NCBI GenBank assembly: GCA_963751345.1
Contig: CAVVUS010000034.1
Coordinates: 26,963 to 90,962 of the forward strand
Direction: 5' to 3'
DNA: 64,000 bases
Source of the DNA: an uncultured Chloroflexia bacterium
GTDB taxonomy: Bacteria > Chloroflexota > Anaerolineae > B4-G1 > SLSP01
This document shows, piece after piece, positions 1 through 64,000 of the stretch. Position numbers and translations under genes: made by a program. The notes beneath the pieces are model-generated. The model did no database searches and was not told the origin of the DNA. It worked only from the letters and a program-made list of their open reading frames with translations. The stretch's first letter is position 1. Each line of letters begins with the position of its first letter.

Positions 1-1441
1 GACCAGATCGCGTCGCGCCGCCGCCAGGATCTTGTCCATCTCGCGGGAAGTGTCAGGATCGAGGGGAACCGGTTCGTGCTCTCGCAGCAGCCGGTCCTTC
101 ATTTCGGCGCATCGCTCGTCCATCGAGGTCGCACCGTTCTCCACCCAGGTGGACCAATACTCCCGGTCCAGGAGCTGTGGAAACCACAGTTCCCGCCGGA
201 AATGGCGCACGGTATGCATCTGATCCAGGAAGGTAGCATCGTGGGCTACGCTACGGACCACGTCCAGCCCCAGGAGCTCGTCATCGACCTCGAAACCGCG
301 CATCAGGCGCTCGACATAGCCGATGATCTCGTGCTGCATCAGCAGCATCTTGAGCGACGAGGCCTGATCCACGCCCGCGATGCCCAGATGGCCGAAGATG
401 TCGGCCCCCGCCATCGCGCCGCACGCCAGCGTGATCCCGGCCTCCAGCCCGGCCTGCGCATCGGGCAGTTTGGCGTCGGTGAGGCCGACGTTGATGTAGA
501 CCGGAAGGCCGTAGTGCTTGCCCATCTGCGTCATCGCGACCGCCATCAGCGCCTGCTCCGGCCCGGCAAAGATCAATTGCGTCGTCCGCATATCGAAGGC
601 ATGGGGGATCCCGCCGTAACAGACTGCCAGACCGGGCTTGATCAACTGCGTGATGCAGATTCCGGCGAGGATCTCGGCGTTTTCCTGGGCGAGGGTGCCC
701 GCCAACGTCCCCGGCGCCGTCGCGCCGACCTGGGCCATCGGTCCGATGGGCACGGGCAGCGAGAAGCGCGCCGTCTCAAAGAGGAGATCGATGCCATCGT
801 GGGGGAACTTGAGCGGGCTGATGGGCTCCAGGAAAGGATAGGTCAGGGGATAGCGCGCAGCCTCCGCCTCACCGCCGGAGACAAGGGCGAGGATCTCAAG
901 TACATAGCGCGCCGAGGCGCGCCCGCTGAACCAGAAGTGGATCGGCTTGGTAGTGTGTTTGAGCTGCTCTGCAGCCACAGCGACGCACCGGTAGGCCGGC
1001 GGCAGATCCTGCGGATCTGCCATCGCGCCGACCAGGTTGATCCGCGGCAGTGCATCGCCCAGCCGCGTAGCCGTGGCCACGTCCGCCAGCGTCGCATAGC
1101 GCCGCTGCGTACATCGACCCTCCGGGCACGCATCCTCCACCACCCAAGAGGCCTCGCCTGCCACCGAATTGTAGGTACGCTCACCGACACCGTAACGGGC
1201 CTGCTTAGTGCGATCCCGCCCGTAGAGCGTGAAGCGCTTCCCGGCGCCCTCAAGCGCCCACATCACCAGGCGTTCCGGGATGCGTACGATCCCAGCGTCG
1301 TCATCCACGGCGGCGCCGGCCTCCGCGAAGAGTGCCCGCATCTTTGCGTGCGGAATGCGGACGCCCGGCGACTGCAGCAAGCTCAGGGCTGCATCGTGGA
1401 GGCGAGAGATTTGCGATTCGGAGAGTATGCGTCAGTTGCAT
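1..1441 (-). CDS. Trimethylamine methyltransferase (MttB) superfamily protein, non-pyrrolysine type; 3' end runs off the window
   Basis: Not in the ORF track; translated by hand: ILSESQISRLHDAALSLL...GKRFTLYGRD...AQMGKHYGLPVYINVGLTDAKLPDAQAGLE...GADIFGHLG...FLDQMHTVRHFRRELWFPQLLDR. Probable 1-nt indel just after the ATG at 1441. Confidence 0.88.
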
Positions 1442-1456
1442 ATCGATTAGTCCGGA

Positions 1457-1525
1457 AACCTTGCGAAGCTGGCCCGAGTCCTGGCAACTGCCGCCAGGGA
1501 CTCGGGCTTGAACCTTCGCAAGGTT
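1457..1525. repeat. Long intergenic inverted repeat (REP-like hairpin)
   Basis: aaccttgcgaag...gcccgagtcc-tggc / gcca-gggactcgggc...cttcgcaaggtt between the GH38 stop and the MttB start. Confidence 0.7.
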
Positions 1526-4453
1526 AAGGCTCTACCCGCACCGTGACAATCCCGAAAGCCGGCACGCTCACCGTCAGTGTATCGCCCTCCAACCGGAGGC
1601 CGTCGGTATCCAACGGACGCTCCAGCGTATCGACAAGGATGGCGGTCGCGCCGTCGTCCACCAGATCGAGTGCGAGAAGCACCTGCGCCTCTGTGGTTCT
1701 GCCCTCTATCTCAATCAGGCGGAGGATGAAACCCTCGCCGTTCTCGGCTTTCTTGAGCGCAGCCAGGCGCACGTTCTCGGGCTGAACCGAGACCAACGAA
1801 TGCACAGCCGGGAGATCGCCGGGATGGAAGTCTGTGCTCGTCACAACCAACGGGACGTTCAAGTCCTCGCCAACCCGCGTGCTCTCGCCATCGCCCCAGT
1901 CGATGCCATGAGGGACGAGGGCGTACCGGATCACGTGCTCTCCCTGATCGGGCAGTGGATCGGGATCGATGCTGGAGCGCAGCAGCGTCATATTCAGCGA
2001 GCTACCCTCGACGTTGAACCCGTACTTGGAGGTGTTGACCAGGGTCACGCCCTGCCGGTCGCGCTCGGAGAGGTCGACCCAGCGCTGCGCGGGTACCTCC
2101 TCCCCCTGGAAGAGGTCGCGGCGAATGGCGCCGAAGGGTATCTCGTATCGCGCCTCGGGGTTGCTGAGATCGAGCGGGAAACGCACCTTGAGATGCGGGA
2201 TCCCCGCCTCACGGCTCCCGACCTCGCGCCAATCAACGCGGAGCTCGAAATCGACGCGGGGCACCTCTTCACAGAGGCTGATGTCGAGCGCCAGCTTGGT
2301 CTCTCCGAGCGTCCGCGTCCAACGGTAAGTCTGGATGTGGGGACCGGCATTGACCTTGGTGAGCTGACCGCCGTCCAGCAGGTCCTCCCGGCGCACAAAC
2401 TGTCCGATGATCCACGCCGACATGCCCTCATACGCCTCGAGACAGAACTGCAGCACGCCCAGATGCTCGCCCGGAGAGACTAGTTCCCGCTCGTTTCGCT
2501 TGTCCACCAGACTGACGATCGTGCCTGACGCGGGGTCAAGGCGCACGAGGAGGAACTCGTTTTCCATCACGGGCACCGCCGGGTACCGAAGCCTCAGAGC
2601 GCCACCCTCGCCGGCCCACATATCCGGGTCCTCCGGCGCGGGCAGCCCCACCTCCACCCGCCGGTCGGACACGCAGACCGCGCGATATCCCAGGGCAGGG
2701 ACGTCGACCGGGAAAGCTACCTCCAGGAACCGGTGTCCGGCGTACTGGCCCGTGCCCAATACCTGGGCGGGCTGAGGGGTCATGCCCTCACTTGTCGCGA
2801 CAAGCATGGCAGGATCCAGTTCGGTATCCCACAGCTTGACGCGAACCACCTCGGTGCGGACGTGAGGCAGGGGATTGAAGACAACGTAGGCGCGATCGCT
2901 GGTCCGGGTCACACTGAAAGCAGATTCCCCACCCACGGCGGTCGCATTGCCAACGCCGGCGCCCATCGCGATGCCCGATTCCATCTCGTCCTTCTCGACC
3001 CTCAGGGCGTCCCCGCTGAAGAACCCACGACGCAGCGTCTCGGTGTCCATACGCCGGCTCAACGCGCGCAGCGCGTTGGTGCGTGCCATCATCGCCGCGG
3101 CCTGGACGTCCTGGGCGTGGCCCAGCGTGTAATGCCGCGTCGCGCGCACACCGGATCCCGGCAGGATGTCATGGAACTGGTCAAAGAGCAGGTGGCGCCA
3201 CGCTTCCTCCAGGTTGCCGAATGGATAGTCTCACACCGGCCAACTGATCGCCCAGTGTCGCGGCGGCTTCTGCCGCGTACATCAGGTTCTCAGCATGCCG
3301 GTTGGCTTCCTTCTGACGAGCCTGTGATGTGTAGCATCCCTCGAAGACGAAGTTCCGTTCACCGGTGATCTCGGGAAGCCTGATCCCGTCCGGCGAGGAG
3401 TTGCCAACGTTTGCTTCGGCGATCTCGAAGAAGCGCCTCAGCGTTGAGAACTCGATCCGCGGGTAGATCGGCCACGTAGCCATCTCCAGCAGTTTGCGCA
3501 GGTCTTTCCGCGTGGGTCCCCCGCCGTGATCGCCCACGCCGTAGAGCACGGCCATGTGCCGCAGCCCGGTCGACTGCGCAAACTCAACCAAGGGATCCGC
3601 AATGTTTGAGGCGACGGCAACGTGGCGTCGGTCCGCGTCGAAGTGCATATACCACTGGATATCGTTGAAGACCAATAGCCGGGAGCCATCCGGCCCCAGC
3701 CACCAGTAGAGGTGGGGGCCCCGGCTGCCGCGGCAGTGATAGTAGTAGCGCACACCACCGCGCGCCAGAATGGTGGGCAGCGTCGCGGGATGGCCAAACG
3801 TATCGGGCTCGAAATCGATGGGGACGTCCTCCGGCGAGAGGCCAAACACATCCTGGAAATAGGCACGCGTGTAAAGCAGATGCCGGCTGATGCTCTCGCC
3901 GTTGGCCAGGTTCGTGTCGCCCTCGACCCATTGACTTGCGGTCACCTCCCACCGCTCCTCGGCCACCCGCCGGCGGATCTGCTCGAACATCACGGGGTCA
4001 TATTTCTGGATGGCTGCGTAGACGGACGCCTGGCTCTGCGAGAAGATGAAGTCCGGGAACTCTTCCATCAACGCCAGCATCGTCTGGAATGTGTCGTGAG
4101 TCAGGGCCACCGTCTCGGGCCACGACCATTGCCAGTTCATGTCGATATGGGCGTGTCCGATGCAGAGCAGCGTGTAGCTCTTGGCCATTTCGGCCAGCGG
4201 GGCGAGAGATGGCTTCGGCTTCCGCGGTCAGTGCCGCGATATTGGGGGAATTCCCGCGTAGTCCCTCATCCACCAAACTGCCTGCCTTCAGGATGTGAGC
4301 CCGCCAGGTGGCAGCCGCGTCAGGGTACGCAGCGCAGAGACGATTGGCGAAGGCCAGCTCCGCCCGAATCCGCTCCAATCTGCCGGCCGTCCTCCTGGCG
4401 TGCATCGACAGGCTTTCTTCCAGCGTCACGAATTGTGCGTCAAACGAAGCCAT
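1524..4453 (-). CDS. Glycoside hydrolase family 38 alpha-mannosidase (split by about 2 frameshifts)
   Basis: GHAHIDMNWQW, FSQSQA, WVEGDTN, PDTFGH, YGVGDHGGGP and GCYTSQ in 3181..4188; QFHDILPG at the junction; YEIPFG, SKYG and TLLRS in 1524..3149; N-terminus MASFDAQ from ATG 4453. Confidence 0.9.
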
Positions 4454-4461
4454 CGTTCCTC

Positions 4462-5097
4462 CTATTCGTGCTGTTTGTGCGGCGCGCCCATTCGCATCTT
4501 CTGCAAGCAGTCCGGGCAGATGCCGTGGGTGAACTCCGCCTCCGAGTGCTCCACCACGTAGGACTCCAGGCTGACCCATTGGCCCTGCTCGGTCTCAATC
4601 TTGCGTCCACACCAGGCACAGATCGGCAGCAGACCGCGCAGCGTCTTGATTGCGGCAAGCGCTTTCCGAAGCTGATCGTTGCGCTCCGCAAGCTCGTCGT
4701 TTACTTTGCGGAGCGCTACCCAGTCGTCAAAACGCGCCAACGCAATCACCACGGTGCGCCGAAGCTCGTCCGGATCCAATGGCTTGACCAGATACGCAGC
4801 GACGCCCGCGTCCCGCGCTTCACGGAGCAACTCCTGCGAGTCGTGCCCCGTCAGCAACACCACCGGCGTCGGCTGTGACTGCTGGATGAGACGGGCGGCC
4901 TCGATGCCACCCATCTGTGGCATCTCCACGTCCATCAAGACGAGGTCGGGCTGCAGACGTATCGTCTGCGCCACAGCCTGACGACCGTCCTCGGCCTGTC
5001 CCATGACCTCATAGCCCAGCCGGTCCATGATGCGACTCGTGGAGCGTCGGAACAGCTCGTTATCGTCGACGATCAGTACCCGCACCCTATCACCCAT
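4462..5097 (-). CDS. Response regulator: receiver domain, coiled coil and C-terminal Cys/His cluster
   Basis: VLIVDD, DLVLMD, LLTG, YLVKP; tail LLPICAWCGRKI...FTHGICPDC. Confidence 0.85.
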   Translation of the reverse strand: MGDRVRVLIVDDNELFRRSTSRIMDRLGYEVMGQAEDGRQAVAQTIRLQPDLVLMDVEMPQMGGIEAARLIQQSQPTPVVLLTGHDSQELLREARDAGVAAYLVKPLDPDELRRTVVIALARFDDWVALRKVNDELAERNDQLRKALAAIKTLRGLLPICAWCGRKIETEQGQWVSLESYVVEHSEAEFTHGICPDCLQKMRMGAPHKQHE

Positions 5098-5109
5098 TCG
5101 CGATCTCCC

Positions 5110-5857
5110 TCACACCAGGGACACCTCGAGGCCCTGGTCATCCACCACGATATTCACACTCTCCGAAAAGTGCGCCGGGTCTCGAACGTAACTCAGGTAA
5201 TCTGCCAGTTGAGCAGCCGAATTCACGGAGTTGTGCGCCAAGCACAAGGCTCCCAGGGCGCAGCGTATGCTCTCCGGCCTCCAGCATATCAAGGTAGATC
5301 GATTTGCCCGTGCCGTGCGGCCCATCGGCGTCCAGATAGAGCAGATCGATGGTCCTGTCGAAGGTCCGGAGCCACGGCATCGCGTCTTCCCCCAGGATCC
5401 GGACATCCACACCATTGTGATCCAGCGTCGCGACGTTGCGCCGCGCTCGCTCCGCCTCACTCGGGCGAATCTCCAGACCAACAGACAACTCGGCCTGGTA
5501 GCAGCTCCCCGGCCCGATTGCCGCACCGGCGTTGGAGATATAGGTATTCCCGCAGAAGATACCAACCGCCACCATCACCTTCGGACAGGCGATAGCATTG
5601 ATGGCGTAGAGCAAACGTTGCATCCGGGGCGTGATTGCCGTCCAGGGGATCTCGAAACGTTCGCGTACAGCCGCACGATGCGCAGCGAACTTATCTTCGT
5701 CATAGCGACGGTGCGGCAAAATGCCGGAGCTCACGAGGGCATCCAACGCCTGATCGATCACGGCAATCTCATCGTCCACCGGTTCAAGCGGTCGATGGGG
5801 ATCGTACCAGTTCATGACATACCGGGACCAGTCTCGCGTCTCGAATCTATGGGTCAT
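5110..5857 (-). CDS. Class I SAM-dependent (O-)methyltransferase-like protein (frameshift near the C-terminus)
   Basis: VAVGIFCGNT, GLEI..SEAERARRN, GEDA, IDLLYLDAD, LRPGSLV(L)AHNS. Confidence 0.7.
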
Positions 5858-5892
5858 TGGCAACTCGCAGTGGGTAAGATAGCACGCCGGAC

Positions 5893-7179
5893 CTAGAGTC
5901 CGAGCCGGAAGAAGGCATTGGCGTTCCCGAACAGCCAGGCGTGAGCGACTTCCTTGGCATCGTCGAGCCCCAGGTACTCCAAATCGACCAGGTCTGAGAG
6001 CGCAATGGCGATGTTGTCGCGCGCAATCTGAACGTGTGCCCAGGCGCGATCCACACTTCCACCGAAGTCGGAGCCGTAACCGTGGATCTTGCCGTGCGGC
6101 ACGCTGCTCAACGCTTGCTTGAAGAGATTCTGGCAGTAGATGGGATCAATGATATTGGCCCAGCAGAAATCCAGTGAGACGTTGGGGTAGTTCTTGGCCA
6201 AATACAACCATTCGCCGCTGTAGGGCCAGTTCGCATGGAAGAGGTCAAAGCGGACCTCTCTGTGCAACTCGATGACCTTGGTCAGGCCGATGGCGTTGGT
6301 TTTCACGATGTCGTTGCGGATGCCGGCCATGTGCCCGGTGTGGATCTGAACCGGCAGGTCCATATCCTGAGCCATTCGCAGGAACTCGTGGAAGAGGAAG
6401 TCATCGAGCGGGCGAATCCCGTCGGGGTAGCTCGCGCGCCGTCGGGGGTCCTCCATGAACCAGTTGAACACGGCCTCGGCCTCGGCCCGTGTGGGATTGC
6501 CATAGTCGAGGGTACGGCTATAGGCGGATTGATCCTTGAAGGCCACGGCGCCCAGCGCCTTGTAAGCCTCGAAGATCTCGCGACAAGCAGCCAAGTATTC
6601 GTCGAGGGAGGTCACCGTGCGTCCCAGCGACCCGACGTGCCGTTGCACGTCGTCATAGCTGGAGATGGCGTGATAACCCGGGAGGGAGACAGCCAGGAAT
6701 CCCCGAGGGCTCACCTCGAAAGTGCCGTCCACGATCTTCTTGATATCGGGCCACACATCGAGCACCCGTCCGGCAATCTTCGCCTCGTCCAGAATGCCCA
6801 CGAAGGTCGCCCGATCCGTGAGATCGAGCAGCCTGTCCTGCATGCGGATCAACGCGTCCAGGGTCAGTGACGCCTCGCCATAGAACCTCTTGAGCACACG
6901 CCGTGTGACCTGCGCGTAGCCTGTATGAGACGTGCGCTTCCATGCGCGTTCCAGCACCGGCCAGCGCTCCTCCAGCGACCGTGAGGTGTCCTCCAGGAAA
7001 GCAATGTCCGCGTCTGACGATGCGCTGTGGATGTCGCTGTGGAAATAGCCCGATATCACGACCTTGATGGGGTCCTCATACTTCGGGCCGCACGTCCCCG
7101 TGTGATCGTGACAATCGACAACCGCCAGCGACTCACAGTAAGCCCGTAGCTCGTCGTAGTACTTCGATGTTCCCCGCAT
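5893..7179 (-). CDS. Amidohydrolase_2 family metal-dependent hydrolase
   Basis: VDCHDH, VQIHTG, FDLFHANWPY, YPNVSLD, GYGSD, LFGNANAFF. Confidence 0.85.
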   Translation of the reverse strand: MRGTSKYYDELRAYCESLAVVDCHDHTGTCGPKYEDPIKVVISGYFHSDIHSASSDADIAFLEDTSRSLEERWPVLERAWKRTSHTGYAQVTRRVLKRFYGEASLTLDALIRMQDRLLDLTDRATFVGILDEAKIAGRVLDVWPDIKKIVDGTFEVSPRGFLAVSLPGYHAISSYDDVQRHVGSLGRTVTSLDEYLAACREIFEAYKALGAVAFKDQSAYSRTLDYGNPTRAEAEAVFNWFMEDPRRRASYPDGIRPLDDFLFHEFLRMAQDMDLPVQIHTGHMAGIRNDIVKTNAIGLTKVIELHREVRFDLFHANWPYSGEWLYLAKNYPNVSLDFCWANIIDPIYCQNLFKQALSSVPHGKIHGYGSDFGGSVDRAWAHVQIARDNIAIALSDLVDLEYLGLDDAKEVAHAWLFGNANAFFRLGL

Positions 7180-7283
7180 GGATGTGTGCCTCCTGTCAAA
7201 GTGAAGCGAAGCGTAAAGGGATCAGTCGATAAGGGGCAAGGAGGAACCCTCTCAGGCTCCAGGTCTTATCCCTGATTGCCTTA

Positions 7284-8054
7284 TCACGCTGTCCCCATGA
7301 GCCCACGTAGATACGCGATAGCATCCGGTGCCACGACCTCGTACTCGTATTTGTAGAGATCGAGTGAGAGCGGGCCACGGTAGCCTACGCCGTCCAGCGC
7401 CTGGAGATACGCTCGCAGGTCCATATCGCCGTCTTGGGGTACCAGGTGATCGTGGACGCCCCTGGCCATGTTCTCAACATGACAATGGACGATTCTATCA
7501 CCGATAGCCCTGATTGCCGCCATAGGGTCGGGATCGCACAGAAAGGTATGGCCCAGGTCCAGGTTGGCCGCGAGCGCAGGAGAGGCCACCTCCGCGAAGA
7601 GCCGCAGCAGATCGGCCGTGGTACCCACGACAAAGTTCGGTTCGAACTCCTCGGCGAGGATAACGTCGTTGGACTCGGCGACATCGGCCAGCTCCCGCGT
7701 GCGCTCGACCATGCGCGACCACTCCCGCTCGTCGCCGGTGCGTTTGGCGGGCCCGGAGAAGACGAAAAGGTCGGTGCCAAACTCAGGTGTCATCTGAATC
7801 GCGTCTTTCGTCATCTCGAAATAGGCATCGCTGTACACATAGTCTTTGTGATAGCTGATCGAGTAAGGCGCGAGTCCCAGCGCAATCACGCGGTCACGCA
7901 CGGCCCGGATCTTTTCCGGTGCGAGTTCATCCGGCGCCATATCGTCGTTCTCCAGGCAGATCTCGACGCCGTCAAAGCCCAGGCTCTTCAGAATCTCCAG
8001 ACTGCGAAGCACAGGATAGTCGGCCAGGGGTTGAGTACGTCCCAGGATTTTCAT
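7284..8054 (-). CDS. Sugar phosphate isomerase/epimerase (xylose-isomerase-like TIM barrel)
   Basis: LGFDGVEI, LAEEFEP, NLDLGH, VHCHVEN, HLVPQDGDMD, GYRGPLSLD. Confidence 0.85.
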   Translation of the reverse strand: MKILGRTQPLADYPVLRSLEILKSLGFDGVEICLENDDMAPDELAPEKIRAVRDRVIALGLAPYSISYHKDYVYSDAYFEMTKDAIQMTPEFGTDLFVFSGPAKRTGDEREWSRMVERTRELADVAESNDVILAEEFEPNFVVGTTADLLRLFAEVASPALAANLDLGHTFLCDPDPMAAIRAIGDRIVHCHVENMARGVHDHLVPQDGDMDLRAYLQALDGVGYRGPLSLDLYKYEYEVVAPDAIAYLRGLMGTA

Positions 8055-9295
8055 CGACAACACCTCCTTTTATGCCACAGAAATTCACACGCGGCCACCA
8101 GGGCGTCGTCATCGCCGAAGCCGCCCGCCTTCGTGACGACGGGGATGCCGTCTGCAACACCCCCGACGAGATAGCCCCAGGGAATGCCGGGGCACACCTC
8201 GTCCTGGAGGCGCAGCGCATGTGCCCCCAGGCACCGCCCCACCGCAATCGCAACGTCGCCGCCGGTCAGCACCAGACCTGCCGGCCTGGCCCGATCCAGC
8301 AGCGTTCTCGTAGCCTCGGCCAGGCGCTCGGCCACCAGCTTGGCTTGGCCGGGGAGATCCGGCAGCCCCTGTGTGGTCAGTATCAGGGAGCCCGAGGCAA
8401 GCTGCCGGCCCCAGCCCGCGACGGCATCGCCGGCGAGACCATCGGCATCGAAATACCAGGCCACATCCGGGGCTATCACCGATATGCCCGAGGCGCCGGC
8501 AACCTCTACCTGGCGCAGGGTCTGCGGATGCCGGCTGGCCGCGACGGCCAGAACGTGGTCGCCCTGCCATCGAGAAGACTGAGACGGCGCTACGGAAGAG
8601 AGTCCGAGCCTCTCCGGCGACAGCATCCGTGTGAGCGCGCCGGACAAGCCTGCGGATCCGCAGAAAAGGCGAATGCCGCTGCGGATCGCGCCCTCGGCAA
8701 CCGCCTCCAGATCGGCGTCGGTCTCCGCATCTGCCACCACGACACCGCCCAGCGCACGCATCCGGGCCGCAACAGCCTGAGCGCCCTGCCGTACGACGGA
8801 CAGCGGGAGCGGGGAGAGGACCGACGCCGGGATCCCTTCGGCGAAGCGCGCGACGACATCGGACGTGAGGACCTCGCGCCCAAATGGCGAATCTGCCAAC
8901 GGAACGCCGTGAACGTAATGCCGTCCGGCGACCGTCACCCGCCCCTGCGCCGGGTACGCGGGAGCCACCAGGGCGCGGGTCACGTCCAGGCCCTCCATCA
9001 CGGTGGCCAACTCCAGACCCGGATAGCCCCGAAGGGTCGAATCGACCTTCTTGACCACCCAGGGCCTTTCCCCATCAGACGTTGAGACCACGATCCGGCG
9101 CACAATGTCCCGCACACGCATGACCGCTGCGTCCGGCGGCACGTGGCGACTCTCACTGGAGAAAACCAACACCTGAGCATCGGGGAGGTCATCGCCATCC
9201 CAGACCACCAGCGTGACCAGCCCGCGCGCAGCAAAGGCCACACCGCTGTCTGCTGCCCCTGTCAAATCATCGGCAATGACGACGACAGATGTCAC
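8051..9295 (-). CDS. Four-carbon acid sugar kinase (DUF1537, DtnK/OtnK family)
   Basis: VIADDLTGAADSG, KKVDSTLRG, APAYPAQGR, GSAGL, LTGGDVA, VTKAGGFG; GTG start overlaps the pdxA stop (GTGA). Confidence 0.92.
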   Translation of the reverse strand: MTSVVVIADDLTGAADSGVAFAARGLVTLVVWDGDDLPDAQVLVFSSESRHVPPDAAVMRVRDIVRRIVVSTSDGERPWVVKKVDSTLRGYPGLELATVMEGLDVTRALVAPAYPAQGRVTVAGRHYVHGVPLADSPFGREVLTSDVVARFAEGIPASVLSPLPLSVVRQGAQAVAARMRALGGVVVADAETDADLEAVAEGAIRSGIRLFCGSAGLSGALTRMLSPERLGLSSVAPSQSSRWQGDHVLAVAASRHPQTLRQVEVAGASGISVIAPDVAWYFDADGLAGDAVAGWGRQLASGSLILTTQGLPDLPGQAKLVAERLAEATRTLLDRARPAGLVLTGGDVAIAVGRCLGAHALRLQDEVCPGIPWGYLVGGVADGIPVVTKAGGFGDDDALVAACEFLWHKRRCCR

Positions 9296-10322
9296 TGAGC
9301 CGCCACCATCTGCAGCGCTACGTCGATGGCGGCGAGGAGGCTGGTCTCCCGGGCCTTGCCGGTTCCCGCAATGTCGAAGGCGGTGCCATGATCGACGGAG
9401 GTCCGGATGATCGGGAGCCCCAAGCTCACGTTGACCCCCTCGTCGAAGGCCAACAGCTTCATCGGGATATGGCCCTGATCGTGGTACATCGCCACGACGA
9501 TGTCGTAGGCACCCTGGGTGGCCCGGAGGAAGACCGTATCGGGTGGCTGTGGATCGGAGACGTCTAGACCGCGGGCGCGGGCAGCGACCACCGCCGGCAT
9601 GATCTCGCGCGATTCCTGGTCGCCAAAGAGACCGCCTTCCCCGGCATGGGGATTGAGCCCCGCCACCGCGATCCTCGGCGCTTGAATGCCCAGAGCACGG
9701 CACCCACGGTAGGCCAGGTCGATGACCTCGGAGACGCGATCTTGTCGCACACGCCGGATCGCCTCCTCCAGCGCCACATGGGTGCTGACGTGAACCACGC
9801 GGAGGCGCGGCCCCGTCAGCAACATGGTGACCTTACCGGCGCCGGTGCGCTCCGTGAGGAGTTCGGTGTGGCCGGCATAGGCAAAGCCGGCCTGGTTCAT
9901 CGCGTCCTTGTTGAGCGGGGCCGTCACCATGGCCGCGGCGTCCCCTCGCCATGCAGAGATCACACGCTCGCTGAACGTATTCCACCGCCGCGCGTCCGCT
10001 GGGTGCACTTACCTCTCCTACCGGCGCACAGATCGGGATCGGCGTTGTGCAGGTCAAGCAGTGGGAGCTCACCGTGAACGGCCTCGACCTCACCGCCCGC
10101 CGTCACCGCCGCGATCTCCAGGCGCGGAACGCCTTCCCAGCGCATCGCCCGCTCCAGGATCCGTCCGTCGCCAACGACCAGAGGGCGACAGCGCCGGATC
10201 ACTTCCTCGTGTGCCAGGGTCTTGATAACGATCTCGGGGCCGATCCCTGCCGGATCGCCCATCGTGATGGCCAGCACCGGGCGTCCGGCTTTGGCTTGTA
10301 ATGCTTCTCGCTCACAATCCAC
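9292..10322 (-). CDS. pdxA: PdxA-family dehydrogenase, probably PdxA2 (4-phospho-threonate/erythronate dehydrogenase); frameshifted
   Basis: ITMGDPAGIGPE, VTAPLNK, GHTE, GLNPHAGE, AMYHDQGHIP, RTSVDHGTAFDIAG; adjacent to the DUF1537 kinase. Confidence 0.92.
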
Positions 10323-11557
10323 GGGCCAACTCCTCTACACCGTGCATGACGCCGGCAGCGATACGTCTGCCGATCTCGCGATAGTCAGCCTGGGTCAGCA
10401 CGTGCTTTCCGACCAAGGCATACGGGGTCTCGAAGGTGATGCTGGGCACACCCAACTGCGACCAGAGATAGTCGCGATACATAGGCGTCTCCCAGCGCGA
10501 AGGGTAATGCGCAACACGTGCGAACGGCTCCGCAGCATAGCGCACCGATTCGCCTCATCCGATCTCCTTCTTGCCCCTCCGGGGGACCGGGGAGGGGATG
10601 AGCCAGCGCCTCGCCGGTCCAGTCAGCCCAACGGTGCATCACCTCGTGCGCGCCGCGGGCAACATCAGGATCGGGTACGTAAGCAAAGACCCCGCCGGTC
10701 TCGGTAGCGCCCGGCGCGTGGAAATCGATGGCCACCACGGTATTGCATCTCGAACGCCACCGCCAGATGTCGCGTTGAAAGACCGAGATTTCGTGACGCA
10801 TCGGCGGCCTCCCCCACGCGCGGTTGAGATCATAGGGAAAGTTGTCCTTGCCGTAGTCGCCCCCCTCTACACCGTCGATGTTGGCCAGCGGCACGGCCCA
10901 GATCAGGGGCGCCCCGGCACCAAGCGTCGCCATATGGCGCAGAAAGCCATCCAGAACCCACGATCCCGGCGTCTCACCGGAGTGCTGGCGCGCCATTAGG
11001 TAGAGGCCGGGGCGGTCACCACCCTCCCGGCCATAGCCATTGCTCAAGCGGAGCAGCGGGCGGGCCGCCTGACTGACGCCGATGGTGTCGATTCGCCACG
11101 CATCGCCCATCTCAGCCGCCAGTGCGTGAACCTCCTCGACCCCATACGGATAACAGTACGCCACGTCAAAGTGCCGTACCGGCACCTCGACGTGCCAACC
11201 GACCTCGATCCGACCGTCGGGCTGTGGCAGCCGCTGGCCCTCCGGCAAACGGCTCCACTCCCCATCGTCATAGCGTATGACCGGACGGATCGCCAGTGGG
11301 TCCTGCCCACCCAGCATATTGTAGCTATGCTTGAGCACCAGCCGTACTGCCCTTAGATTCCCTGTCGACGTCTCCCCCTGCGGGGCATCTCCGGTCGTAG
11401 CTTCGCCAACGCGTCGCAGCCGGAAACAGAACCAGAGGGTCTCGGGGCCTCCGTGTGGATCGGGGGAAAAGCTGACCTCCAGTGTGTTGCCGCTGACATT
11501 GAGGGATATGTCACATGCATTGCCGTACGGAATACGGGTGTCAACCTCGAACCACAT
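10312..11557 (-). CDS. M14 zinc carboxypeptidase, cytosolic (Nna1/CCP-like); frameshift near the C-terminus
   Basis: WFCFR, AYCYPY, ARQHSGE, PLANIDG, DLNRAW, IDFH; C-terminal SITFETPY in 10312..10545. Confidence 0.8.
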
Positions 11558-11667
11558 ACACTCCTCCCATCAACCATCGGCAGCCTGTTCGTATTGTATC
11601 ATCAGCACACACACCGTACAAAGCCCGGCTCCATCATCGTATAGGCCACAGATTCAATGGGATCGGA

Positions 11668-11695
11668 TTGAACCGTAAGCAAAGCCAAGTACAAT
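11668..11695 (+). promoter_or_regulatory. Putative sigma-70 promoter for the ABC importer
   Basis: TTGAAC-N16-TACAAT. Confidence 0.5.
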
Positions 11696-11729
11696 CGCTG
11701 AGAGTTCGGTCAATATAGAGAGTCTAGCC

Positions 11730-12842
11730 ATGAGGTGCCTGATGATGAGAATGAGCCGCTTGACCCTTGGTCTGATGATCCTCCTGACCGCCTGCGCCGC
11801 GACGCCGGAGGCCACGCCGCTCATCTCAAACCAGATCGTTGTCGAGGATGCATTGGGTCGTTCGATCACGCTGGATGGGCCGCCACAACGCATGGTGATC
11901 GCCGGCAAGTCCAACTTCATGATCAACGATGTCGTCTACGCCTTCCCGGAGGCGCCCCAGCGCATCGTAGCCTTGACCCGGGCTAAGCAGACCACGACGC
12001 CGTTTCTGTCATACCTGGACCCGGCCTTTGAGGAGAAACTTCAGCTCACGGCGGAGTCCACGGCGGAGGAGATCGCCGCCACCCAACCCGACGTCGTCTT
12101 CCTCAAGGAGCTCATGCAGGATTCCGTGGGCAACGCCCTCGAGGCCGTGGGTATCCCCGTCGTCTATCTGGGGCTTGAGACGCCCGACCAATATCAGAGC
12201 GACTTGGACGTCCTGGGCCAGATCTTCGCCGACCCCGGGCGAGCCGGTGTGGTCCAGGGATTCTACCAAACGCGACTCGATCGCATTGCCGCAGGTGTCG
12301 CGGATCTCGGCGAAGCGAAGTTACCAACTGTGCTGGTCGTCCAATATAGCACGAGCGGTGCGGATGCCACCGGAAGCAGCGCGGCCCTTGCGGTTCCTCC
12401 GACGTCTTGGATCCAGACCCAGATGGTCGAGCTGTCAGGCGGAGAGCCGGTCTGGACCGAGGCGAGCCAGGGAGGGTGGGCCGTCGTGAACCTGGAGCAG
12501 ATTGCGGCGTGGGACCCCGACCTGATTTTCGTGATCAGCTACTTCGACAACGTTGACGACGTCGTGGCCGGCCTCACCGCCGATCCCAACTGGCTGGGCC
12601 TCTCCGCGGTCCGGTCGGGTCAGGTCTATGGCTTCCCGGGCGACTTCTACAGCTGGGATCAGCCGGATAGTCGTTGGATTCTGGGGTTGATGTGGATGGC
12701 GACCAAGATCCATCCGGCCGAATTCGCCGACATCGACATGGGCCGGGAGATCCAGGCGTTCTACAGCGATCTCTACCGGCTCGACGCTGCGACCGTCAAC
12801 GCCGAGGTGCTACCACTCCTGGTAGGTGATGTTGCACCCTAA
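11730..12842 (+). CDS. ABC transporter substrate-binding lipoprotein (iron-siderophore/cobalamin class)
   Basis: Lipobox LLTAC; VEDALGRSITL..PPQRMV, EEIAATQPDVV, EQIAAWDPDLI, AVRSGQVY. Confidence 0.88.
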   Translation: MRCLMMRMSRLTLGLMILLTACAATPEATPLISNQIVVEDALGRSITLDGPPQRMVIAGKSNFMINDVVYAFPEAPQRIVALTRAKQTTTPFLSYLDPAFEEKLQLTAESTAEEIAATQPDVVFLKELMQDSVGNALEAVGIPVVYLGLETPDQYQSDLDVLGQIFADPGRAGVVQGFYQTRLDRIAAGVADLGEAKLPTVLVVQYSTSGADATGSSAALAVPPTSWIQTQMVELSGGEPVWTEASQGGWAVVNLEQIAAWDPDLIFVISYFDNVDDVVAGLTADPNWLGLSAVRSGQVYGFPGDFYSWDQPDSRWILGLMWMATKIHPAEFADIDMGREIQAFYSDLYRLDAATVNAEVLPLLVGDVAP

Positions 12843-12855
12843 GCGGTGGCACACT

Positions 12856-12947
12856 ACCCTCCGGGTTGCTCAACGCCGAAGGCGCGCAACCCGAGAAATC
12901 TACAGCAGTGAATTACCTTCCGGGTTGCTCGGAGCAACCCGGAAGGT
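12856..12947. repeat. Pair of related REP-like palindromes inside the ABC operon
   Basis: accctccgggttgc...gcaacccgagaa (12856..12899) and the perfect accttccgggttgctc-g-gagcaacccggaaggt (12915..12947). Confidence 0.65.
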
Positions 12948-12958
12948 CCAGACCTCCT

Positions 12959-13982
12959 ATGCATAGAGAGCCGACGCAGCTTCCTCATCCTGACCTCGCT
13001 CCTGCTCCTGATCTTCGGCGTCTCGGTCTTTCTCGGACGCTACCCGCACCCCTACTGGACGCCGCCGCGGCTGCTCTGGGAGGATCCGTTGGCACGTCAG
13101 TTGGTGCTCAACCTGCGGCTGCCGCGGGTGATTGCGGCCTGTCTGCTGGGTATGGTGCTCTCGGTCGCCGGGTTCGTCCTGCAGATGCTCTTCCGCAATC
13201 CGCTGGTCGAGCCGGGCTTCCTCGGTGTGTCGCAAGGTGCCGCATTTGGCGCCGCCCTCGGCATCATCGCCCTGAACGCCACGTCATTTGCGCTGCAGGG
13301 CATCGCAGCGTTCTTCGCCCTACTGGGGCTCGTCCTGTGCTATGCCCTGGCCCGCCACATTCGGTACGGGGGATGGACACTGCGGCTGATCCTGGCCGGA
13401 ATCGCCGTATCAGCGCTTTTCTCAGCGGGTGTGGGCCTCCTGAAATACGTAGCAGACCCTCTCACGCAATTGCCGGAACTCGTTTTCTGGCTCCTCGGTG
13501 CGCTGTGGGGTGTCACCTGGGCGGACACACTGACCGTCCTGCCCATCGTCACCGTCGCCGTGGTCGTCGCCTATCTGATGCGTTGGCGGCTCAACGTCCT
13601 TTCCCTGGACGACACCATCGCGATATCGCTCGGTAGCGCGCCGGCGCGGGAACGCACACTCCTGCTGTTCGTCGTGGTGGCAGCAACGGCGGCGATGGTC
13701 TCGATCTCCGGCATCGTCGGCTGGGTAGGCCTGATCGTGCCCCAGTTTGCACGACGGATTTTCGGGGCAGATGCGCAGCGCGCACTGCCGGGCGCGCTGC
13801 TCCTCGGTGGTATCTTTGCCATGGTCTGCGACGACATTGCGCGCATCACCTTGTCCGGCGAGATTCCCCTGGGCATCCTGACCTCTCTGCTGGGAGCGGT
13901 GCTCTTCGCTATCCTGATGATTGCGCGCTCGAATCCTGAGCGAGAGAGCGCGCAGAGAAGTCGCGGGAGGCGCACAGCGTGA
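12959..13982 (+). CDS. FecCD/BtuC-family ABC permease (indel shortly after the ATG)
   Basis: LRLPRV, QMLFRNPLVEP..LGVSQGA, GIVGWVGLIVP, EIPLGILTSLLG; first TM helix is in frame upstream of 13089. Confidence 0.9.
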
Positions 13983-14794
13983 ATCCCCCCACGATCACGC
14001 TAACCGACGTCGTCTTTGACTATCCGGGCGAGCCACGCCGCCTGCGCCATCCGGACAGCGCCGGCCGGCCATTGTTTGGGGGGCTGTCACTTGAGATCCC
14101 GGCCGGGACCGTCACGGCAATCCTCGGCCCGAACGGCTCGGGGAAGACGACGCTGCTCCATCTGATCCTGGGGATCCTCGCACCGCAGGAAGGGGTGGTG
14201 CTGTTGGCGCAGCAACCACGCCAGTTCTACAGCCGCCGCGAGCTGGGACGTCTGATCGGGCTGGTCTCACAGAACGAGACGATTCCCTTCAACTTTACGG
14301 TGCTGGAATATGTGCTCCTGGGGCGGGCGCCCCACCTTCAACTGCTCCAGACGCCGGGAGAAAAGGATATCGAGGTCGCCCGGCAGGTCCTGGCAGAGAT
14401 GGGGCTGGAGCATCTGCAGCACCGATCGATCCAATCGCTGAGCGGGGGAGAGCGCCAGCTCGTGATGGTTGCCCGTGCCCTGGCCCAACGGCCGCGCATC
14501 CTGTTGCTGGACGAACCCACCTCGCACCTGGACCTGAGCAACCGGGATCGTGTGCTGGGCATCCTCGCACAGCAAGCCGGGCAGGGGGTCACCATCGTCT
14601 TCACCACGCACGAACCGAACCAGGCCGCATCCGTCGCCAGGTTCGTCGTGCTGATGCGAGAGGGCCGGGTGCTCGAAGCCGGACCGATGGACGACGTGGT
14701 CACCGCCGACCGTCTGAGCCGGACCTACGGGGTGCCCGTGGAGGTGGTGGAAGTCAAGGGAAGACGGATTGTGGTGCCGGGCGTCATCCGTTAA
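13979..14794 (+). CDS. ABC transporter ATP-binding protein (FepC/BtuD-like)
   Basis: GPNGSGKT, LSGGERQ, LLLDEPT, H-loop TTH. Confidence 0.93.
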   Translation: MNPPTITLTDVVFDYPGEPRRLRHPDSAGRPLFGGLSLEIPAGTVTAILGPNGSGKTTLLHLILGILAPQEGVVLLAQQPRQFYSRRELGRLIGLVSQNETIPFNFTVLEYVLLGRAPHLQLLQTPGEKDIEVARQVLAEMGLEHLQHRSIQSLSGGERQLVMVARALAQRPRILLLDEPTSHLDLSNRDRVLGILAQQAGQGVTIVFTTHEPNQAASVARFVVLMREGRVLEAGPMDDVVTADRLSRTYGVPVEVVEVKGRRIVVPGVIR

Positions 14795-14801
14795 CCGTCT
14801 C

Positions 14802-15872
14802 TCAGCACCCGCCGTTCTGCTGGCTCTGCTCCCAGATCCGCAGTCCGTAGCGGCTGAGGTAGATTGGGATGTTGCGACAGGGCGAGCTCTCCGCCTCGAT
14901 CGCCCTGATCATCTCTCGCTTGACGTAGGAGAGTGGCGGGCAGAGCAATGTGACGGAGCCTCCCTCCCCACCGGCACCATTCACCTTCCAGCCGATGGCG
15001 CCGTACGCCTTGGCGATTTCGATGACGCTGCGGGCGTCCTGGCTGACCAGGTCGGGATGCAGCCGCGCCTGGGCCGCCGTGTTCTCGATCATCGCCTGGC
15101 CCAGGGCGGAAAAATCTCCGGCGTAGATGGCATCGCGGGATTTCTCGGCTGTTCCTCGCAGATCTTGAAGACGCTTCGCCTCGGGGCCCTCGTTCTCCAG
15201 GTCGGCGATGACCTTCTCGTGCACGTCGGAGGAAACGTGGGACTTGCCCAGATAGACCAGGGCTAGCCTTCGCTCCAGCTCCCACCAGGTTGAATTGGAC
15301 ACGAAGATCTGGCTGACGGAAGCGTAGGGGTAGTGCGTCATCTCAATGAAGTTGATGCCACCGTAGGCCGAACAGAGCTGATCCTGAATGCCGGACTGCT
15401 GTTTGAGCATCTCGCTCTCCACGGCGTGCGCCGTGGCGGCGACCTCGTGGGGACTCAGTTGCCCCGGGGTCAAGCGATCCAACGCTCCGATGAGCGCCAC
15501 CGTCACCGCAGCCGAGGTGCCGGTCGAACAGCCGCTCGGTGCTTCGGAGAAGATCGTGGCCTGAATGGCATAGTTCCGCGGCACGCCCATCCGCTCGATG
15601 GCAGCCTCCAGCAGGGGATGATGGTCCCACCCCGGCACGTCGGGGTTCACGACAAAGCGCTCCCCGTAGTTCTCGGCATAGAGCACGATCCGGTCCTCGC
15701 CGGACTCGTAAGGGAAGACCTCAATCTGCACCTCAACGTAGGGGTAGACGCCAATATTGAAGATCTTGCCATGCTCGGCAAACCACGTGTCGGTCCATCC
15801 GCCGTTATCGCAGATCCGGATAGGGGCAACGCTATTGATCACCCGTAACGGGCGCCGTTCCGGTTGGCTCAT
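14802..15872 (-). CDS. GHMP sugar kinase (HddA, heptose-7-phosphate kinase-like)
   Basis: APIRICDNGGWTD, PSGCSTGTSAA, SGIQDQ, KVNGAGGEGG. Confidence 0.82.
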   Translation of the reverse strand: MSQPERRPLRVINSVAPIRICDNGGWTDTWFAEHGKIFNIGVYPYVEVQIEVFPYESGEDRIVLYAENYGERFVVNPDVPGWDHHPLLEAAIERMGVPRNYAIQATIFSEAPSGCSTGTSAAVTVALIGALDRLTPGQLSPHEVAATAHAVESEMLKQQSGIQDQLCSAYGGINFIEMTHYPYASVSQIFVSNSTWWELERRLALVYLGKSHVSSDVHEKVIADLENEGPEAKRLQDLRGTAEKSRDAIYAGDFSALGQAMIENTAAQARLHPDLVSQDARSVIEIAKAYGAIGWKVNGAGGEGGSVTLLCPPLSYVKREMIRAIEAESSPCRNIPIYLSRYGLRIWEQSQQNGGC

Positions 15873-15922
15873 GTCTGGCTCCTTGTTTTGCTACGAAGTT
15901 CCGTCAGCGGCTATAATATACA

Positions 15923-15996
15923 GCGTTTCCACGTTAGCACGTTGAACGTTAAACGTTATGAGTTCAAACGTGGAAACGTGTTGACGTGTCAACGTC
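15923..15996. repeat. Degenerate ~7-nt tandem repeat (ACGT core) forming an inverted repeat
   Basis: cgtttccacgttagcacgttgaacgttaaacgtt...aaacgtggaaacgtgttgacgtgtcaacgt. Confidence 0.7.
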
Positions 15997-16009
15997 CGAA
16001 AGGAATATC

Positions 16010-16616
16010 ATGAACGCTACATCTCAGACCAAACGCATCGTCGTGGGCATCACCGGCGCCAGCGGCGTGATCTATGGCGTTCGCCTGCTGACGGCACTCA
16101 AGGCCCTCGACATCGAGACGCACCTGGTGGTCACGCCGCCGGGTGAGGTGACCCTGGAATACGAGCTGGCAATGACCCTGGCGGACGTCCGGGCTCTTGC
16201 CACGTACAGCTACGACGCAGACGATCTTGCCGCGCTCCATTGCCAGCGGATCGTTCACAACGCACGGTATGGTGATCGCCCCATGCTCGATGAAGACGCT
16301 CTCCGCGGTCGCCAACAGTTACACGGACAATCTCCTGGTACGAGCGGCCGACGTCATGCTCAAGGAGGGACGCGGGCTTGTCTTGGTCGTCCGCGAGACG
16401 CCCCTGCACCTCGGTCACCTGCGGTTGATGGTGCAGGCGGCGGAGATCGGGGCCGTCATCTTTCCCCCCGTCCCCGCTTTCTACGCCCGGCCCGCCACGG
16501 TCGAGGCGTTGGTGGACCAGACCGTAGGCAGGATCCTGGCGCGGCTGGGCTTGGGCAACGACCTCTACGAGGTGTGGAAAGGGATTGATCCGGCAGAGCC
16601 TGAGACAGGAGCCTAG
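16010..16616 (+). CDS. ubiX: Flavin prenyltransferase UbiX (one frameshift near 16235)
   Basis: IVVGITGASG, IASGS, IAPCSMKTL, RAADVMLKE, RETPL, PPVPAFY. Confidence 0.92.
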
Positions 16617-16656
16617 TGCAAAATCAGTAGAGCTGTTCGGGAAAGGATTTTGACCT

Positions 16657-16724
16657 CGTTCCAGGCGGATCTGTGATCCGCCGTCTGCACGGAGACCCGG
16701 CGGATCACAGATCCGCCTGGAACG
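16657..16724. repeat. Perfect 27-bp inverted repeat with palindromic arms (REPIN-like)
   Basis: cgttccaggcggatctgtgatccgccg N14 cggcggatcacagatccgcctggaacg. Confidence 0.85.
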
Positions 16725-16787
16725 TATGCCTTGGGAACCTGTTACCGAGAAGCTGCTATGCACCTGCACTAGCGCCTGCGGTGGGGT

Positions 16788-16823
16788 AAGATTGGACCAG
16801 TCTCGGAAGACTGGTCCAATCTT
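16788..16823. repeat. Perfect 16-bp hairpin (REP-like or bidirectional terminator)
   Basis: aagattggaccagtct-cgga-agactggtccaatctt between convergent genes. Confidence 0.75.
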
Positions 16824-16919
16824 GTTCTCGGAGGCGGGGAGGGAGAAGATCAGTGTGATCCGTGGTTTCTACTTCGCCCCATTCGCGAGACTCGCGTTTG
16901 ACGGTTGCACCTACACGTC

Positions 16920-19900
16920 CTACCGGTCCTTCAGTGAGATGATGCGCTGCGCGAGGTCGGGCAGGAACTGCGTAGTAGTCGAAGTCCTGCCACCCGGCAA
17001 TGCCGCCCCCCAGCGTGAAGATCGCCATCCCGAGGACGTAGTCATCCTCGCGTAGACGGTCGTCGTACCAGGACATGTCATCCAGGAAGTACTGTGCCCG
17101 TTGGTCCGGATCGTCGATCGCCAGGTTTGCCTCGGTGATGGCGAGAGGGATGGCCTCGTCGCGCGGGATGAGGATGTCGCGATAGAGATGCCGGTAGCGA
17201 CCGGCCAGCACACCCCGGTCGCCATAGAGCGGGATCGAGGGATCGTCGAGCGATTGGCCCGCGTACTGAGGCATCGGCTCGCCCCAGCGATCGCTCATCA
17301 GCGGGCCACCATACTCGTGTAGGGAAAGGATGTGCCCTCCGGCCTTGGCCTGGGCGAAGACGCCGGTACCGGCGATGGCCTCCCACTCGTAGATCTCGGG
17401 AACCCCCATGCTGTAGGAGAAGAGCGCCAGCTTGTACCCGTTGGCATCGGCGATGGTCATCGCCGCCTTGAAGAACTCGGCCAGCCAGACGTGCCCGGCC
17501 ACGGTCGGCGGATCGACCTCGTTGAGGACCTCCCAGTAATCGACACAGGCTTTGTAGGGTGCCCACTGCTGCATGTGCACCTGCATATAGTCGCTCGCGA
17601 CGTCAGCAGGATTACCTTCCGTCTCGACGGTCTCCCAGATGTGATGCGACCAACGCCCGATGGTGACGGTCTCCGGTGAGATCTGCTTCACGTCACACAG
17701 ATAGCCGAACGACAGCCCTTTCACCAACGCAACGTGTCCGCCCGCGTTGTGCACCTGCCGAACGAAATCGATGGTCCCCCCATCGCCAATCGCGTGGACA
17801 CCGATCTTGGACGGCCCCTCAGGTACGCCTGGCGTGAATCCGGGGATAGGCGGAGGCGTCTGCGGCGGAGGCTCCGGCGGCGAAGGCGCGGCATACATCC
17901 GAAGGATCGCCGGCAGATAGGCATGCTGCAGCTCCGTCACGACGTGGAGCGTCACGGTCACGGTCTTCGGCACATCCAGCGTCTCCTCCGGGAGGGCATC
18001 GATGCGAACCGTGGCGGTGTAGTATCCAACCGGCAACCCCTCCGTATCGACGGTAACCCAGAGCTCGTCGCCTGAGGCGCCATGGGTGGGCGTGAGAACA
18101 GCCGTCAAGCTGCTCGCCGGCGACACGCTGGCCGTCCAGGTCAGAACACCGGGACCTGCGTTGCCGATCGCAAACGCGGTGGTCATCACCTTGGCGACAT
18201 TGACCTCGCTCAGGAGAGGCCGCAGGGCGGGTTGCACTGAGAGGACCGGAACGCCAAAGGGCCAGGGGCGTTTATCAACCAGGGCAAGTGCGTTGTAAGC
18301 GGGCGTCGCGACACCAAGCGCTGTCCCATCCTGGCGCCGCAGGGCGTAGTAGCGGCTGTGAAAACAGGGCAGCCAGGTCAGATAGTCGTGCCAATCGAGG
18401 TTCCACACGAACATGCCCTGCATCCAGGGCCAGTGCGCATCGGCATATTGGAGCGCTCGATCCAGGTAGTCGGCTTGCGTCTGCGCGCTCACCTCCTGCC
18501 ACTTGAAATAGAGGGCGTAGTCCTGCTCGGCGTCGCAGTTGAGTTCGTAACCGTCCTCCGACGGCCGACGGATCCACCCGAACTCCGTGGCCCAGACCGG
18601 CACGCCGCCCAGCCCGGCGTCGACGAGGATATCGTGCAGCGTTTCTACGCCGCGAAACGCAAACCCGTTGCTCACCAGCGCGGGGTCGCGCTCCGGCGGC
18701 GAGGCAAAGCCATACGGATGGTACCCAAACGCGTCCATACACATTCCGGCACCGGCATCGAGCATAGCCTGCAGATACACCCACTCGTCCATCGCGTTGC
18801 AGTCGTTCCCCTCGCCGCAGGGCCACGCGCCGGACGAGCCCGTCGGGGGCGGAATGCGACCAACCGGGGCCAGCCCACCGCTGATGACCAGGGCATAGGG
18901 ATCAATGGCCTTGATCTCCTGGCGCGCGATGCACAGCATCTCGGCAAATCGCTGGGGATCGGGGACGTTGCCGCCCCAATTGGCATTCCTGATGTTCGGC
19001 TCGCTGCAGATCTCATACGCCTGGACCCTGCCCACGCCGGCCTGGGCGATGGACCGGATCCGGTTGCGCCAGGCGTTGAGGTCGTTGACGTACGCACCAC
19101 AGTCGACGTTGTAGAGCACGTTCTGCGGCAGCTTGGTCGCGGGCAGGCCTGAGTACTCCTCCCAGAGTTTGACCCAATCCAATCCCAGCGGCTCCAGGAG
19201 GGACGTGATCCTTGACGTGTCTCGCACGTTCGCACCATATCCCAGATGCGACGCAGGCATCACGAAGTCGAGACAATCCGAAGGCCCATAGGCTGCCAGG
19301 ACGTTGTGACCCGCATCCACAAAGGCTACGGCGATCTCATCGAGGGTGAGCGCGCCCACCGAGAGGCTGTTATGATACGCGCTGGAGGGATCCAGCCCCA
19401 ACATCGTCCAGTGGGCCAGTTCGGTGCAGGCCGTCCGCTGCCATACGTAAAGCTCGGTCGCCCTCGCCGCCCACGCCCCGGTCGGCTGCACGGCTACATC
19501 GAGATGGCCATCGGTCTCGGTCGCCCGGAGCACCGCGTCCTCGGTGGCTGCAGAGATCATGCCGATGTCGTGGACGGGGTACCACACCTCCCGCCAGGTC
19601 ATCGTCGTGTGAGGCTCCAATCGGACCGTATCCCAGAAGGTGGGCGCGAGGCCCCCGTGAAGCTCAACGCCACCGGAGTCCAGGTCGGTCCAGATGTGCC
19701 AATCCAGCGCCCGGGACCAACCTGTGGCAAAAACCTTGACGCCTCTGGCGATTTCGGGCGGGAAGACGCGCACCACGCCCTCGGTCTGCAGCTCGTCGTA
19801 GGCACCGGCAAAGCCCTGGACGGCCTGGGGATACGCGAAGAAGCCCAGCCACTCGTTCCAATTCCGCAGCCGAGAATAGTCCACGCCCTCATAGACCGGC

Positions 19901-20794
19901 CAGGAGAAGCGGTACTCAGGCCCATCGGGCATCGTGGGGGAAGCCCCCGGCAGCCGCTGATCGCCCGTGGAATGAACCGACACATCGGGAGAGTTGAGTA
20001 CGAAGGACAGCCCCTGCGTGGGCTTGTTCGCCAGACCCGGGGCTATGCGCGGCGTTGATCCAAAACTTCGCGTCGATGGGGGAACCCGTAGGGTTTTCGA
20101 CGTGCGGCTCGACGGCAACATAGGCACGGTCCGACGGCAGAAAGACGTCGATGACGGCGCGGATACGAGTGGCGTCCGTTGTATCTTGCACGGTGACCGT
20201 GACGCCCGCCGTCGACGTCACAACGCTCCAGGACCAGGGAATCCCGGACTCATATCCGTGTTCGTCCACCGGCAGACACCACTCAATACCTCCGGCGGAC
20301 AGCCACCATCCCTGCTCCAGCGGTCCCCAATGGGTCGGCTTTATCACAGGGTTCTGATAGAGCTGATTGTGGCCGGTAGTCTTGTCAAACAACTGGTAGA
20401 TGCGTCCGCCCAACTCGGGCAGCATCGTCACCTTGAGGTAGGCATTCTCTATGACGAGAAGCTCGTAGTCGTGGGGAACCGCGACCGGATTCGAGGCATC
20501 ATAGCGCACCCAGTCCAGGACCGGATAGGTCATGTGATAGGTCGTGCTGTAGGCATCCTCGAGGTAATCGGCGTAGGGGTAGGTGGGGATGGAGATCGTC
20601 GTGGTATAGAACGTGCTTTGCGACGGCTCCTCGGACACTCCAGGCAGGATTGGCGCGGCTGCGACAGGGTGAGCCACGCCCAGCAGGCTCGACAGCACAA
20701 CCGCGATGATGCCGAGCCATCTGCGACGGCGGAGCCGCGCGTCCGGCGGAGGTCGTACGGCTCTATCGCGACGGCTCGCGGCGCACCACGCCAT
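16920..20794 (-). CDS. Large secreted protein: DUF5107-like N-terminus, GH-A-like barrel, BACON-like domain, YLP motif with Pro linker, second GH-A-like barrel (frameshifts near 20050 and 16975)
   Basis: Signal peptide; IENAYLKVTMLPELGGRIY...LYQNPVIKP...GGIEW; YEICSEPN...FGYHPYG...VWATEFGW; YWEVLNEVD...LSLHEY...AITEAN; probable true end QFLPDLAQRIISLKDR* at 16920. Confidence 0.72.
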
Positions 20795-20830
20795 GTCTGC
20801 TCCCTTGCTCCAGGACCGATGAATCGATTG

Positions 20831-21415
20831 CTACGAACCGACTCCCACAAGACCCAGTTCGTCCGCAATGCCCTGCATCGCTGCCAGCACGATTCCTATA
20901 TGCTCCGACAGCGGCACCCCGAGAAGCTCGGCACCCTGCTCGACATCCTCGCGCTTGACGCCCGACGCAAAGGCGCGATCCTTCCACTTCTTCCTGACCG
21001 AGCTCACCTTCACGTCGAGGATCGACTTGCTGGGTCGCACCAGGGCGACCGCTACAATCAGACCGGTCAACTCGTCGGTGGCGAAGATCGCCTTTTCCAT
21101 ATTGCTGTCCAGCGTAACGCCGGTCAGATCGGGCGCGTGGGCCTGGACACCGCGAATGAGCTCCTCCGGCCATCCCTTCTCCCGCAGGATCTCCGATCCT
21201 TTGAACGGGTGACCTCCGGGGCCAAGATCAGGGTACTGCTCGTACTCGAAGTCGTGGATCAGACCTACGATCCCCCACTTCTCCTCGTCCTCGCCAAACC
21301 GTCGCGCATACGCACGCATCCCCGCCTCTACAGCCAGCGCATGGTTGATCAAGCTGGGACTGGTTGTGTACTCCGTCAACAGCTCCCAAGCTTCTTCTCG
21401 TGTCGGCCACGACAT
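20831..21415 (-). CDS. HD-domain (HDIG-type) metal-dependent phosphohydrolase
   Basis: LINHALAVEA, GLIHDFEYE, HPFKG, ATDELTG, KKWKDRAFASGVKRE. Confidence 0.85.
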   Translation of the reverse strand: MSWPTREEAWELLTEYTTSPSLINHALAVEAGMRAYARRFGEDEEKWGIVGLIHDFEYEQYPDLGPGGHPFKGSEILREKGWPEELIRGVQAHAPDLTGVTLDSNMEKAIFATDELTGLIVAVALVRPSKSILDVKVSSVRKKWKDRAFASGVKREDVEQGAELLGVPLSEHIGIVLAAMQGIADELGLVGVGS

Positions 21416-21526
21416 AGATCTGTCTCCTTCTTGACTCCTGCTTCGGACATTCAATCGTACTCAAGAAACGAGTGACGCGTGACAATTGATCGGAAACTTT
21501 TACTCGTCACGCGTCACTCGTTACAT

Positions 21527-24514
21527 TCACATCACCTTCGTCAATTCGAACCCCACGCCACGCTCTTCCTCTGCCGCCTGGATGGCTGCGGCAGAGCCGA
21601 CGACGACCACACTCCCGGACTCGGCGACCCGCCGGGCGAACGCGGCGAAGGCCCGAAAATCCGCAACGGTCGTGCCGAGCAACTCACTGCGATACTGCTG
21701 CCTCTGATCGTCCGTGTATCCAATCAGGGTGCGGGCCATCGCACTGAATCCCTTTGCATCGGGAAGCTGGTAGGCATCGACAGTACCGATGGCCCCGATG
21801 ATCCCCTTGACCAGCTCCTCCTGGGACAGATCCAGATTCTCAAGGAAGCCCGCCGTCTCATCATAGATATCCAACGTTCGCAGCAGGTTGGGATCGCGAT
21901 AGGAGACGTACCCGAATGCGCCCCCGTGGGGGTCGAACAGGCAGAAGCCACCATAGGCGCCGCCCTGCACGCGGACCCTCTCCCACAACCACGTGCTGCG
22001 GACATAGTGGGTGATAACCTCCGCCGACCCGTGTCGGCGATAGCCCAGGTCGAAGAGATTCGCACCTTTGCTGACGTAGTTGACGTTCGCCGGCAAGGTG
22101 AGTCCCTCCGGAGCAAGATCGTAGACAGGTGACCAGACAGCCATCTCTACATCAGCCTCGGGCAGCTCTGCCAGAAATGCCGCCAGTCGGGGCTCGATCT
22201 CGGCCCAGTTTTCAGCATCCACCGTGACGTTGCAGAGCATCGACGCACGATTGACGAGCAACCGCCGCACCGTCTCCAGTTTCTCCAGCACGCTGCCCCA
22301 GTCCGACTCGATCTCACCCGCCAACCGGCGAAGCATAAACAGGTACGACAGGCCGCCGGTCTGTTCGGAAACCCAATACGCCTCGCTGAACTTAGCGCGG
22401 AGTCGAGAGGCAGCAAGACGGTGGCCCCCGGGCACGAGGCCCGCTTCCTCCCGTGCCTTTTTCTCCAGCAGCGTCTGCATGAAGCGTGACTTGTTGTCCA
22501 GTTTCACCGTTAGCAGGATGTCACGCAGGATCGCAAGCAGGGCGGAGACCTGGTGGACGGTGCCCTTGCCGCGCAGGAAGGTCCATGCCGCCGTCTGAGC
22601 CGCCGCTCCCTCTCCCTGGTCTCCCAGTTCGGAGGTCCGGATTGTCGAGACGAAGTTCGCAGGCGAGATTCCACCCGTCTCACGGCCGATACGCTGGGTC
22701 AGCTTGACGAAGTCCTCAGTCTCCGTACCCAACTCCAGGAGCGCAGACATAAAGAGCTCCGTGTACGGAAGCAACGTCTGTGGCAGAGCATGCAGGTTGA
22801 ACCCCAGATCGAGGTAGAAGATGCCGTTGGTGAAAAGATCGTGATGGAGAATCCGCGTCCCGTGGAGAGCGGATTCCGCTGTGGGAACCTTCTTCGGCTC
22901 GGGGTCCAGGTCGCTCAGCCCCAGATTTGGTATGGTGGCCAGCGCCTCCGGCGAATCGGGCTTCTCCTGCAACTCCTTCAGATGCCGGGCGCGTTCGATG
23001 ACGGCGCGCTGCTCCTCTTCGGTCATCGCGGCCTTGGCAGCAGCCAGGCGCGCCTTCTCCGCGGCATCCTGCTGGTCCTGCAGCGTGGGATCGGGCTCCA
23101 GAATGACCGTCGCGCGGTGGGTGTTCTGGAGAAGATATTCCTGGATGAAGCGCTCGAAATAGCGGGGATCTCTCTCCAGGTTCCCTTTCACCTCCTGCAG
23201 CGGTTGCTCGAAGGCGATGGAGACGAAGGGATCGCCGTCGTGAAGCCACGTTGTGAGTGCCTGCAACATCACGAACAGGCCACGAGGAAAGTGACCGGTG
23301 TTCTGCTCCCGGAGCCGGAACTCGAGTGTATTGACCGAGGCCTCCACGGTCTCCCTATCGATGCCGGTGAGAGCGAGCTCCTCCAGCGTCGACAGGATCA
23401 GGGCTTCGACACGGTCCACATTGCCCGGCTCGATCCCTTTGAGCCCCGCGGAGAAATAGAGTTGGCGAAGGGAGTCGTCGAGCCCCCCGCCGATCACGTC
23501 CTCCCCTAACCCGGAATCAATCAGGGCTTTCCGGAGGGGAGAGGCCGACGTGTCGATCAGCGCGTGAGAGAGGACGCTCAGCGCCAACGTCAGCGTCGGG
23601 TCGGTGTTCTCCGGCAATAGCCAGTTCACCGTCAGCATGGACTTCGGCGCCTGCTCCTCGCCCGTAGGATAGGGCTGCACCACTCGCCGTGGCTCTCTGA
23701 GGGGCGGCTGGAGCGCAATCGAGCTGATCGAGGCCATACTGAGTTCACCCGACCGTGCTTCCGCATCAGGCGTCGACACACTACCCTCATAGCTCCCCAG
23801 ATAGGCATCAACGATCCGCAGGCGCTCCTCCGGATCGTCATCCCCGTAGAAGAAGACACGAGCGTTGGATGGATGGTAATACGTCTCGTGGAATGCCTTG
23901 AACTGCTCGTAGGTCAAGTCGGGCATGACCGCGGGGTCACCACCCGAATCAAACCCGTACGCCGTATCCGGGAAGAGTGACTGCTCGCTGTTGCGGGCCA
24001 TCAAGCTGTCGGGGGAGGCATAAGCTCCCTTCATCTCATTGAAGACCACACCTTTGTAGCTTAGCGGTGCATCCAGGTCCTCCATCTCATAGTGCCACCC
24101 CTCCTGTCCGAAGATCTCCGAGGTGATCCGCGGATAGAAGACCGCGTCGAGATAGACGTCGACGATGTTGTAGAAGTCCTGCAGGTTCTGGCTGGCAACG
24201 GGATAGCAGGTCTTGTCGCTGAAGGTGAAGGCGTTGATGAACGTGTTGAGCGATCCCTTGACGAGCTCGACAAAGGGCTCCTTTACCGGATACTTCCGCG
24301 ACCCGCAGAGCACGGAGTGCTCCATGATGTGTGGCAGCCCGGTGGAATCGGGCGGCGGGGTGCGGAACGTGATCCCGAACACCTTGTTCTCATCGGCATT
24401 CTCCAGCGACAAAAGCTCTGCCCCGCTCTTGGCGTGCCGATAGAGCTTGGCCAGCGTGTTGAGTTCCGGAATCTCCTGCTCCTTGAGCAATTCAAACCCA
24501 TAGTTGGTTGTCAT
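21527..24514 (-). CDS. M16C insulinase/presequence protease-type metallopeptidase
   Basis: HIMEHSVLCGSRKYPVKEPF, VFNEMKG, RVQGGAYGG, SYRDPN. Confidence 0.95.
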   Translation of the reverse strand: MTTNYGFELLKEQEIPELNTLAKLYRHAKSGAELLSLENADENKVFGITFRTPPPDSTGLPHIMEHSVLCGSRKYPVKEPFVELVKGSLNTFINAFTFSDKTCYPVASQNLQDFYNIVDVYLDAVFYPRITSEIFGQEGWHYEMEDLDAPLSYKGVVFNEMKGAYASPDSLMARNSEQSLFPDTAYGFDSGGDPAVMPDLTYEQFKAFHETYYHPSNARVFFYGDDDPEERLRIVDAYLGSYEGSVSTPDAEARSGELSMASISSIALQPPLREPRRVVQPYPTGEEQAPKSMLTVNWLLPENTDPTLTLALSVLSHALIDTSASPLRKALIDSGLGEDVIGGGLDDSLRQLYFSAGLKGIEPGNVDRVEALILSTLEELALTGIDRETVEASVNTLEFRLREQNTGHFPRGLFVMLQALTTWLHDGDPFVSIAFEQPLQEVKGNLERDPRYFERFIQEYLLQNTHRATVILEPDPTLQDQQDAAEKARLAAAKAAMTEEEQRAVIERARHLKELQEKPDSPEALATIPNLGLSDLDPEPKKVPTAESALHGTRILHHDLFTNGIFYLDLGFNLHALPQTLLPYTELFMSALLELGTETEDFVKLTQRIGRETGGISPANFVSTIRTSELGDQGEGAAAQTAAWTFLRGKGTVHQVSALLAILRDILLTVKLDNKSRFMQTLLEKKAREEAGLVPGGHRLAASRLRAKFSEAYWVSEQTGGLSYLFMLRRLAGEIESDWGSVLEKLETVRRLLVNRASMLCNVTVDAENWAEIEPRLAAFLAELPEADVEMAVWSPVYDLAPEGLTLPANVNYVSKGANLFDLGYRRHGSAEVITHYVRSTWLWERVRVQGGAYGGFCLFDPHGGAFGYVSYRDPNLLRTLDIYDETAGFLENLDLSQEELVKGIIGAIGTVDAYQLPDAKGFSAMARTLIGYTDDQRQQYRSELLGTTVADFRAFAAFARRVAESGSVVVVGSAAAIQAAEEERGVGFELTKVM

Positions 24515-24528
24515 TTGTCAGTCCCTCC

Positions 24529-25217
24529 TTACGATCCATTACGAAAGATGGGCAGCGGCTCGCCCAGAACCGGCCTGGGATGTGTCACGGCCAGCTCCCA
24601 CCAGGCAAGCCACAGCGCCGGAATCTCGCGCAGCCGGTACCGAATCATGTAGTATCCGCGATGTTGATACCGGTCAGCACTGTATCCTACGACTCCGAGT
24701 CCCAGGGCGCGGCACGTCTCGATTGCACGCGGAAGATGATAACGTTGCGTAACCAGCGTCGCCTGGCTCAGGCCGAAGATGTCACGCGCTCGGTAGCACG
24801 TATCATAGGTGCGGCGCCCGGCGTAGTCCAACACGATGTCCTCACCGGGAACGCCCTGTTTGACGGCATAGATCCGCATCCGCTCCGGTTCGTTGTACTC
24901 CACGATCCGGTTGTCACCACTGAAGAGCAGTTTTTGCACCTTCCCGGCCTGATAGAGCTCGATCGCCGCATCCAGCCGTTCCTGTAAGACGAGGCTAAGC
25001 GCTCCGTTCGGCCAGTAGCCGGCCCCAAAGACAATCGCGACCGGCCGGTCCGGCATCTCGGCAAGGGTCATCGAGCGTGTAAATTGACCGGTCGTACCGA
25101 CCGTGCAACGTCCAATAAGTCCACCCGGCGACACCCATGCCGGCCGCCAGGGAAATCAGCGCGATTCTCCCCACGGTGCGCCATCGCCGTCCGCCGGCAC
25201 GAGTCTTTCCCGGTCAC
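24529..25217 (-). CDS. SanA/YdcF (DUF218, ElyC) family membrane protein; N-terminus frameshifted
   Basis: AIVFGAG, RLDAAIELY, LFSGDN, YNEP, DYAGRRTYDTCYRA, VTQRYHLPRA, LREIPA; N-terminal TM helix in another frame. Confidence 0.85.
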
Positions 25218-25253
25218 TTTGTGTCCTGTCCTTGCCACAGCGGTGACCGGATA

Positions 25254-26659
25254 TCAGGGCAGCCCTGATACGCTGACGCTCTCCACGGCGGCGGAATCGT
25301 CTCCCCACGCCAACCAGACGTGATCGGCATGGCGATAGAGAACGACAGCGCCCTGGCGACCGGCCCACCATCGACCGCGCGTCAGAAGCGCCGGAGGGGT
25401 CGTGTCCACGATAAGGCCCCTCACAAGCGTCTGCGGCATGAGACCCAGCAATTGTCCGTGAAAGCGGGAGGCCGTTCGGGCATCATCCCAATCCATCTGC
25501 CACGCAGCTACGAAACCCCCGCTCGAACTCTGCCACACCTGGAGCAAATCCCCGCCCCAGCCCACCACCGCATCGCTGCCCACCTCTCCGTCGCTCCAGC
25601 GCGCCATCACTTTGCCCATCAACGCCTCTCCGAGGGTCTCCGTCTCTACCAGGGTCCAGTCATTGCCCAGACCGGGCTCAACCGGGAGGACCACCGGGGT
25701 TCGTCGGATGCGGCATACCGGTCGGGGTGTAGGATCTGCTCGGTCGACCGAGGCGGGCGCAGGACCGCCTCGTCCATCGCAGCAGCGCCCCCTTCCTGAT
25801 ACCGGGCCGTCATAAAGGGCGCGCCTAGCTCAAGGCTCAGGCAACTCAGCTCCTGGAGCAGGGGATTGTCGACCTGCCATTTCGGGCAGACGGCGCGGGC
25901 AACCTCCGCCCTCAGCTCATCACTCTGCGAAGATGGAACGCCTGGCTCCAGAGGCACGGCATCGTGAAGAAGCCACACTGAGACAAGTGCGTCTCCATCT
26001 GCCACCGCCTCAAGTGCCAGTCGACGATCGAGAGATGGGGACTCCTCCAGCATCGCGTTGAGATCGCCGTATTGGTCCGGCAGCGCCCGAGCGTATCCGT
26101 AGGCAAGATGGGCCTCCAGCGTTGCCATCGCGCCACCCCAGTCACGGCGAAGATAGAGCTCCCCCAACTCCGGCACGTAATAGGCGGCGGTCTCCTCGGC
26201 CTGGCCCACCACATCAAGCCGCAGCGGATCCCAATCCCACATCTTCAGCGCCTCCAGGGCAGGACGCATGCGCAGGACGAGTGGGGGCCGCGCCTGGTAG
26301 TGCGCGTAAAGGGCTCTGGCCATCTCCGTGTCATCACCAAGGGTCAGCGGCGTGCCCCATCGCGTCCGCGCCTGTCGAGCATCGGCAACCGCGCCGGCGA
26401 TCACGCCGGCCCGGGAGACATCGAATGTCGCCACGGGGGTCGGCGTGGGGAACGGTGAGGCCAAGGGGCGGGGCGTGTCGCTGGCGAGCGGCGCCTCCGC
26501 CGTCGGAAAGAGCGGCGAAACACCGGGGGATGCCGCGGACCTGGCACCGAGCATCAGTGAGACGTTCCAGATCAGCAGCAAGACAACCGCGACTACACTC
26601 AGAGCCAGGATCAGCAAGACCAGGCGCTGGCTCTGCGTCAGACTTCGATACCAGCGCAC
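25254..26659 (-). CDS. Membrane-anchored protein resembling Hvo_1808-type putative zincins but with a degenerate metal motif (frameshift near 25700)
   Basis: N-terminal TM and Pro/Thr linker; AYYVP, ALPDQY, AVADGDA, PPRSTEQILHPDRY, TLGE, GWGGD, WDD. Confidence 0.6.
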
Positions 26660-27360
26660 CTCAGCACCTCTCGCTCCTTGCGCACGACGGTCAGCACGCC
26701 CTCCGCCGCAAGGTCCAGTAGACGGTCCAGCCCTCGACGTGGCACCGGGGTGCCTTCTGCTGTTCCCTGCACCTCGATAAAGTTCCCATCCACGTCCATT
26801 ACCACGTTGAGATCCATCTCGGCCCGCACATCCTCTTCATAGGCCAGGTCCATCAGCAGCGCGCCATCCACGATCCCAACACTGATCGCGCCGAGCGGGG
26901 GCAGCAGAGCCTCCGCCGGCACCGCGCCTGTTTCAATCAGATGGTGCACGGCCAGCACGAGGGCGACATAACCGCCGTTGACCGCCGCCGTACGCGTTCC
27001 ACCATCCGCCTGCAGGACGTCACAGTCAACCGTAAGCATCACCTCGCCCAGTAGATCGAGACGCACGGCCCGGCGCAGACTCCGGCCAATCAGACGCCGA
27101 ATTTCCTGCGCTCGCCCCCCCTGGATATGCGATCGTGGCGTGCGCGTCTGAGTCGCGCGAGGCAGCAGCGCATACTCTGCCGTCACCCAGCCCTGTCCTT
27201 TGCCCTGCAACCATCGGGGGACGTGGTTCTCAACGGTGACAGTGCAGAGCACCTGCGTCTCTCCCATGCGCACCAATGCCGATCCTTCAGGATCACGGAT
27301 CGGAGAGAGATCAATCGATATTGGACGCAGCGCTTCCGGAGTCCGCCCGTCGAACCGCAT
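26638..27360 (-). CDS. rph: Ribonuclease PH
   Basis: GSALVRMGETQVLC, GWVTAEYALLP, EIRRLIGRSLR, DCDVLQADGGTRTA, FIEVQGTAEG. Confidence 0.96.
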   Translation of the reverse strand: MRFDGRTPEALRPISIDLSPIRDPEGSALVRMGETQVLCTVTVENHVPRWLQGKGQGWVTAEYALLPRATQTRTPRSHIQGGRAQEIRRLIGRSLRRAVRLDLLGEVMLTVDCDVLQADGGTRTAAVNGGYVALVLAVHHLIETGAVPAEALLPPLGAISVGIVDGALLMDLAYEEDVRAEMDLNVVMDVDGNFIEVQGTAEGTPVPRRGLDRLLDLAAEGVLTVVRKEREVLRCAGIEV

Positions 27361-27470
27361 TCAAATCCTCCCAGATAGCAGACACCTCGGCATCACCGGG
27401 GTGTCTTGACATAAACATCCTGCATATACGGACCCATCGATGAGTCTTCCTGCTCCTCACCGTGCAACTC

Positions 27471-27498
27471 ATTGTAAAGAGCCGCAAGGTCTTGTCAA
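27471..27498 (-). promoter_or_regulatory. Putative sigma-70 promoter for rph
   Basis: TTGACA-N16-TACAAT on the minus strand. Confidence 0.65.
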
Positions 27499-27518
27499 GA
27501 TCGCGCTTTTCTCATTTC

Positions 27519-27546
27519 TTGTCGTCTTGCGGAACCCAGCTACAAT
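27519..27546 (+). promoter_or_regulatory. Putative divergent sigma-70 promoter for the LysM gene
   Basis: TTGTCG-N16-TACAAT. Confidence 0.5.
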
Positions 27547-27573
27547 GGCAAGGATGTACGAGATGGGAAATCG

Positions 27574-28551
27574 ATGACACACCTATGTGGCAAGGGCATA
27601 TGGCTTGCCCACTCCTACGACCTCGAGCGGGGCGTTGAACTCTCAACCCGCATCGGTGGCACCCACCTAATTGTAAAGGTTGGGCATGGGCCGATGTATT
27701 TCCCCGAGATCGCCCGGGATATGATACAGCGGGCAAACGGGCTTGGGCTTGTTGCCCTGGGGTGGGTCCAACTCACAAGCCGTGCCCCTCAAGACGCTCT
27801 CCGTGCGATCGTGGCGGCCTTGAGCCTAGGATACCAGGCAGTTGTGCTCTTCCTGACGCCGGACACGGTGACGGGCCCTCAGATGCAGATCTTGGCAGAA
27901 GCCCTGATCAATGTAGAGATTCCGAAAGACCGGCTCTATCTGGCCTCGCCGCCCCTTCCGTACCTGTCGGATCGAGCTCCGCTGGAGGCCCTTGTACCGG
28001 TCTGTCAGGGCGGATGGATGCCGCTCTGTTTTTCCACGTGGTCCGACAGCGCATCCCAGGTCATCGACCAAGATGTGTACCAGGGGTTGGACCAGCTCAG
28101 CCTGATCTGGGACAAGGCACCGGATGTCTGTCCGGTGCTCTCACCACAATACGGAACAAACGGCGGAGAGATCTTGCCGGAAGGTTTCATCCCTTGGGTG
28201 GAAGGTATCGCCCGTCACGGCACGGACTTCTTCAGCATTTTTCACGCCGCAAACACGGAAAAAGCGCTCTGGCCGATGCTCCAGGCTATCAATGTGGCAT
28301 GTCTGGAGACGGACGGGCGGGTACCCGTAGAGGACGAAGGCATCACGATCAATGCGGTCACCGGTGCAGCATCCGTGCCGCAGCCAATCTACATCACGGC
28401 AAGGCCAAGTGATTCCGTTTGGGGCATTATCTCGCGCCACGGCATGGGCCGCGAGCAATTCTGGACGTGGAATGCCCACTTGTGGGATAGCAGAGGGTTG
28501 CCGCGAGACCCCGACTACCTGCAAGCCGGGTGGCGGATCCGGGTGAAGTGA
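27574..28551 (+). CDS. Protein with a C-terminal LysM domain and an N-terminal barrel-like domain
   Basis: YITARPSDSVWGIISRHG...WN...PDYLQAGWRIRV; no signal peptide seen. Confidence 0.7.
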   Translation: MTHLCGKGIWLAHSYDLERGVELSTRIGGTHLIVKVGHGPMYFPEIARDMIQRANGLGLVALGWVQLTSRAPQDALRAIVAALSLGYQAVVLFLTPDTVTGPQMQILAEALINVEIPKDRLYLASPPLPYLSDRAPLEALVPVCQGGWMPLCFSTWSDSASQVIDQDVYQGLDQLSLIWDKAPDVCPVLSPQYGTNGGEILPEGFIPWVEGIARHGTDFFSIFHAANTEKALWPMLQAINVACLETDGRVPVEDEGITINAVTGAASVPQPIYITARPSDSVWGIISRHGMGREQFWTWNAHLWDSRGLPRDPDYLQAGWRIRVK

Positions 28552-28559
28552 GCTGAGCG

Positions 28560-28612
28560 TTGCGACTCACGAGGAATATGGTATAATCGCTATTCGCCGC
28601 CAGCGAATGGCG
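28560..28612 (+). promoter_or_regulatory. rplS promoter and 5' leader hairpin
   Basis: TTGCGA-N16-TATAAT with an upstream TG, followed by cgctattcgc-cgcca-gcgaatggcg. Confidence 0.6.
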
Positions 28613-28651
28613 GTTTAATTTTGACAAGGTCTCGGGGAGAGGATAGACAAG

Positions 28652-29008
28652 ATGAACCTGGTCGAATCACTAGAACGCCAGATGGTAAAACCCAATCCGA
28701 ATGTGCCCGAATTGCACGTCGGTGATACTGTTCGCGTCCACGTCCGAATTGTCGAGGGTGAGCGAGAGCGCATTCAGCCCTTCCAGGGCACGATCATCCG
28801 CCTGCGCAAGGGCAGCACGGTCAACGCAAACTTCACGGTCCGCCGTGTTGCGTCGCATGGCATCGGCGTCGAGCGCACGTTCCTTCTATTCTCGCCCCGC
28901 ATCGACCGGGTCGAGGTCATGCGCCACGCCAAGGTCCGCCGCGCCCAACTGTACTTCCTCCGCGATCGCCGTGGTCGTTCCGCACGCCTCAAGGAACGTC
29001 GAGACTAA
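28652..29008 (+). CDS. rplS: 50S ribosomal protein L19
   Basis: GDTVRVHVRIVEGERERIQPFQG, FTVRR..HGIGVERTF, KVRRAQLYFLR. Confidence 0.98.
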   Translation: MNLVESLERQMVKPNPNVPELHVGDTVRVHVRIVEGERERIQPFQGTIIRLRKGSTVNANFTVRRVASHGIGVERTFLLFSPRIDRVEVMRHAKVRRAQLYFLRDRRGRSARLKERRD

Positions 29009-29038
29009 GGACGCCCACTGACATCTCAGGGCAGACCC

Positions 29039-29753
29039 TTGATTGGTATTACCGGGCGGAACGAGACTTCCGCCCGGCTGCTTGCTACCCCGATGCACTC
29101 CGTTGGGGCCACGTACACGCGGGCCATTTACCACGCAGGCGGGACGGCGATCATCATCCCACCCACTCACCCAGGAAGCGGATTGGTCGCGTCTGGTCGA
29201 ACGGCTCGACGGCCTGCTGCTAAGCGGTGGTGAGGACGTCGCCCCCGACCGCTATGGGCACGCGCTTGAGCCCTGGACGGGCCGGGTCGATGCAGAGAGA
29301 GATGAGGCAGAGCTGGGACTGGTCCAGCGTTGGACGGCCTCAGGCAAGCCACTTCTGGGCATCTGCCGAGGACACCAGGTCCTCAACGTGGCATTGGGGG
29401 GCGTGCTGGTGCAGGATATCATGGCCAATATCGCTGATGCGCTCGACCATGCGTATGTCTCCGGGCGTCCGATGGAAGACCCTGTCCACGAGGTGGACAT
29501 CGAGCCGGATTGCCACCTGAGCAGGATCCTCGGGGGGACTCAATTTGCGGTTAACAGCGCCCACCATCAGGCGGTCACCGCACCCGGACGCGACCTGGAG
29601 ATTGTAGCGCGTGCGCCTGACGGCATTGTAGAGGCGACGGAGATCCGCGATCATCCATTCTGCGTCAGCGTGCAGTGGCACCCTGAGGCGATGGTAAAGA
29701 CCTCCCCTTCAATGCTTCCCCTCTTTGCGGCGTTCGTCGAAGCCGCGGGGTAA
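29039..29753 (+). CDS. Gamma-glutamyl-gamma-aminobutyrate hydrolase family (peptidase C26, class I GATase); one frameshift
   Basis: PLIGIT, DGLLLSGGEDV, LGICRGHQVLNVALGG, VNSAHHQ, VQWHPE. Confidence 0.9.
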
Positions 29754-29773
29754 GGTCGCATCCCAGGAAATCA

Positions 29774-29808
29774 AACCGGCGGGGGCTAAGCCCCCGCCGG
29801 TTCTTTGT
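29774..29808. terminator. Rho-independent terminator, probably bidirectional
   Basis: aaccggcggggg-ctaag-cccccgccggtt followed by ctttgtt, between convergent genes. Confidence 0.75.
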
Positions 29809-29825
29809 TGCAGTAAGAACGTCAC

Positions 29826-30080
29826 CTAAGCAGCTTTGTACGTCTCGTCCGCAGTTTGAAGTGTGATGGGGCGTCCCTGCTTGAAGGACTCCAGTTGTTC
29901 CTCCAGCTCGTGTCGTCGACTCTCGGCCGCCGACTTACCCTCCTGAACGAGCTCCTCCACACCTTCCCGGATGCGCACCTGGAACTCAGAACCTGATTCC
30001 GGAGCGAAGAGCAGCGACAGCATCCCGCCTGTCCAAGCACCCAACAGGAAACCGGCCAGAAATACAAAGAACTTCCGCAT
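29826..30080 (-). CDS. YtxH-domain protein
   Basis: FLAGFLLGAWTGGMLSLLFAPESGSEFQVRI. Confidence 0.88.
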   Translation of the reverse strand: MRKFFVFLAGFLLGAWTGGMLSLLFAPESGSEFQVRIREGVEELVQEGKSAAESRRHELEEQLESFKQGRPITLQTADETYKAA

Positions 30081-30116
30081 GGTTGCACCTCCCCTAATCG
30101 TTCAACCGATATCTTC

Positions 30117-30144
30117 ATTATACGCCGAAGCCGTGCATACGCAA
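30117..30144 (-). promoter_or_regulatory. Putative sigma-70 promoter for the YtxH gene
   Basis: TTGCGT-N16-TATAAT on the minus strand. Confidence 0.6.
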
Positions 30145-30166
30145 CGATCTGCGCATTACAGTTGTC

Positions 30167-31076
30167 CTATTCCGAAGGTGTGACGGTTGGCGTCAGCGTC
30201 GTTGTCGCCTCCAGCGTAGGTTCCGGCTCCTCCCAGAGCACGAGAGATCGCGAGACCCAGCCCGTACCCTCGTCCGGCGGACACGGTTCCACCTGGACCG
30301 TCAGGATCGGAAGCCCCCCGGGTGTGTCAACGTAGAGATTGTAGGAACGCCCGGGTGCCACCCCGAAATCGGCATAGCCAAGTCCCTTCTCGGGACGGAG
30401 GCCGGTGATAGCGCGATCGGCGCCGTTGTCCCAGATCAACCAGACCTCGCGCATCGGAAGGCCCACCTGTTCCTGGACCTGTCGCCCCCGAACCGTCACC
30501 GTGCGCGAGACCTCGACGGAGACGGCGATGATCGGCTCGGTATCGCACGTCAAGGTCTGGGAGACGATGCGGTAGGGCGGAGGGACCAGCGCCGAGCGGC
30601 GTCGGCGTCGCCGTTGGCGTCGCACGCGGCGTCAGAGTTGGAGCCGGCGTCGGGCGCACCGGCGTTAGGGTGGGAAGCACCGGTGGCGGGGCAATCGGCG
30701 ACGCGATGAGATCGGCGCCATCCTGGCTGAAGAGCGCCACACCCGGTCCGGAGGCGCCGTAAGCCGAGGCCAGCCGTGCGATACGTTGGAGGATTTGCAC
30801 GGGTTGCCCCTGCGCGGTCGCCCTATCCAGCACATCGGCGGCGACAGCCCCTACTTCATCGGTGGACAAGTTGAGCAGCCGAATCTGCGTCCGCTCCCAA
30901 TTGTCCTCGACGCCGTAACTCCAGGCAGTCATCCGTATCCATTCCTGTCGATATCCCAAATCAAGCATGGGCGGATAGGTATCGACGTATTCGAGCGGCG
31001 CGATAAACCAGGTGAAGATCAGGCCACCCACGAAGCCCAGCAGGAGCCCAACGATGACAACGCCCCAGGCTTTCAA
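30167..31076 (-). CDS. Hypothetical membrane-anchored protein with a Pro/Thr linker and a C-terminal Cys-pair beta domain (frameshift near 30600)
   Basis: N-terminal TM; PTLTPVRPTPAPTLTP; second part ...TCDTEP...TGLRPEKGLGYADF...EPCP. Confidence 0.65.
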
Positions 31077-31441
31077 CCTGACCCTCCGACAAGGTAGGGG
31101 GCCATCTCGGGGGTATCGACGCCTATGGCGCGCGCCAATCGGGCAAAGGGTGTGATGAGATCAGCATTCCGACCCTCGTGGATCCACTGCGTGGTCACAT
31201 CGACCAGAGGCGCTGTGTAGGGGTCGCCACCCAACGCGCGAAGTCGTTCCTGAGCCAGAGCGAGATCGCCATCCGCGCTGTAGGAGACCGCGACCAGTCG
31301 CAGGTACTCGGTTCGATAGTCGGCGCGCATCGACGCAGGCGTGACCGCCTGTCGTTGCATGGGGAAAAGAACCCAACCCACCAGCATCGCCAGGCCAATG
31401 CCGGCAGCAATCCCAATGAGGAAACCAGCAAGTCGCTTCAT
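31073..31441 (-). CDS. Hypothetical membrane-anchored protein, paralogous to the N-terminus of the downstream gene
   Basis: TM helix, then P.SMRADYRTEYLRLVAVSY..DGDLALAQERLRAL; stop overlaps the next start. Confidence 0.7.
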   Translation of the reverse strand: MKRLAGFLIGIAAGIGLAMLVGWVLFPMQRQAVTPASMRADYRTEYLRLVAVSYSADGDLALAQERLRALGGDPYTAPLVDVTTQWIHEGRNADLITPFARLARAIGVDTPEMAPYLVGGSG

Positions 31442-31510
31442 GGTCGGGAGCCATCTTACATCGGAAGGCACAAAGGGCAAAGAGGAAGAGCTCTGAGCTC
31501 TCTTGTTCTA

Positions 31511-31539
31511 TTGACGCGACGGCGCAGAATCCCTATAAT
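31511..31539 (+). promoter_or_regulatory. Near-consensus sigma-70 promoter with no credible downstream + strand CDS
   Basis: TTGACG-N17-TATAAT. Confidence 0.75.
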
Positions 31540-31545
31540 GAAGGT

Positions 31546-31653
31546 AAGGCGGGCCTCTCAGGACAGGGCAAACAGGCAAGCCGCTACGATGGGGCTGCTA
31601 AGTCAGTCGGAGTATCCGACTACCCGGATAAGTTCTGAGAGGTCTTTCTTTGT
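31546..31653 (+). ncRNA. Candidate small structured RNA of about 105 nt; family not recognised
   Basis: Directly after the promoter; ends pair (gcctctcagga / ttctgagaggt) and are followed by ctttctttgt; internal hairpin agtcgga-gta-tccgact. Confidence 0.5.
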
Positions 31654-33510
31654 CTAGGGCACAGCAGGCGTATCGCAAACTCCGCAGATCACGACGAGCG
31701 GCAGATAGAACCGGTGGTCCAGGTCGGCGATAGGGTCAAGCACGACATCCAGCGTGGTCGTCGTTCCGGCGCTCACAGAAATACCCTCTGAAATGACGGG
31801 GGTGTACCCCAAGAGTGATGCCGTGACGGTGTAAGTCCCCGAAACCAGCGACAGCGAATAGAGTCCTTCGGTGCCGGAGAGTGTCTCCAACACGTCGCCT
31901 TGGGCCGACGATGCCTGGACCACAGCGCCGTTCAGCGCATTTCCCTGCTGATTGCTCACGTGCCCCGCCAACGTCCCCATCAGGGCGCTCCCCACGGCGG
32001 TCAGAGCATCCACCCGCCCCCATCCGTAGACGTTGTTGGGAACTGCACCGGCGGCATCCCCGCACAGCGGAGACGTGCGCGTCACCGCGGTCGCGTTGAG
32101 CAAGGCCTCGATCGCCGCGGGCTGGCCCCGGAGATCCGGCCTCGCTGACAGAAGCAGCGCCACCGCGCCGGCGACGTGCGGTGAGGCCATCGACGTGCCA
32201 CTCTTGTAACCGTACAGGCCGCCGGGCAGACTCGATCGAACGTTGACGCCTGGCGCGGTGATATCCGGTTTCGTCAGGCCGGTCGTCGTGCCCCGGCTGC
32301 TGAAAGACGCAATCGTGTCGCTGGCATCGGTCGCCCCAATCGTGTAGGTCGCATCATACATTCCGGGCGGAGCAGCGACGGTGCCGCAAGCCGGACCCGT
32401 GTTTCCGGCCGAGGCAACGACCAGAATGCCCGCGGCCCGGACCGCATTCACCGTCTGCTCCAGCAGCGCGATGTGGTCCGCATCGCAGCCTTCGGATGGC
32501 GGGCAGCTCCACGAGTTGCTGATCACGTCAGGCGCCAGAGTAGCGTCGCGCATCGTGGTATCATTGCCGACCGGATACGGTGCCAGGAAGAACTCAAAAC
32601 ACTCGATATAGCTCGCGGGGGTGCCGACCCCCTGCAGCATATTGCGGCAGCCGATCCACTCGGCGCCGGGGGCAACGCCGATCTGGTTGCCCGCGCCGTC
32701 ATCTCCCACCATGGTGCCCATCGTATGGGTGCCGTGGCCATCATCATCACACGGCACCGGACTGTCCGGCGGGCAGACGCCGCCGATCGTGTGAATAGCG
32801 TCGTGCCAGTTGTAATCGTGGCTCGCCGACACGCCATCCCACCCGCGATACTGGGCCTTCAACGCCGGATGATCCCATTGGTACCCGGTATCTTGCCCGG
32901 CCACCACGACACCCTCGCCGTGGAACCCCAGGTCCCAAACCTGCGGGGCACCGATCTGCTGAACGCCCCACTCGACGGCATCTGCCGCTTGCGGCCCCGG
33001 CGCGAGATCGCGCGGCGTGGACGGTGGCAGGTCAGACGACACGCGGGGATTCGTCATCACCCGGCCCACTTCCGGGCGGCGGGCAAGCTCGGTAAGCAAA
33101 GCACGGTCGCCACGAACGAGCATCGCGTTGACGATATAGTACGATCGGTAGGTGATGCCACGACCGTCGAGCCAGGCCCGGAGGGCTTGCTGCGACGTCT
33201 GCGCCGTGGCGTACAGAGCGTCTGAGACGGCAGTACGATCGGGCGTCCTGGTCGTCTGCGTCGAGACGGTCTCCAGCGCGACTTGCTCCCGCAGCACGAC
33301 GAGCAGCTCGGTCGACGCGCCGCTTTCCGTCTCCAGCCAGGCCTCGCCGGTGACCGCGGCCGGCCGCCCCGGATCCGCTTTCAGGGCAGATTGCCATCCC
33401 TCCTGCGCTCGAACGGCGCCAAGTGGGGCGCAGAGCAAGGCACAGAGAAGCGCCGAGAGCAGGACACGGCGCAGGCCGTGTCTCAACGTGGTCGAGCGTC
33501 GTTCGGTCAT
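31654..33510 (-). CDS. Secreted S8 subtilisin-like serine peptidase (bacillopeptidase F-like) with a carboxypeptidase-regulatory-like domain and YLPLV tail
   Basis: QDTG, HGTHTMGT, SAGN, GTSMASPHVAG, YGWGRVDA; ends RFYLPLVV. Confidence 0.92.
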   Translation of the reverse strand: MTERRSTTLRHGLRRVLLSALLCALLCAPLGAVRAQEGWQSALKADPGRPAAVTGEAWLETESGASTELLVVLREQVALETVSTQTTRTPDRTAVSDALYATAQTSQQALRAWLDGRGITYRSYYIVNAMLVRGDRALLTELARRPEVGRVMTNPRVSSDLPPSTPRDLAPGPQAADAVEWGVQQIGAPQVWDLGFHGEGVVVAGQDTGYQWDHPALKAQYRGWDGVSASHDYNWHDAIHTIGGVCPPDSPVPCDDDGHGTHTMGTMVGDDGAGNQIGVAPGAEWIGCRNMLQGVGTPASYIECFEFFLAPYPVGNDTTMRDATLAPDVISNSWSCPPSEGCDADHIALLEQTVNAVRAAGILVVASAGNTGPACGTVAAPPGMYDATYTIGATDASDTIASFSSRGTTTGLTKPDITAPGVNVRSSLPGGLYGYKSGTSMASPHVAGAVALLLSARPDLRGQPAAIEALLNATAVTRTSPLCGDAAGAVPNNVYGWGRVDALTAVGSALMGTLAGHVSNQQGNALNGAVVQASSAQGDVLETLSGTEGLYSLSLVSGTYTVTASLLGYTPVISEGISVSAGTTTTLDVVLDPIADLDHRFYLPLVVICGVCDTPAVP

Positions 33511-35142
33511 GGACCACGCACCACAAGGGGCAGGTAAGTCGACGTCCACACCCTGACGAAAGCTGCCGAGAACGGCCCCCAGGCGCCGCCGGCATCCATG
33601 CCCCTGACGAAAACAAGGTGGCGCCCGAATGCTGCTCCTTCGGACGGCACCGTCACGGTGAAGACGGCTCCGGCAGATTCCGCCGCGGTGTCGAAGACAC
33701 CGTCAGTCGCCGACAGTGAGTATGCCACACCTCCTTGCCAGGGCGGCACGTCGAAGTAGGCCTCGGCCCCGGCGATGGTCTGCCCACCGTTCTCCCGGTC
33801 ATCAATCTGTGCCGTAACCGTGACGACAAGCGACGCCGTGGCAAGGTCGGCGTCGGTAGCGACCTGCAGCGCATCGGGACCGGCGGGGGTCAGGTACGGT
33901 GTCCGGGCGACCTTCGCTGCATAGAGAAGCGCGTCCAGATTCGGCTGGACCAAGGCATCGTAGCGGCTGCACAGAGGGATAGAATCCATCCGATGCGCTG
34001 CCAATCTCGAAAGTATAGGCTGCGACGCCCAGTTCGCCGTAAGCGAAGTCATCCGTCGTGCCGGTTGTGGGATAGAGGCCGATCGCCTGCTCAGGGACAT
34101 AACCATTGAACGACGCCAGCTTCTGCCCCAACCGGGCAAGCTGATCGGCATTCGGCGCCGCGTCATAGGTGTGGCCCCAGGGCCAGAGCACCAGATTGCT
34201 GTAGCTGTGGAGTGTGATGAAAATCCCCGTCGCATCGTCGGGCGCCGGCGCATCCGCGGCGGGCAGTCGCTGATCGGGGAACAACGTCCGAATCAACGCC
34301 TCGATGGCCTGCGTCTCCGTCTCCGAGGTCGCAGAAGGGCCCTGATAGGTCTCGCCGCACGGCTCGGGACTCGCGCCACCCCACTGGAAGCTCGAGTTTC
34401 GATTGAGGTCGATCCCAAAGGACGTGCCACCGCATAGGCCGTACGTGGGATTGGCATTCTTGCGCCAGTAAGCCCAGGGCCATCCGGCCTCATTGCGAAT
34501 GTGGCCATCGGGGTTGGCACTCACCATCACCTCGATGCGGTGATGATCGAGCAGCCAGGTTACGTCGGGGTCAATGCCGTAGCCCTCCAGCATGACCTTG
34601 GCAAACTCCAACGCGGTCTCGGACGTGATCAGCTCCCTGCCGTGGATATTGGCCATCAAGAAGAAGACCGGTTTGTCGAGACCCGTCGCCTTGTTGGTGA
34701 GCCGCAGCACGTAGAGCGGGCGATTCTCGTAGCTATCGCCGACGTCTTGTAGCTCCGCCAGCGTGGGATAGGTCATCGCCCAGGTATTGAGCTGGGCATA
34801 GATCTCATCCACCGTATGGTAGCAGGGATACGCAGGGATCGTCGCCGGTTGCGCTGATGCTTGGCTTACAGCCCCGACACCGAAGCCCTGCTCCGCGAGC
34901 CAGGTGGCATCCGCCGGCGTGATCCGCGCGACCACGGTGCCACTTGCGTCGCCACCGGGCACCGCGTAGTGCACTTCCCAGATGTCGAGACGGCCGGCCA
35001 ACTGTGCCAACTCGGATCGCGAGGTGAAAGCGATCGTGACGGTGACATCCCCGCCGGCCAGGACGACCGGGGAGCGCCCGAAGATCAGAAGCACCCATAG
35101 GGCAACGATCATCGAAGTGCGGAACCGCTGCGGATCTTTCAT
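33507..35142 (-). CDS. Secreted M14 carboxypeptidase T-like peptidase with YLPLV tail (frameshift near 33970)
   Basis: IHGRE, NPDGH, WRKN, GIDLNRN, TLHSYS, YTFEIG; ends TYLPLVVRGP. Confidence 0.9.
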
Positions 35143-35233
35143 ACGCCCGCAACCGGGGATTCTACGTGGGATCGAGGAATGTAACCTTCAGCCACACACC
35201 CGGGCAGATCGTGACACCACAAGGCACACCCCG

Positions 35234-35920
35234 CTAGCTTCGGATGGAGCTCAGACGATACCCTACGCCCCGCTCCGTTATCAACTCGAAAGGCGCACGC
35301 GCTTGTGCCAATGCTTTCCGAAGCCAATGAATGTGTACGTCCAGTGTCCGCGTGTCACCCACATAGTCGGTTCCCCAGACCTGTCTCATCAACTCTCCGC
35401 GGGAGATCACCCGGTCCGGCGACTCCAGAAAGGCCAGAGCGAGCGCCGTCTGCTGGGGTGTGAGCGGGATCTGATGCACGCCCCATATGAGGAACCGGTT
35501 CGCGGTGTCCAGACCGAGCCCTTGCCACTCGAAAGTCTCCGACAGGCCCGGCGAGATCGCACGGCTCAAGCGCCGCATAAGCTGCTGACTCGTAAAAGGA
35601 TGGCGGAGGTAGCCATTGGCTCGCGGCATCTGGTCGAGGCGCATGCCCTTTCCCAACAGAAGCAAGGTCGCGACACGCACGGGCAGCTCGTTGAGACTGT
35701 CGTAGAAACGATCGAGGTCGAACCGGATGGAGGGCACATCGATGAGGGCCAAATCAGGGGGGTTCTCTTCGATCTGTTGCAAGGCCTCCCGGCGCAACGA
35801 TACGACCGTCACTTCATAGCGAGGCTCCAGGCTCGGACGTATTCGCCGCTCTACCGACCGCAACGCGACGATGAAGAGGATCCGCTGACGACCCACGATC
35901 TCACTCCTTGATATTGACAC
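35234..35920 (-). CDS. OmpR-type winged-helix regulator with an atypical receiver domain
   Basis: LTPQQ..L, SRGELMRQVWG, RTLDVHIHWLRKAL, ITERGVGYRL. Confidence 0.85.
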   Translation of the reverse strand: MSISRSEIVGRQRILFIVALRSVERRIRPSLEPRYEVTVVSLRREALQQIEENPPDLALIDVPSIRFDLDRFYDSLNELPVRVATLLLLGKGMRLDQMPRANGYLRHPFTSQQLMRRLSRAISPGLSETFEWQGLGLDTANRFLIWGVHQIPLTPQQTALALAFLESPDRVISRGELMRQVWGTDYVGDTRTLDVHIHWLRKALAQARAPFELITERGVGYRLSSIRS

Positions 35921-36032
35921 GTTCCAGATCGGCCGAGGGGTACATTTACAGTATACTGGGGAGCATTATGAAGGCAAACGGCAACATGAGGAGTGTGAGC
36001 CTCCTTGTGCGGCGAATGTGAGGAGTGGATTC

Positions 36033-37530
36033 ATGCATCTTGCATTTCTAAATCCCCAGGGGAACTTTGACCCCGAGGATAGTTATTGGACGGAGAATCC
36101 GGACTTTGGCGGGCAACTCGTCTACGTCAAACAGGTCGCCACCGCGACGGCGCAGCTGGGTCATCGCGTTGACATCCTGACCCGGCGGATCATCGATCCT
36201 CTGTGGCCGGAGTTCGGTGCGGAAGAGAATAGATACGACGACACACCCAATGTGCGCATCCTGCGTCTCCGCGCCGGACCGGACCACTTTCTCCGCAAAG
36301 AACTCCTCTGGCCGCACATCATCAGGGATTGGATACCTAACATCCTGGCCTTCTATGAAGCCGAAGGTCATCTGCCGGCTGCCTTCACAGGGCATTATGC
36401 GGATGGAGGGCTGACCGCCGCACTCATCGAAGATAAGGCGCACGTCCCGTTCACGCTGACTGGGCACTCCCTGGCCGCCCAGAAGATGGACCAGTTGGGC
36501 ATCACGAGGGACAACCTTGCGGAGTTGGACGACCAGTACCGCTTCACCACCCGCTTGATCGCCGAAAGGCTGAGCATGAACCATGCAGCGGTCATCATTG
36601 CCAGCACAGAGCAGGAGCGATTCGAGCAGTACGGGCACCCCGCGTACCGGGGTGCCGTCGATGTGCACGACGATCGCCGTTTTGCCATTATCCCTCCGGG
36701 CGTCGATTTCCAGATCTTCGGATACGACGTCGTGCATCCGGACGAATTGAACGCTCAAGCGCACGTCCGTGCAATGTTGGCCCGCGATTTGGACGCCGAC
36801 CGGCAGGCGCTCCCGGCTATCATCGCTTCCAGCCGTCTGGATCCCAAGAAGAACCAGGTCGGTCTCGTGCGCGCCTATGGACAGACGCCCGAACTCCAGG
36901 CACAAGCGAACCTAGTTCTGTTGACCGGCGCCCTCAACGATCCTCTCCGGGATGGGGCCGAGGCTAGTTCTGTTGAGAGGGAGGTCCTGACCCGGATCCG
37001 TGAGATGGTGGACCGACACCAGCTCTGGGGCAAGATCAGCACTTTCGCCCTTCGCGGCCAATCCGCGCTTGCGGCAGCCTACCGCTTTCTGGCGCGACGA
37101 GGGCTCGGTTTTCGCCCTCACCGCCCTCTACGAACCCTTTGGGCTCGCGCCACTGGAAGCGGCAGCGGCGGGACTCCCCGTCGTGGTGACGGAGAACGGT
37201 GGCCCCAGTGAGAGCCTACGAGAGGGAACGATGGAGTACGGCGTCCTCGTGGACCCGGTAGATCCTGAAGACATCGCACGGGGTCTGCTGCGCCTCCTGA
37301 ACAACCCGGACGTTTGGGCTACCTTTGCGGAGCGTGGACGGCGGCGCGTGCAGGAGCGATATACGTGGGAGCAGACAGCACAGGGATACGTGAGCCTGAT
37401 AGAGCAGATCGTCGCCCATCCGGAGGCCCGCCGCCCGGAGCGACGACTCCCGATCCATCCCTACTTCCGGGATGCTCGACCCGAGCACCGGATCACGCTC
37501 GACGAACTGTGGGCGCTCTATGCCGGGTAA
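36033..37530 (+). CDS. Sucrose-phosphate synthase-like GT4 glycosyltransferase (frameshift near 37082)
   Basis: FLNPQGNF, PDFGGQLVYV, LRKELLWP, HYADGG, TGHSL, SRLDPKKN, YEPFGLAPLEA. Confidence 0.85.
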
Positions 37531-37630
37531 CCAGAAATCGAGCACCCTTTCGGCATGGCGGATCTAGCGCAAAGACCATGGAGAATCTCGGGGATAACCC
37601 GCTTCACCGAAGAGCCCTCTTGTATGGACA

Positions 37631-38842
37631 CTAGGCCCCGGCGCGCTGCCGGCTCAGGCGTGCCAGCAGGGGGGGCAAGAGCTTCGGCCAGTCATAGTCA
37701 CGCGCATAGGCGCGGGCCCGCGCGCTCCATTCGGTGCGTGCCGCCGGATCTGTAGCCAACGCGATGCATGCCACGGCAAAGGCCTCCGGCGTGTCCGCCA
37801 ATACCATGGCCCGTTGCGGTGCGACGAAACCTTCTGCAGCCAACGGGGTGGCGACGATCGCTTTGCCCATCGCCGTCGACTCGAGCAGTTTCAGACGGGT
37901 GCCGCCTCCTACGAGCAGCGGCACGACGTAGACCGAAGCCGCCTGAATGTAAGGGCGGGTGTCAGGCACGTCCCCTGTCACGACAATGCCCGGGAGGTCG
38001 CGCACGCGATCGAGCCGTGGATGCGGTCGCCGGCCTACGATGTAGAACCAGGCGCCGGGCAAGGCCTCGCGGATGCGCGGCCAGGTATGGTCAACAAACC
38101 ACAGCACACCATCCACGTTGGGACGGAAGTCCATCGTGCCCGTGAAGACAAAGGTCGGCTGTGGCAGCGCAGCAGCGCCGTCAAACCGGGCATAGGTCTC
38201 GACGTCGATGCCATTGGGGATCACCAGAGGCTCGACATTTCCCGAGATCGACCGCAACGCTGCAGCATCAGCCTCGGAGACGGCGACTACGACATCCGCA
38301 CGACGGCAGATCTCCGCCTCATACCGGCGCAGCCGCCGCCACTGGATGGAGGAATAGAGCGCCGCAGGCCATCGACGACCGTGCCGCCAGTCCGACCGGG
38401 CCGCGCGTTGCTGCAGCAGATACTCGCAGTTGTGGTCATCAAAGACAATGCCCGATCCCGCTTCCCTGCAGGGCTCAACGTAGGCGGCCAACTCCAGACC
38501 CTCGATCATAGCCCAGTCGAAGGCATCGCTCGCTAACCAGTCATCCAGTTGCCGGCGGAACGGCTCGCTTAGAAGACGCTGGGCGAGATCGGGACCGCGG
38601 GTGGTCACCAAGTCCTTGAGACGATCTGAGAAGTGTCGATCGGGTTGTGGGACGATGGCTACCCGGTCCGCAACCTGCGACAACACGGGGTCAGGCACGA
38701 GCGCCTGATCCGGGGACGCAAATGTAAGCAAGGAAACGGAGTGAGCAGCCGACAATCCCTGGAGGAGCCCCCAGTTGCGTAGTGCCGTCCCCTGCCGCGG
38801 AGGATAGGGAACCTGCGGCGTCAACAGTAGGATGGATGCCAC
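37631..38842 (-). CDS. GT4 family glycosyltransferase
   Basis: PYPPRQG, DDHNCE, IPNGID, FTGTMDFRPNVDG, GGGTRLKLLE. Confidence 0.88.
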   Translation of the reverse strand: MASILLLTPQVPYPPRQGTALRNWGLLQGLSAAHSVSLLTFASPDQALVPDPVLSQVADRVAIVPQPDRHFSDRLKDLVTTRGPDLAQRLLSEPFRRQLDDWLASDAFDWAMIEGLELAAYVEPCREAGSGIVFDDHNCEYLLQQRAARSDWRHGRRWPAALYSSIQWRRLRRYEAEICRRADVVVAVSEADAAALRSISGNVEPLVIPNGIDVETYARFDGAAALPQPTFVFTGTMDFRPNVDGVLWFVDHTWPRIREALPGAWFYIVGRRPHPRLDRVRDLPGIVVTGDVPDTRPYIQAASVYVVPLLVGGGTRLKLLESTAMGKAIVATPLAAEGFVAPQRAMVLADTPEAFAVACIALATDPAARTEWSARARAYARDYDWPKLLPPLLARLSRQRAGA

Positions 38843-38851
38843 GGGTCGAGC

Positions 38852-39376
38852 CTACGTCAGACGCAAGCGCGCGACGGCGGAGCCCACTGCGAGGATGATG
38901 TGCAGGCCCCAGCTCAGCAAGCCCTGGATGCCGAAGAGACTGCCCTGCGTGGCAGCAAGGGATCGCGCCAGACTCGGCAAGAGCACCGGGAGTGCGCCCA
39001 CAACGATGCCCGCGCTTACGATCCACCACAAATGAGGGCCATAGCGACGACCGACCGCTCGCCAGACGATCTCGGAGATCAAGGTGCCGGCGAGGGGCGA
39101 TAGGAAGATCACGAACCACCAGCTACCCAGCAGCGGAAGAATGCTAGCCACGCCGCCCAGGATCACAGACATAACGGCGGCAACCACGTAGTCCGTGGCG
39201 CGAGCCTGGATGAAGCGCTGCTTGCGACCTTTCTGACAATCGGGGCAGATGTAGCCCACCGGGGTGCGACGGGCGCACTTTGGACAGATCGGCGTCCCGC
39301 ACTGATAACAGCGGAGGGTCGTCTCGGTCTTGGGATGCCAATGGCAATAGAGGATTTCGTCAGTCTGCTCGCTCAT
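38852..39376 (-). CDS. B-box-like zinc finger plus membrane domain protein
   Basis: CHWHP..ET.LRCYQCGTPICPKC..TPVGYICPDC, then four hydrophobic segments. Confidence 0.78.
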   Translation of the reverse strand: MSEQTDEILYCHWHPKTETTLRCYQCGTPICPKCARRTPVGYICPDCQKGRKQRFIQARATDYVVAAVMSVILGGVASILPLLGSWWFVIFLSPLAGTLISEIVWRAVGRRYGPHLWWIVSAGIVVGALPVLLPSLARSLAATQGSLFGIQGLLSWGLHIILAVGSAVARLRLT

Positions 39377-40211
39377 GCCAGTCTCCATTGCGGGGGGTCA
39401 GGCGATCGATCAGGGTGTCGTAGAAGTCGTTGCGGCTTCGCAAGCGTAGGAAACGCGCATAGATCGTGCTGCGCTCGACGCGCACGACGTCACCATCCTG
39501 CAGCTCCCCCTCCATTCGGCCATCCACGGACAACATCCCCGGAATCTCCGTCTCCAGCCGCACCTCAATCTTTGCCTCTGCATTGAGGACGAAGGGCCGA
39601 TCGAGGCTCAAGTGCGGCGCAGCCGGGATCAAGACAATGTTCTCCAGCCACGGCGGTAAGATGGGACCGCCGACCGCGTATGCATATGCAGTCGAACCGG
39701 TGGGGGTCGAGAGAATCAGACCGTCGGCGACGTACCGCGTCATAAAGGCGCCATCGATCGAGGTACGGAGCCGGACCGTGCGGGCCAGCGCGCCGCGGCT
39801 GATCACCGCATCGTTCAGCGCGTGCTCTTGTGCTACGCACGCATCGTCTCGACAGAGCATGACGCGGAGCATCATCCGGGCCTCGACGTCGCCCTCGCCC
39901 GCCAGGACACGCAGCAGCGTCGCCTGCCAGGTATCCGGCTGCGTTTCGGTGAGAAAGCCTACACGTCCGAGGTTGATACCGAGGATCGGCGTCCCGGCAG
40001 GCGCGGCGAGCCGAGCTACGCGGAGAATCGAGCCATCCCCGCCCAGGGTCAGCAGCAGGTCGGCACGTTCGTCGATGTCGCCATACTCTGACGTGGAGCA
40101 CTGCCAGGTAGCAACACCTTGTGCAGCCAACCACCCAGCGATCTCCTCAGCCAGGGGCAGAGACCGTTCTACATGGGCATTGTAAACCAGCCCGATCGAG
40201 CTGAAATCCAC
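39360..40211 (-). CDS. nadK: NAD kinase
   Basis: LGGDGS, GINLGRVGFL, LND, DGLILSTPTGSTAY. Confidence 0.95.
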   Translation of the reverse strand: MDFSSIGLVYNAHVERSLPLAEEIAGWLAAQGVATWQCSTSEYGDIDERADLLLTLGGDGSILRVARLAAPAGTPILGINLGRVGFLTETQPDTWQATLLRVLAGEGDVEARMMLRVMLCRDDACVAQEHALNDAVISRGALARTVRLRTSIDGAFMTRYVADGLILSTPTGSTAYAYAVGGPILPPWLENIVLIPAAPHLSLDRPFVLNAEAKIEVRLETEIPGMLSVDGRMEGELQDGDVVRVERSTIYARFLRLRSRNDFYDTLIDRLTPRNGDWHERAD

Positions 40212-40214
40212 TGC

Positions 40215-41483
40215 CTAATCCGCCGCCAGCCGCGCGCGCAAAATCGGGACGATGTCCGCTGCGGGGACATTGGTCTGATCCCCGGTAGCCATATCTCGAA
40301 GCGTGATTTCGCCTCTCTGTAGTTCATCCTCACCCACGATGATCGCAAACCGGGCATCGCGTTTGTTGGCGTGGCGCAGTTGGGCGCGCAGGCTGCCGTG
40401 CATGGCAATCTGTGCCCCAATTCCGGCTGCACGTATCTCGGACATCATCCGCACGGCGAAGGTACGGCTCGCGTCCCCGAGATAGGCCAAATAGACCGGG
40501 GGCTGCGGCAGTGCCGGCACGGCGATCGACTGTGTCTTCATCACGAGCAATGCCCGCTCCATCCCGGCTGCAAAACCGACAGCCGGAGTAGCGGGACCGC
40601 CGAGCAGTTCCGCAAGTCCATCATAGCGTCCACCACCACAGACGGCGGACTGGGCCCCGATGCCCTCCGCCCAGACCTCGAAGACCGTCTTCGTGTAATA
40701 GTCGAGCCCGCGGACCAGGCGATGGTTCAGCGTGTAGGGTTTTCCGAGAGCATCAAGGAAGCCACGCAAATCGAGGAAGTGCTGGCTACACTCCTCGCAG
40801 AGCATATCCGTCATTTTGGGCGCGGATTGTATGACCGGTTGGCACTCAGGCTGCTTGCAGTCGAGGACACGCAGCGGGTTCTGAACGATACGCCGTTGGC
40901 AATCCTCGCAGATCACGTCCATATAGTCAAGATAATACGCCTGCAACGCCTTGATGTAGTCAGGGCGACACTCGGGGCATCCAGTGGAATTGAGTTGGAA
41001 AGAGAGGCGCTGGAATCCCAGCTCCTCGTAGATGTCCCAGGCCAACAGCATGATCTCCAGATCGGCGAGAGGGCTCTGCACGCCGATGATCTCGGCGTTG
41101 AATTGATGGAATTCCCGGTACCGCCCAGCCTGGGGTTCCTCGTATCGAAAGATGGAGCCCATGGAATAGAGCTTCACCGGCTTGGGCAGCACGTGCATCC
41201 CGTTCTCAAGGTAGGCGCGAACCACCCCCGCCGTGAACTCCGGGCGCAGCGTCATATCGCGGTCGCCCTTGTCCTTAAAGGAGTACATCTCCTTGTCGAC
41301 AATGTCCGTCCCCTCACCGACGCCCCGAGCAAAGAGCTCGGTCATCTCAAAGATAGGCACATCAAGACGCTCGAAGCCATAGCTCAGGGCCTGCCTGGCT
41401 ACCACGTTCTTCAAGTGTTCCCAATAGGCCTGATCCTCAGGGAGAATGTCCTGGGTGCCCTTGGGACGGGTGTATTGCGCCAT
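40215..41483 (-). CDS. hisS: Histidine--tRNA ligase
   Basis: PKGTQD, LRPEFTA, FRYEEPQAGRYREFHQ, LVRGLDYYT, GGGRYDGL, GFAAGMER. Confidence 0.97.
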   Translation of the reverse strand: MAQYTRPKGTQDILPEDQAYWEHLKNVVARQALSYGFERLDVPIFEMTELFARGVGEGTDIVDKEMYSFKDKGDRDMTLRPEFTAGVVRAYLENGMHVLPKPVKLYSMGSIFRYEEPQAGRYREFHQFNAEIIGVQSPLADLEIMLLAWDIYEELGFQRLSFQLNSTGCPECRPDYIKALQAYYLDYMDVICEDCQRRIVQNPLRVLDCKQPECQPVIQSAPKMTDMLCEECSQHFLDLRGFLDALGKPYTLNHRLVRGLDYYTKTVFEVWAEGIGAQSAVCGGGRYDGLAELLGGPATPAVGFAAGMERALLVMKTQSIAVPALPQPPVYLAYLGDASRTFAVRMMSEIRAAGIGAQIAMHGSLRAQLRHANKRDARFAIIVGEDELQRGEITLRDMATGDQTNVPAADIVPILRARLAAD

Positions 41484-41521
41484 TATTCCTTACCTCTCAC
41501 CTTTTGTTTACCTGACGCGTC

Positions 41522-41549
41522 ATTATAGGTTATCTCAAAGCGGAGACAA
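41522..41549 (-). promoter_or_regulatory. Putative sigma-70 promoter for hisS
   Basis: TTGTCT-N16-TATAAT on the minus strand. Confidence 0.6.
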
Positions 41550-41638
41550 GCGCACGCGCTTCGCAGAGAAGGCGCCATCGCTTACGCAGACACTTCCTCG
41601 TGCAGGCAGCTGGAAACGTTCCAAGGTTGCCGCAGTAC

Positions 41639-41666
41639 TGGACAGAAACGGCGTTTATGATAGTAT
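41639..41666 (+). promoter_or_regulatory. Putative promoter of the hydrogenase-associated cassette
   Basis: TGGACA-N16-TAGTAT with a TG extension. Confidence 0.4.
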
Positions 41667-41906
41667 CCATAAGGTTTGGGAGCTCTATACTGCAGTCACC
41701 ATCTCCAGCGCCTAACTGACGTCCGACAGCTGTAGTTCCGGACGCAAATGGACGCCATCACAGACGGGCAGGAGCAACATCCTCGAGGGGCATCCTTTCC
41801 AAGCGTAACGCAGACCGATACGGCCTGCCAATTCGCGGTAATGCCGCGGATATCAGCAGGCGTACGGGTACCAACAACAGCAGTCAAAGGGTAGAGGTAC
41901 ATCAAG

Positions 41907-42275
41907 ATGAGACTAGATGAAGTCCTTGAGGCGACGAGCGCGACGATGCTTGTCAAACCGCCCTTCAACATCGATCTGGAATCCGCCTGCGCCTCTGACT
42001 TGATGAGTGACGTCCTGCTCTTCACCAAGCCAAATATGCTACTGGTGACCGGGCTGACGAACCCTCAGGCAATTCGAACGGCCGATATGGCAGAGGCCCC
42101 GGCGGTTCTCTTCGTTCGGGGCAAATACCCGCCGCCGGAGACGTTAGCGCTTGCCGAGGAAATGGGCGTGGCGGTCATGCTGTCACCCTACACGATGTTC
42201 GAGACTGCGGGACGCCTGTATGAGGCAGGGCTGAAAGGCATTGGAAAACTGCCCATCTTGCGCCAACAGCGATAG
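41907..42275 (+). CDS. Stand-alone DRTGG domain protein
   Basis: ACASDLMSDVL, LLVTGLTNPQAIRTA, FVRGK, MFETAGRLY. Confidence 0.88.
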   Translation: MRLDEVLEATSATMLVKPPFNIDLESACASDLMSDVLLFTKPNMLLVTGLTNPQAIRTADMAEAPAVLFVRGKYPPPETLALAEEMGVAVMLSPYTMFETAGRLYEAGLKGIGKLPILRQQR

Positions 42276-42376
42276 CGCTGCGCCTGGAGTGCCAAGGTGA
42301 CGCGTCAGGGCGACGCGTCAAGAGTGACGATGAGAGAAACACGGCAGACCTGAGAGACTACCCGTAGCTGAGACCA

Positions 42377-43357
42377 ATGAATCGACAGTTCGCAGTTCTG
42401 GGGTTCATGACGAGAGGAGGCGCGCTCTCCAAGATCCACGAGCTTATTCGTGAGATGCAGGTCTCGCGTGTGATGACCACGTCTCTTTTGACGCTATCGC
42501 CGGATGCCACGATGAAGGAGTTCAAAGAGCTTCTGCGCGAGCACCGGATCTCAGGTGTCCCCGTGGTACAGGATCAGGAGCTTGCCGGCATCGTAAGTAT
42601 TGAGGATCTGATTCATGCGCTGGAATCCCAGCAGATGGACGCGCACGTCGGCGAATTCATGACCCGTGACGGTCTGGTGACCGCCTATGCGCAGGAACCG
42701 GTGATGGAGGCGCTACGGCGCTTCGAGACGACGGGGATCGGGCGAATGCCCGTGCTGGATTCGCGCAACAAGCTTGTGGGCATCATCACCCGAGGTGACA
42801 TTACCGTAGCCTTGCTGGCGGCATTGCAGGAACTTTACACAGAGGCAGAGGCGATCCAGGAACGCCCCCAGCATTTCTTCGATGCTCTCGAATCCGAAAA
42901 CACCAGTCTGCTGCTCCGGTACCGGATCCAGAAGGGGGACTTCGCGCGGGGCGGCGACGCTTCGGCGAAGATCAAGCGAGCGCTGCTCCGGATTGGCGCT
43001 TCACCGCAGCTAGCCCGGCGCGTCGCGATTGCTTCCTACGAGGCCGAGGTCAACCTCATCATCCACACCGTCGACGGCGGACTCATTCTGGCCGACATTC
43101 AGCCTACCGAGATCACGATTGTGGCACAGGACTCCGGCCCGGGCATGGCGGACGTCGAGCTTGCTCGTCAGCCCGGCTATTCGACGGCAACCTCCGAGAT
43201 TCGCGAAATGGGGTTTGGTGCGGGCATGGGCTTGACGAACATCGAGCGCTGCGCCGACAAGATGAGCCTTTGGTCGGCCGTGGGAGTGGGCACGCGGCTG
43301 CAGATGTCGTTCAGGGTCTCGCCCGAGGAAGCCAGTGAGACAGAGGCCAAGAGCTAG
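42377..43357 (+). CDS. CBS-pair plus RsbT/RsbW-like Ser/Thr kinase (HATPase_c) fusion
   Basis: Two CBS motifs (HRISGVPVV, GIGRMPVLD..LVGIITRGDI); GDASAKIK, ASYEAEVN, DSGPG, GYST, GFGAGMGL. Confidence 0.9.
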   Translation: MNRQFAVLGFMTRGGALSKIHELIREMQVSRVMTTSLLTLSPDATMKEFKELLREHRISGVPVVQDQELAGIVSIEDLIHALESQQMDAHVGEFMTRDGLVTAYAQEPVMEALRRFETTGIGRMPVLDSRNKLVGIITRGDITVALLAALQELYTEAEAIQERPQHFFDALESENTSLLLRYRIQKGDFARGGDASAKIKRALLRIGASPQLARRVAIASYEAEVNLIIHTVDGGLILADIQPTEITIVAQDSGPGMADVELARQPGYSTATSEIREMGFGAGMGLTNIERCADKMSLWSAVGVGTRLQMSFRVSPEEASETEAKS

Positions 43358-43375
43358 CGCAAGGAGTGAGTGGGC

Positions 43376-43711
43376 ATGAAGGCACAGGACATTGTTGAGC
43401 AACTGGGTTGGAAGGTGCTTGCCGGCGCCGACCAATTGGGGAACGAGGTGGACGGGGGATATGTGGCTGACCTCCTGAGCTGCGTCATGGCAGGGGCCAA
43501 AACCGGGAACATCTGGATCACACTCCAGACCCACGCTAACGTCGTCGCCGTGGCCTCCCTCCTCGGCCTTTCGGCGATCGTGGTCGCCGAGGGTGCCGCA
43601 GTTCCCGAGGGCACGATCGACAAGGCCCAGGAGCAAGGGATGCCGGTGCTGTCGAGTCCTGAGCCTGTCTATGAAACGGTATCAAGCTTGATTCGGCTGG
43701 GCATCCGATAG
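43376..43711 (+). CDS. Second DRTGG-like protein
   Basis: GGYVADLLSCVMA, WITLQTHANVVAVASL. Confidence 0.85.
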   Translation: MKAQDIVEQLGWKVLAGADQLGNEVDGGYVADLLSCVMAGAKTGNIWITLQTHANVVAVASLLGLSAIVVAEGAAVPEGTIDKAQEQGMPVLSSPEPVYETVSSLIRLGIR

Positions 43712-43736
43712 CTCGCTGCAGCGCAAGGACGAAGGG

Positions 43737-44483
43737 ATGCGGGAGTATCGGGCCGACCTTCACGTGCACACCGTCCTGTCGGCGTGTGCCGAGGTCGAGA
43801 TGATCCCCCCTCTGATTGTAGAAGAAGCACTTTACAAAGGTCTGGATGTGATTGCCATCACGGATCACAACGCCACAGGCAACGCAGTTGCTGTGCGGGA
43901 AGCGGCTGAAGGGACAGCATTGACCGTACTGCTGGGAATGGAGCTGCAGACGCGGGAGGAAGTCGACGTCTTGTGCATCTTCGACACGGTATCCGCGGTT
44001 GAGGCGTGGCAGGCGATCGTGGATGCGCAGATACCTCCACTGAAGAACGATCCCGACCACTTCGGCTCGCAGTTCGTCGTGGATCGCGAGGGCGATCTTG
44101 TGGTCGAGGAGCAACGGCTGCTACAGGCGCCCACGCTCATCGAGCTGGAGGATGCCGCCCGGCGGGTCCACGCGCTGGGAGGGCTGGTCATCCCGGCACA
44201 TATCGACCGGCCCAGCAATGGGCTTATGGCAATGCTTGGGCTCTGGCCTCCTGACCTCGAGGCCGACGCGGTGGAGGTATCACCGAATATGCGGCCCAGT
44301 GAAGCCCGCCGCCGGTATGGGTCCCTGGCGCCTGATATGGCGATCATCAGCAATTCGGATGCCCACTGGCTGGCATGGATGGGCAAAGTGATGACCATCT
44401 TTGAATTGGAGGACGGGCCCACGGTCGTGTCGCTCAAGCAGGCCTTGCATGGCCAAGGTGGACAACGGGCCCGTGTGCCCTAG
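43737..44483 (+). CDS. PHP-domain phosphoesterase
   Basis: ADLHVHT.LS.C, AITDHN, GMEL, PAHIDR, SDAH. Confidence 0.9.
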   Translation: MREYRADLHVHTVLSACAEVEMIPPLIVEEALYKGLDVIAITDHNATGNAVAVREAAEGTALTVLLGMELQTREEVDVLCIFDTVSAVEAWQAIVDAQIPPLKNDPDHFGSQFVVDREGDLVVEEQRLLQAPTLIELEDAARRVHALGGLVIPAHIDRPSNGLMAMLGLWPPDLEADAVEVSPNMRPSEARRRYGSLAPDMAIISNSDAHWLAWMGKVMTIFELEDGPTVVSLKQALHGQGGQRARVP

Positions 44484-44521
44484 AAAGCAGACGTGGTCCG
44501 GCAGATGCTCGACAAACAAAC

Positions 44522-44565
44522 GGGTGAACAATGTCACTCCAAGCCGGAGGAAACGGCTGTATAAT
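44522..44565 (+). promoter_or_regulatory. Internal promoter with a Rex-like operator upstream of the diaphorase genes
   Basis: GTGAAcaatGTCAC (44524..44537) followed by TATAAT at 44560..44565. Confidence 0.45.
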
Positions 44566-44633
44566 GTACATTTGGCCCGCACTAGGATCACGAACGGACA
44601 CATACGTCCGCTCCCGCTATTGAGGTGAAAGGT

Positions 44634-45152
44634 ATGAGTGTAGCCACAGAGCAAGTCTCCCAGGAAGTCAACGAACCGGATGCACTGGAGCTCCCTCCAG
44701 AGCAGAAGGCTGTTCTCGATCGAATTCTTGCCGAAAACCGCGATCGCCCCGGTGCGACGATGGTAATCCTGACCCTGACCCAGGAGCAATTGGGATATGT
44801 GTCGCCGGCTATGCAGCGGTATATCGCCGAAGCGCTGGGGATTCCTCTGAGCCATATCTACGGCGTGCTGACCTTCTACTCCTTCTTCCGCATGAGCCCG
44901 GTCGGACGCCACAAGATCAGCATCTGCCTGGGAACCGCGTGTTACGTCCGAGACGGCCCCTCGCTCGTCGAGAAGATGAAGCAAGTGCTGGGTATCGCGG
45001 TCGGTGAGACAACCGAAGACAACCGGTTCACCCTGGAGATCTGTCGCTGTGTCGGCGCGTGTTCGCAAGCCCCCGTCGTCATGATCGACGATGATATCGT
45101 GGGCCGGGTTCAGCCACCGGATATCGCTAAGACGCTGCGCAAGTACGAATGA
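44634..45152 (+). CDS. NuoE-like [2Fe-2S] diaphorase subunit 1 (HydC/HndA/HoxE-like)
   Basis: TFYSFF, CLGTAC, RCVGAC..APV. Confidence 0.92.
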   Translation: MSVATEQVSQEVNEPDALELPPEQKAVLDRILAENRDRPGATMVILTLTQEQLGYVSPAMQRYIAEALGIPLSHIYGVLTFYSFFRMSPVGRHKISICLGTACYVRDGPSLVEKMKQVLGIAVGETTEDNRFTLEICRCVGACSQAPVVMIDDDIVGRVQPPDIAKTLRKYE

Positions 45153-45748
45153 CCGTTTTCCGCGACCTATCTCAGCATATTATGGATGTCGCTGAGAACA
45201 GTGTCACGGCAGGTGCTACGCTGCTGAATCTTGACATTGAAGAGAGCCGGACGGAAGACCGGCTCACCATGACGATCCGTGATAATGGGCACGGGATGGA
45301 CCCGGAGATGCTGTTGCGGGTCGCGGATCCATGGGTGACAACGCGAACAACGCGCAAAGTGGGCCTTGGGATCCCGTTCCTGAAGCAGACAGCGGAGATG
45401 TGCGGCGGAAGCTTTGAGATTTCATCCGTAGCCGGACGCGGCACCACGACGCGCGCGACATTTCAGCTCAGTCACATCGACCGTCCGCCGCTGGGAGATC
45501 TGGTCGGGACACTGCTGTGCATCGTAGTAGGGAACCCGCAGGTGGATTTGGTCTATCGACATCAAGTCGAAGGGGCAGCATTTGCCTTCGAGACGCGAGA
45601 GGTTCGTGAGATTTTGGGGCCCGAGATCCCATTGTCAGATCCCGAGGTCCTTGCATTTGTCCGCGGCACGATCAGCGAGGGGCTGACATCCATCAACTGC
45701 GATGGCATTGTCAGCGATGCCGCCAGTCAGAGGAAAGCAAAGTCATAG
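45149..45748 (+). CDS. Stand-alone histidine-kinase-like ATPase (HATPase_c)
   Basis: DLSQHIMDVAENS, DNGHGM, DPWVTTRTTRKVGLGIP, HIDRPPLGD. Confidence 0.88.
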   Translation: MTVFRDLSQHIMDVAENSVTAGATLLNLDIEESRTEDRLTMTIRDNGHGMDPEMLLRVADPWVTTRTTRKVGLGIPFLKQTAEMCGGSFEISSVAGRGTTTRATFQLSHIDRPPLGDLVGTLLCIVVGNPQVDLVYRHQVEGAAFAFETREVREILGPEIPLSDPEVLAFVRGTISEGLTSINCDGIVSDAASQRKAKS

Positions 45749-45762
45749 AGAGGACATACGAG

Positions 45763-46122
45763 ATGAAAAGCCTGGAAGAACTGCAGAAAATCAAGGAACG
45801 CGCCTTGGAGCGCCGGAAGCTGTCAGGCGAAGGCGCACGCGCACGCGTCGTCGTTGCCATGGGCACGTGTGGTATTGCCGCCGGCGCGCGCGACACGATG
45901 ACGGCCATTCTCGGTGAGTTGGAGAAGCGTTCCATCGCCAACGTCGTTGTGACACAGACAGGGTGCATTGGCCTGTGCGAGTATGAGCCCATCGTCCAGG
46001 TCCAGGTCGGCGATCAGGATATGGTCACCTACGGCCACATCGACCCCAGCCGGGTCCCCGAATTGGTCGACGAACACGTGGTCGGCGGGGCGCCGGTCGA
46101 GAAGTGGGTCGTTAGGAAGTAG
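45763..46122 (+). CDS. Thioredoxin-like [2Fe-2S] ferredoxin subunit (HydD/HndB-like)
   Basis: [23 protein letters not shown]. Confidence 0.9.
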
Positions 46123-46172
46123 CGGGCACCGGCGCGGGAGTCGATTCCCGGCGCTATGCCCGAGGAGGTAAA

Positions 46173-47933
46173 ATGCCTTATCGTGCGCATGTAATTATCA
46201 GTGGGAGCCAGCCGCAAGCGCAGGCAGTCAGTGAGGCCTTGCTGAGCGAGATCGATGTGCTCGGTCTGGGCCAGGAAGTCGAAGTCTTGGAGGCTGCCGA
46301 CCAGACGGTTGCGCCGCGCGGCGTTGAGGCCGTGGTCTATCCGGATTCGGTGCATTACACGGACCTGACCCCGGAAGACGCTCGGTTGATCGCGGACGAG
46401 CATCTCTACAAGGGGCGCCCCGTCGAAAGCCTGAGATTTCATGAACGGGTCGCCGAACCTCTGCCCGAGCCTTCTGTAAAAGAGGTGCGGGTGGTTTTGC
46501 GTAACGTCGGCAAGATCAACCCTGAGAATATCGAGGATTACATCGCTCAGGACGGCTATGCGGCGTTGGGCAAAGTCCTGACGCAGATGACACCGGACGG
46601 GGTTCTCGCGGAGTTGAAGACCTCGGGTCTGCGTGGACGCGGCGGGGCCGGATTTCCCACTTACCTCAAGTGGACCTTCGCGCAGAAAGCCTCGGGCGAC
46701 AAGAAGTATGTCATCTGCAATGGTGATGAGGGCGATCCTGGCGCCTTCATGAATCGCCGCGTACTGGAGGGCGATCCCCACGCCGTGTTGGAAGGTATGG
46801 CCATCGCAGCTTACGTCGTGGGCGCCGATCAAGGCTACCTCTACGTCCGGGCCGAGTATCCCATCGCGATTCGCACGCTGCGTGTTGCCATCGAACAAGC
46901 CCGCGAGTACGGACTACTGGGCGACCACATCTTTGGGACGGACTTCAGCTTCGATTTGGAGGTCCGTATGGGCGCCGGCGCCTTTGTCTGCGGTGAGGAG
47001 ACTGCATTGATGCAGTCTATCGAGGGCAACCGTGGACAACCCCGCACGCGCCCGCCCTTCCCCGCGACCTCAGGGCTATGGGGAAAACCCACGAACATCA
47101 ACAACGTCGAGACCTATGCCAACGTGCCCCAGATCCTGCTCAAGGGCGGCGAATGGTTCGCCTCCATGGGCACCGAGAGGAGCAAGGGCACCAAGACCTT
47201 TGCCATTGCGGGCAAGGTCAAGCGTACGGGTCTCATCGAAGTGCCACTGGGAATCACGGTCCGCGAGATCGTGTACGACGTGGGCGGCGGCGTTCTGGAT
47301 GACAAAGCCTTCAAGGCGGTTCAGACAGGCGGTCCGCTGGGAGGTTGCATTCCCGAGAAGTATCTCGATCTGCCCGTGGAGTACGAATCCCTGGTCTCGG
47401 TCGGCTCCGCCATGGGCTCGGGTGGCTTCATCGTTATGGATGAAGAGACCTGTATGGTCGATATGGCACGATTCTTTATGGAATTCGCCCAGGAGGAGTC
47501 ATGCGGCAAGTGCGTCCCGTGCCGCGTGGGCACCCGGAAGATGTTGGAGATTCTGGAAAACATCTGTGCCGGCAAGGGGCAGCCGGGCGACATCGAGGCA
47601 TTGGAGACACTGGGCCAGTATGTGAAGCTCGGGTCGCTATGTGGGCTGGGCCAGGGCGCCCCGAACCCCGTCTTGAGCATGATCGAACACTTCCGCGACG
47701 AGTACGAGGCCCACATCTACGACAAGACCTGCAGCGCTAAGGTCTGCCGTGCGCTCATCACCTTCTCGATTGATCCGGAGACGTGCATCGGCTGCACGCG
47801 CTGTGCACGAAACTGTCCCGTGACCGCCATCACCGGCTCTCCCCGCCAAGCCCACGTCATCGACTCGGAGATCTGCATCCGCTGCGGCATTTGCGAGCAG
47901 GTCTGCCCGGTCAACGCCGTGAGCGTCGCATAG
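46173..47933 (+). CDS. NuoF-like FMN/NADH subunit 1 (HydB-type, with C-terminal 2x[4Fe-4S])
   Basis: [38 protein letters not shown]...VC, CIGCTRC...CP / CIRCGIC...CP. Confidence 0.95.
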
Positions 47934-47976
47934 GGATCATCCAGGGGACAAGACAACAAAAAGGAAAGGGGTACGT

Positions 47977-48450
47977 ATGGAAGGGGTTCTAGCTGTCACA
48001 GACAGGATCATCGGTACCTACGCTGCGGACAAGGAGGCTCTCGTCGAGATCTTGCGTGGAGTGAACGACGAGAGTGGGCATCTGTCCCGCGAGCAACTTG
48101 AAAGAATCGCGGAGCGCGTTGGCCTGCCGTTGAGCAAGGTCTACAGCGTGGCAAGCTTCTACAGCTTGATCAATCTCGAACCGCTGGGCCGCCACGTGGT
48201 CCGCTTCTGTGAAGACGCTCCGTGTCACATCGCCGGCGGTCTCGCGATCTGGGAGGCTCTTGAGCACGAACTCGGCATTCCGTTTGGCGAGACGACGCTT
48301 GACGGGGAGTGGTCGCTGCTGACCACGAGTTGCATCGGTGCTTGCGCCGTCGGCCCCGTGATGATGGTCGACAACGACATCTACGGCAACCTTACGCCGG
48401 AGAAGGTGAGTGAAATCATCGCTCGCTATCGGCAGGGAGGTCAGGTATGA
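47977..48450 (+). CDS. NuoE-like [2Fe-2S] diaphorase subunit 2
   Basis: SFYSL, CEDAPC, SCIGAC..GPV. Confidence 0.92.
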   Translation: MEGVLAVTDRIIGTYAADKEALVEILRGVNDESGHLSREQLERIAERVGLPLSKVYSVASFYSLINLEPLGRHVVRFCEDAPCHIAGGLAIWEALEHELGIPFGETTLDGEWSLLTTSCIGACAVGPVMMVDNDIYGNLTPEKVSEIIARYRQGGQV

Positions 48451-50030
48451 TCCGCGCAAGTGTCCTTATTTCCGGGGACCCGCTCAGCCTATCACGAGGA
48501 GCGGAAGAGACGAAACTCGCCATCGAGGCGGAATTATCATTCTACGGACTCGAAGATGAAGTGCAGGTCGGGTACACCGGCCGGGTCAACCGCACCGACG
48601 TCTTGCCGGTGGTCGTGGTCTACCCTGAAGGGACCGTCTACGGCCCCGTCTCCCCCAAGGATGGCGCACTTATTGTCGAGGAACATCTGTACAAGGGCCG
48701 CACGGTCGAACACCTTGTCGTCTCCGCTGAGGTCGCCTCGGCCGAGATCGACACGCTGCGTGGCGAGGGAGATGCCCTTTTCGGCCAGAAGCGCGTGGTG
48801 CTCAGACGGGCCGGCACGATCGATCCCTACAGCATCGACGACTATATCGCCTACGATGGGTACTTCGCGCTGGGTAACGCCATCACGAACATGACGCCGG
48901 ACGGGGTCTTGCAGACCGTCAAAGATGCCGGCCTCCAGGGTCGCGGCGGGGCAGGCTTCCCGACCGGGCTCAAGTGGACCTTCGTCGCGGAGCAGCCCGA
49001 CCCCACCCATTACATCGTCTGCAACGCAGACGAGTCAGAACCGGGCACCTTCAAGGACCGGCTCATCGTGGAGGGCGATCCCCACTCCGTGCTGGAGGGG
49101 ATGGCCTTGGCCGGGTACGCCGTGGGTGCCAGCGAAGGCTGGATCTACATCCGCGGCGAGTATGCGATGGCCACAGATATCCTGAAGCACGCCATCGAGC
49201 AAGCTGAGGGGATGAACCTGCTGGGCGACAACATCCTGGGGAGCGATTTCTCGTTCCACATCCACGTCCACGCCGGGGCCGGCGCTTACGTCTGCGGCGA
49301 GGAGACGGCACTGCTGAACAGCCTCGAAGGACAGCGCGGCCAGCCACGCATCCGCCCGCCCTACCCCACGGTCAACGGCTTCCGTGGCAAGCCCACCGTC
49401 GTGAACAACGTCGAGACGCTGGCGAACGTGGCCCCCATCATCCTGAACGGGGCGGATTGGTTCCGAGCCATCGGGACCGAGCGCAGCCCCGGGACCAAGG
49501 TCTACACGATGCTGGGGGACGTAAACGTCACGGGGCTCGTCGAGACACCGATGGGCACCACCCTGCGTGAGATCATCGACATCTACGGCGGTGGCATGAA
49601 GGATGGAAAAGCCTTCAAAGCCGCGCAGACCGGCGGCTCGTCCGGCACCATCATTCCATCGGAATTTCTCGACGTGCCGCTGGACTTCGCTTCTATGCGG
49701 GAGAAGGGCGCAGGACTGGGCAGTGGCGCCTTGTTGGTCTGCGACGAGGACACTGACATCGTCGATCTCGCTTACGTCCTGATACGCTTTTTCAAAGCCG
49801 AGTCATGTGGGAAGTGCACGCCCTGTCGCGTCGGCAATCCCCAGATGCTCGAAGCCCTGGAACGTCTGCGCAAGGGCATGGCCCGCCACGCCGACCTGGA
49901 ACGTTTGGAAGAGATTGCGAACTACGTTCAGCAAGCTTCTTTCTGTGGATTGGGGCAGGCCGCACCGGTACCGATTCTCACCGGACTGCGGTACTTCCGC
50001 GATGAATTCGAGTCCCGCCTGCGGGATTAG
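48447..50030 (+). CDS. NuoF-like FMN/NAD(P)H subunit 2 (HoxF/NuoF-type, no C-terminal ferredoxin domain)
   Basis: [35 protein letters not shown]; ends FRDEFESRLRD. Confidence 0.95.
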   Translation: MIRASVLISGDPLSLSRGAEETKLAIEAELSFYGLEDEVQVGYTGRVNRTDVLPVVVVYPEGTVYGPVSPKDGALIVEEHLYKGRTVEHLVVSAEVASAEIDTLRGEGDALFGQKRVVLRRAGTIDPYSIDDYIAYDGYFALGNAITNMTPDGVLQTVKDAGLQGRGGAGFPTGLKWTFVAEQPDPTHYIVCNADESEPGTFKDRLIVEGDPHSVLEGMALAGYAVGASEGWIYIRGEYAMATDILKHAIEQAEGMNLLGDNILGSDFSFHIHVHAGAGAYVCGEETALLNSLEGQRGQPRIRPPYPTVNGFRGKPTVVNNVETLANVAPIILNGADWFRAIGTERSPGTKVYTMLGDVNVTGLVETPMGTTLREIIDIYGGGMKDGKAFKAAQTGGSSGTIIPSEFLDVPLDFASMREKGAGLGSGALLVCDEDTDIVDLAYVLIRFFKAESCGKCTPCRVGNPQMLEALERLRKGMARHADLERLEEIANYVQQASFCGLGQAAPVPILTGLRYFRDEFESRLRD

Positions 50031-50073
50031 CTGGCTTTTTAGCTAGAGACCTGTCTAAGGAGGCAAGGCACTT

Positions 50074-51774
50074 ATGAGCGAGGTGCAACTCACGATTAAC
50101 GGACAGCCGGTAACTGCCCAAAGCGGCCAGACGATTCTGGAAGCCGCCCAAGGCGCCGGTGTGGATATTCCGGTTCTTTGTTACCATCCGTCGTTGTCAG
50201 CCTGGGGCGCGTGCCGCATGTGCTTGGTCGAGGTCAAGGGGATGCGGGGACTGCAGACCGCGTGCACGTGCCCGATCGCCGACGGTATGGAGGTTCAGAC
50301 CGAAACCGAACCCGCAGTTGAGGTACGGAAGTTCGTGCTGGAACTCCTGTTCGCCGAGCGCAACCACTACTGTATGTTCTGCCAGATGAGCGGCGACTGC
50401 GAGCTTCAGGACGCGGCATATCGCTATGGCCTGGACCACTTCACCTACCCGCGCCCGTTCCAGAAGCTGTCAGTGGATGCGTCCCGGAAGTACTTCATCA
50501 TGGATCACAACCGCTGCATTCTCTGCACACGCTGTGTTCGCGCGTGCTCGGAGATCGTGGCGAACCACACTCTGGACATCCGGGAGCGCGGCGCCGATTC
50601 TATGATCATGGCGGACTTGAACGTCCCCTTTGGAGAGTCGAGCTGCGTCGAGTGCGGCACCTGTCTGCAGGTCTGCCCCACGGGCGCGCTGATCGATGCT
50701 CGCAGCGCCTACGGCGGTCGGGAGAAGGATGTCGTTCACACAGAGACCACGTGCACGCAGTGCAGCGTCGGCTGCACGCTGGACGTTGTCACGCGCTACG
50801 ACCGGCTCCTGCGTGTGGATGGTGTGTGGGGTTCGGAGCCCAATGACGGTCTGCTGTGCGTCGACGGGCGGTTCAAGCCCCTCTACGAGGAGCGCAAGCG
50901 CCTCACCGCTCCCATGATCCGCCGCGACGGCAAGCTGGTCGAGACGGGCTGGGAGGAAGCGTTGGAGGCCGTTGCGGCCAAGCTCAAAGAGGGCAACGTC
51001 CAGGGTCTGGCGACTTGCGCCACCAGCAATGAGGCCCTGGAGGCTTTCACGAAGCTCTTCGAGAAGGTCGATGGCGAGGCAGGGCTGCTGGAGCCGGTAG
51101 CTCCGACGCTCGGATACGGCACCGAGGCCAAGATGGCCGATATTCTTGACGCCGACTTCATCATCGTCGCAGGCGCCCAGCCGCTGGACTATCAGCGTGT
51201 CGTGGGGTACTTCGTCTACCGCGCCGGCGACCAGGGCGCCAAGGTCGCCGTCATCTCCGACTCCAAGACAACGATGAGCGAGAGAGCGGACATGACCGTC
51301 TCGTACGCCGAGGCCGACCAGGTCGCGAGGGCCGCGGCAGACGCCAAGAAGATCGTGCTGATCTACAGTGTGGGCGTCAAGAGCAAAGTGACGGCTGCGT
51401 TCCGCCAGCTTGGTGGGAAACTGTATACCATGGCTTTGAGCCCCGGGCGCAATGCCCAGGGCGCGGCAGACCTCGGGCTAAGGCCGGCGGAGCCGAACGG
51501 CGCCACTGCGCAGTTCTTCCTGCTGGGAGAGCAAAGCGAGGACCCGGCGCTGCTGGGGAAGCTCAATGGGGCTTGGAAGGTAGTTCAGGCCGGCTATCGC
51601 TCGCCGTTGGTGGAGCAAGCTGACGTGGTGCTCCCGACCCCCCTGTGGTACGAGGCTACGGGACACGTGACGAACCTTGAGGGCGCGGTGAAACCGCTGG
51701 TCGAGGTGCTCGCAAAGCCGGAAACGGTGCGCGATGATGCGGACGTGCTCTCAACCCTCGCGGATATGCTATAA
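50074..51774 (+). CDS. NuoG-like multi-FeS subunit (extended HoxU or HydA without H-cluster) with a degenerate molybdopterin-fold C-terminus
   Basis: LCYH..GACRMC..TAC; HYCMFC...C; CILCTRC / CVECGTC; CTQCSVGC...LCVDGRF; ADVVLP....E.TG..TNLEG. Confidence 0.9.
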   Translation: MSEVQLTINGQPVTAQSGQTILEAAQGAGVDIPVLCYHPSLSAWGACRMCLVEVKGMRGLQTACTCPIADGMEVQTETEPAVEVRKFVLELLFAERNHYCMFCQMSGDCELQDAAYRYGLDHFTYPRPFQKLSVDASRKYFIMDHNRCILCTRCVRACSEIVANHTLDIRERGADSMIMADLNVPFGESSCVECGTCLQVCPTGALIDARSAYGGREKDVVHTETTCTQCSVGCTLDVVTRYDRLLRVDGVWGSEPNDGLLCVDGRFKPLYEERKRLTAPMIRRDGKLVETGWEEALEAVAAKLKEGNVQGLATCATSNEALEAFTKLFEKVDGEAGLLEPVAPTLGYGTEAKMADILDADFIIVAGAQPLDYQRVVGYFVYRAGDQGAKVAVISDSKTTMSERADMTVSYAEADQVARAAADAKKIVLIYSVGVKSKVTAAFRQLGGKLYTMALSPGRNAQGAADLGLRPAEPNGATAQFFLLGEQSEDPALLGKLNGAWKVVQAGYRSPLVEQADVVLPTPLWYEATGHVTNLEGAVKPLVEVLAKPETVRDDADVLSTLADML

Positions 51775-51876
51775 TCACACCTGGACTTTCATAGTCCGGG
51801 CCCGGACGCCTGTCCGGGCCCGGGCTCTTGGTCCAGGTGCGGCCAAGAATGCGCCGGAAAGGTAGGAGACTTTACT

Positions 51877-52434
51877 ATGGGAGAAAAGATTACAGTTGCT
51901 TCCCAGTGGCTGGAATCCTGCTCTGGTTGCCACATGTCCTTCTTGGATATCGATGAGAAGATTGTGGAGCTACTCAAGTACGTCGAGCTGAGCTCAACGC
52001 CCATAACGGATATGAAGCACCCTCCCGAGGAAGGTGTGGTGGTGGGTATCCTGACGGGCGGCATCGGCAACGAAGACGAAGAACACGAAGCCAAGCTGAT
52101 GCGCGAGCGCTGCAAGATTCTCATCGCGATGGGCGACTGCGCAGTGACCGGTGGGATCTGCACGATGCGCAACTTCTTCGACAAGGAAGAGGTCCTGCGC
52201 CGTGGTTATATCGAGACCGAAAGCACGGTCGACGGGGAGATTCCGGTTCACGAGGATCTCACCCCGCTGACCGATCAGGTCAAGGGCGTCGGGGACGTGG
52301 TCCCCGTCGACATCTATCTACCCGGCTGCCCCCCTTCGTCCGAGGCCATCTGGTTTGTCTTATCTGAACTGTTGGAAGGCCGGATGCCAAAGCTGGAAGG
52401 TAGCGTGTTGAAGTACGGCAGTGATGGAGGGTAA
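51877..52434 (+). CDS. hoxY: [NiFe]-hydrogenase small subunit, single-cluster HoxY type
   Basis: SCSGCHMSFLD, GDCA..GG, PGCPP; 185 aa. Confidence 0.92.
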   Translation: MGEKITVASQWLESCSGCHMSFLDIDEKIVELLKYVELSSTPITDMKHPPEEGVVVGILTGGIGNEDEEHEAKLMRERCKILIAMGDCAVTGGICTMRNFFDKEEVLRRGYIETESTVDGEIPVHEDLTPLTDQVKGVGDVVPVDIYLPGCPPSSEAIWFVLSELLEGRMPKLEGSVLKYGSDGG

Positions 52435-52439
52435 GGGTA

Positions 52440-53891
52440 ATGGCAGCTAGCGCACAGAAAATCACGATTTCTCCGGTGACCCGTATCGAGGGTCACGCGA
52501 AGATCACCATCCACCTCGACGAGGCAGGGAAGGTACAAGACTCCTTCTTCCACGTCGAGCAGTTCCGCGGCTTCGAGAAGTTCAGCGAGGGGCGGATGTT
52601 CTATGAAATGCCCGAGATCACGCCGCGGACCTGTGGGATCTGCCCGGTCAGCCACCATCTGGCCTCGGTCAAGGCTTGCGACGTCATCGCAGGCACGACG
52701 CCGACGCCGACGGCGCACAAGTTGCGTGACCTGATGCACAAGGGACAGATGATCCAGTCCCACGGTATGCACTTCTTCGAGCTCGCGGGGCCGGACTTCC
52801 TGCTGGGCTGGGACGCCGATCCGAAGGTTCGCCACGTTGGTGGTATCATCGCGGCAAACCCCGATCTGGCGGTCAAGGCCGTGCAACTTCGGGCCTTCGG
52901 ACAGAAGATCATCAAGCTGCTGGGCGAGCGCCGGGTTCACCCCATCTTCGGCGTCCCCGGTGGCGTGACCAAACCCCTGCTCGCCGCGGATCGCGAGTGG
53001 ATTCTCAGCGAGATCGATCAGCACATCGCGACCGCGCAGGTAGGCATCGCGTTCTTCAAAGACTGGATGATGGGTAACGCGGACATGGTGGACGAGTTCG
53101 CGGTCTTCCCCTCCGCCTATATGGGCCTGGTCCAGCCTGACGGCGCGCTCGAGCTCTATGATGGAACGCTGCGCATGGTCGACAAGGACGGCGCGCTCCT
53201 GGAGGAGTTCGATCCCGCGGACTACCTCAACTACATCGGGGAGCACGTCAACAACTACACCTATCTCAAGGCCCCCTTCTACCTGAAGCGCGGCTATCCC
53301 GAGGGCGTCTACCGTGTCGGTCCCCTGGGCCGCCTGAATGCCTCGAGCCACATCGCGACCCCTATTGCCCAGAGTGAGATGAAGATCTGGAAGTCGCTTA
53401 ACGGCGGGAAGCCGGTCGAGGGCACGCTGTACTACCATTACGCCCGGCTGATCGAGCTGATCTACTCCCTGGAGCACGTCAAGGAGTTGATGGACGATCC
53501 TGACATTCTGAGCAAAGATGTCGCCAACCCACGCGGGGAGATCACGGGCGAGGGTGTTGGTGTGCTGGAGGCACCGCGGGGCACGCTCTTCCATCACTAC
53601 TGGACCGACCCCAACGGCGTGATCACCAAGGTCAATATGATCGTCGCAACCGCCGGGAACGCCTGGGCGATGAATCACTCGGTCAATATGGTGGCGAAGC
53701 GCTATGTGGACGGCACCAACCTGCAGGAAGGCATGCTCAACCGCGTCGAGGGCGCCATCCGCGCCTACGACCCCTGCCTCTCCTGCTCGACCCATGCGAT
53801 GGGCCAGATGCCGATGCACATCGATCTTGTCGCGACCGGACGGCGAGGTGCTGGACACGCTCCTTCGCGACTAGCCGTCAGCTGCGGCTGA
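52440..53891 (+). CDS. hoxH: [NiFe]-hydrogenase large subunit, group 3 (HoxH/3d-like); true stop probably 53874
   Basis: TRIEGH, L1 RTCGICPVSH, EAPRGTL.HHY, L2 DPCLSCSTH plus a cleavable tail. Confidence 0.95.
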   Translation: MAASAQKITISPVTRIEGHAKITIHLDEAGKVQDSFFHVEQFRGFEKFSEGRMFYEMPEITPRTCGICPVSHHLASVKACDVIAGTTPTPTAHKLRDLMHKGQMIQSHGMHFFELAGPDFLLGWDADPKVRHVGGIIAANPDLAVKAVQLRAFGQKIIKLLGERRVHPIFGVPGGVTKPLLAADREWILSEIDQHIATAQVGIAFFKDWMMGNADMVDEFAVFPSAYMGLVQPDGALELYDGTLRMVDKDGALLEEFDPADYLNYIGEHVNNYTYLKAPFYLKRGYPEGVYRVGPLGRLNASSHIATPIAQSEMKIWKSLNGGKPVEGTLYYHYARLIELIYSLEHVKELMDDPDILSKDVANPRGEITGEGVGVLEAPRGTLFHHYWTDPNGVITKVNMIVATAGNAWAMNHSVNMVAKRYVDGTNLQEGMLNRVEGAIRAYDPCLSCSTHAMGQMPMHIDLVATGRRGAGHAPSRLAVSCG

Positions 53892-54170
53892 CTCAGCCCG
53901 CTACCAGGGGCTGCAGCGACAACAATACGAGCCTCCGGGGCATTGACGAGCCAGAATCGTCCGGCCCCGGAGGCTTTGTATAGCAGCCCTTGCGAAGGTG
54001 ACCCGAGCGGACTCGGGCTCGCGCCGTCGCAAGGGTGAGCGGCCTGTCCTTGAAGGCGGGTCAAAAGCAGATAAAATATACGTTAATCGCATTAACAGCC
54101 CCGGTCGAAGCCACGGGCCCGTAACAAGGTCGCGAGACCGGGTGTCATCAACTTATACAGAGGAAGACTT

Positions 54171-54761
54171 TTGGATCCCTTATCGGAACAGACGTTTGCT
54201 CACACGCTTGTCGCCGGATTCGGCAATCTCTACCGCCAGGACGACGGCGTCGCACGTTTCGTCGTCAATGCTCTGCGCGAGCGCCTGGGACAGGCCGCGC
54301 TGGACGAGATGGATGACGGATTCGGGGATCTCGGGCACCCGGTCGATACCGTGGTCCTTCACCAATTGGTGCCCGAGTTGGCCGAAGATCTGAAGGATTA
54401 CGAGCTGGTCATCTTCGTCGACGCTCACGTAGGGTCGGGCATTCCCGAGCCGATCCATGAGGAGCACGTGGAGGTAGCCTATCGCACCCCCTTCGTCTAT
54501 CATCAGACCCACCCCTCGACCGTGCTGGCACTGACGATGCAGATGTATAACACCGCCCCGAGCGCCGTCCTGCTCTCGTTACTGGGACACACCTTTGACT
54601 TCGGCGTGGGGCTCTCGGAAGAGACGGCGGCGTTGGTCAGACCGGCGGTCGACCGTATCCTGGAGCTTGTTACCGCGTCATCTAGGGGAGGGACGCGTCC
54701 CGAGGAGACGACAAGTCGATGCATGAGATGGCAGTTACCGAGGACATTCTCCGCATCGTGA
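54171..54761 (+). CDS. Hydrogenase maturation endopeptidase
   Basis: LVAGFGN..RQDDG, HQLVPE, IFVDAH, F.FGVGLS. Confidence 0.88.
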   Translation: MDPLSEQTFAHTLVAGFGNLYRQDDGVARFVVNALRERLGQAALDEMDDGFGDLGHPVDTVVLHQLVPELAEDLKDYELVIFVDAHVGSGIPEPIHEEHVEVAYRTPFVYHQTHPSTVLALTMQMYNTAPSAVLLSLLGHTFDFGVGLSEETAALVRPAVDRILELVTASSRGGTRPEETTSRCMRWQLPRTFSAS

Positions 54762-55063
54762 GAGAGTACGCGGAGCGAGAGGGAGCCGCAAAGGTGACCG
54801 ACGTTTACCTGGTCATCGGGGAGTTGAGCAGCTTCGTCGACGACTCAATACAGTTCTACTTCGATCTGCTCACGCCGGAGACGATCGCCGCGGGGGCCCG
54901 GCTCCATTTCGACCGGATCAAGACCCGGTTTCGCTGCAGGTCCTGCGGTGAGGAGTTCGAACCCACAGAGCAGGATTGGCTCTGCCCGAACTGCAAGGCT
55001 CTGGGCGGCGACGTGATTGCGGGCAAGGAATTCTACGTCGAGAGTATCGAGATTACGTCATAG
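54719..55063 (+). CDS. hypA: Hydrogenase nickel chaperone HypA
   Basis: MHE start, CRSC and CPNC. Confidence 0.96.
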   Translation: MHEMAVTEDILRIVREYAEREGAAKVTDVYLVIGELSSFVDDSIQFYFDLLTPETIAAGARLHFDRIKTRFRCRSCGEEFEPTEQDWLCPNCKALGGDVIAGKEFYVESIEITS

Positions 55064-55091
55064 CGGTCAGTTAAGATGGTTCCTGAAATAC

Positions 55092-55161
55092 GTCATCCTG
55101 AACGAAGTGAAGGATCCATTACCTACAAGGTTGAGAGCCTTCGCCTGCGGCTCAGGCTGAC
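55092..55161. repeat. GTCATCCTGA-type REP-like inverted repeat
   Basis: gtcatcctgaacgaagtgaaggatc ... gagccttcgcctgcggctcaggctgac. Confidence 0.75.
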
Positions 55162-55215
55162 AGTTCGCACCAATGAGGTTAACTGGCCAATAGTTAACGT
55201 GAACGGAGGAAGATC

Positions 55216-55890
55216 ATGGCAGATACAAACAATGCAACGCGTGTGCCGGTCGTCGAGAGACTGCTGACGGCGAACGAGGAAGTTGCCGCCGACAATCGAG
55301 CTGCGTTCAAGGATCGCGGCGTGACCGTGATCAACATCATGGCATCGCCCGGTGCGGGCAAGACCACACTCTTGCTGGCAACTATCGCTGCCATGGCTCA
55401 GCGCCCCGATAACGGGCCGAGAATCGGCGTGATTGAGGGAGACGTCGCCTCACAGATTGACGCGGACAAGATCGCGACCTCCGGTGTGCCGGTGGTGCAG
55501 ATCAACACGGGCGGTGCGTGTCACCTGGACGCACCGATGGTCCGCCACGGCGTCCAGGCGCTGCCGCTCGACGAGCTGGATCTGGTGCTCGTGGAGAACG
55601 TCGGCAATCTGATCTGCCCGGTCTCCTTCGATCTGGGGCAGGACTACAACGTGGGCATCATCAGCGTTCCGGAAGGTCACGATAAGCCCTACAAGTACCC
55701 GGGCATCTTCGAAGCTGTCGACCTGGTCCTCGTGACGAAGTCGGACCTGCTGCCCTACCTGGACTTCGAGGTGGACACCTTCCGCGAGCTGGTTCACGGC
55801 CTCAACCCAAATGCGCCCGTCCTTGTGCTCTCTGCCAAGACCGGCGAGGGGCTGGACGCGTGGGTCGAATGGCTGGAGGAGAAACTGTAG
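55216..55890 (+). CDS. hypB: Hydrogenase nickel GTPase HypB
   Basis: SPGAGKT, EGD, GACHLDA, ENVGNLICP, TKSD. Confidence 0.97.
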   Translation: MADTNNATRVPVVERLLTANEEVAADNRAAFKDRGVTVINIMASPGAGKTTLLLATIAAMAQRPDNGPRIGVIEGDVASQIDADKIATSGVPVVQINTGGACHLDAPMVRHGVQALPLDELDLVLVENVGNLICPVSFDLGQDYNVGIISVPEGHDKPYKYPGIFEAVDLVLVTKSDLLPYLDFEVDTFRELVHGLNPNAPVLVLSAKTGEGLDAWVEWLEEKL

Positions 55891-55910
55891 AGAGTGGTCG
55901 GCATGTTGAT

Positions 55911-58355
55911 ATGAGATCCGTTCGTTCAGAGGAGCTCGTCGCCCTTCGTATCGCCATCACGGGTGTGGTGCAGGGCGTGGGGTTCCGTCCCTTTGTCTAT
56001 AATCTGGCCAAGGGCATGGCGTTGTCCGGATGGGTCCTGAACCATTCCGGCGGCGTGGACATCGAGGTCGAGGGCCCACAGACCAGCATCGACGCTTTCG
56101 TCGAGGCCCTCTCGACAAAGGCCCCCCCCTTGGCGCGCATCGAATCCATCGAGGCTCACCCGATCCCGTTCGAAGGCTACGACGGGTTTGAGATCCGCCA
56201 CTCCGAGAGCCAGGAAGGTCGCTACCAGCTCATTTCGCCCGACGTCGCGACGTGCCCGGACTGTCTTCGCGAGCTCTTCGATCCTGAGGACCGGCGATAC
56301 CGGTATCCTTTCATCAACTGCACCAACTGCGGACCCCGGTTTACGATCATTGAGGACATTCCCTACGACCGGCCCAAGACGACGATGCGCGTCTTCCCTA
56401 TGTGCGACGAGTGTCTCGCCGAGTACCGGGACCCTGCCAATCGTCGTTTTCACGCTCAGCCGAACGCCTGCCCCGTCTGCGGTCCGCACGTCTGGCTGGT
56501 GGAGCGGGAAAGCAGAGGAGAGAATCAAGAATCTGAGAATGAAGAATCAGCGATACTTCGAGAAACCGAGCAGGTAGGCGAATTACCGGCATCTGGTTTC
56601 CGGCATCCAACATCCAGCATCCAACATCCTGACTCCGACGCCGTCTTCGCCCGCGCGAAGGAACTGCTGTTGGCGGGCAAGATCCTGGCCATCAAAGGGC
56701 TCGGCGGATTCCACCTTGCGTGCGACGCGACCAACGCGGAGGCGGTCGCGGAGCTGAGAGCACGCAAACATCGCCCCGACAAGCCATTTGCGATCATGGT
56801 TCCTACGCTGGAGGACGTGGAGGCGCTCTGTGTGGTGCCGCCCGAAGCCGAAGCCTTGATGACGTCGCCCCAATGCCCGATCGTGCTGCTCGACGCGCGC
56901 CCGGATACTCCCATCGCCGAAGGCGTCGCGCCGAACAACCATACCCTGGGCGTGATGATCCCCTACACGCCGCTGCACCATATCCTCCTGCGCGACGTCG
57001 GACGCCCGTTGGTGATGACCAGTGGGAACGTCTCCGAGGAGCCCATCGCCAAGGACAACGATGAAGCCCTGCGGCGGCTCGCTCCACTGGCGGATGCCTT
57101 CCTCCTGCACAACCGCGACATCCACGCACGCTACGACGACTCGGTGGTGCAGTTAGCAGCGATCAGCGATCAGCCGTCAGCACCAACCGTTCAGTTCCTC
57201 CGCCGCGCGCGCGGGTATGCGCCGTTCCCGATCCGGCTGCCCTTCAAGGCACCGCAGATCTTCGCGGCGGGCCCCCTGCTAAAGAATACCTTCACCCTGA
57301 CGCGGGACGACTACGCCTTTGTGAGCCAACACATCGGCGATCTGGAGAACCTCGAAACGTTGGAGCACTATGAGGCCGCCCTGGCCACCTACCGGCACCT
57401 CTTTCGGCTCGATCCTGAGGTTGTCGCCGGCGATCTCCACCCGGACTACATGAGCACCCGGCTAGCCGACGCCTACGCCCGCGAGCACGGCCTGCCCGCG
57501 CCGTTTCGGGTCCAGCACCACAAGGCGCACATCGCCGCGTGCCTGGCAGACAACGGATGGGCTCCCGAAGCAGGGCCCGTGATCGGCGTGGCCCTCGACG
57601 GGACGGGATACGGGGAGGATGGACGGATCTGGGGGGGAGAGTGGTTCATCGGCGATTACCACGGCTTCGAGCGAGCCGCCCATCTGGCCTATCTGCCGCT
57701 GCCCGGGGGCGACGCGGCGATCCGGCACCCCTGGCGCACTGCCGTGGCCTACCTTCACGCCCTGGGTGCCGACGATCTGCTGCCGCTGGGTGAGTTCTGT
57801 CCCTCCGACGTGATGAGGGTGCGGATGATGGTCGACAGGGGGCTCAATACGCCTCAGACTTCCTCGATGGGCCGTCTCTTTGACGCCGTCAGCGCGCTCC
57901 TTGGCGTGTGCTATGAGGCCACTTACGAGGCGCAAGCGGCCATCGAGTTGGAGCAGACCGTGCCGGCAGGGCACGACAGCCGAGGACCCGTCACCCCATA
58001 TGGCTACGAGATAGACTACCGGCGTCTCACCGCATCTGATCGGTGTCGGATCGCTTCTCGATGGTATCATGGGAGACGTGCGAACGTGGCGAGCCCCTGG
58101 CTGACGTCGTCCTGCGGTTCCACGTCACCATCGCTGCGATGATCGAATCGGTCAGCCACCTTCTGCGGGAGAGGACCGGGATCTCGACCGTGGCGTTGAG
58201 TGGTGGCGTCTTTCAGAACCGCCTGTTGCTGGCGCACGCCGTCCCGCGCCTGGTCGCAGCAGGCTTTCACGTGTTAGGGCACCGGCAGGTACCACCCAAC
58301 GACGGGTGTATCTCGCTGGGGCAGGCCGCGATGGCGGCATTTCATAGTGTGTCAT
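55911..58355 (+). CDS. hypF: Carbamoyltransferase HypF (frameshift near 58030)
   Basis: GVVQGVGFRP, CxxC zinc fingers, RRFHAQP, KGLGGFHL, QHHKAH, DGTGYG, SGGVFQN, PPNDG.ISLGQ. Confidence 0.96.
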
Positions 58356-58369
58356 AGGAGTTGGACTCT

Positions 58370-58639
58370 ATGTGTCTGGCAATTCCCACCCAAATAACGG
58401 AAATCGATCAGAATGGTATCGCGACCGTCGAGCTCGGCGGCGTCGAACGTCAGATAAGCCTGATCATGACGCCGGAGGCCAAGATCGGGGACTACGTGCT
58501 GGTTCACACCGGTTACGCCATCTCGTTGATGGACCCGGAAGAGGCAGCCGCCTCGCTGGAGGTCTTCGCCGAATTGGCAGAAATCCAGAAAGCCTGGGAG
58601 CGTGAAGAGGGGTCTCAGATGACGCCTCTCGAAGGATAG
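58370..58639 (+). CDS. hypC: Hydrogenase chaperone HypC
   Basis: MCLAIP, GDYVLVHTGYAI. Confidence 0.97.
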   Translation: MCLAIPTQITEIDQNGIATVELGGVERQISLIMTPEAKIGDYVLVHTGYAISLMDPEEAAASLEVFAELAEIQKAWEREEGSQMTPLEG

Positions 58640-58646
58640 CCGCCCG

Positions 58647-59759
58647 ATGAAGTTCATCGACGAGTACCGCGATCCCGCATTGGCCCGGCGGCTGGTGGCC
58701 CAAATCCGGCGAGAAGTCGCGTTGCATCCGGAGTGCCGCCCCGTGCGGCTGATGGAGTTCTGCGGCGGGCATACCCACGCGATTTTCCACTTTGGGCTGC
58801 GGCAGATGTTGGAGGGCGACGTGGAAATGCGGTCCGGGCCGGGATGTCCTGTCTGCGTGACCGCAGCCCGCGACCTGGATGCGGCGATGGCGCTCGCCGA
58901 CGTCCAACCCGACGTCATCCTCACCACGTTCGGCGACATGATGCGGGTGCCGGGCAGCAAGGGCACGCTCCAGGAGAGCCGCGCAAACGGCGCGGACGTG
59001 CGCATCGTCTATTCCCCGCTGGACGCGCTGGCACTCGCTCGCTCCAATCCCGATCGCGAGGTCATCTTCCTCGGCGTTGGGTTTGAGACAACCGCGCCGG
59101 GCATTGGCGCTGCACTGTTGCAGGCCGAGCAGGAATCCACCCCCAACTTCAGCGTTCTCAGCCTGCACAAGCTCACACCCCCCGCGATGCGCGCGATCCT
59201 GAATGCCGGCGAGGTGGCGCTGGACGGCATTATCGGCCCAGGACACGTCAGCGCCGTCATCGGCAGTGACGCCTGGGCCTTTCTCCCGGAGGACTACGGC
59301 ATTCCGTGTGCCGTCTCCGGCTTCGAGCCGCTGGACATGCTGGGCGCCATCGCGGCACTGGTGCACGCTGTGGTGGAGCGGGCTCCCGGTGTTTTCAACA
59401 CGTATGCGCGCAGCGTACGTCCGGAGGGCAACCTCGTCGCCCAGGCTATGCTCGCCCGGGTCTTCGACGTCAGTGCGGCAGCCTGGCGGGGCTTTGGTGA
59501 GATTCCCGACAGCGGATTGAGTCTCAATGCGGCATTCGCTCACCGGGACGCTGCGAAGCGCTTTCCCGTGGAGATTGAGTTCGTGGAGCATCCAACAGGC
59601 TGTCTCTGTGGCGACGTCCTGCGAGGCGTCATCGCCCCGACCGAGTGCCCCCTCTTCGGTCGTGTCTGCACCCCCCGCAACCCCATTGGCCCCTGCATGG
59701 TCAGCGCGGAGGGCGCGTGCGCAGCGTACTACAAGTACGGGGAGCAGGTGAGCGAATGA
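58647..59759 (+). CDS. hypD: Hydrogenase maturation protein HypD
   Basis: CGGHT, GPGCPVC, GFETT, PGHVS, C-terminal C..C..C..C. Confidence 0.97.
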   Translation: MKFIDEYRDPALARRLVAQIRREVALHPECRPVRLMEFCGGHTHAIFHFGLRQMLEGDVEMRSGPGCPVCVTAARDLDAAMALADVQPDVILTTFGDMMRVPGSKGTLQESRANGADVRIVYSPLDALALARSNPDREVIFLGVGFETTAPGIGAALLQAEQESTPNFSVLSLHKLTPPAMRAILNAGEVALDGIIGPGHVSAVIGSDAWAFLPEDYGIPCAVSGFEPLDMLGAIAALVHAVVERAPGVFNTYARSVRPEGNLVAQAMLARVFDVSAAAWRGFGEIPDSGLSLNAAFAHRDAAKRFPVEIEFVEHPTGCLCGDVLRGVIAPTECPLFGRVCTPRNPIGPCMVSAEGACAAYYKYGEQVSE

Positions 59760-59860
59760 GCGAGAAAGCGAAAAGGCGAGAAGAGAATACAGAATGCGAG
59801 AATGAAGAATCGGCGCATTGGGCAAGTGTTAGGTCAGCTAAGCGTCGAGCTTAACACCAA

Positions 59861-60914
59861 ATGAAACATCCAACATCCAACGTCCAACATCCAGTATCCA
59901 GTTCCGCTCGCGTCCTGCTCGCGCACGGCAGCGGGGGTATGCTCAGCCACGAGCTGATCCGCGACGTCTTCGTTCGCCATTTCGACAACCCCCACCTTGC
60001 CACGATGGGTGACTCGGCCGTGTTGGGCGAGCTGCCGGCGGGCCGCCTGGCGTTGACGACCGACTCCTACGTCGTGCACCCGATCTTCTTCCCGGGGGGC
60101 GATATCGGCGAGTTGGCCGTCTGCGGCACCGTCAACGATCTGGCCGTGATGGGTGCCCGGCCCCTCTACCTGACCGCCGGCTTTATCCTGGAGGAGGGGC
60201 TGCCGATGGCGGAGCTCGAGCGCGTCGTGGCCAGCATGGCCGCCACCGCGCGGGAGGCCGGCGTCCAGATTGTCACAGGAGATACCAAGGTCGTCGACCG
60301 GGGCGCGGCGGACGGGCTCTTCATCAATACGGCGGGCGTGGGGATCGTGCCGCCCGGCATCGATCTCGGTCCGCACCGGCTTCAGCCGGGCGATGTGCTG
60401 CTGGTCAACGGCACCATCGGCGACCACGGAATGGCCGTGATGATGAAACGAGAGGGCCTCAACTTCGGATCGTCCCTCGAGAGCGACGCCGCACCCCTGA
60501 ACGGGCTGATCGGCAGCCTGCTCGCCGGATACTCGGACGCCGTCCACTGCATGCGAGACGCCACACGCGGCGGGCTGGCCACCGTGCTCAACGAATGGGC
60601 CGAGAGTGCAGACGTGGGTATCGAGGTCACAGAGAGCCGGATTCCTGTCCGCGAGGAAGTCCGCGCGGCGTGCGAGTTCCTGGGGCTCGACCCGCTTGTA
60701 CGCCGCCAATGAGGGCAAAGTCATTATCGCCGTCGAGGCGGAGAGCGCAGACGCGGCCCTCGACGTCTTGAGACAGCATCCGCTGGGGCAGGAGGCCGCG
60801 ATTGTCGGACGGGTCACTGACACGCACCGGGGCCGGGTGACGCTCGAGACGCCCTACGGCGCTCGGCGCGTCATTCAGATGCTCACCGGCGCCCAGCTCC
60901 CCCGCATCTGCTGA
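59861..60914 (+). CDS. hypE: Carbamoyl dehydratase HypE (frameshift near 60698)
   Basis: LAHGSGG, TDSYVV.PIFFPGGDIG, GDTKVV, RDATRGG, ANEG, C-terminal LPRIC. Confidence 0.96.
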
Positions 60915-61040
60915 GCGCTGACACTCTCTTCGGGGTAGGCATCCTGTGCATCTCACCACCTGCAGGTAGAGCGCACGAGTGACCTCGTCTGATGTGTGTG
61001 TCGATGACTTTCACTTATACCAAGGGAAGTCAGGCCACTG

Positions 61041-61550
61041 TTACGGCCAGACAAAGATGCACATCGCAGCCTGGGGTTGTGTGTACAGGAACACGACCAG
61101 CAAGGTCAGACGCGAATGCCACAGGAAATAGCGTAGATAGCTACTCCCCAAATCGAAGCCGTGCTTCCAGAAGTCACCAAACATCTTCTCAATCCACATG
61201 CGGCGTTTGCAGATGCGCAGCGCGTCCCGCGAGCTGGGCACATTGGTGGCCAAGAGCCAAGGCTCCAGCTCACCTGCTTTCCACCAAGCAATCAGATGCA
61301 CCGCACGCCATAGCCGTGTTCCCGCGTCAGCTTCGCGTCGGGCAGCCACCGCGGATGTGTGCCTTGCTGCGTCAAATCGTAAAGCGCCACTACGCGTGCT
61401 GGTCCGGTAACTTGGCCCGTTTCTCGCCTTTCTGGCACATCACGTAGTACTTCGTCACTGATTGAGCCGCGTGTCTCATCACGGCCCTGAACCCACAGTC
61501 TTCAGCAAGCAACACCTGGGCGGGCGACCCGTGCAGGAAGTTGGTCCATA
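61041..61550 (-). pseudogene. Degenerate IS4-family transposase fragment
   Basis: EPWLLATN...RRMWIEKMFGD..HGFDL.SS.L...SRLTL resembles the Y-R-E-K region with substitutions; upstream part has stops. Confidence 0.7.
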
Positions 61551-61591
61551 CAATGAGAACGACCTTACGAAGAAAGGTGCGAGACGCAACA

Positions 61592-63506
61592 ATGGACGAC
61601 TTCGTACCGTTAGTTGAGCAAGCTCAGACCGGTGACGAACAGGCCTACGGCGAGCTGGTACAGCGGTTCCGGGATATGGCCTACGGCTATGCGTACGCGA
61701 TCCTCAAGAACTTTCAGCTCGCCGAGGATGCCGCCCAAGAAGCCTTTGTCGATGCCTACCGGAATCTGCCAAAGCTGGCCGTGCCGGGCCTTTCCGGTGT
61801 GGCTCAAACGCATCATCTACAAACACTGCGACCGGATCACACGCGGCAAACGCCCGGTGCTCACGCCACTGGACAGGGCCTATAGCCTCGTCATCCACGG
61901 CTGGGCCGGAGGAGATGGCCGAGCGCCACGATCTCCAAGCCCAAGTGCTGGAAGCGATAAGTGCGCTGTCGGACAGGCAGCGGCCGTCACGGCGCTCTAT
62001 TACATCAACGGCTACTCAAGAACGAGATCGCGGCTTTCCTTGACGTGCCGACCTCGACGGTGAAGAGCCGTCTTCACACGTCACGACAGCGGCTGAGGGA
62101 GACGATGATCGACATGATTCGCGACGCGCTGCGGAGCAATGCCTTGCCCGAGAGCTTCACCGAGGAGACACTGACACGGGCAGTCGAGGAGGCAGCGGCC
62201 CTAAACACGGCCCGTCAGTATGGTGAGGCCGAGGAGCTGCTGCGCGACGTGCTGGTCAAAATGTCGGCCTGGCTACGGAAATTCAGGTGAAGGCGCTGAA
62301 GGAACTCAACCGGACGTTGATCCGCGGGCAGAGTGTCGAGGGCGATTCGACGAACGCTGGAACGAGCTTGCGGTTAATGGGCACGCCATATTGGCCTCTG
62401 GCTGCGAAGATGAAAAGGTCTATCGGGAATTAGCAAACACGTTGATGTATATCCCCCGGATGCCAGAAGCCATCGTACATATCGAGACGTGGATCGCAAG
62501 GAAGGGGCCGAACCCCGAGCGGGTGGGCAACTGGCCTGGACCAAGGGCTGTATGGCTATTACGCAGCGGCACAGGCACTGTGGGCACAGCACTTGCATTT
62601 AGCGCATGCGTTGGCCGCTGAAATGACGGAGACGGATACATTGATCGATACGTCTGGTGCACCGCTCTAACCCTTGTCGACTGTTTTGCAGCGGCGGGTC
62701 TCCTCCGCAGGCAGGCAGCGTTGCCGAAGACGCGTGGGCTCTCTGCCAAGACCTGGGTGATATCAGCCTCAACACTCTCGGGGCGATCCCGACTGGCTGT
62801 GGATCCACCATATGGCGGGTCTCCCTCCTGGCAATGTGGCTCAGTTCCTCATCGACAAGTGGTCGCTGCGCGCCGGCGATGAAGCCGAGGGCTTGGTGCT
62901 CTGTCTTAGAGAATGGACTGAGCCATCTGAAGCGCTACTGGACCACTGGCTGGCTTGGGTGGAACGACAGGCCGTCGCAAAGAATCGGGACGTCATTCGG
63001 TGGATGCGCGGCCAGATCACCCGGGGCTTTCACGCGCGCGGCCTTCCCGAAGCCCGCACGGCACTCTCCGAGGCGACGTGGAATCTGCTGACGCTCGCGC
63101 CGGAGGCCATACGTGTGCCCTGGCAGTGGGAATGCTTTGACGTCTGGGCCTATCTTGACGTCGGCGACCTGGAGGGCGCGGCGAGGGTGGCGGAGCGTGC
63201 TACGGAGGCGATGGGACCGGCCTTTGGGGGACCACTTCAAATCCAAGTCGCTGCCGCACGAGGTGCTTCCACGCCGTGGGACTCGTACGCCTGGTCGAAG
63301 ACAACGGGATTCAGGCCGTGGACAGCTACGGGATGTCCGGCTGGTACCTGGTTGCCCGTGAGGCCGCGGCATCCGGGGACAAGGCAACGGCGGTCAACGC
63401 CCTCCGGCGCACGTTGAGCTACTGGACCAATCCACCCCTGGGCTTCCTATCGCTTTGGGAAAACGACTCCTATTGGGGCGCGGTGGCGACGAGCCTGAAG
63501 TCCTAG
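61592..63506 (+). CDS. ECF sigma factor with a long C-terminal extension (many frameshifts)
   Basis: GDEQAYGELV, AEDAAQEAF, FPVWLKRI, EIAAFLDVPTSTVKSRLHTSRQRLR; continues in helical fragments to about 63506. Confidence 0.7.
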
Positions 63507-63683
63507 CGCTCTTCGCGGAGAGACGTGCCCGGATTCGGCCGATTCATGGTTGCTTCACTATTTCCCTGGTTGGTGAGCGGATATCTCAACCAGCGTGGCT
63601 CGATTTGGGACCTTTATAGTAGGCAATTGTCCCGTCGAGTCGCACAGATGGAAACACGCAAGTTTCAAACCAAGGGAATCCCA

Positions 63684-64000
63684 ATGACTGCAACGCAACC
63701 ACTGCTAGCTTACCTTAGGACCACGACTCAAGCGACGCGTCGCACAACTCGGGTACTCACCCAAGCCATCCGGCTTCTCTAGGGAGGCGAGCCCGACCCA
63801 CACACTCCCTCTCCGGCGTGCTCTATGCCGTGCAAGGCATTGTCCCGCCGGTCAAGATCTGGCTGATGAAGGTGCTGATCGACCGGATTGCGGCTTCCAT
63901 ACAGGGAGCCTCGCTGACGGGCTGGCACGACTGGCTCTGGCCCGCGGCCTTACTTCTAGTCGGCGGGCTTGGTGAAGATGTGGGCCCAGTCGGCCTCGCA
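63684..64000 (+). CDS. Probable N-terminus of an ABC exporter (TM plus ATPase type); partial and frameshifted
   Basis: QAIRLL..ASP...VQGIVPPVKIWLMKVLIDRI. Confidence 0.45.

Follow-up and report, generated by a model that had tools for sequence, protein, structure and literature searches.

An Acetomicrobium-type [NiFe]-hydrogenase operon from an Anaerolineae genome carries a second NADH module of non-bifurcating type

The window, the whole 64,000-nucleotide stretch of DNA that we analyzed, comes from an Anaerolineae MAG and contains a [NiFe]-hydrogenase operon in which two NuoE/NuoF pairs of contrasting type, E1-F1 and E2-F2, precede a single connector and a single pair of hydrogenase subunits. 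Both pairs are homologs of NuoE-NuoF of complex I, the first of bifurcating and the second of non-bifurcating type. We read the operon as an Acetomicrobium-type NiFe-HydABCSL with a second NADH module, and judging from the gene sequences we would give an even chance to what we take as the likeliest proposal, that the two modules are interchangeable heads of one core; the cell could then probably run one hydrogenase in two energetic modes. We found no paper in the literature on this double-head operon architecture.

Pfam and NCBIfam assignments define a single co-directional operon, which runs DRTGG, CBS-GHKL, DRTGG, PHP, E1, HisK-like, HydD-like, F1, E2, F2, G, S, L and then the maturation genes (Table 1). 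They bear out the order given in the first-pass annotation, two NuoE/NuoF pairs followed by one NuoG-like subunit and one small and one large [NiFe] subunit; its gene list stands for the pairs and the core, but had overlooked the HATPase_c gene and the HydD/HndB-like gene that lie between E1 and F1. E1/HisK and E2/F2 overlap by 4 nt, gaps of 43 nt separate F1 from E2 and F2 from G, and terminator-like sites within the operon are no more numerous than expected by chance. The CBS-GHKL protein gives a weak match, far under the cut-off, to the NCBIfam SpoIIAB model, and its gene is kept upstream in most double loci. The HydD-like protein aligns to the N-terminal [2Fe-2S] domain of the HydB representative and has only three conserved Cys, found in 29 of 31 orthologs.

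Table 1. Genes of the operon, with positions in the window.
Feature	Position	Strand	Evidence
DRTGG-domain protein, opens regulatory cassette	41907..42275	+	Pfam PF07085, E 4.1e-6
CBS pair + GHKL ATPase (HATPase_c_2; anti-sigma/Ser-kinase-like)	42377..43357	+	Pfam CBS 2.3e-29, HATPase_c_2 5.6e-8
Second DRTGG-domain protein	43370..43711	+	Pfam PF07085, E 6.9e-7
PHP-domain phosphoesterase	43737..44483	+	Pfam PF02811, E 2.1e-8
E1, HydC/NuoE-like [2Fe-2S] subunit, 2Fe-2S_thioredx	44625..45152 (alternative ATG 44634)	+	PF01257, E 1.2e-47
HisK-like stand-alone GHKL ATPase (HATPase_c), without phospho-acceptor domain	45149..45748	+	PF02518, E 5.3e-14
HydD/HndB-like small thioredoxin-like ferredoxin	45763..46122	+	PF01257, weak, E 3.8e-4
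F1, HydB/BfuB-like flavoprotein, bifurcating type	46173..47933	+	Pfam Complex1_51K, SLBB, NADH_4Fe-4S, C-terminal Fer4 dicluster
E2, NuoE-like [2Fe-2S] subunit of second head	47977..48450	+	PF01257, E 6.2e-47
F2, NuoF-like flavoprotein, non-bifurcating type	48447..50030	+	Pfam Complex1_51K + NADH_4Fe-4S only
G, HydA(NiFe)/NuoG-like Fe-S connector, degenerate molybdopterin domain	50074..51774	+	Pfam Fer2_4, NADH-G_4Fe-4S_3, Fer4_Nqo3, Molybdop_Fe4S4, partial Molybdopterin
S, [NiFe] small subunit, ligands for one [4Fe-4S] only	51877..52434	+	PF01058 (Oxidored_q6)
L, [NiFe] large subunit, group 3	52440..53891	+	PF00374 (NiFeSe_Hases)
Hydrogenase maturation protease	54171..54761	+	TIGR00072, E 1.1e-15
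hypA, hypB, hypF (two frames), hypC, hypD, hypE maturation genes	54719..60712	+	Pfam

The beta-subunit criteria described by Losey et al. (2020, PMC7311640) assign to bifurcating enzymes A/E..M at the NADH site, F near FMN and GGPSG in the SLBB region, and to non-bifurcating enzymes T/S..K/S/A, Y near FMN, no GGPSG and fewer Fe-S domains. F1, whose best PDB match is 7t2r_B (815 bits), agrees with two of the bifurcating criteria (GAFM and GTKTF), while its third site reads GGPLG, and GGPMG in other orthologs, where the published motif is GGPSG. Its translation contains the [14 protein letters not shown] and [19 protein letters not shown] stretches quoted in the first-pass annotation, followed by the C-terminal Cys, and together with Pfam it bears out what was claimed there: motifs, Cys/His site and a 2x[4Fe-4S] domain at the C-terminus. 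DEETC, H..C..C and the eight C-terminal Cys, which in the window F1 lie within the last 61 residues, are common to all 28 F1 orthologs, which are intact, share 65-97% identity and keep every ligand and motif save the N-terminal cluster ligands. The N-terminal thioredoxin-like domain has no Cys in its first 109 residues, all four [2Fe-2S] ligand positions are substituted in the alignment to the HydB representative, and the full four Cys occur in none of the 28 orthologs (0-3 Cys per first 100 residues). In the partner subunit E1, C101, C106, C142 and C146 are conserved in 32/32 orthologs. In T. kivui HydABC, loss of the N-terminal cluster reportedly lowers bifurcation about tenfold and removal of the HydB C-terminus also reduces it (PMC10021017), and Schut 2022 (PMC9304861) and Zheng & Huang 2024 are cited as regarding the complete B1-B5 set as typical of bifurcating enzymes. 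With the N-terminal cluster, important in T. kivui, missing from F1, it is likely but not certain, on sequence, that F1 belongs to a bifurcating enzyme.

F2 is 50% identical to F1, with the same best PDB match (7t2r_B, 589 bits), and E2 is 36% identical to E1, its four Cys being conserved in 35/35 orthologs. The F2 translation carries DESEPGTFK (GTFK), GTKVY, GGSSG and DEDTD and terminates in ...ESRLRD, past the N3 region; it has no Cys/His site, no C-terminal Fe-S domain and no GGPSG, and its N-terminal thioredoxin-like domain has no Cys. The absence of Cys from this domain in both F1 and F2 had gone unnoticed in the earlier annotation, whose reading of F2 (TFK and Y, missing ligands, a stop after the N3 cluster) agrees in full with the translation. 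F2 has the non-bifurcating states of Losey et al., constant in 32/32 orthologs, so that the contrast of two NuoF types drawn at the outset holds in 28/28 F1 and 32/32 F2 orthologs; eleven deeper F2 orthologs retain the Cys/His site. Phylogenetic trees place F2 among proteins with non-bifurcating motifs, many of which are NuoE-NuoF fusions. F2 is without both of the parts, the HydB C-terminus and the N-terminal cluster, whose removal is reported to lower bifurcation in T. kivui.

The core shared by these pairs consists of G, S and L. The best PDB match of G is 7t2r_A (311.4 bits), and Pfam finds no Fe_hyd_lg_C (H-cluster) domain in it. S aligns only to positions 1-173 of the NCBIfam VhuG model, with C15, C18, C88 and C151 conserved in 35/35 orthologs. 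L contains RTCGICPVSH and DPCLSCSTH and has 7t2r_D as the top of 67 PDB matches (574.8 bits), ahead of MvhA (405) and HoxH (5xf9_D, 393). An alternative partner for one of the heads, [FeFe] HydA or an FdhA-type formate dehydrogenase, was looked for in the 93%-complete window genome and none was found; the only NuoG-type proteins found there are G and the NuoG of complex I.

We propose that E1-F1 and E2-F2 would dock alternately on the single G, which would wire whichever head is docked to the [NiFe] site of S-L. With E1-F1, H2 would be coupled to NAD(H) and ferredoxin by bifurcation or confurcation, as expected from F1, which combines the flavin-site motifs AFM, F and GGPxG with a Cys/His site and, at its C-terminus, a 2x[4Fe-4S] domain for ferredoxin docking. 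With E2-F2, the enzyme would work as a plain NAD(H)-linked hydrogenase with no need of ferredoxin, as expected from TFK and Y and from the lack of GGPSG, Cys/His site and C-terminal domain in F2. Against alternating heads, co-transcription would make both at once, and unless regulated the two would let electrons pass from ferredoxin to NAD via H2 in a short circuit. The suggestion that the upstream kinase cassette sets the mode is weakened: the cassette travels with the bifurcating-type half, and HisK is also described in the single-head A. mobile operon and the cassette is therefore not specific to a switch.

The double-module operon was sought in other genomes and occurs on 55 distinct Chloroflexota contigs. 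The full double order was present on 27 of 42 Chloroflexota contigs in the first sets, 8 of the remaining 15 being interrupted by the contig end, and on 29 of 37 in a further set, one of which duplicates an earlier contig. These include the cultured Longilinea arvoryzae KOME-1 (L195) and Bellilinea caldifistulae GOMI-1 (L180). Misassembly is rejected by the identical order on 27 + 28 independently assembled Chloroflexota contigs. Only about 15 of 151 sampled Anaerolineae genomes have a full-length F2 ortholog, and Synergistaceae relatives (L196, L199, L200, L208, L211-L213) carry a single head. The F1 half is not in place at five loci: L026 has E2-F2-G-S-L alone, downstream of ribosomal protein genes, while L020, L169, L170 and L182 carry D-E2-F2-G-S-L but neither E1 nor F1, and L020 still has a fragment of HisK and the HisRS neighbor known from the window. 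On gene content, E2-F2-G-S-L is the constant, putatively self-sufficient unit, and E1-HisK-HydD-F1 with the DRTGG/CBS-GHKL/PHP cassette a predicted add-on that is lost or relocated in some lineages.

Moreover, the L026 genome carries an intact F1 cassette (77% identical) on a separate contig with no A-type gene adjoining, and its G is the sole NuoG-type protein found there; the L031 genome has G-S-L without an adjoining head and a double cassette beside FdhA. Judging from these arrangements, the heads seem to work in trans with A subunits. Other genomes have the same double cassette upstream of [FeFe] HydA or FdhA, so that it is portable and no peculiarity of this [NiFe] enzyme. Tentatively, we extend this to a cassette of bifurcating-type and non-bifurcating-type heads that may serve [NiFe] G-S-L, [FeFe] HydA and FdhA, also in trans, in at least six phyla. 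The phyla concerned are Chloroflexota, Bipolaricaulota, Cloacimonadota, Caldisericota, Elusimicrobiota and Verrucomicrobiota. If this were true, one H2 or formate catalyst could be switched between an energy-conserving ferredoxin+NADH mode and plain NADH, and the DRTGG/CBS-GHKL/PHP and HisK-like proteins could gate the bifurcating head.

Other readings of the operon have to be weighed against the exchange of heads on one core. It is unlikely that both heads sit in one larger complex with two nucleotide sites, either a mixed oligomer (E1F1-G-S-L)(E2F2-G-S-L) or a two-flavin particle. In HydABC-type enzymes two or four protomers are linked via HydA, and a dimer of pentamers in A. mobile (PMC8880783) and a dimer in T. 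kivui HydABC (PMC10021017) are the reported examples; the genes are co-directional and closely packed, and the heads are co-inherited, with matching subtree shapes. However, with its one NuoG-type N-terminus each copy of G would, by homology, take a single head, the single T. kivui protomer is described as the functional unit, with modeling that disfavors electron transfer through the dimer interface (PMC10021017), and the F1 half is missing from the five loci above. We also doubt that E1-HisK-HydD-F1 is a separate BfuBC enzyme that does not use G and is merely co-regulated with an E2F2-G-S-L NAD-linked hydrogenase. Such an enzyme would be BfuA-less ("type 4") or have an unrecognized partner. 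BfuA-less Bfu enzymes have been proposed (PMC9304861), the F1 cassette is unlinked in L026, and the F1 homologs of L065, L030 and L077 are fused to a GltD-like NADPH/FAD domain that could provide a third substrate. Yet the window F1 ends in an ordinary C-terminal ferredoxin domain with no added catalytic domain, and without a third substrate no exergonic reaction would power ferredoxin reduction; moreover, the best solved relative of F1 is the HydB seated on A. mobile HydA-S-L, and no other A-type partner was found in the window genome.

We consider it improbable that both heads are coupled, or that they differ mainly in nucleotide (NADH vs NADPH) or ferredoxin partner rather than in whether they bifurcate. 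The Synechocystis HoxEFUYH, long held to be non-bifurcating, is reported to bifurcate without a C-terminal domain (10.64898/2026.06.25.734504), and sequence rules can therefore not be taken as final; the HydABC of T. kivui and that of A. woodii are described as differing in their use of NADP and NAD (PMC10021017), and the eleven deeper F2 orthologs keep the Cys/His site. Nevertheless, F2 has none of the three flavin-site motifs and neither the N-terminal cluster nor the C-terminal domain, the window F2 also lacks the Cys/His site, and the trees place F2 with proteins of non-bifurcating motifs, whereas AFM, F, GGPSG and the N-terminal [2Fe-2S], all absent from F2, are reportedly retained in HoxF (10.64898/2026.06.25.734504). 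Decay of the F1 half to a relic, with E2-F2 alone in use, is very improbable: this half has been lost repeatedly (L020, L169, L170, L182) and the N-terminal cluster ligands of F1 are gone, but all 28 F1 orthologs are otherwise intact, and so is the cassette even where it is unlinked.

Finally, we compared the operon with known systems. E2-F2-G-S-L follows the same logic as the group 3d HoxEFUYH of Synechocystis (NuoE-like, NuoF-like, Fe-S connector, small and large subunit), and similar Anaerolineae clusters appear as Hox or group 3d in 10.1101/2021.07.06.451242 and 10.1101/2021.08.23.457424. We rejected membership in this group: G, which bears a molybdopterin-domain remnant, scores 264.8 bits against the 333-bit HoxU cut-off, the motifs of F2 and its Cys-free N-terminus differ, and L is closer to A. 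mobile HydL (575 bits) than to the solved HoxH (393 bits). With the non-bifurcating, NADH-dependent Syntrophomonas wolfei Hyd1ABC and Syntrophus aciditrophicus HydAB, as described in PMC7311640, F2 shares T..K, Y, the lack of GGPSG and the lack of extra Fe-S domains; their partner is [FeFe] HydA, whereas here it would be [NiFe] S-L via G, and F2 differs in its Cys-free N-terminal thioredoxin-like domain and in having a bifurcating-type head alongside. The closest system is A. mobile NiFe-HydABCSL (NiFe-Bfu, type 3 Bfu; PDB 7T2R/7T30), reported to have one HydBC (Feng et al. 2022, PMC8880783), whose chains are the best solved relatives of F1, F2, G and L. Among type 3 Bfu features, the operon has group 3 L/S, a BfuA-like G without H-cluster, the FMN domain, N3-type [4Fe-4S], Cys/His site and C-terminal 2x[4Fe-4S] of BfuB (F1) and the BfuC [2Fe-2S] (E1), but it has two NuoE/NuoF pairs, by Pfam and translations, in place of one BfuBC pair per operon, and F1 lacks the BfuB N-terminal [2Fe-2S] of the B1-B5 set. 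Likewise, the connector without H-cluster, the small subunit with one cluster, and the Cys/His site and C-terminal 2x[4Fe-4S] domain of F1 are shared with A. mobile, while the window F1 lacks N-terminal [2Fe-2S] ligands, G is shorter (566 vs 692 residues) and HydD has three conserved Cys. The A. mobile HisK, so named by its authors, is described as absent from the purified enzyme (PMC8880783, PMC9304861), and the HisK-like gene of the window is presumably its homolog at the same place. The order HydC-HisK-HydD-HydB-HydA-S-L, as given in the same two papers, is common to both operons, and in the window the extra E2-F2 pair is inserted between HydB and HydA.

The hydrogenase genes lie on contig C34 of an Anaerolineae MAG (49 contigs, 93.4% complete, 5.6% contaminated), where they form one co-directional string on the + strand. 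It encodes two NuoE/NuoF-like heads, one of bifurcating type (E1-F1) and one of non-bifurcating type (E2-F2), ahead of a NuoG/HydA-like connecting subunit (G) and the [NiFe] small and large subunits (S and L). Every residue quoted in the first-pass annotation is present in the translations, and its gene order holds for the genes it named, but two genes between E1 and F1 had been overlooked. The nine structural genes carry no frame breaks; elsewhere in the MAG, breaks occur in complex I nuoF and nuoG and in hypF. The last (window 55860-58357) is read as two overlapping frames of 760 aa and then 104 aa, the second with the end of HypF_C_2, and the hypE ORF (59861-60712) covers only part of AIRS_C; both are probably frame errors of the assembly. 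A promoter and terminator scan of 41500-55500 returned 5 promoter-like and 8 terminator-like sites, no excess over the 4.1 and 8.6 of shuffled sequence and hence uninformative about sub-operons, and a sequencing-run look-up listed 10 DNA runs (shares ≤0.27) and no RNA run.

Genes of the hydrogenase string in the window, from the ORF listing, Pfam and NCBIfam
Feature	Coordinates	Strand
DRTGG	41907-42275	+
CBS + GHKL ATPase	42377-43357	+
Second DRTGG	43370-43711	+
PHP	43737-44483	+
E1, NuoE/HydC-like	44625-45152	+
Stand-alone HATPase_c protein (HisK-like)	45149-45748	+
HydD/HndB-like small thioredoxin-like protein	45763-46122	+
F1, NuoF/HydB-like with C-terminal Fer4 dicluster	46173-47933	+
E2	47977-48450	+
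F2	48447-50030	+
G, NuoG/HydA-like	50074-51774	+
S	51877-52434	+
L	52440-53891	+
Maturation protease	54171-54761	+
hypA, B, F, C, D, E	up to 60712	+

Bifurcating beta subunits carry A/E..M, F and GGPSG, while non-bifurcating ones have T/S..K/S/A and Y, lack GGPSG and possess fewer Fe-S domains (Losey et al., 2020; PMC7311640); the same three are the signature motifs of bifurcating hydrogenases in a 2026 Synechocystis preprint (10.64898/2026.06.25.734504). F1 shows GAFM, GTKTF and GGPLG, eight Cys in a 61-residue C-terminal domain, and DEETC with H..C..C, ligands of the type that passages of Feng et al. (PMC8880783) describe as a Cys/His site. F2, which is 50% identical to F1 (E1 and E2 share 36%), has GTFK, GTKVY, GGSSG and DEDTD and ends after the N3 region. 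We compared 67 distinct F-like sequences from the loci described below, 34 nearest to F1 and 33 nearest to F2, the window's two included. The F1 states are kept in 28/28 Anaerolineae F1 orthologues; TFK, Y and GG[SA][SA]G are kept in all 32 F2 orthologues, none of which has the Cys-rich C-terminal domain. The DxxTC and H..C..C ligands are present in 11 deeper-branching F2 proteins (L013, L026, L044, L045, L046, L052, L055, L056, L058, L063 and L066) and lost in the other 21, including the window's. Four ligands are kept in E1 (32/32), E2 (35/35) and S (35/35).

The N-terminal thioredoxin-like domain of F1 contains no Cys: all four ligand positions are replaced in an alignment to a HydB representative, and the full four Cys occur in 0/28 orthologues. 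HydD has only three conserved Cys (29/31 orthologues), against four in the homologous HydB N-terminal domain. As described in passages of a study of T. kivui (PMC10021017), removal of the N-terminal cluster lowers bifurcation about tenfold, and removal of the C-terminus lowers it as well. Both the cysteine-free domain and the three-Cys HydD count against a simple reading. HydD is still present at four loci without E1 and F1 (L020, L169, L170 and L182), so its role is perhaps not bound to the bifurcating head.

The double order, E1-HisK-HydD-F1-E2-F2-G, was found on many Chloroflexota contigs, cultured carriers included, and its recurrence in independent assemblies rules out the misassembly that the first-pass annotation had considered. 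With G and L as queries against one genome per GTDB species, we obtained 37 and 26 loci, which fall on 51 distinct contigs; setting aside nine distant ones (L032, L034-L038, L040-L042) leaves 42 from Chloroflexota. The whole order stands in one row on 27 of these. L013 has the end of F1, followed by E2-F2-G; in L065 a GltD-like domain is fused to F1, and F2 is shorter. A contig end interrupts eight loci, the F1 half is absent from two (L026, L020), G has no head beside it in two (L031, L027), and one (L030) is a different cluster. Using L066's F2 as query, a second scan found 77 loci, 37 of them from Chloroflexota: 29 show the full order (one being L066's own contig again), three are cut but consistent, two are cut, and three have only HydD-E2-F2-G-S-L (L169, L170, L182). 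The cultured carriers are Longilinea arvoryzae KOME-1 (L195) and Bellilinea caldifistulae GOMI-1 (L180); the latter has an FdhA-like gene between F2 and G (L180:10581-13400), as do L177, L178, L181 and L184. Synergistaceae and Verrucomicrobiota relatives in the same scan carry a single F1-type head before G-S-L.

Among the matches listed for an evenly drawn set of 151 genomes of the class, a full-length F2 match of at least 55% identity occurs in 15 genomes, this one included; 125 weaker matches fell outside that list. On the same contig, less than 1 kb upstream of F2, G085, G138, G039, G084, G043 and G014 have an F1-type match about 595 residues long; the corresponding distance in G027 is about 2.1 kb, and the match there sits in a 1053-residue frame, suggestive of a GltD fusion. 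HydB-type flavoproteins fused to GltD-like Fer4_20 and Pyr_redox_2 domains (about 1010-1050 aa; L030:2626-5718, L065:2294-5410, L077:3940-6981) are very common in Anaerolineae, replace F1 within the double cassette at some loci, and may be BfuA-less Nfn/Stn-like transhydrogenases. At L055:11583-13172, where the contig ends, an additional F1-like gene (69% identical) stands immediately after that of the large subunit.

A profile scan with alignment A1 drew on very general NuoF patterns, and complex I or FDH neighbourhoods account for the majority of its 80 loci; only five are informative, and these show the same head pairing. In Cloacimonetes (L097), Caldisericota (L087), Elusimicrobia (L081) and Verrucomicrobiota (L077, with F1 fused to GltD) the pairing precedes an [FeFe] HydA (PF02906), and in a [NiFe] cluster of Bipolaricaulota (L088) the order is PHP-E1-HisK-HydD-G-S-L-protease-F1-E2-F2. 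The first F of every one of these pairs carries A[FY]M, F and GGPSG, along with 4-5 N-terminal Cys. The second F carries TFK but not GGPSG, has 0-2 N-terminal Cys, and shows Y in three pairs and F in two.

That one pair might serve an [FeFe] HydA or a formate dehydrogenase had been raised in the first-pass annotation. We rejected both as partners here: neither an [FeFe] HydA domain nor FdhA was found in this genome, at 93.4% completeness. Of the four NuoF-type domains that the genome encodes, two lie in the window and two belong to a complex I operon on contig C43; its two NuoG-type proteins are G and the NuoG of complex I. On C43 (G000:C43:115000-124000; L005 7469-17258) two tandem nuoF copies come after nuoA-B-C-D-E, each with its FMN and 4Fe-4S domains in separate frames, and nuoG is fragmented too; the breaks are either assembly indel errors or genuine decay, and a tandem nuoF within a nuo operon is unusual in either case. 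Three further [NiFe] large-subunit genes (C11:174095-175648, C11:296040-296246 and C37:122053-123261) include a 646-aa frame whose match is full-length and a group 3-like one of 456 aa.

In a FastTree tree of 211 rows, comprising the locus sequences and 150 representatives drawn from an exhaustive HMMER search that had F2 as query, the 32 F2 orthologues fall within a 47-row set of non-bifurcating-motif proteins (support 98), where NuoE-NuoF fusions are frequent, and F1 falls within a set bearing the bifurcating motifs and C-terminal domains. When the five outside pairs were added, three of their second heads entered the F2 set; in an 86-row IQ-TREE quick tree all five did (30-row set, SH-aLRT 99). 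Of two tree neighbours, P0122 is equally near to T. kivui/A. woodii HydB and A. mobile HydB in the PDB, and P0127 has no close solved relative there; cluster membership of ten tree representatives gave generic names only. One branching order is shared by the F1 and F2 subtrees (L066, L056, the L063 group, then the rest), which fits long co-inheritance. A tree uniting Anaerolineae F1 and F2 in a single clade, a group chosen post hoc, was not rejected in an AU test (lnL 42.2 lower, p 0.241), so F2 may stem from either an old duplication or an acquisition; these analyses neither demonstrate nor exclude that F2 arose from F1 by recent duplication.

The most economical reading, to which we give about even chances, is that the two heads would serve as alternatives on one G-S-L core. 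Both are NuoEF homologues and G has one NuoG-type docking end; E2-F2-G-S-L occurs without the F1 half at five loci (L026, L020, L169, L170, L182); in Acetomicrobium mobile an orthologue of F1 works on HydA-S-L; and heads and A-type subunits are encoded apart in two genomes, all of which argue for this reading. At L026, E2-F2-G-S-L immediately follows nusG-rplKAJL, and the same genome (G001) has an intact CBS-GHKL-PHP-E1-HisK-HydD-F1 row on a separate contig. Downstream of that F1 (77% identity to its counterpart in the window) comes an unrelated sensor kinase of 1764 residues, and G is the only NuoG-type protein found in G001. In G003, the genome of L031, a complete double cassette lies upstream of a 920-residue FdhA-type protein, G-S-L has no adjoining head, and these two, G and the FdhA-type protein, are the only NuoG-type proteins found; G004 has an F1-E2-F2-FdhA-like row. 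L020 shares the divergent HisRS, NAD kinase and glycosyltransferase neighbours of the window and retains a HisK fragment, HydD and a 424-residue F2, which makes it a deletion derivative. Among the rival readings, a mixed oligomer holding both heads at once appears doubtful, and so does an F1 module that functions without G; two coupled heads that differ in nucleotide seem quite improbable, and decay of the F1 half is a very remote prospect.

With alternative heads on one core, E1-F1 would support ferredoxin-coupled turnover, bifurcating or confurcating, and E2-F2 plain NAD(H)-linked turnover, which would be of use at very low H2 partial pressure, as Losey et al. (PMC7311640) argued for syntrophs. 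Were both forms active together, a ferredoxin-to-NAD short circuit via H2 would result, so some control is to be expected. The DRTGG/CBS-GHKL/PHP genes and the HisK-like gene accompany the F1 half even where it is unlinked, and their products are candidates for this control.

Whether H2 formation is driven by NADH alone or by NADH plus ferredoxin sets the H2 partial pressure that a fermenter or syntroph tolerates and the energy it conserves. To our knowledge, known enzymes do one or the other; an operon supplying both heads to one catalytic core would amount to a built-in change of coupling mode. Anaerolineae are abundant in digesters, sediments and soils, the two-head operon is conserved in many of them, and further instances accompany [FeFe] hydrogenase and formate dehydrogenase. 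F1 and F2 are, moreover, a natural matched pair for asking which HydB/BfuB features permit bifurcation, a question that the two cultured carriers make testable. The operon is undiscussed in the literature we found on the A. mobile enzyme, the Bfu family, the motifs and Anaerolineae MAGs, supplementary operon lists being outside that search; passages of Schut et al. (2022; PMC9304861) place NiFe-Bfu in Synergistetes and Halorhabdus and state that metagenomic data were left out.

Among all PDB chains, F1, F2, G and L find their best match in A. mobile NiFe-HydABCSL (815, 589, 311 and 575 bits, respectively), the next-best matches of L being MvhA (405 bits) and a solved HoxH (393 bits). The A. 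mobile enzyme was purified with five subunits, Anamo_1675-1678 and 1681, and HydD, HydP and HisK are further operon genes absent from it, according to passages of Feng et al. (2022; PMC8880783), with which passages of Schut et al. (2022; PMC9304861) agree on enzyme subunits and extra genes. Set against that operon, the window therefore keeps the same order and differs by the E2-F2 pair inserted between HydB and HydA.
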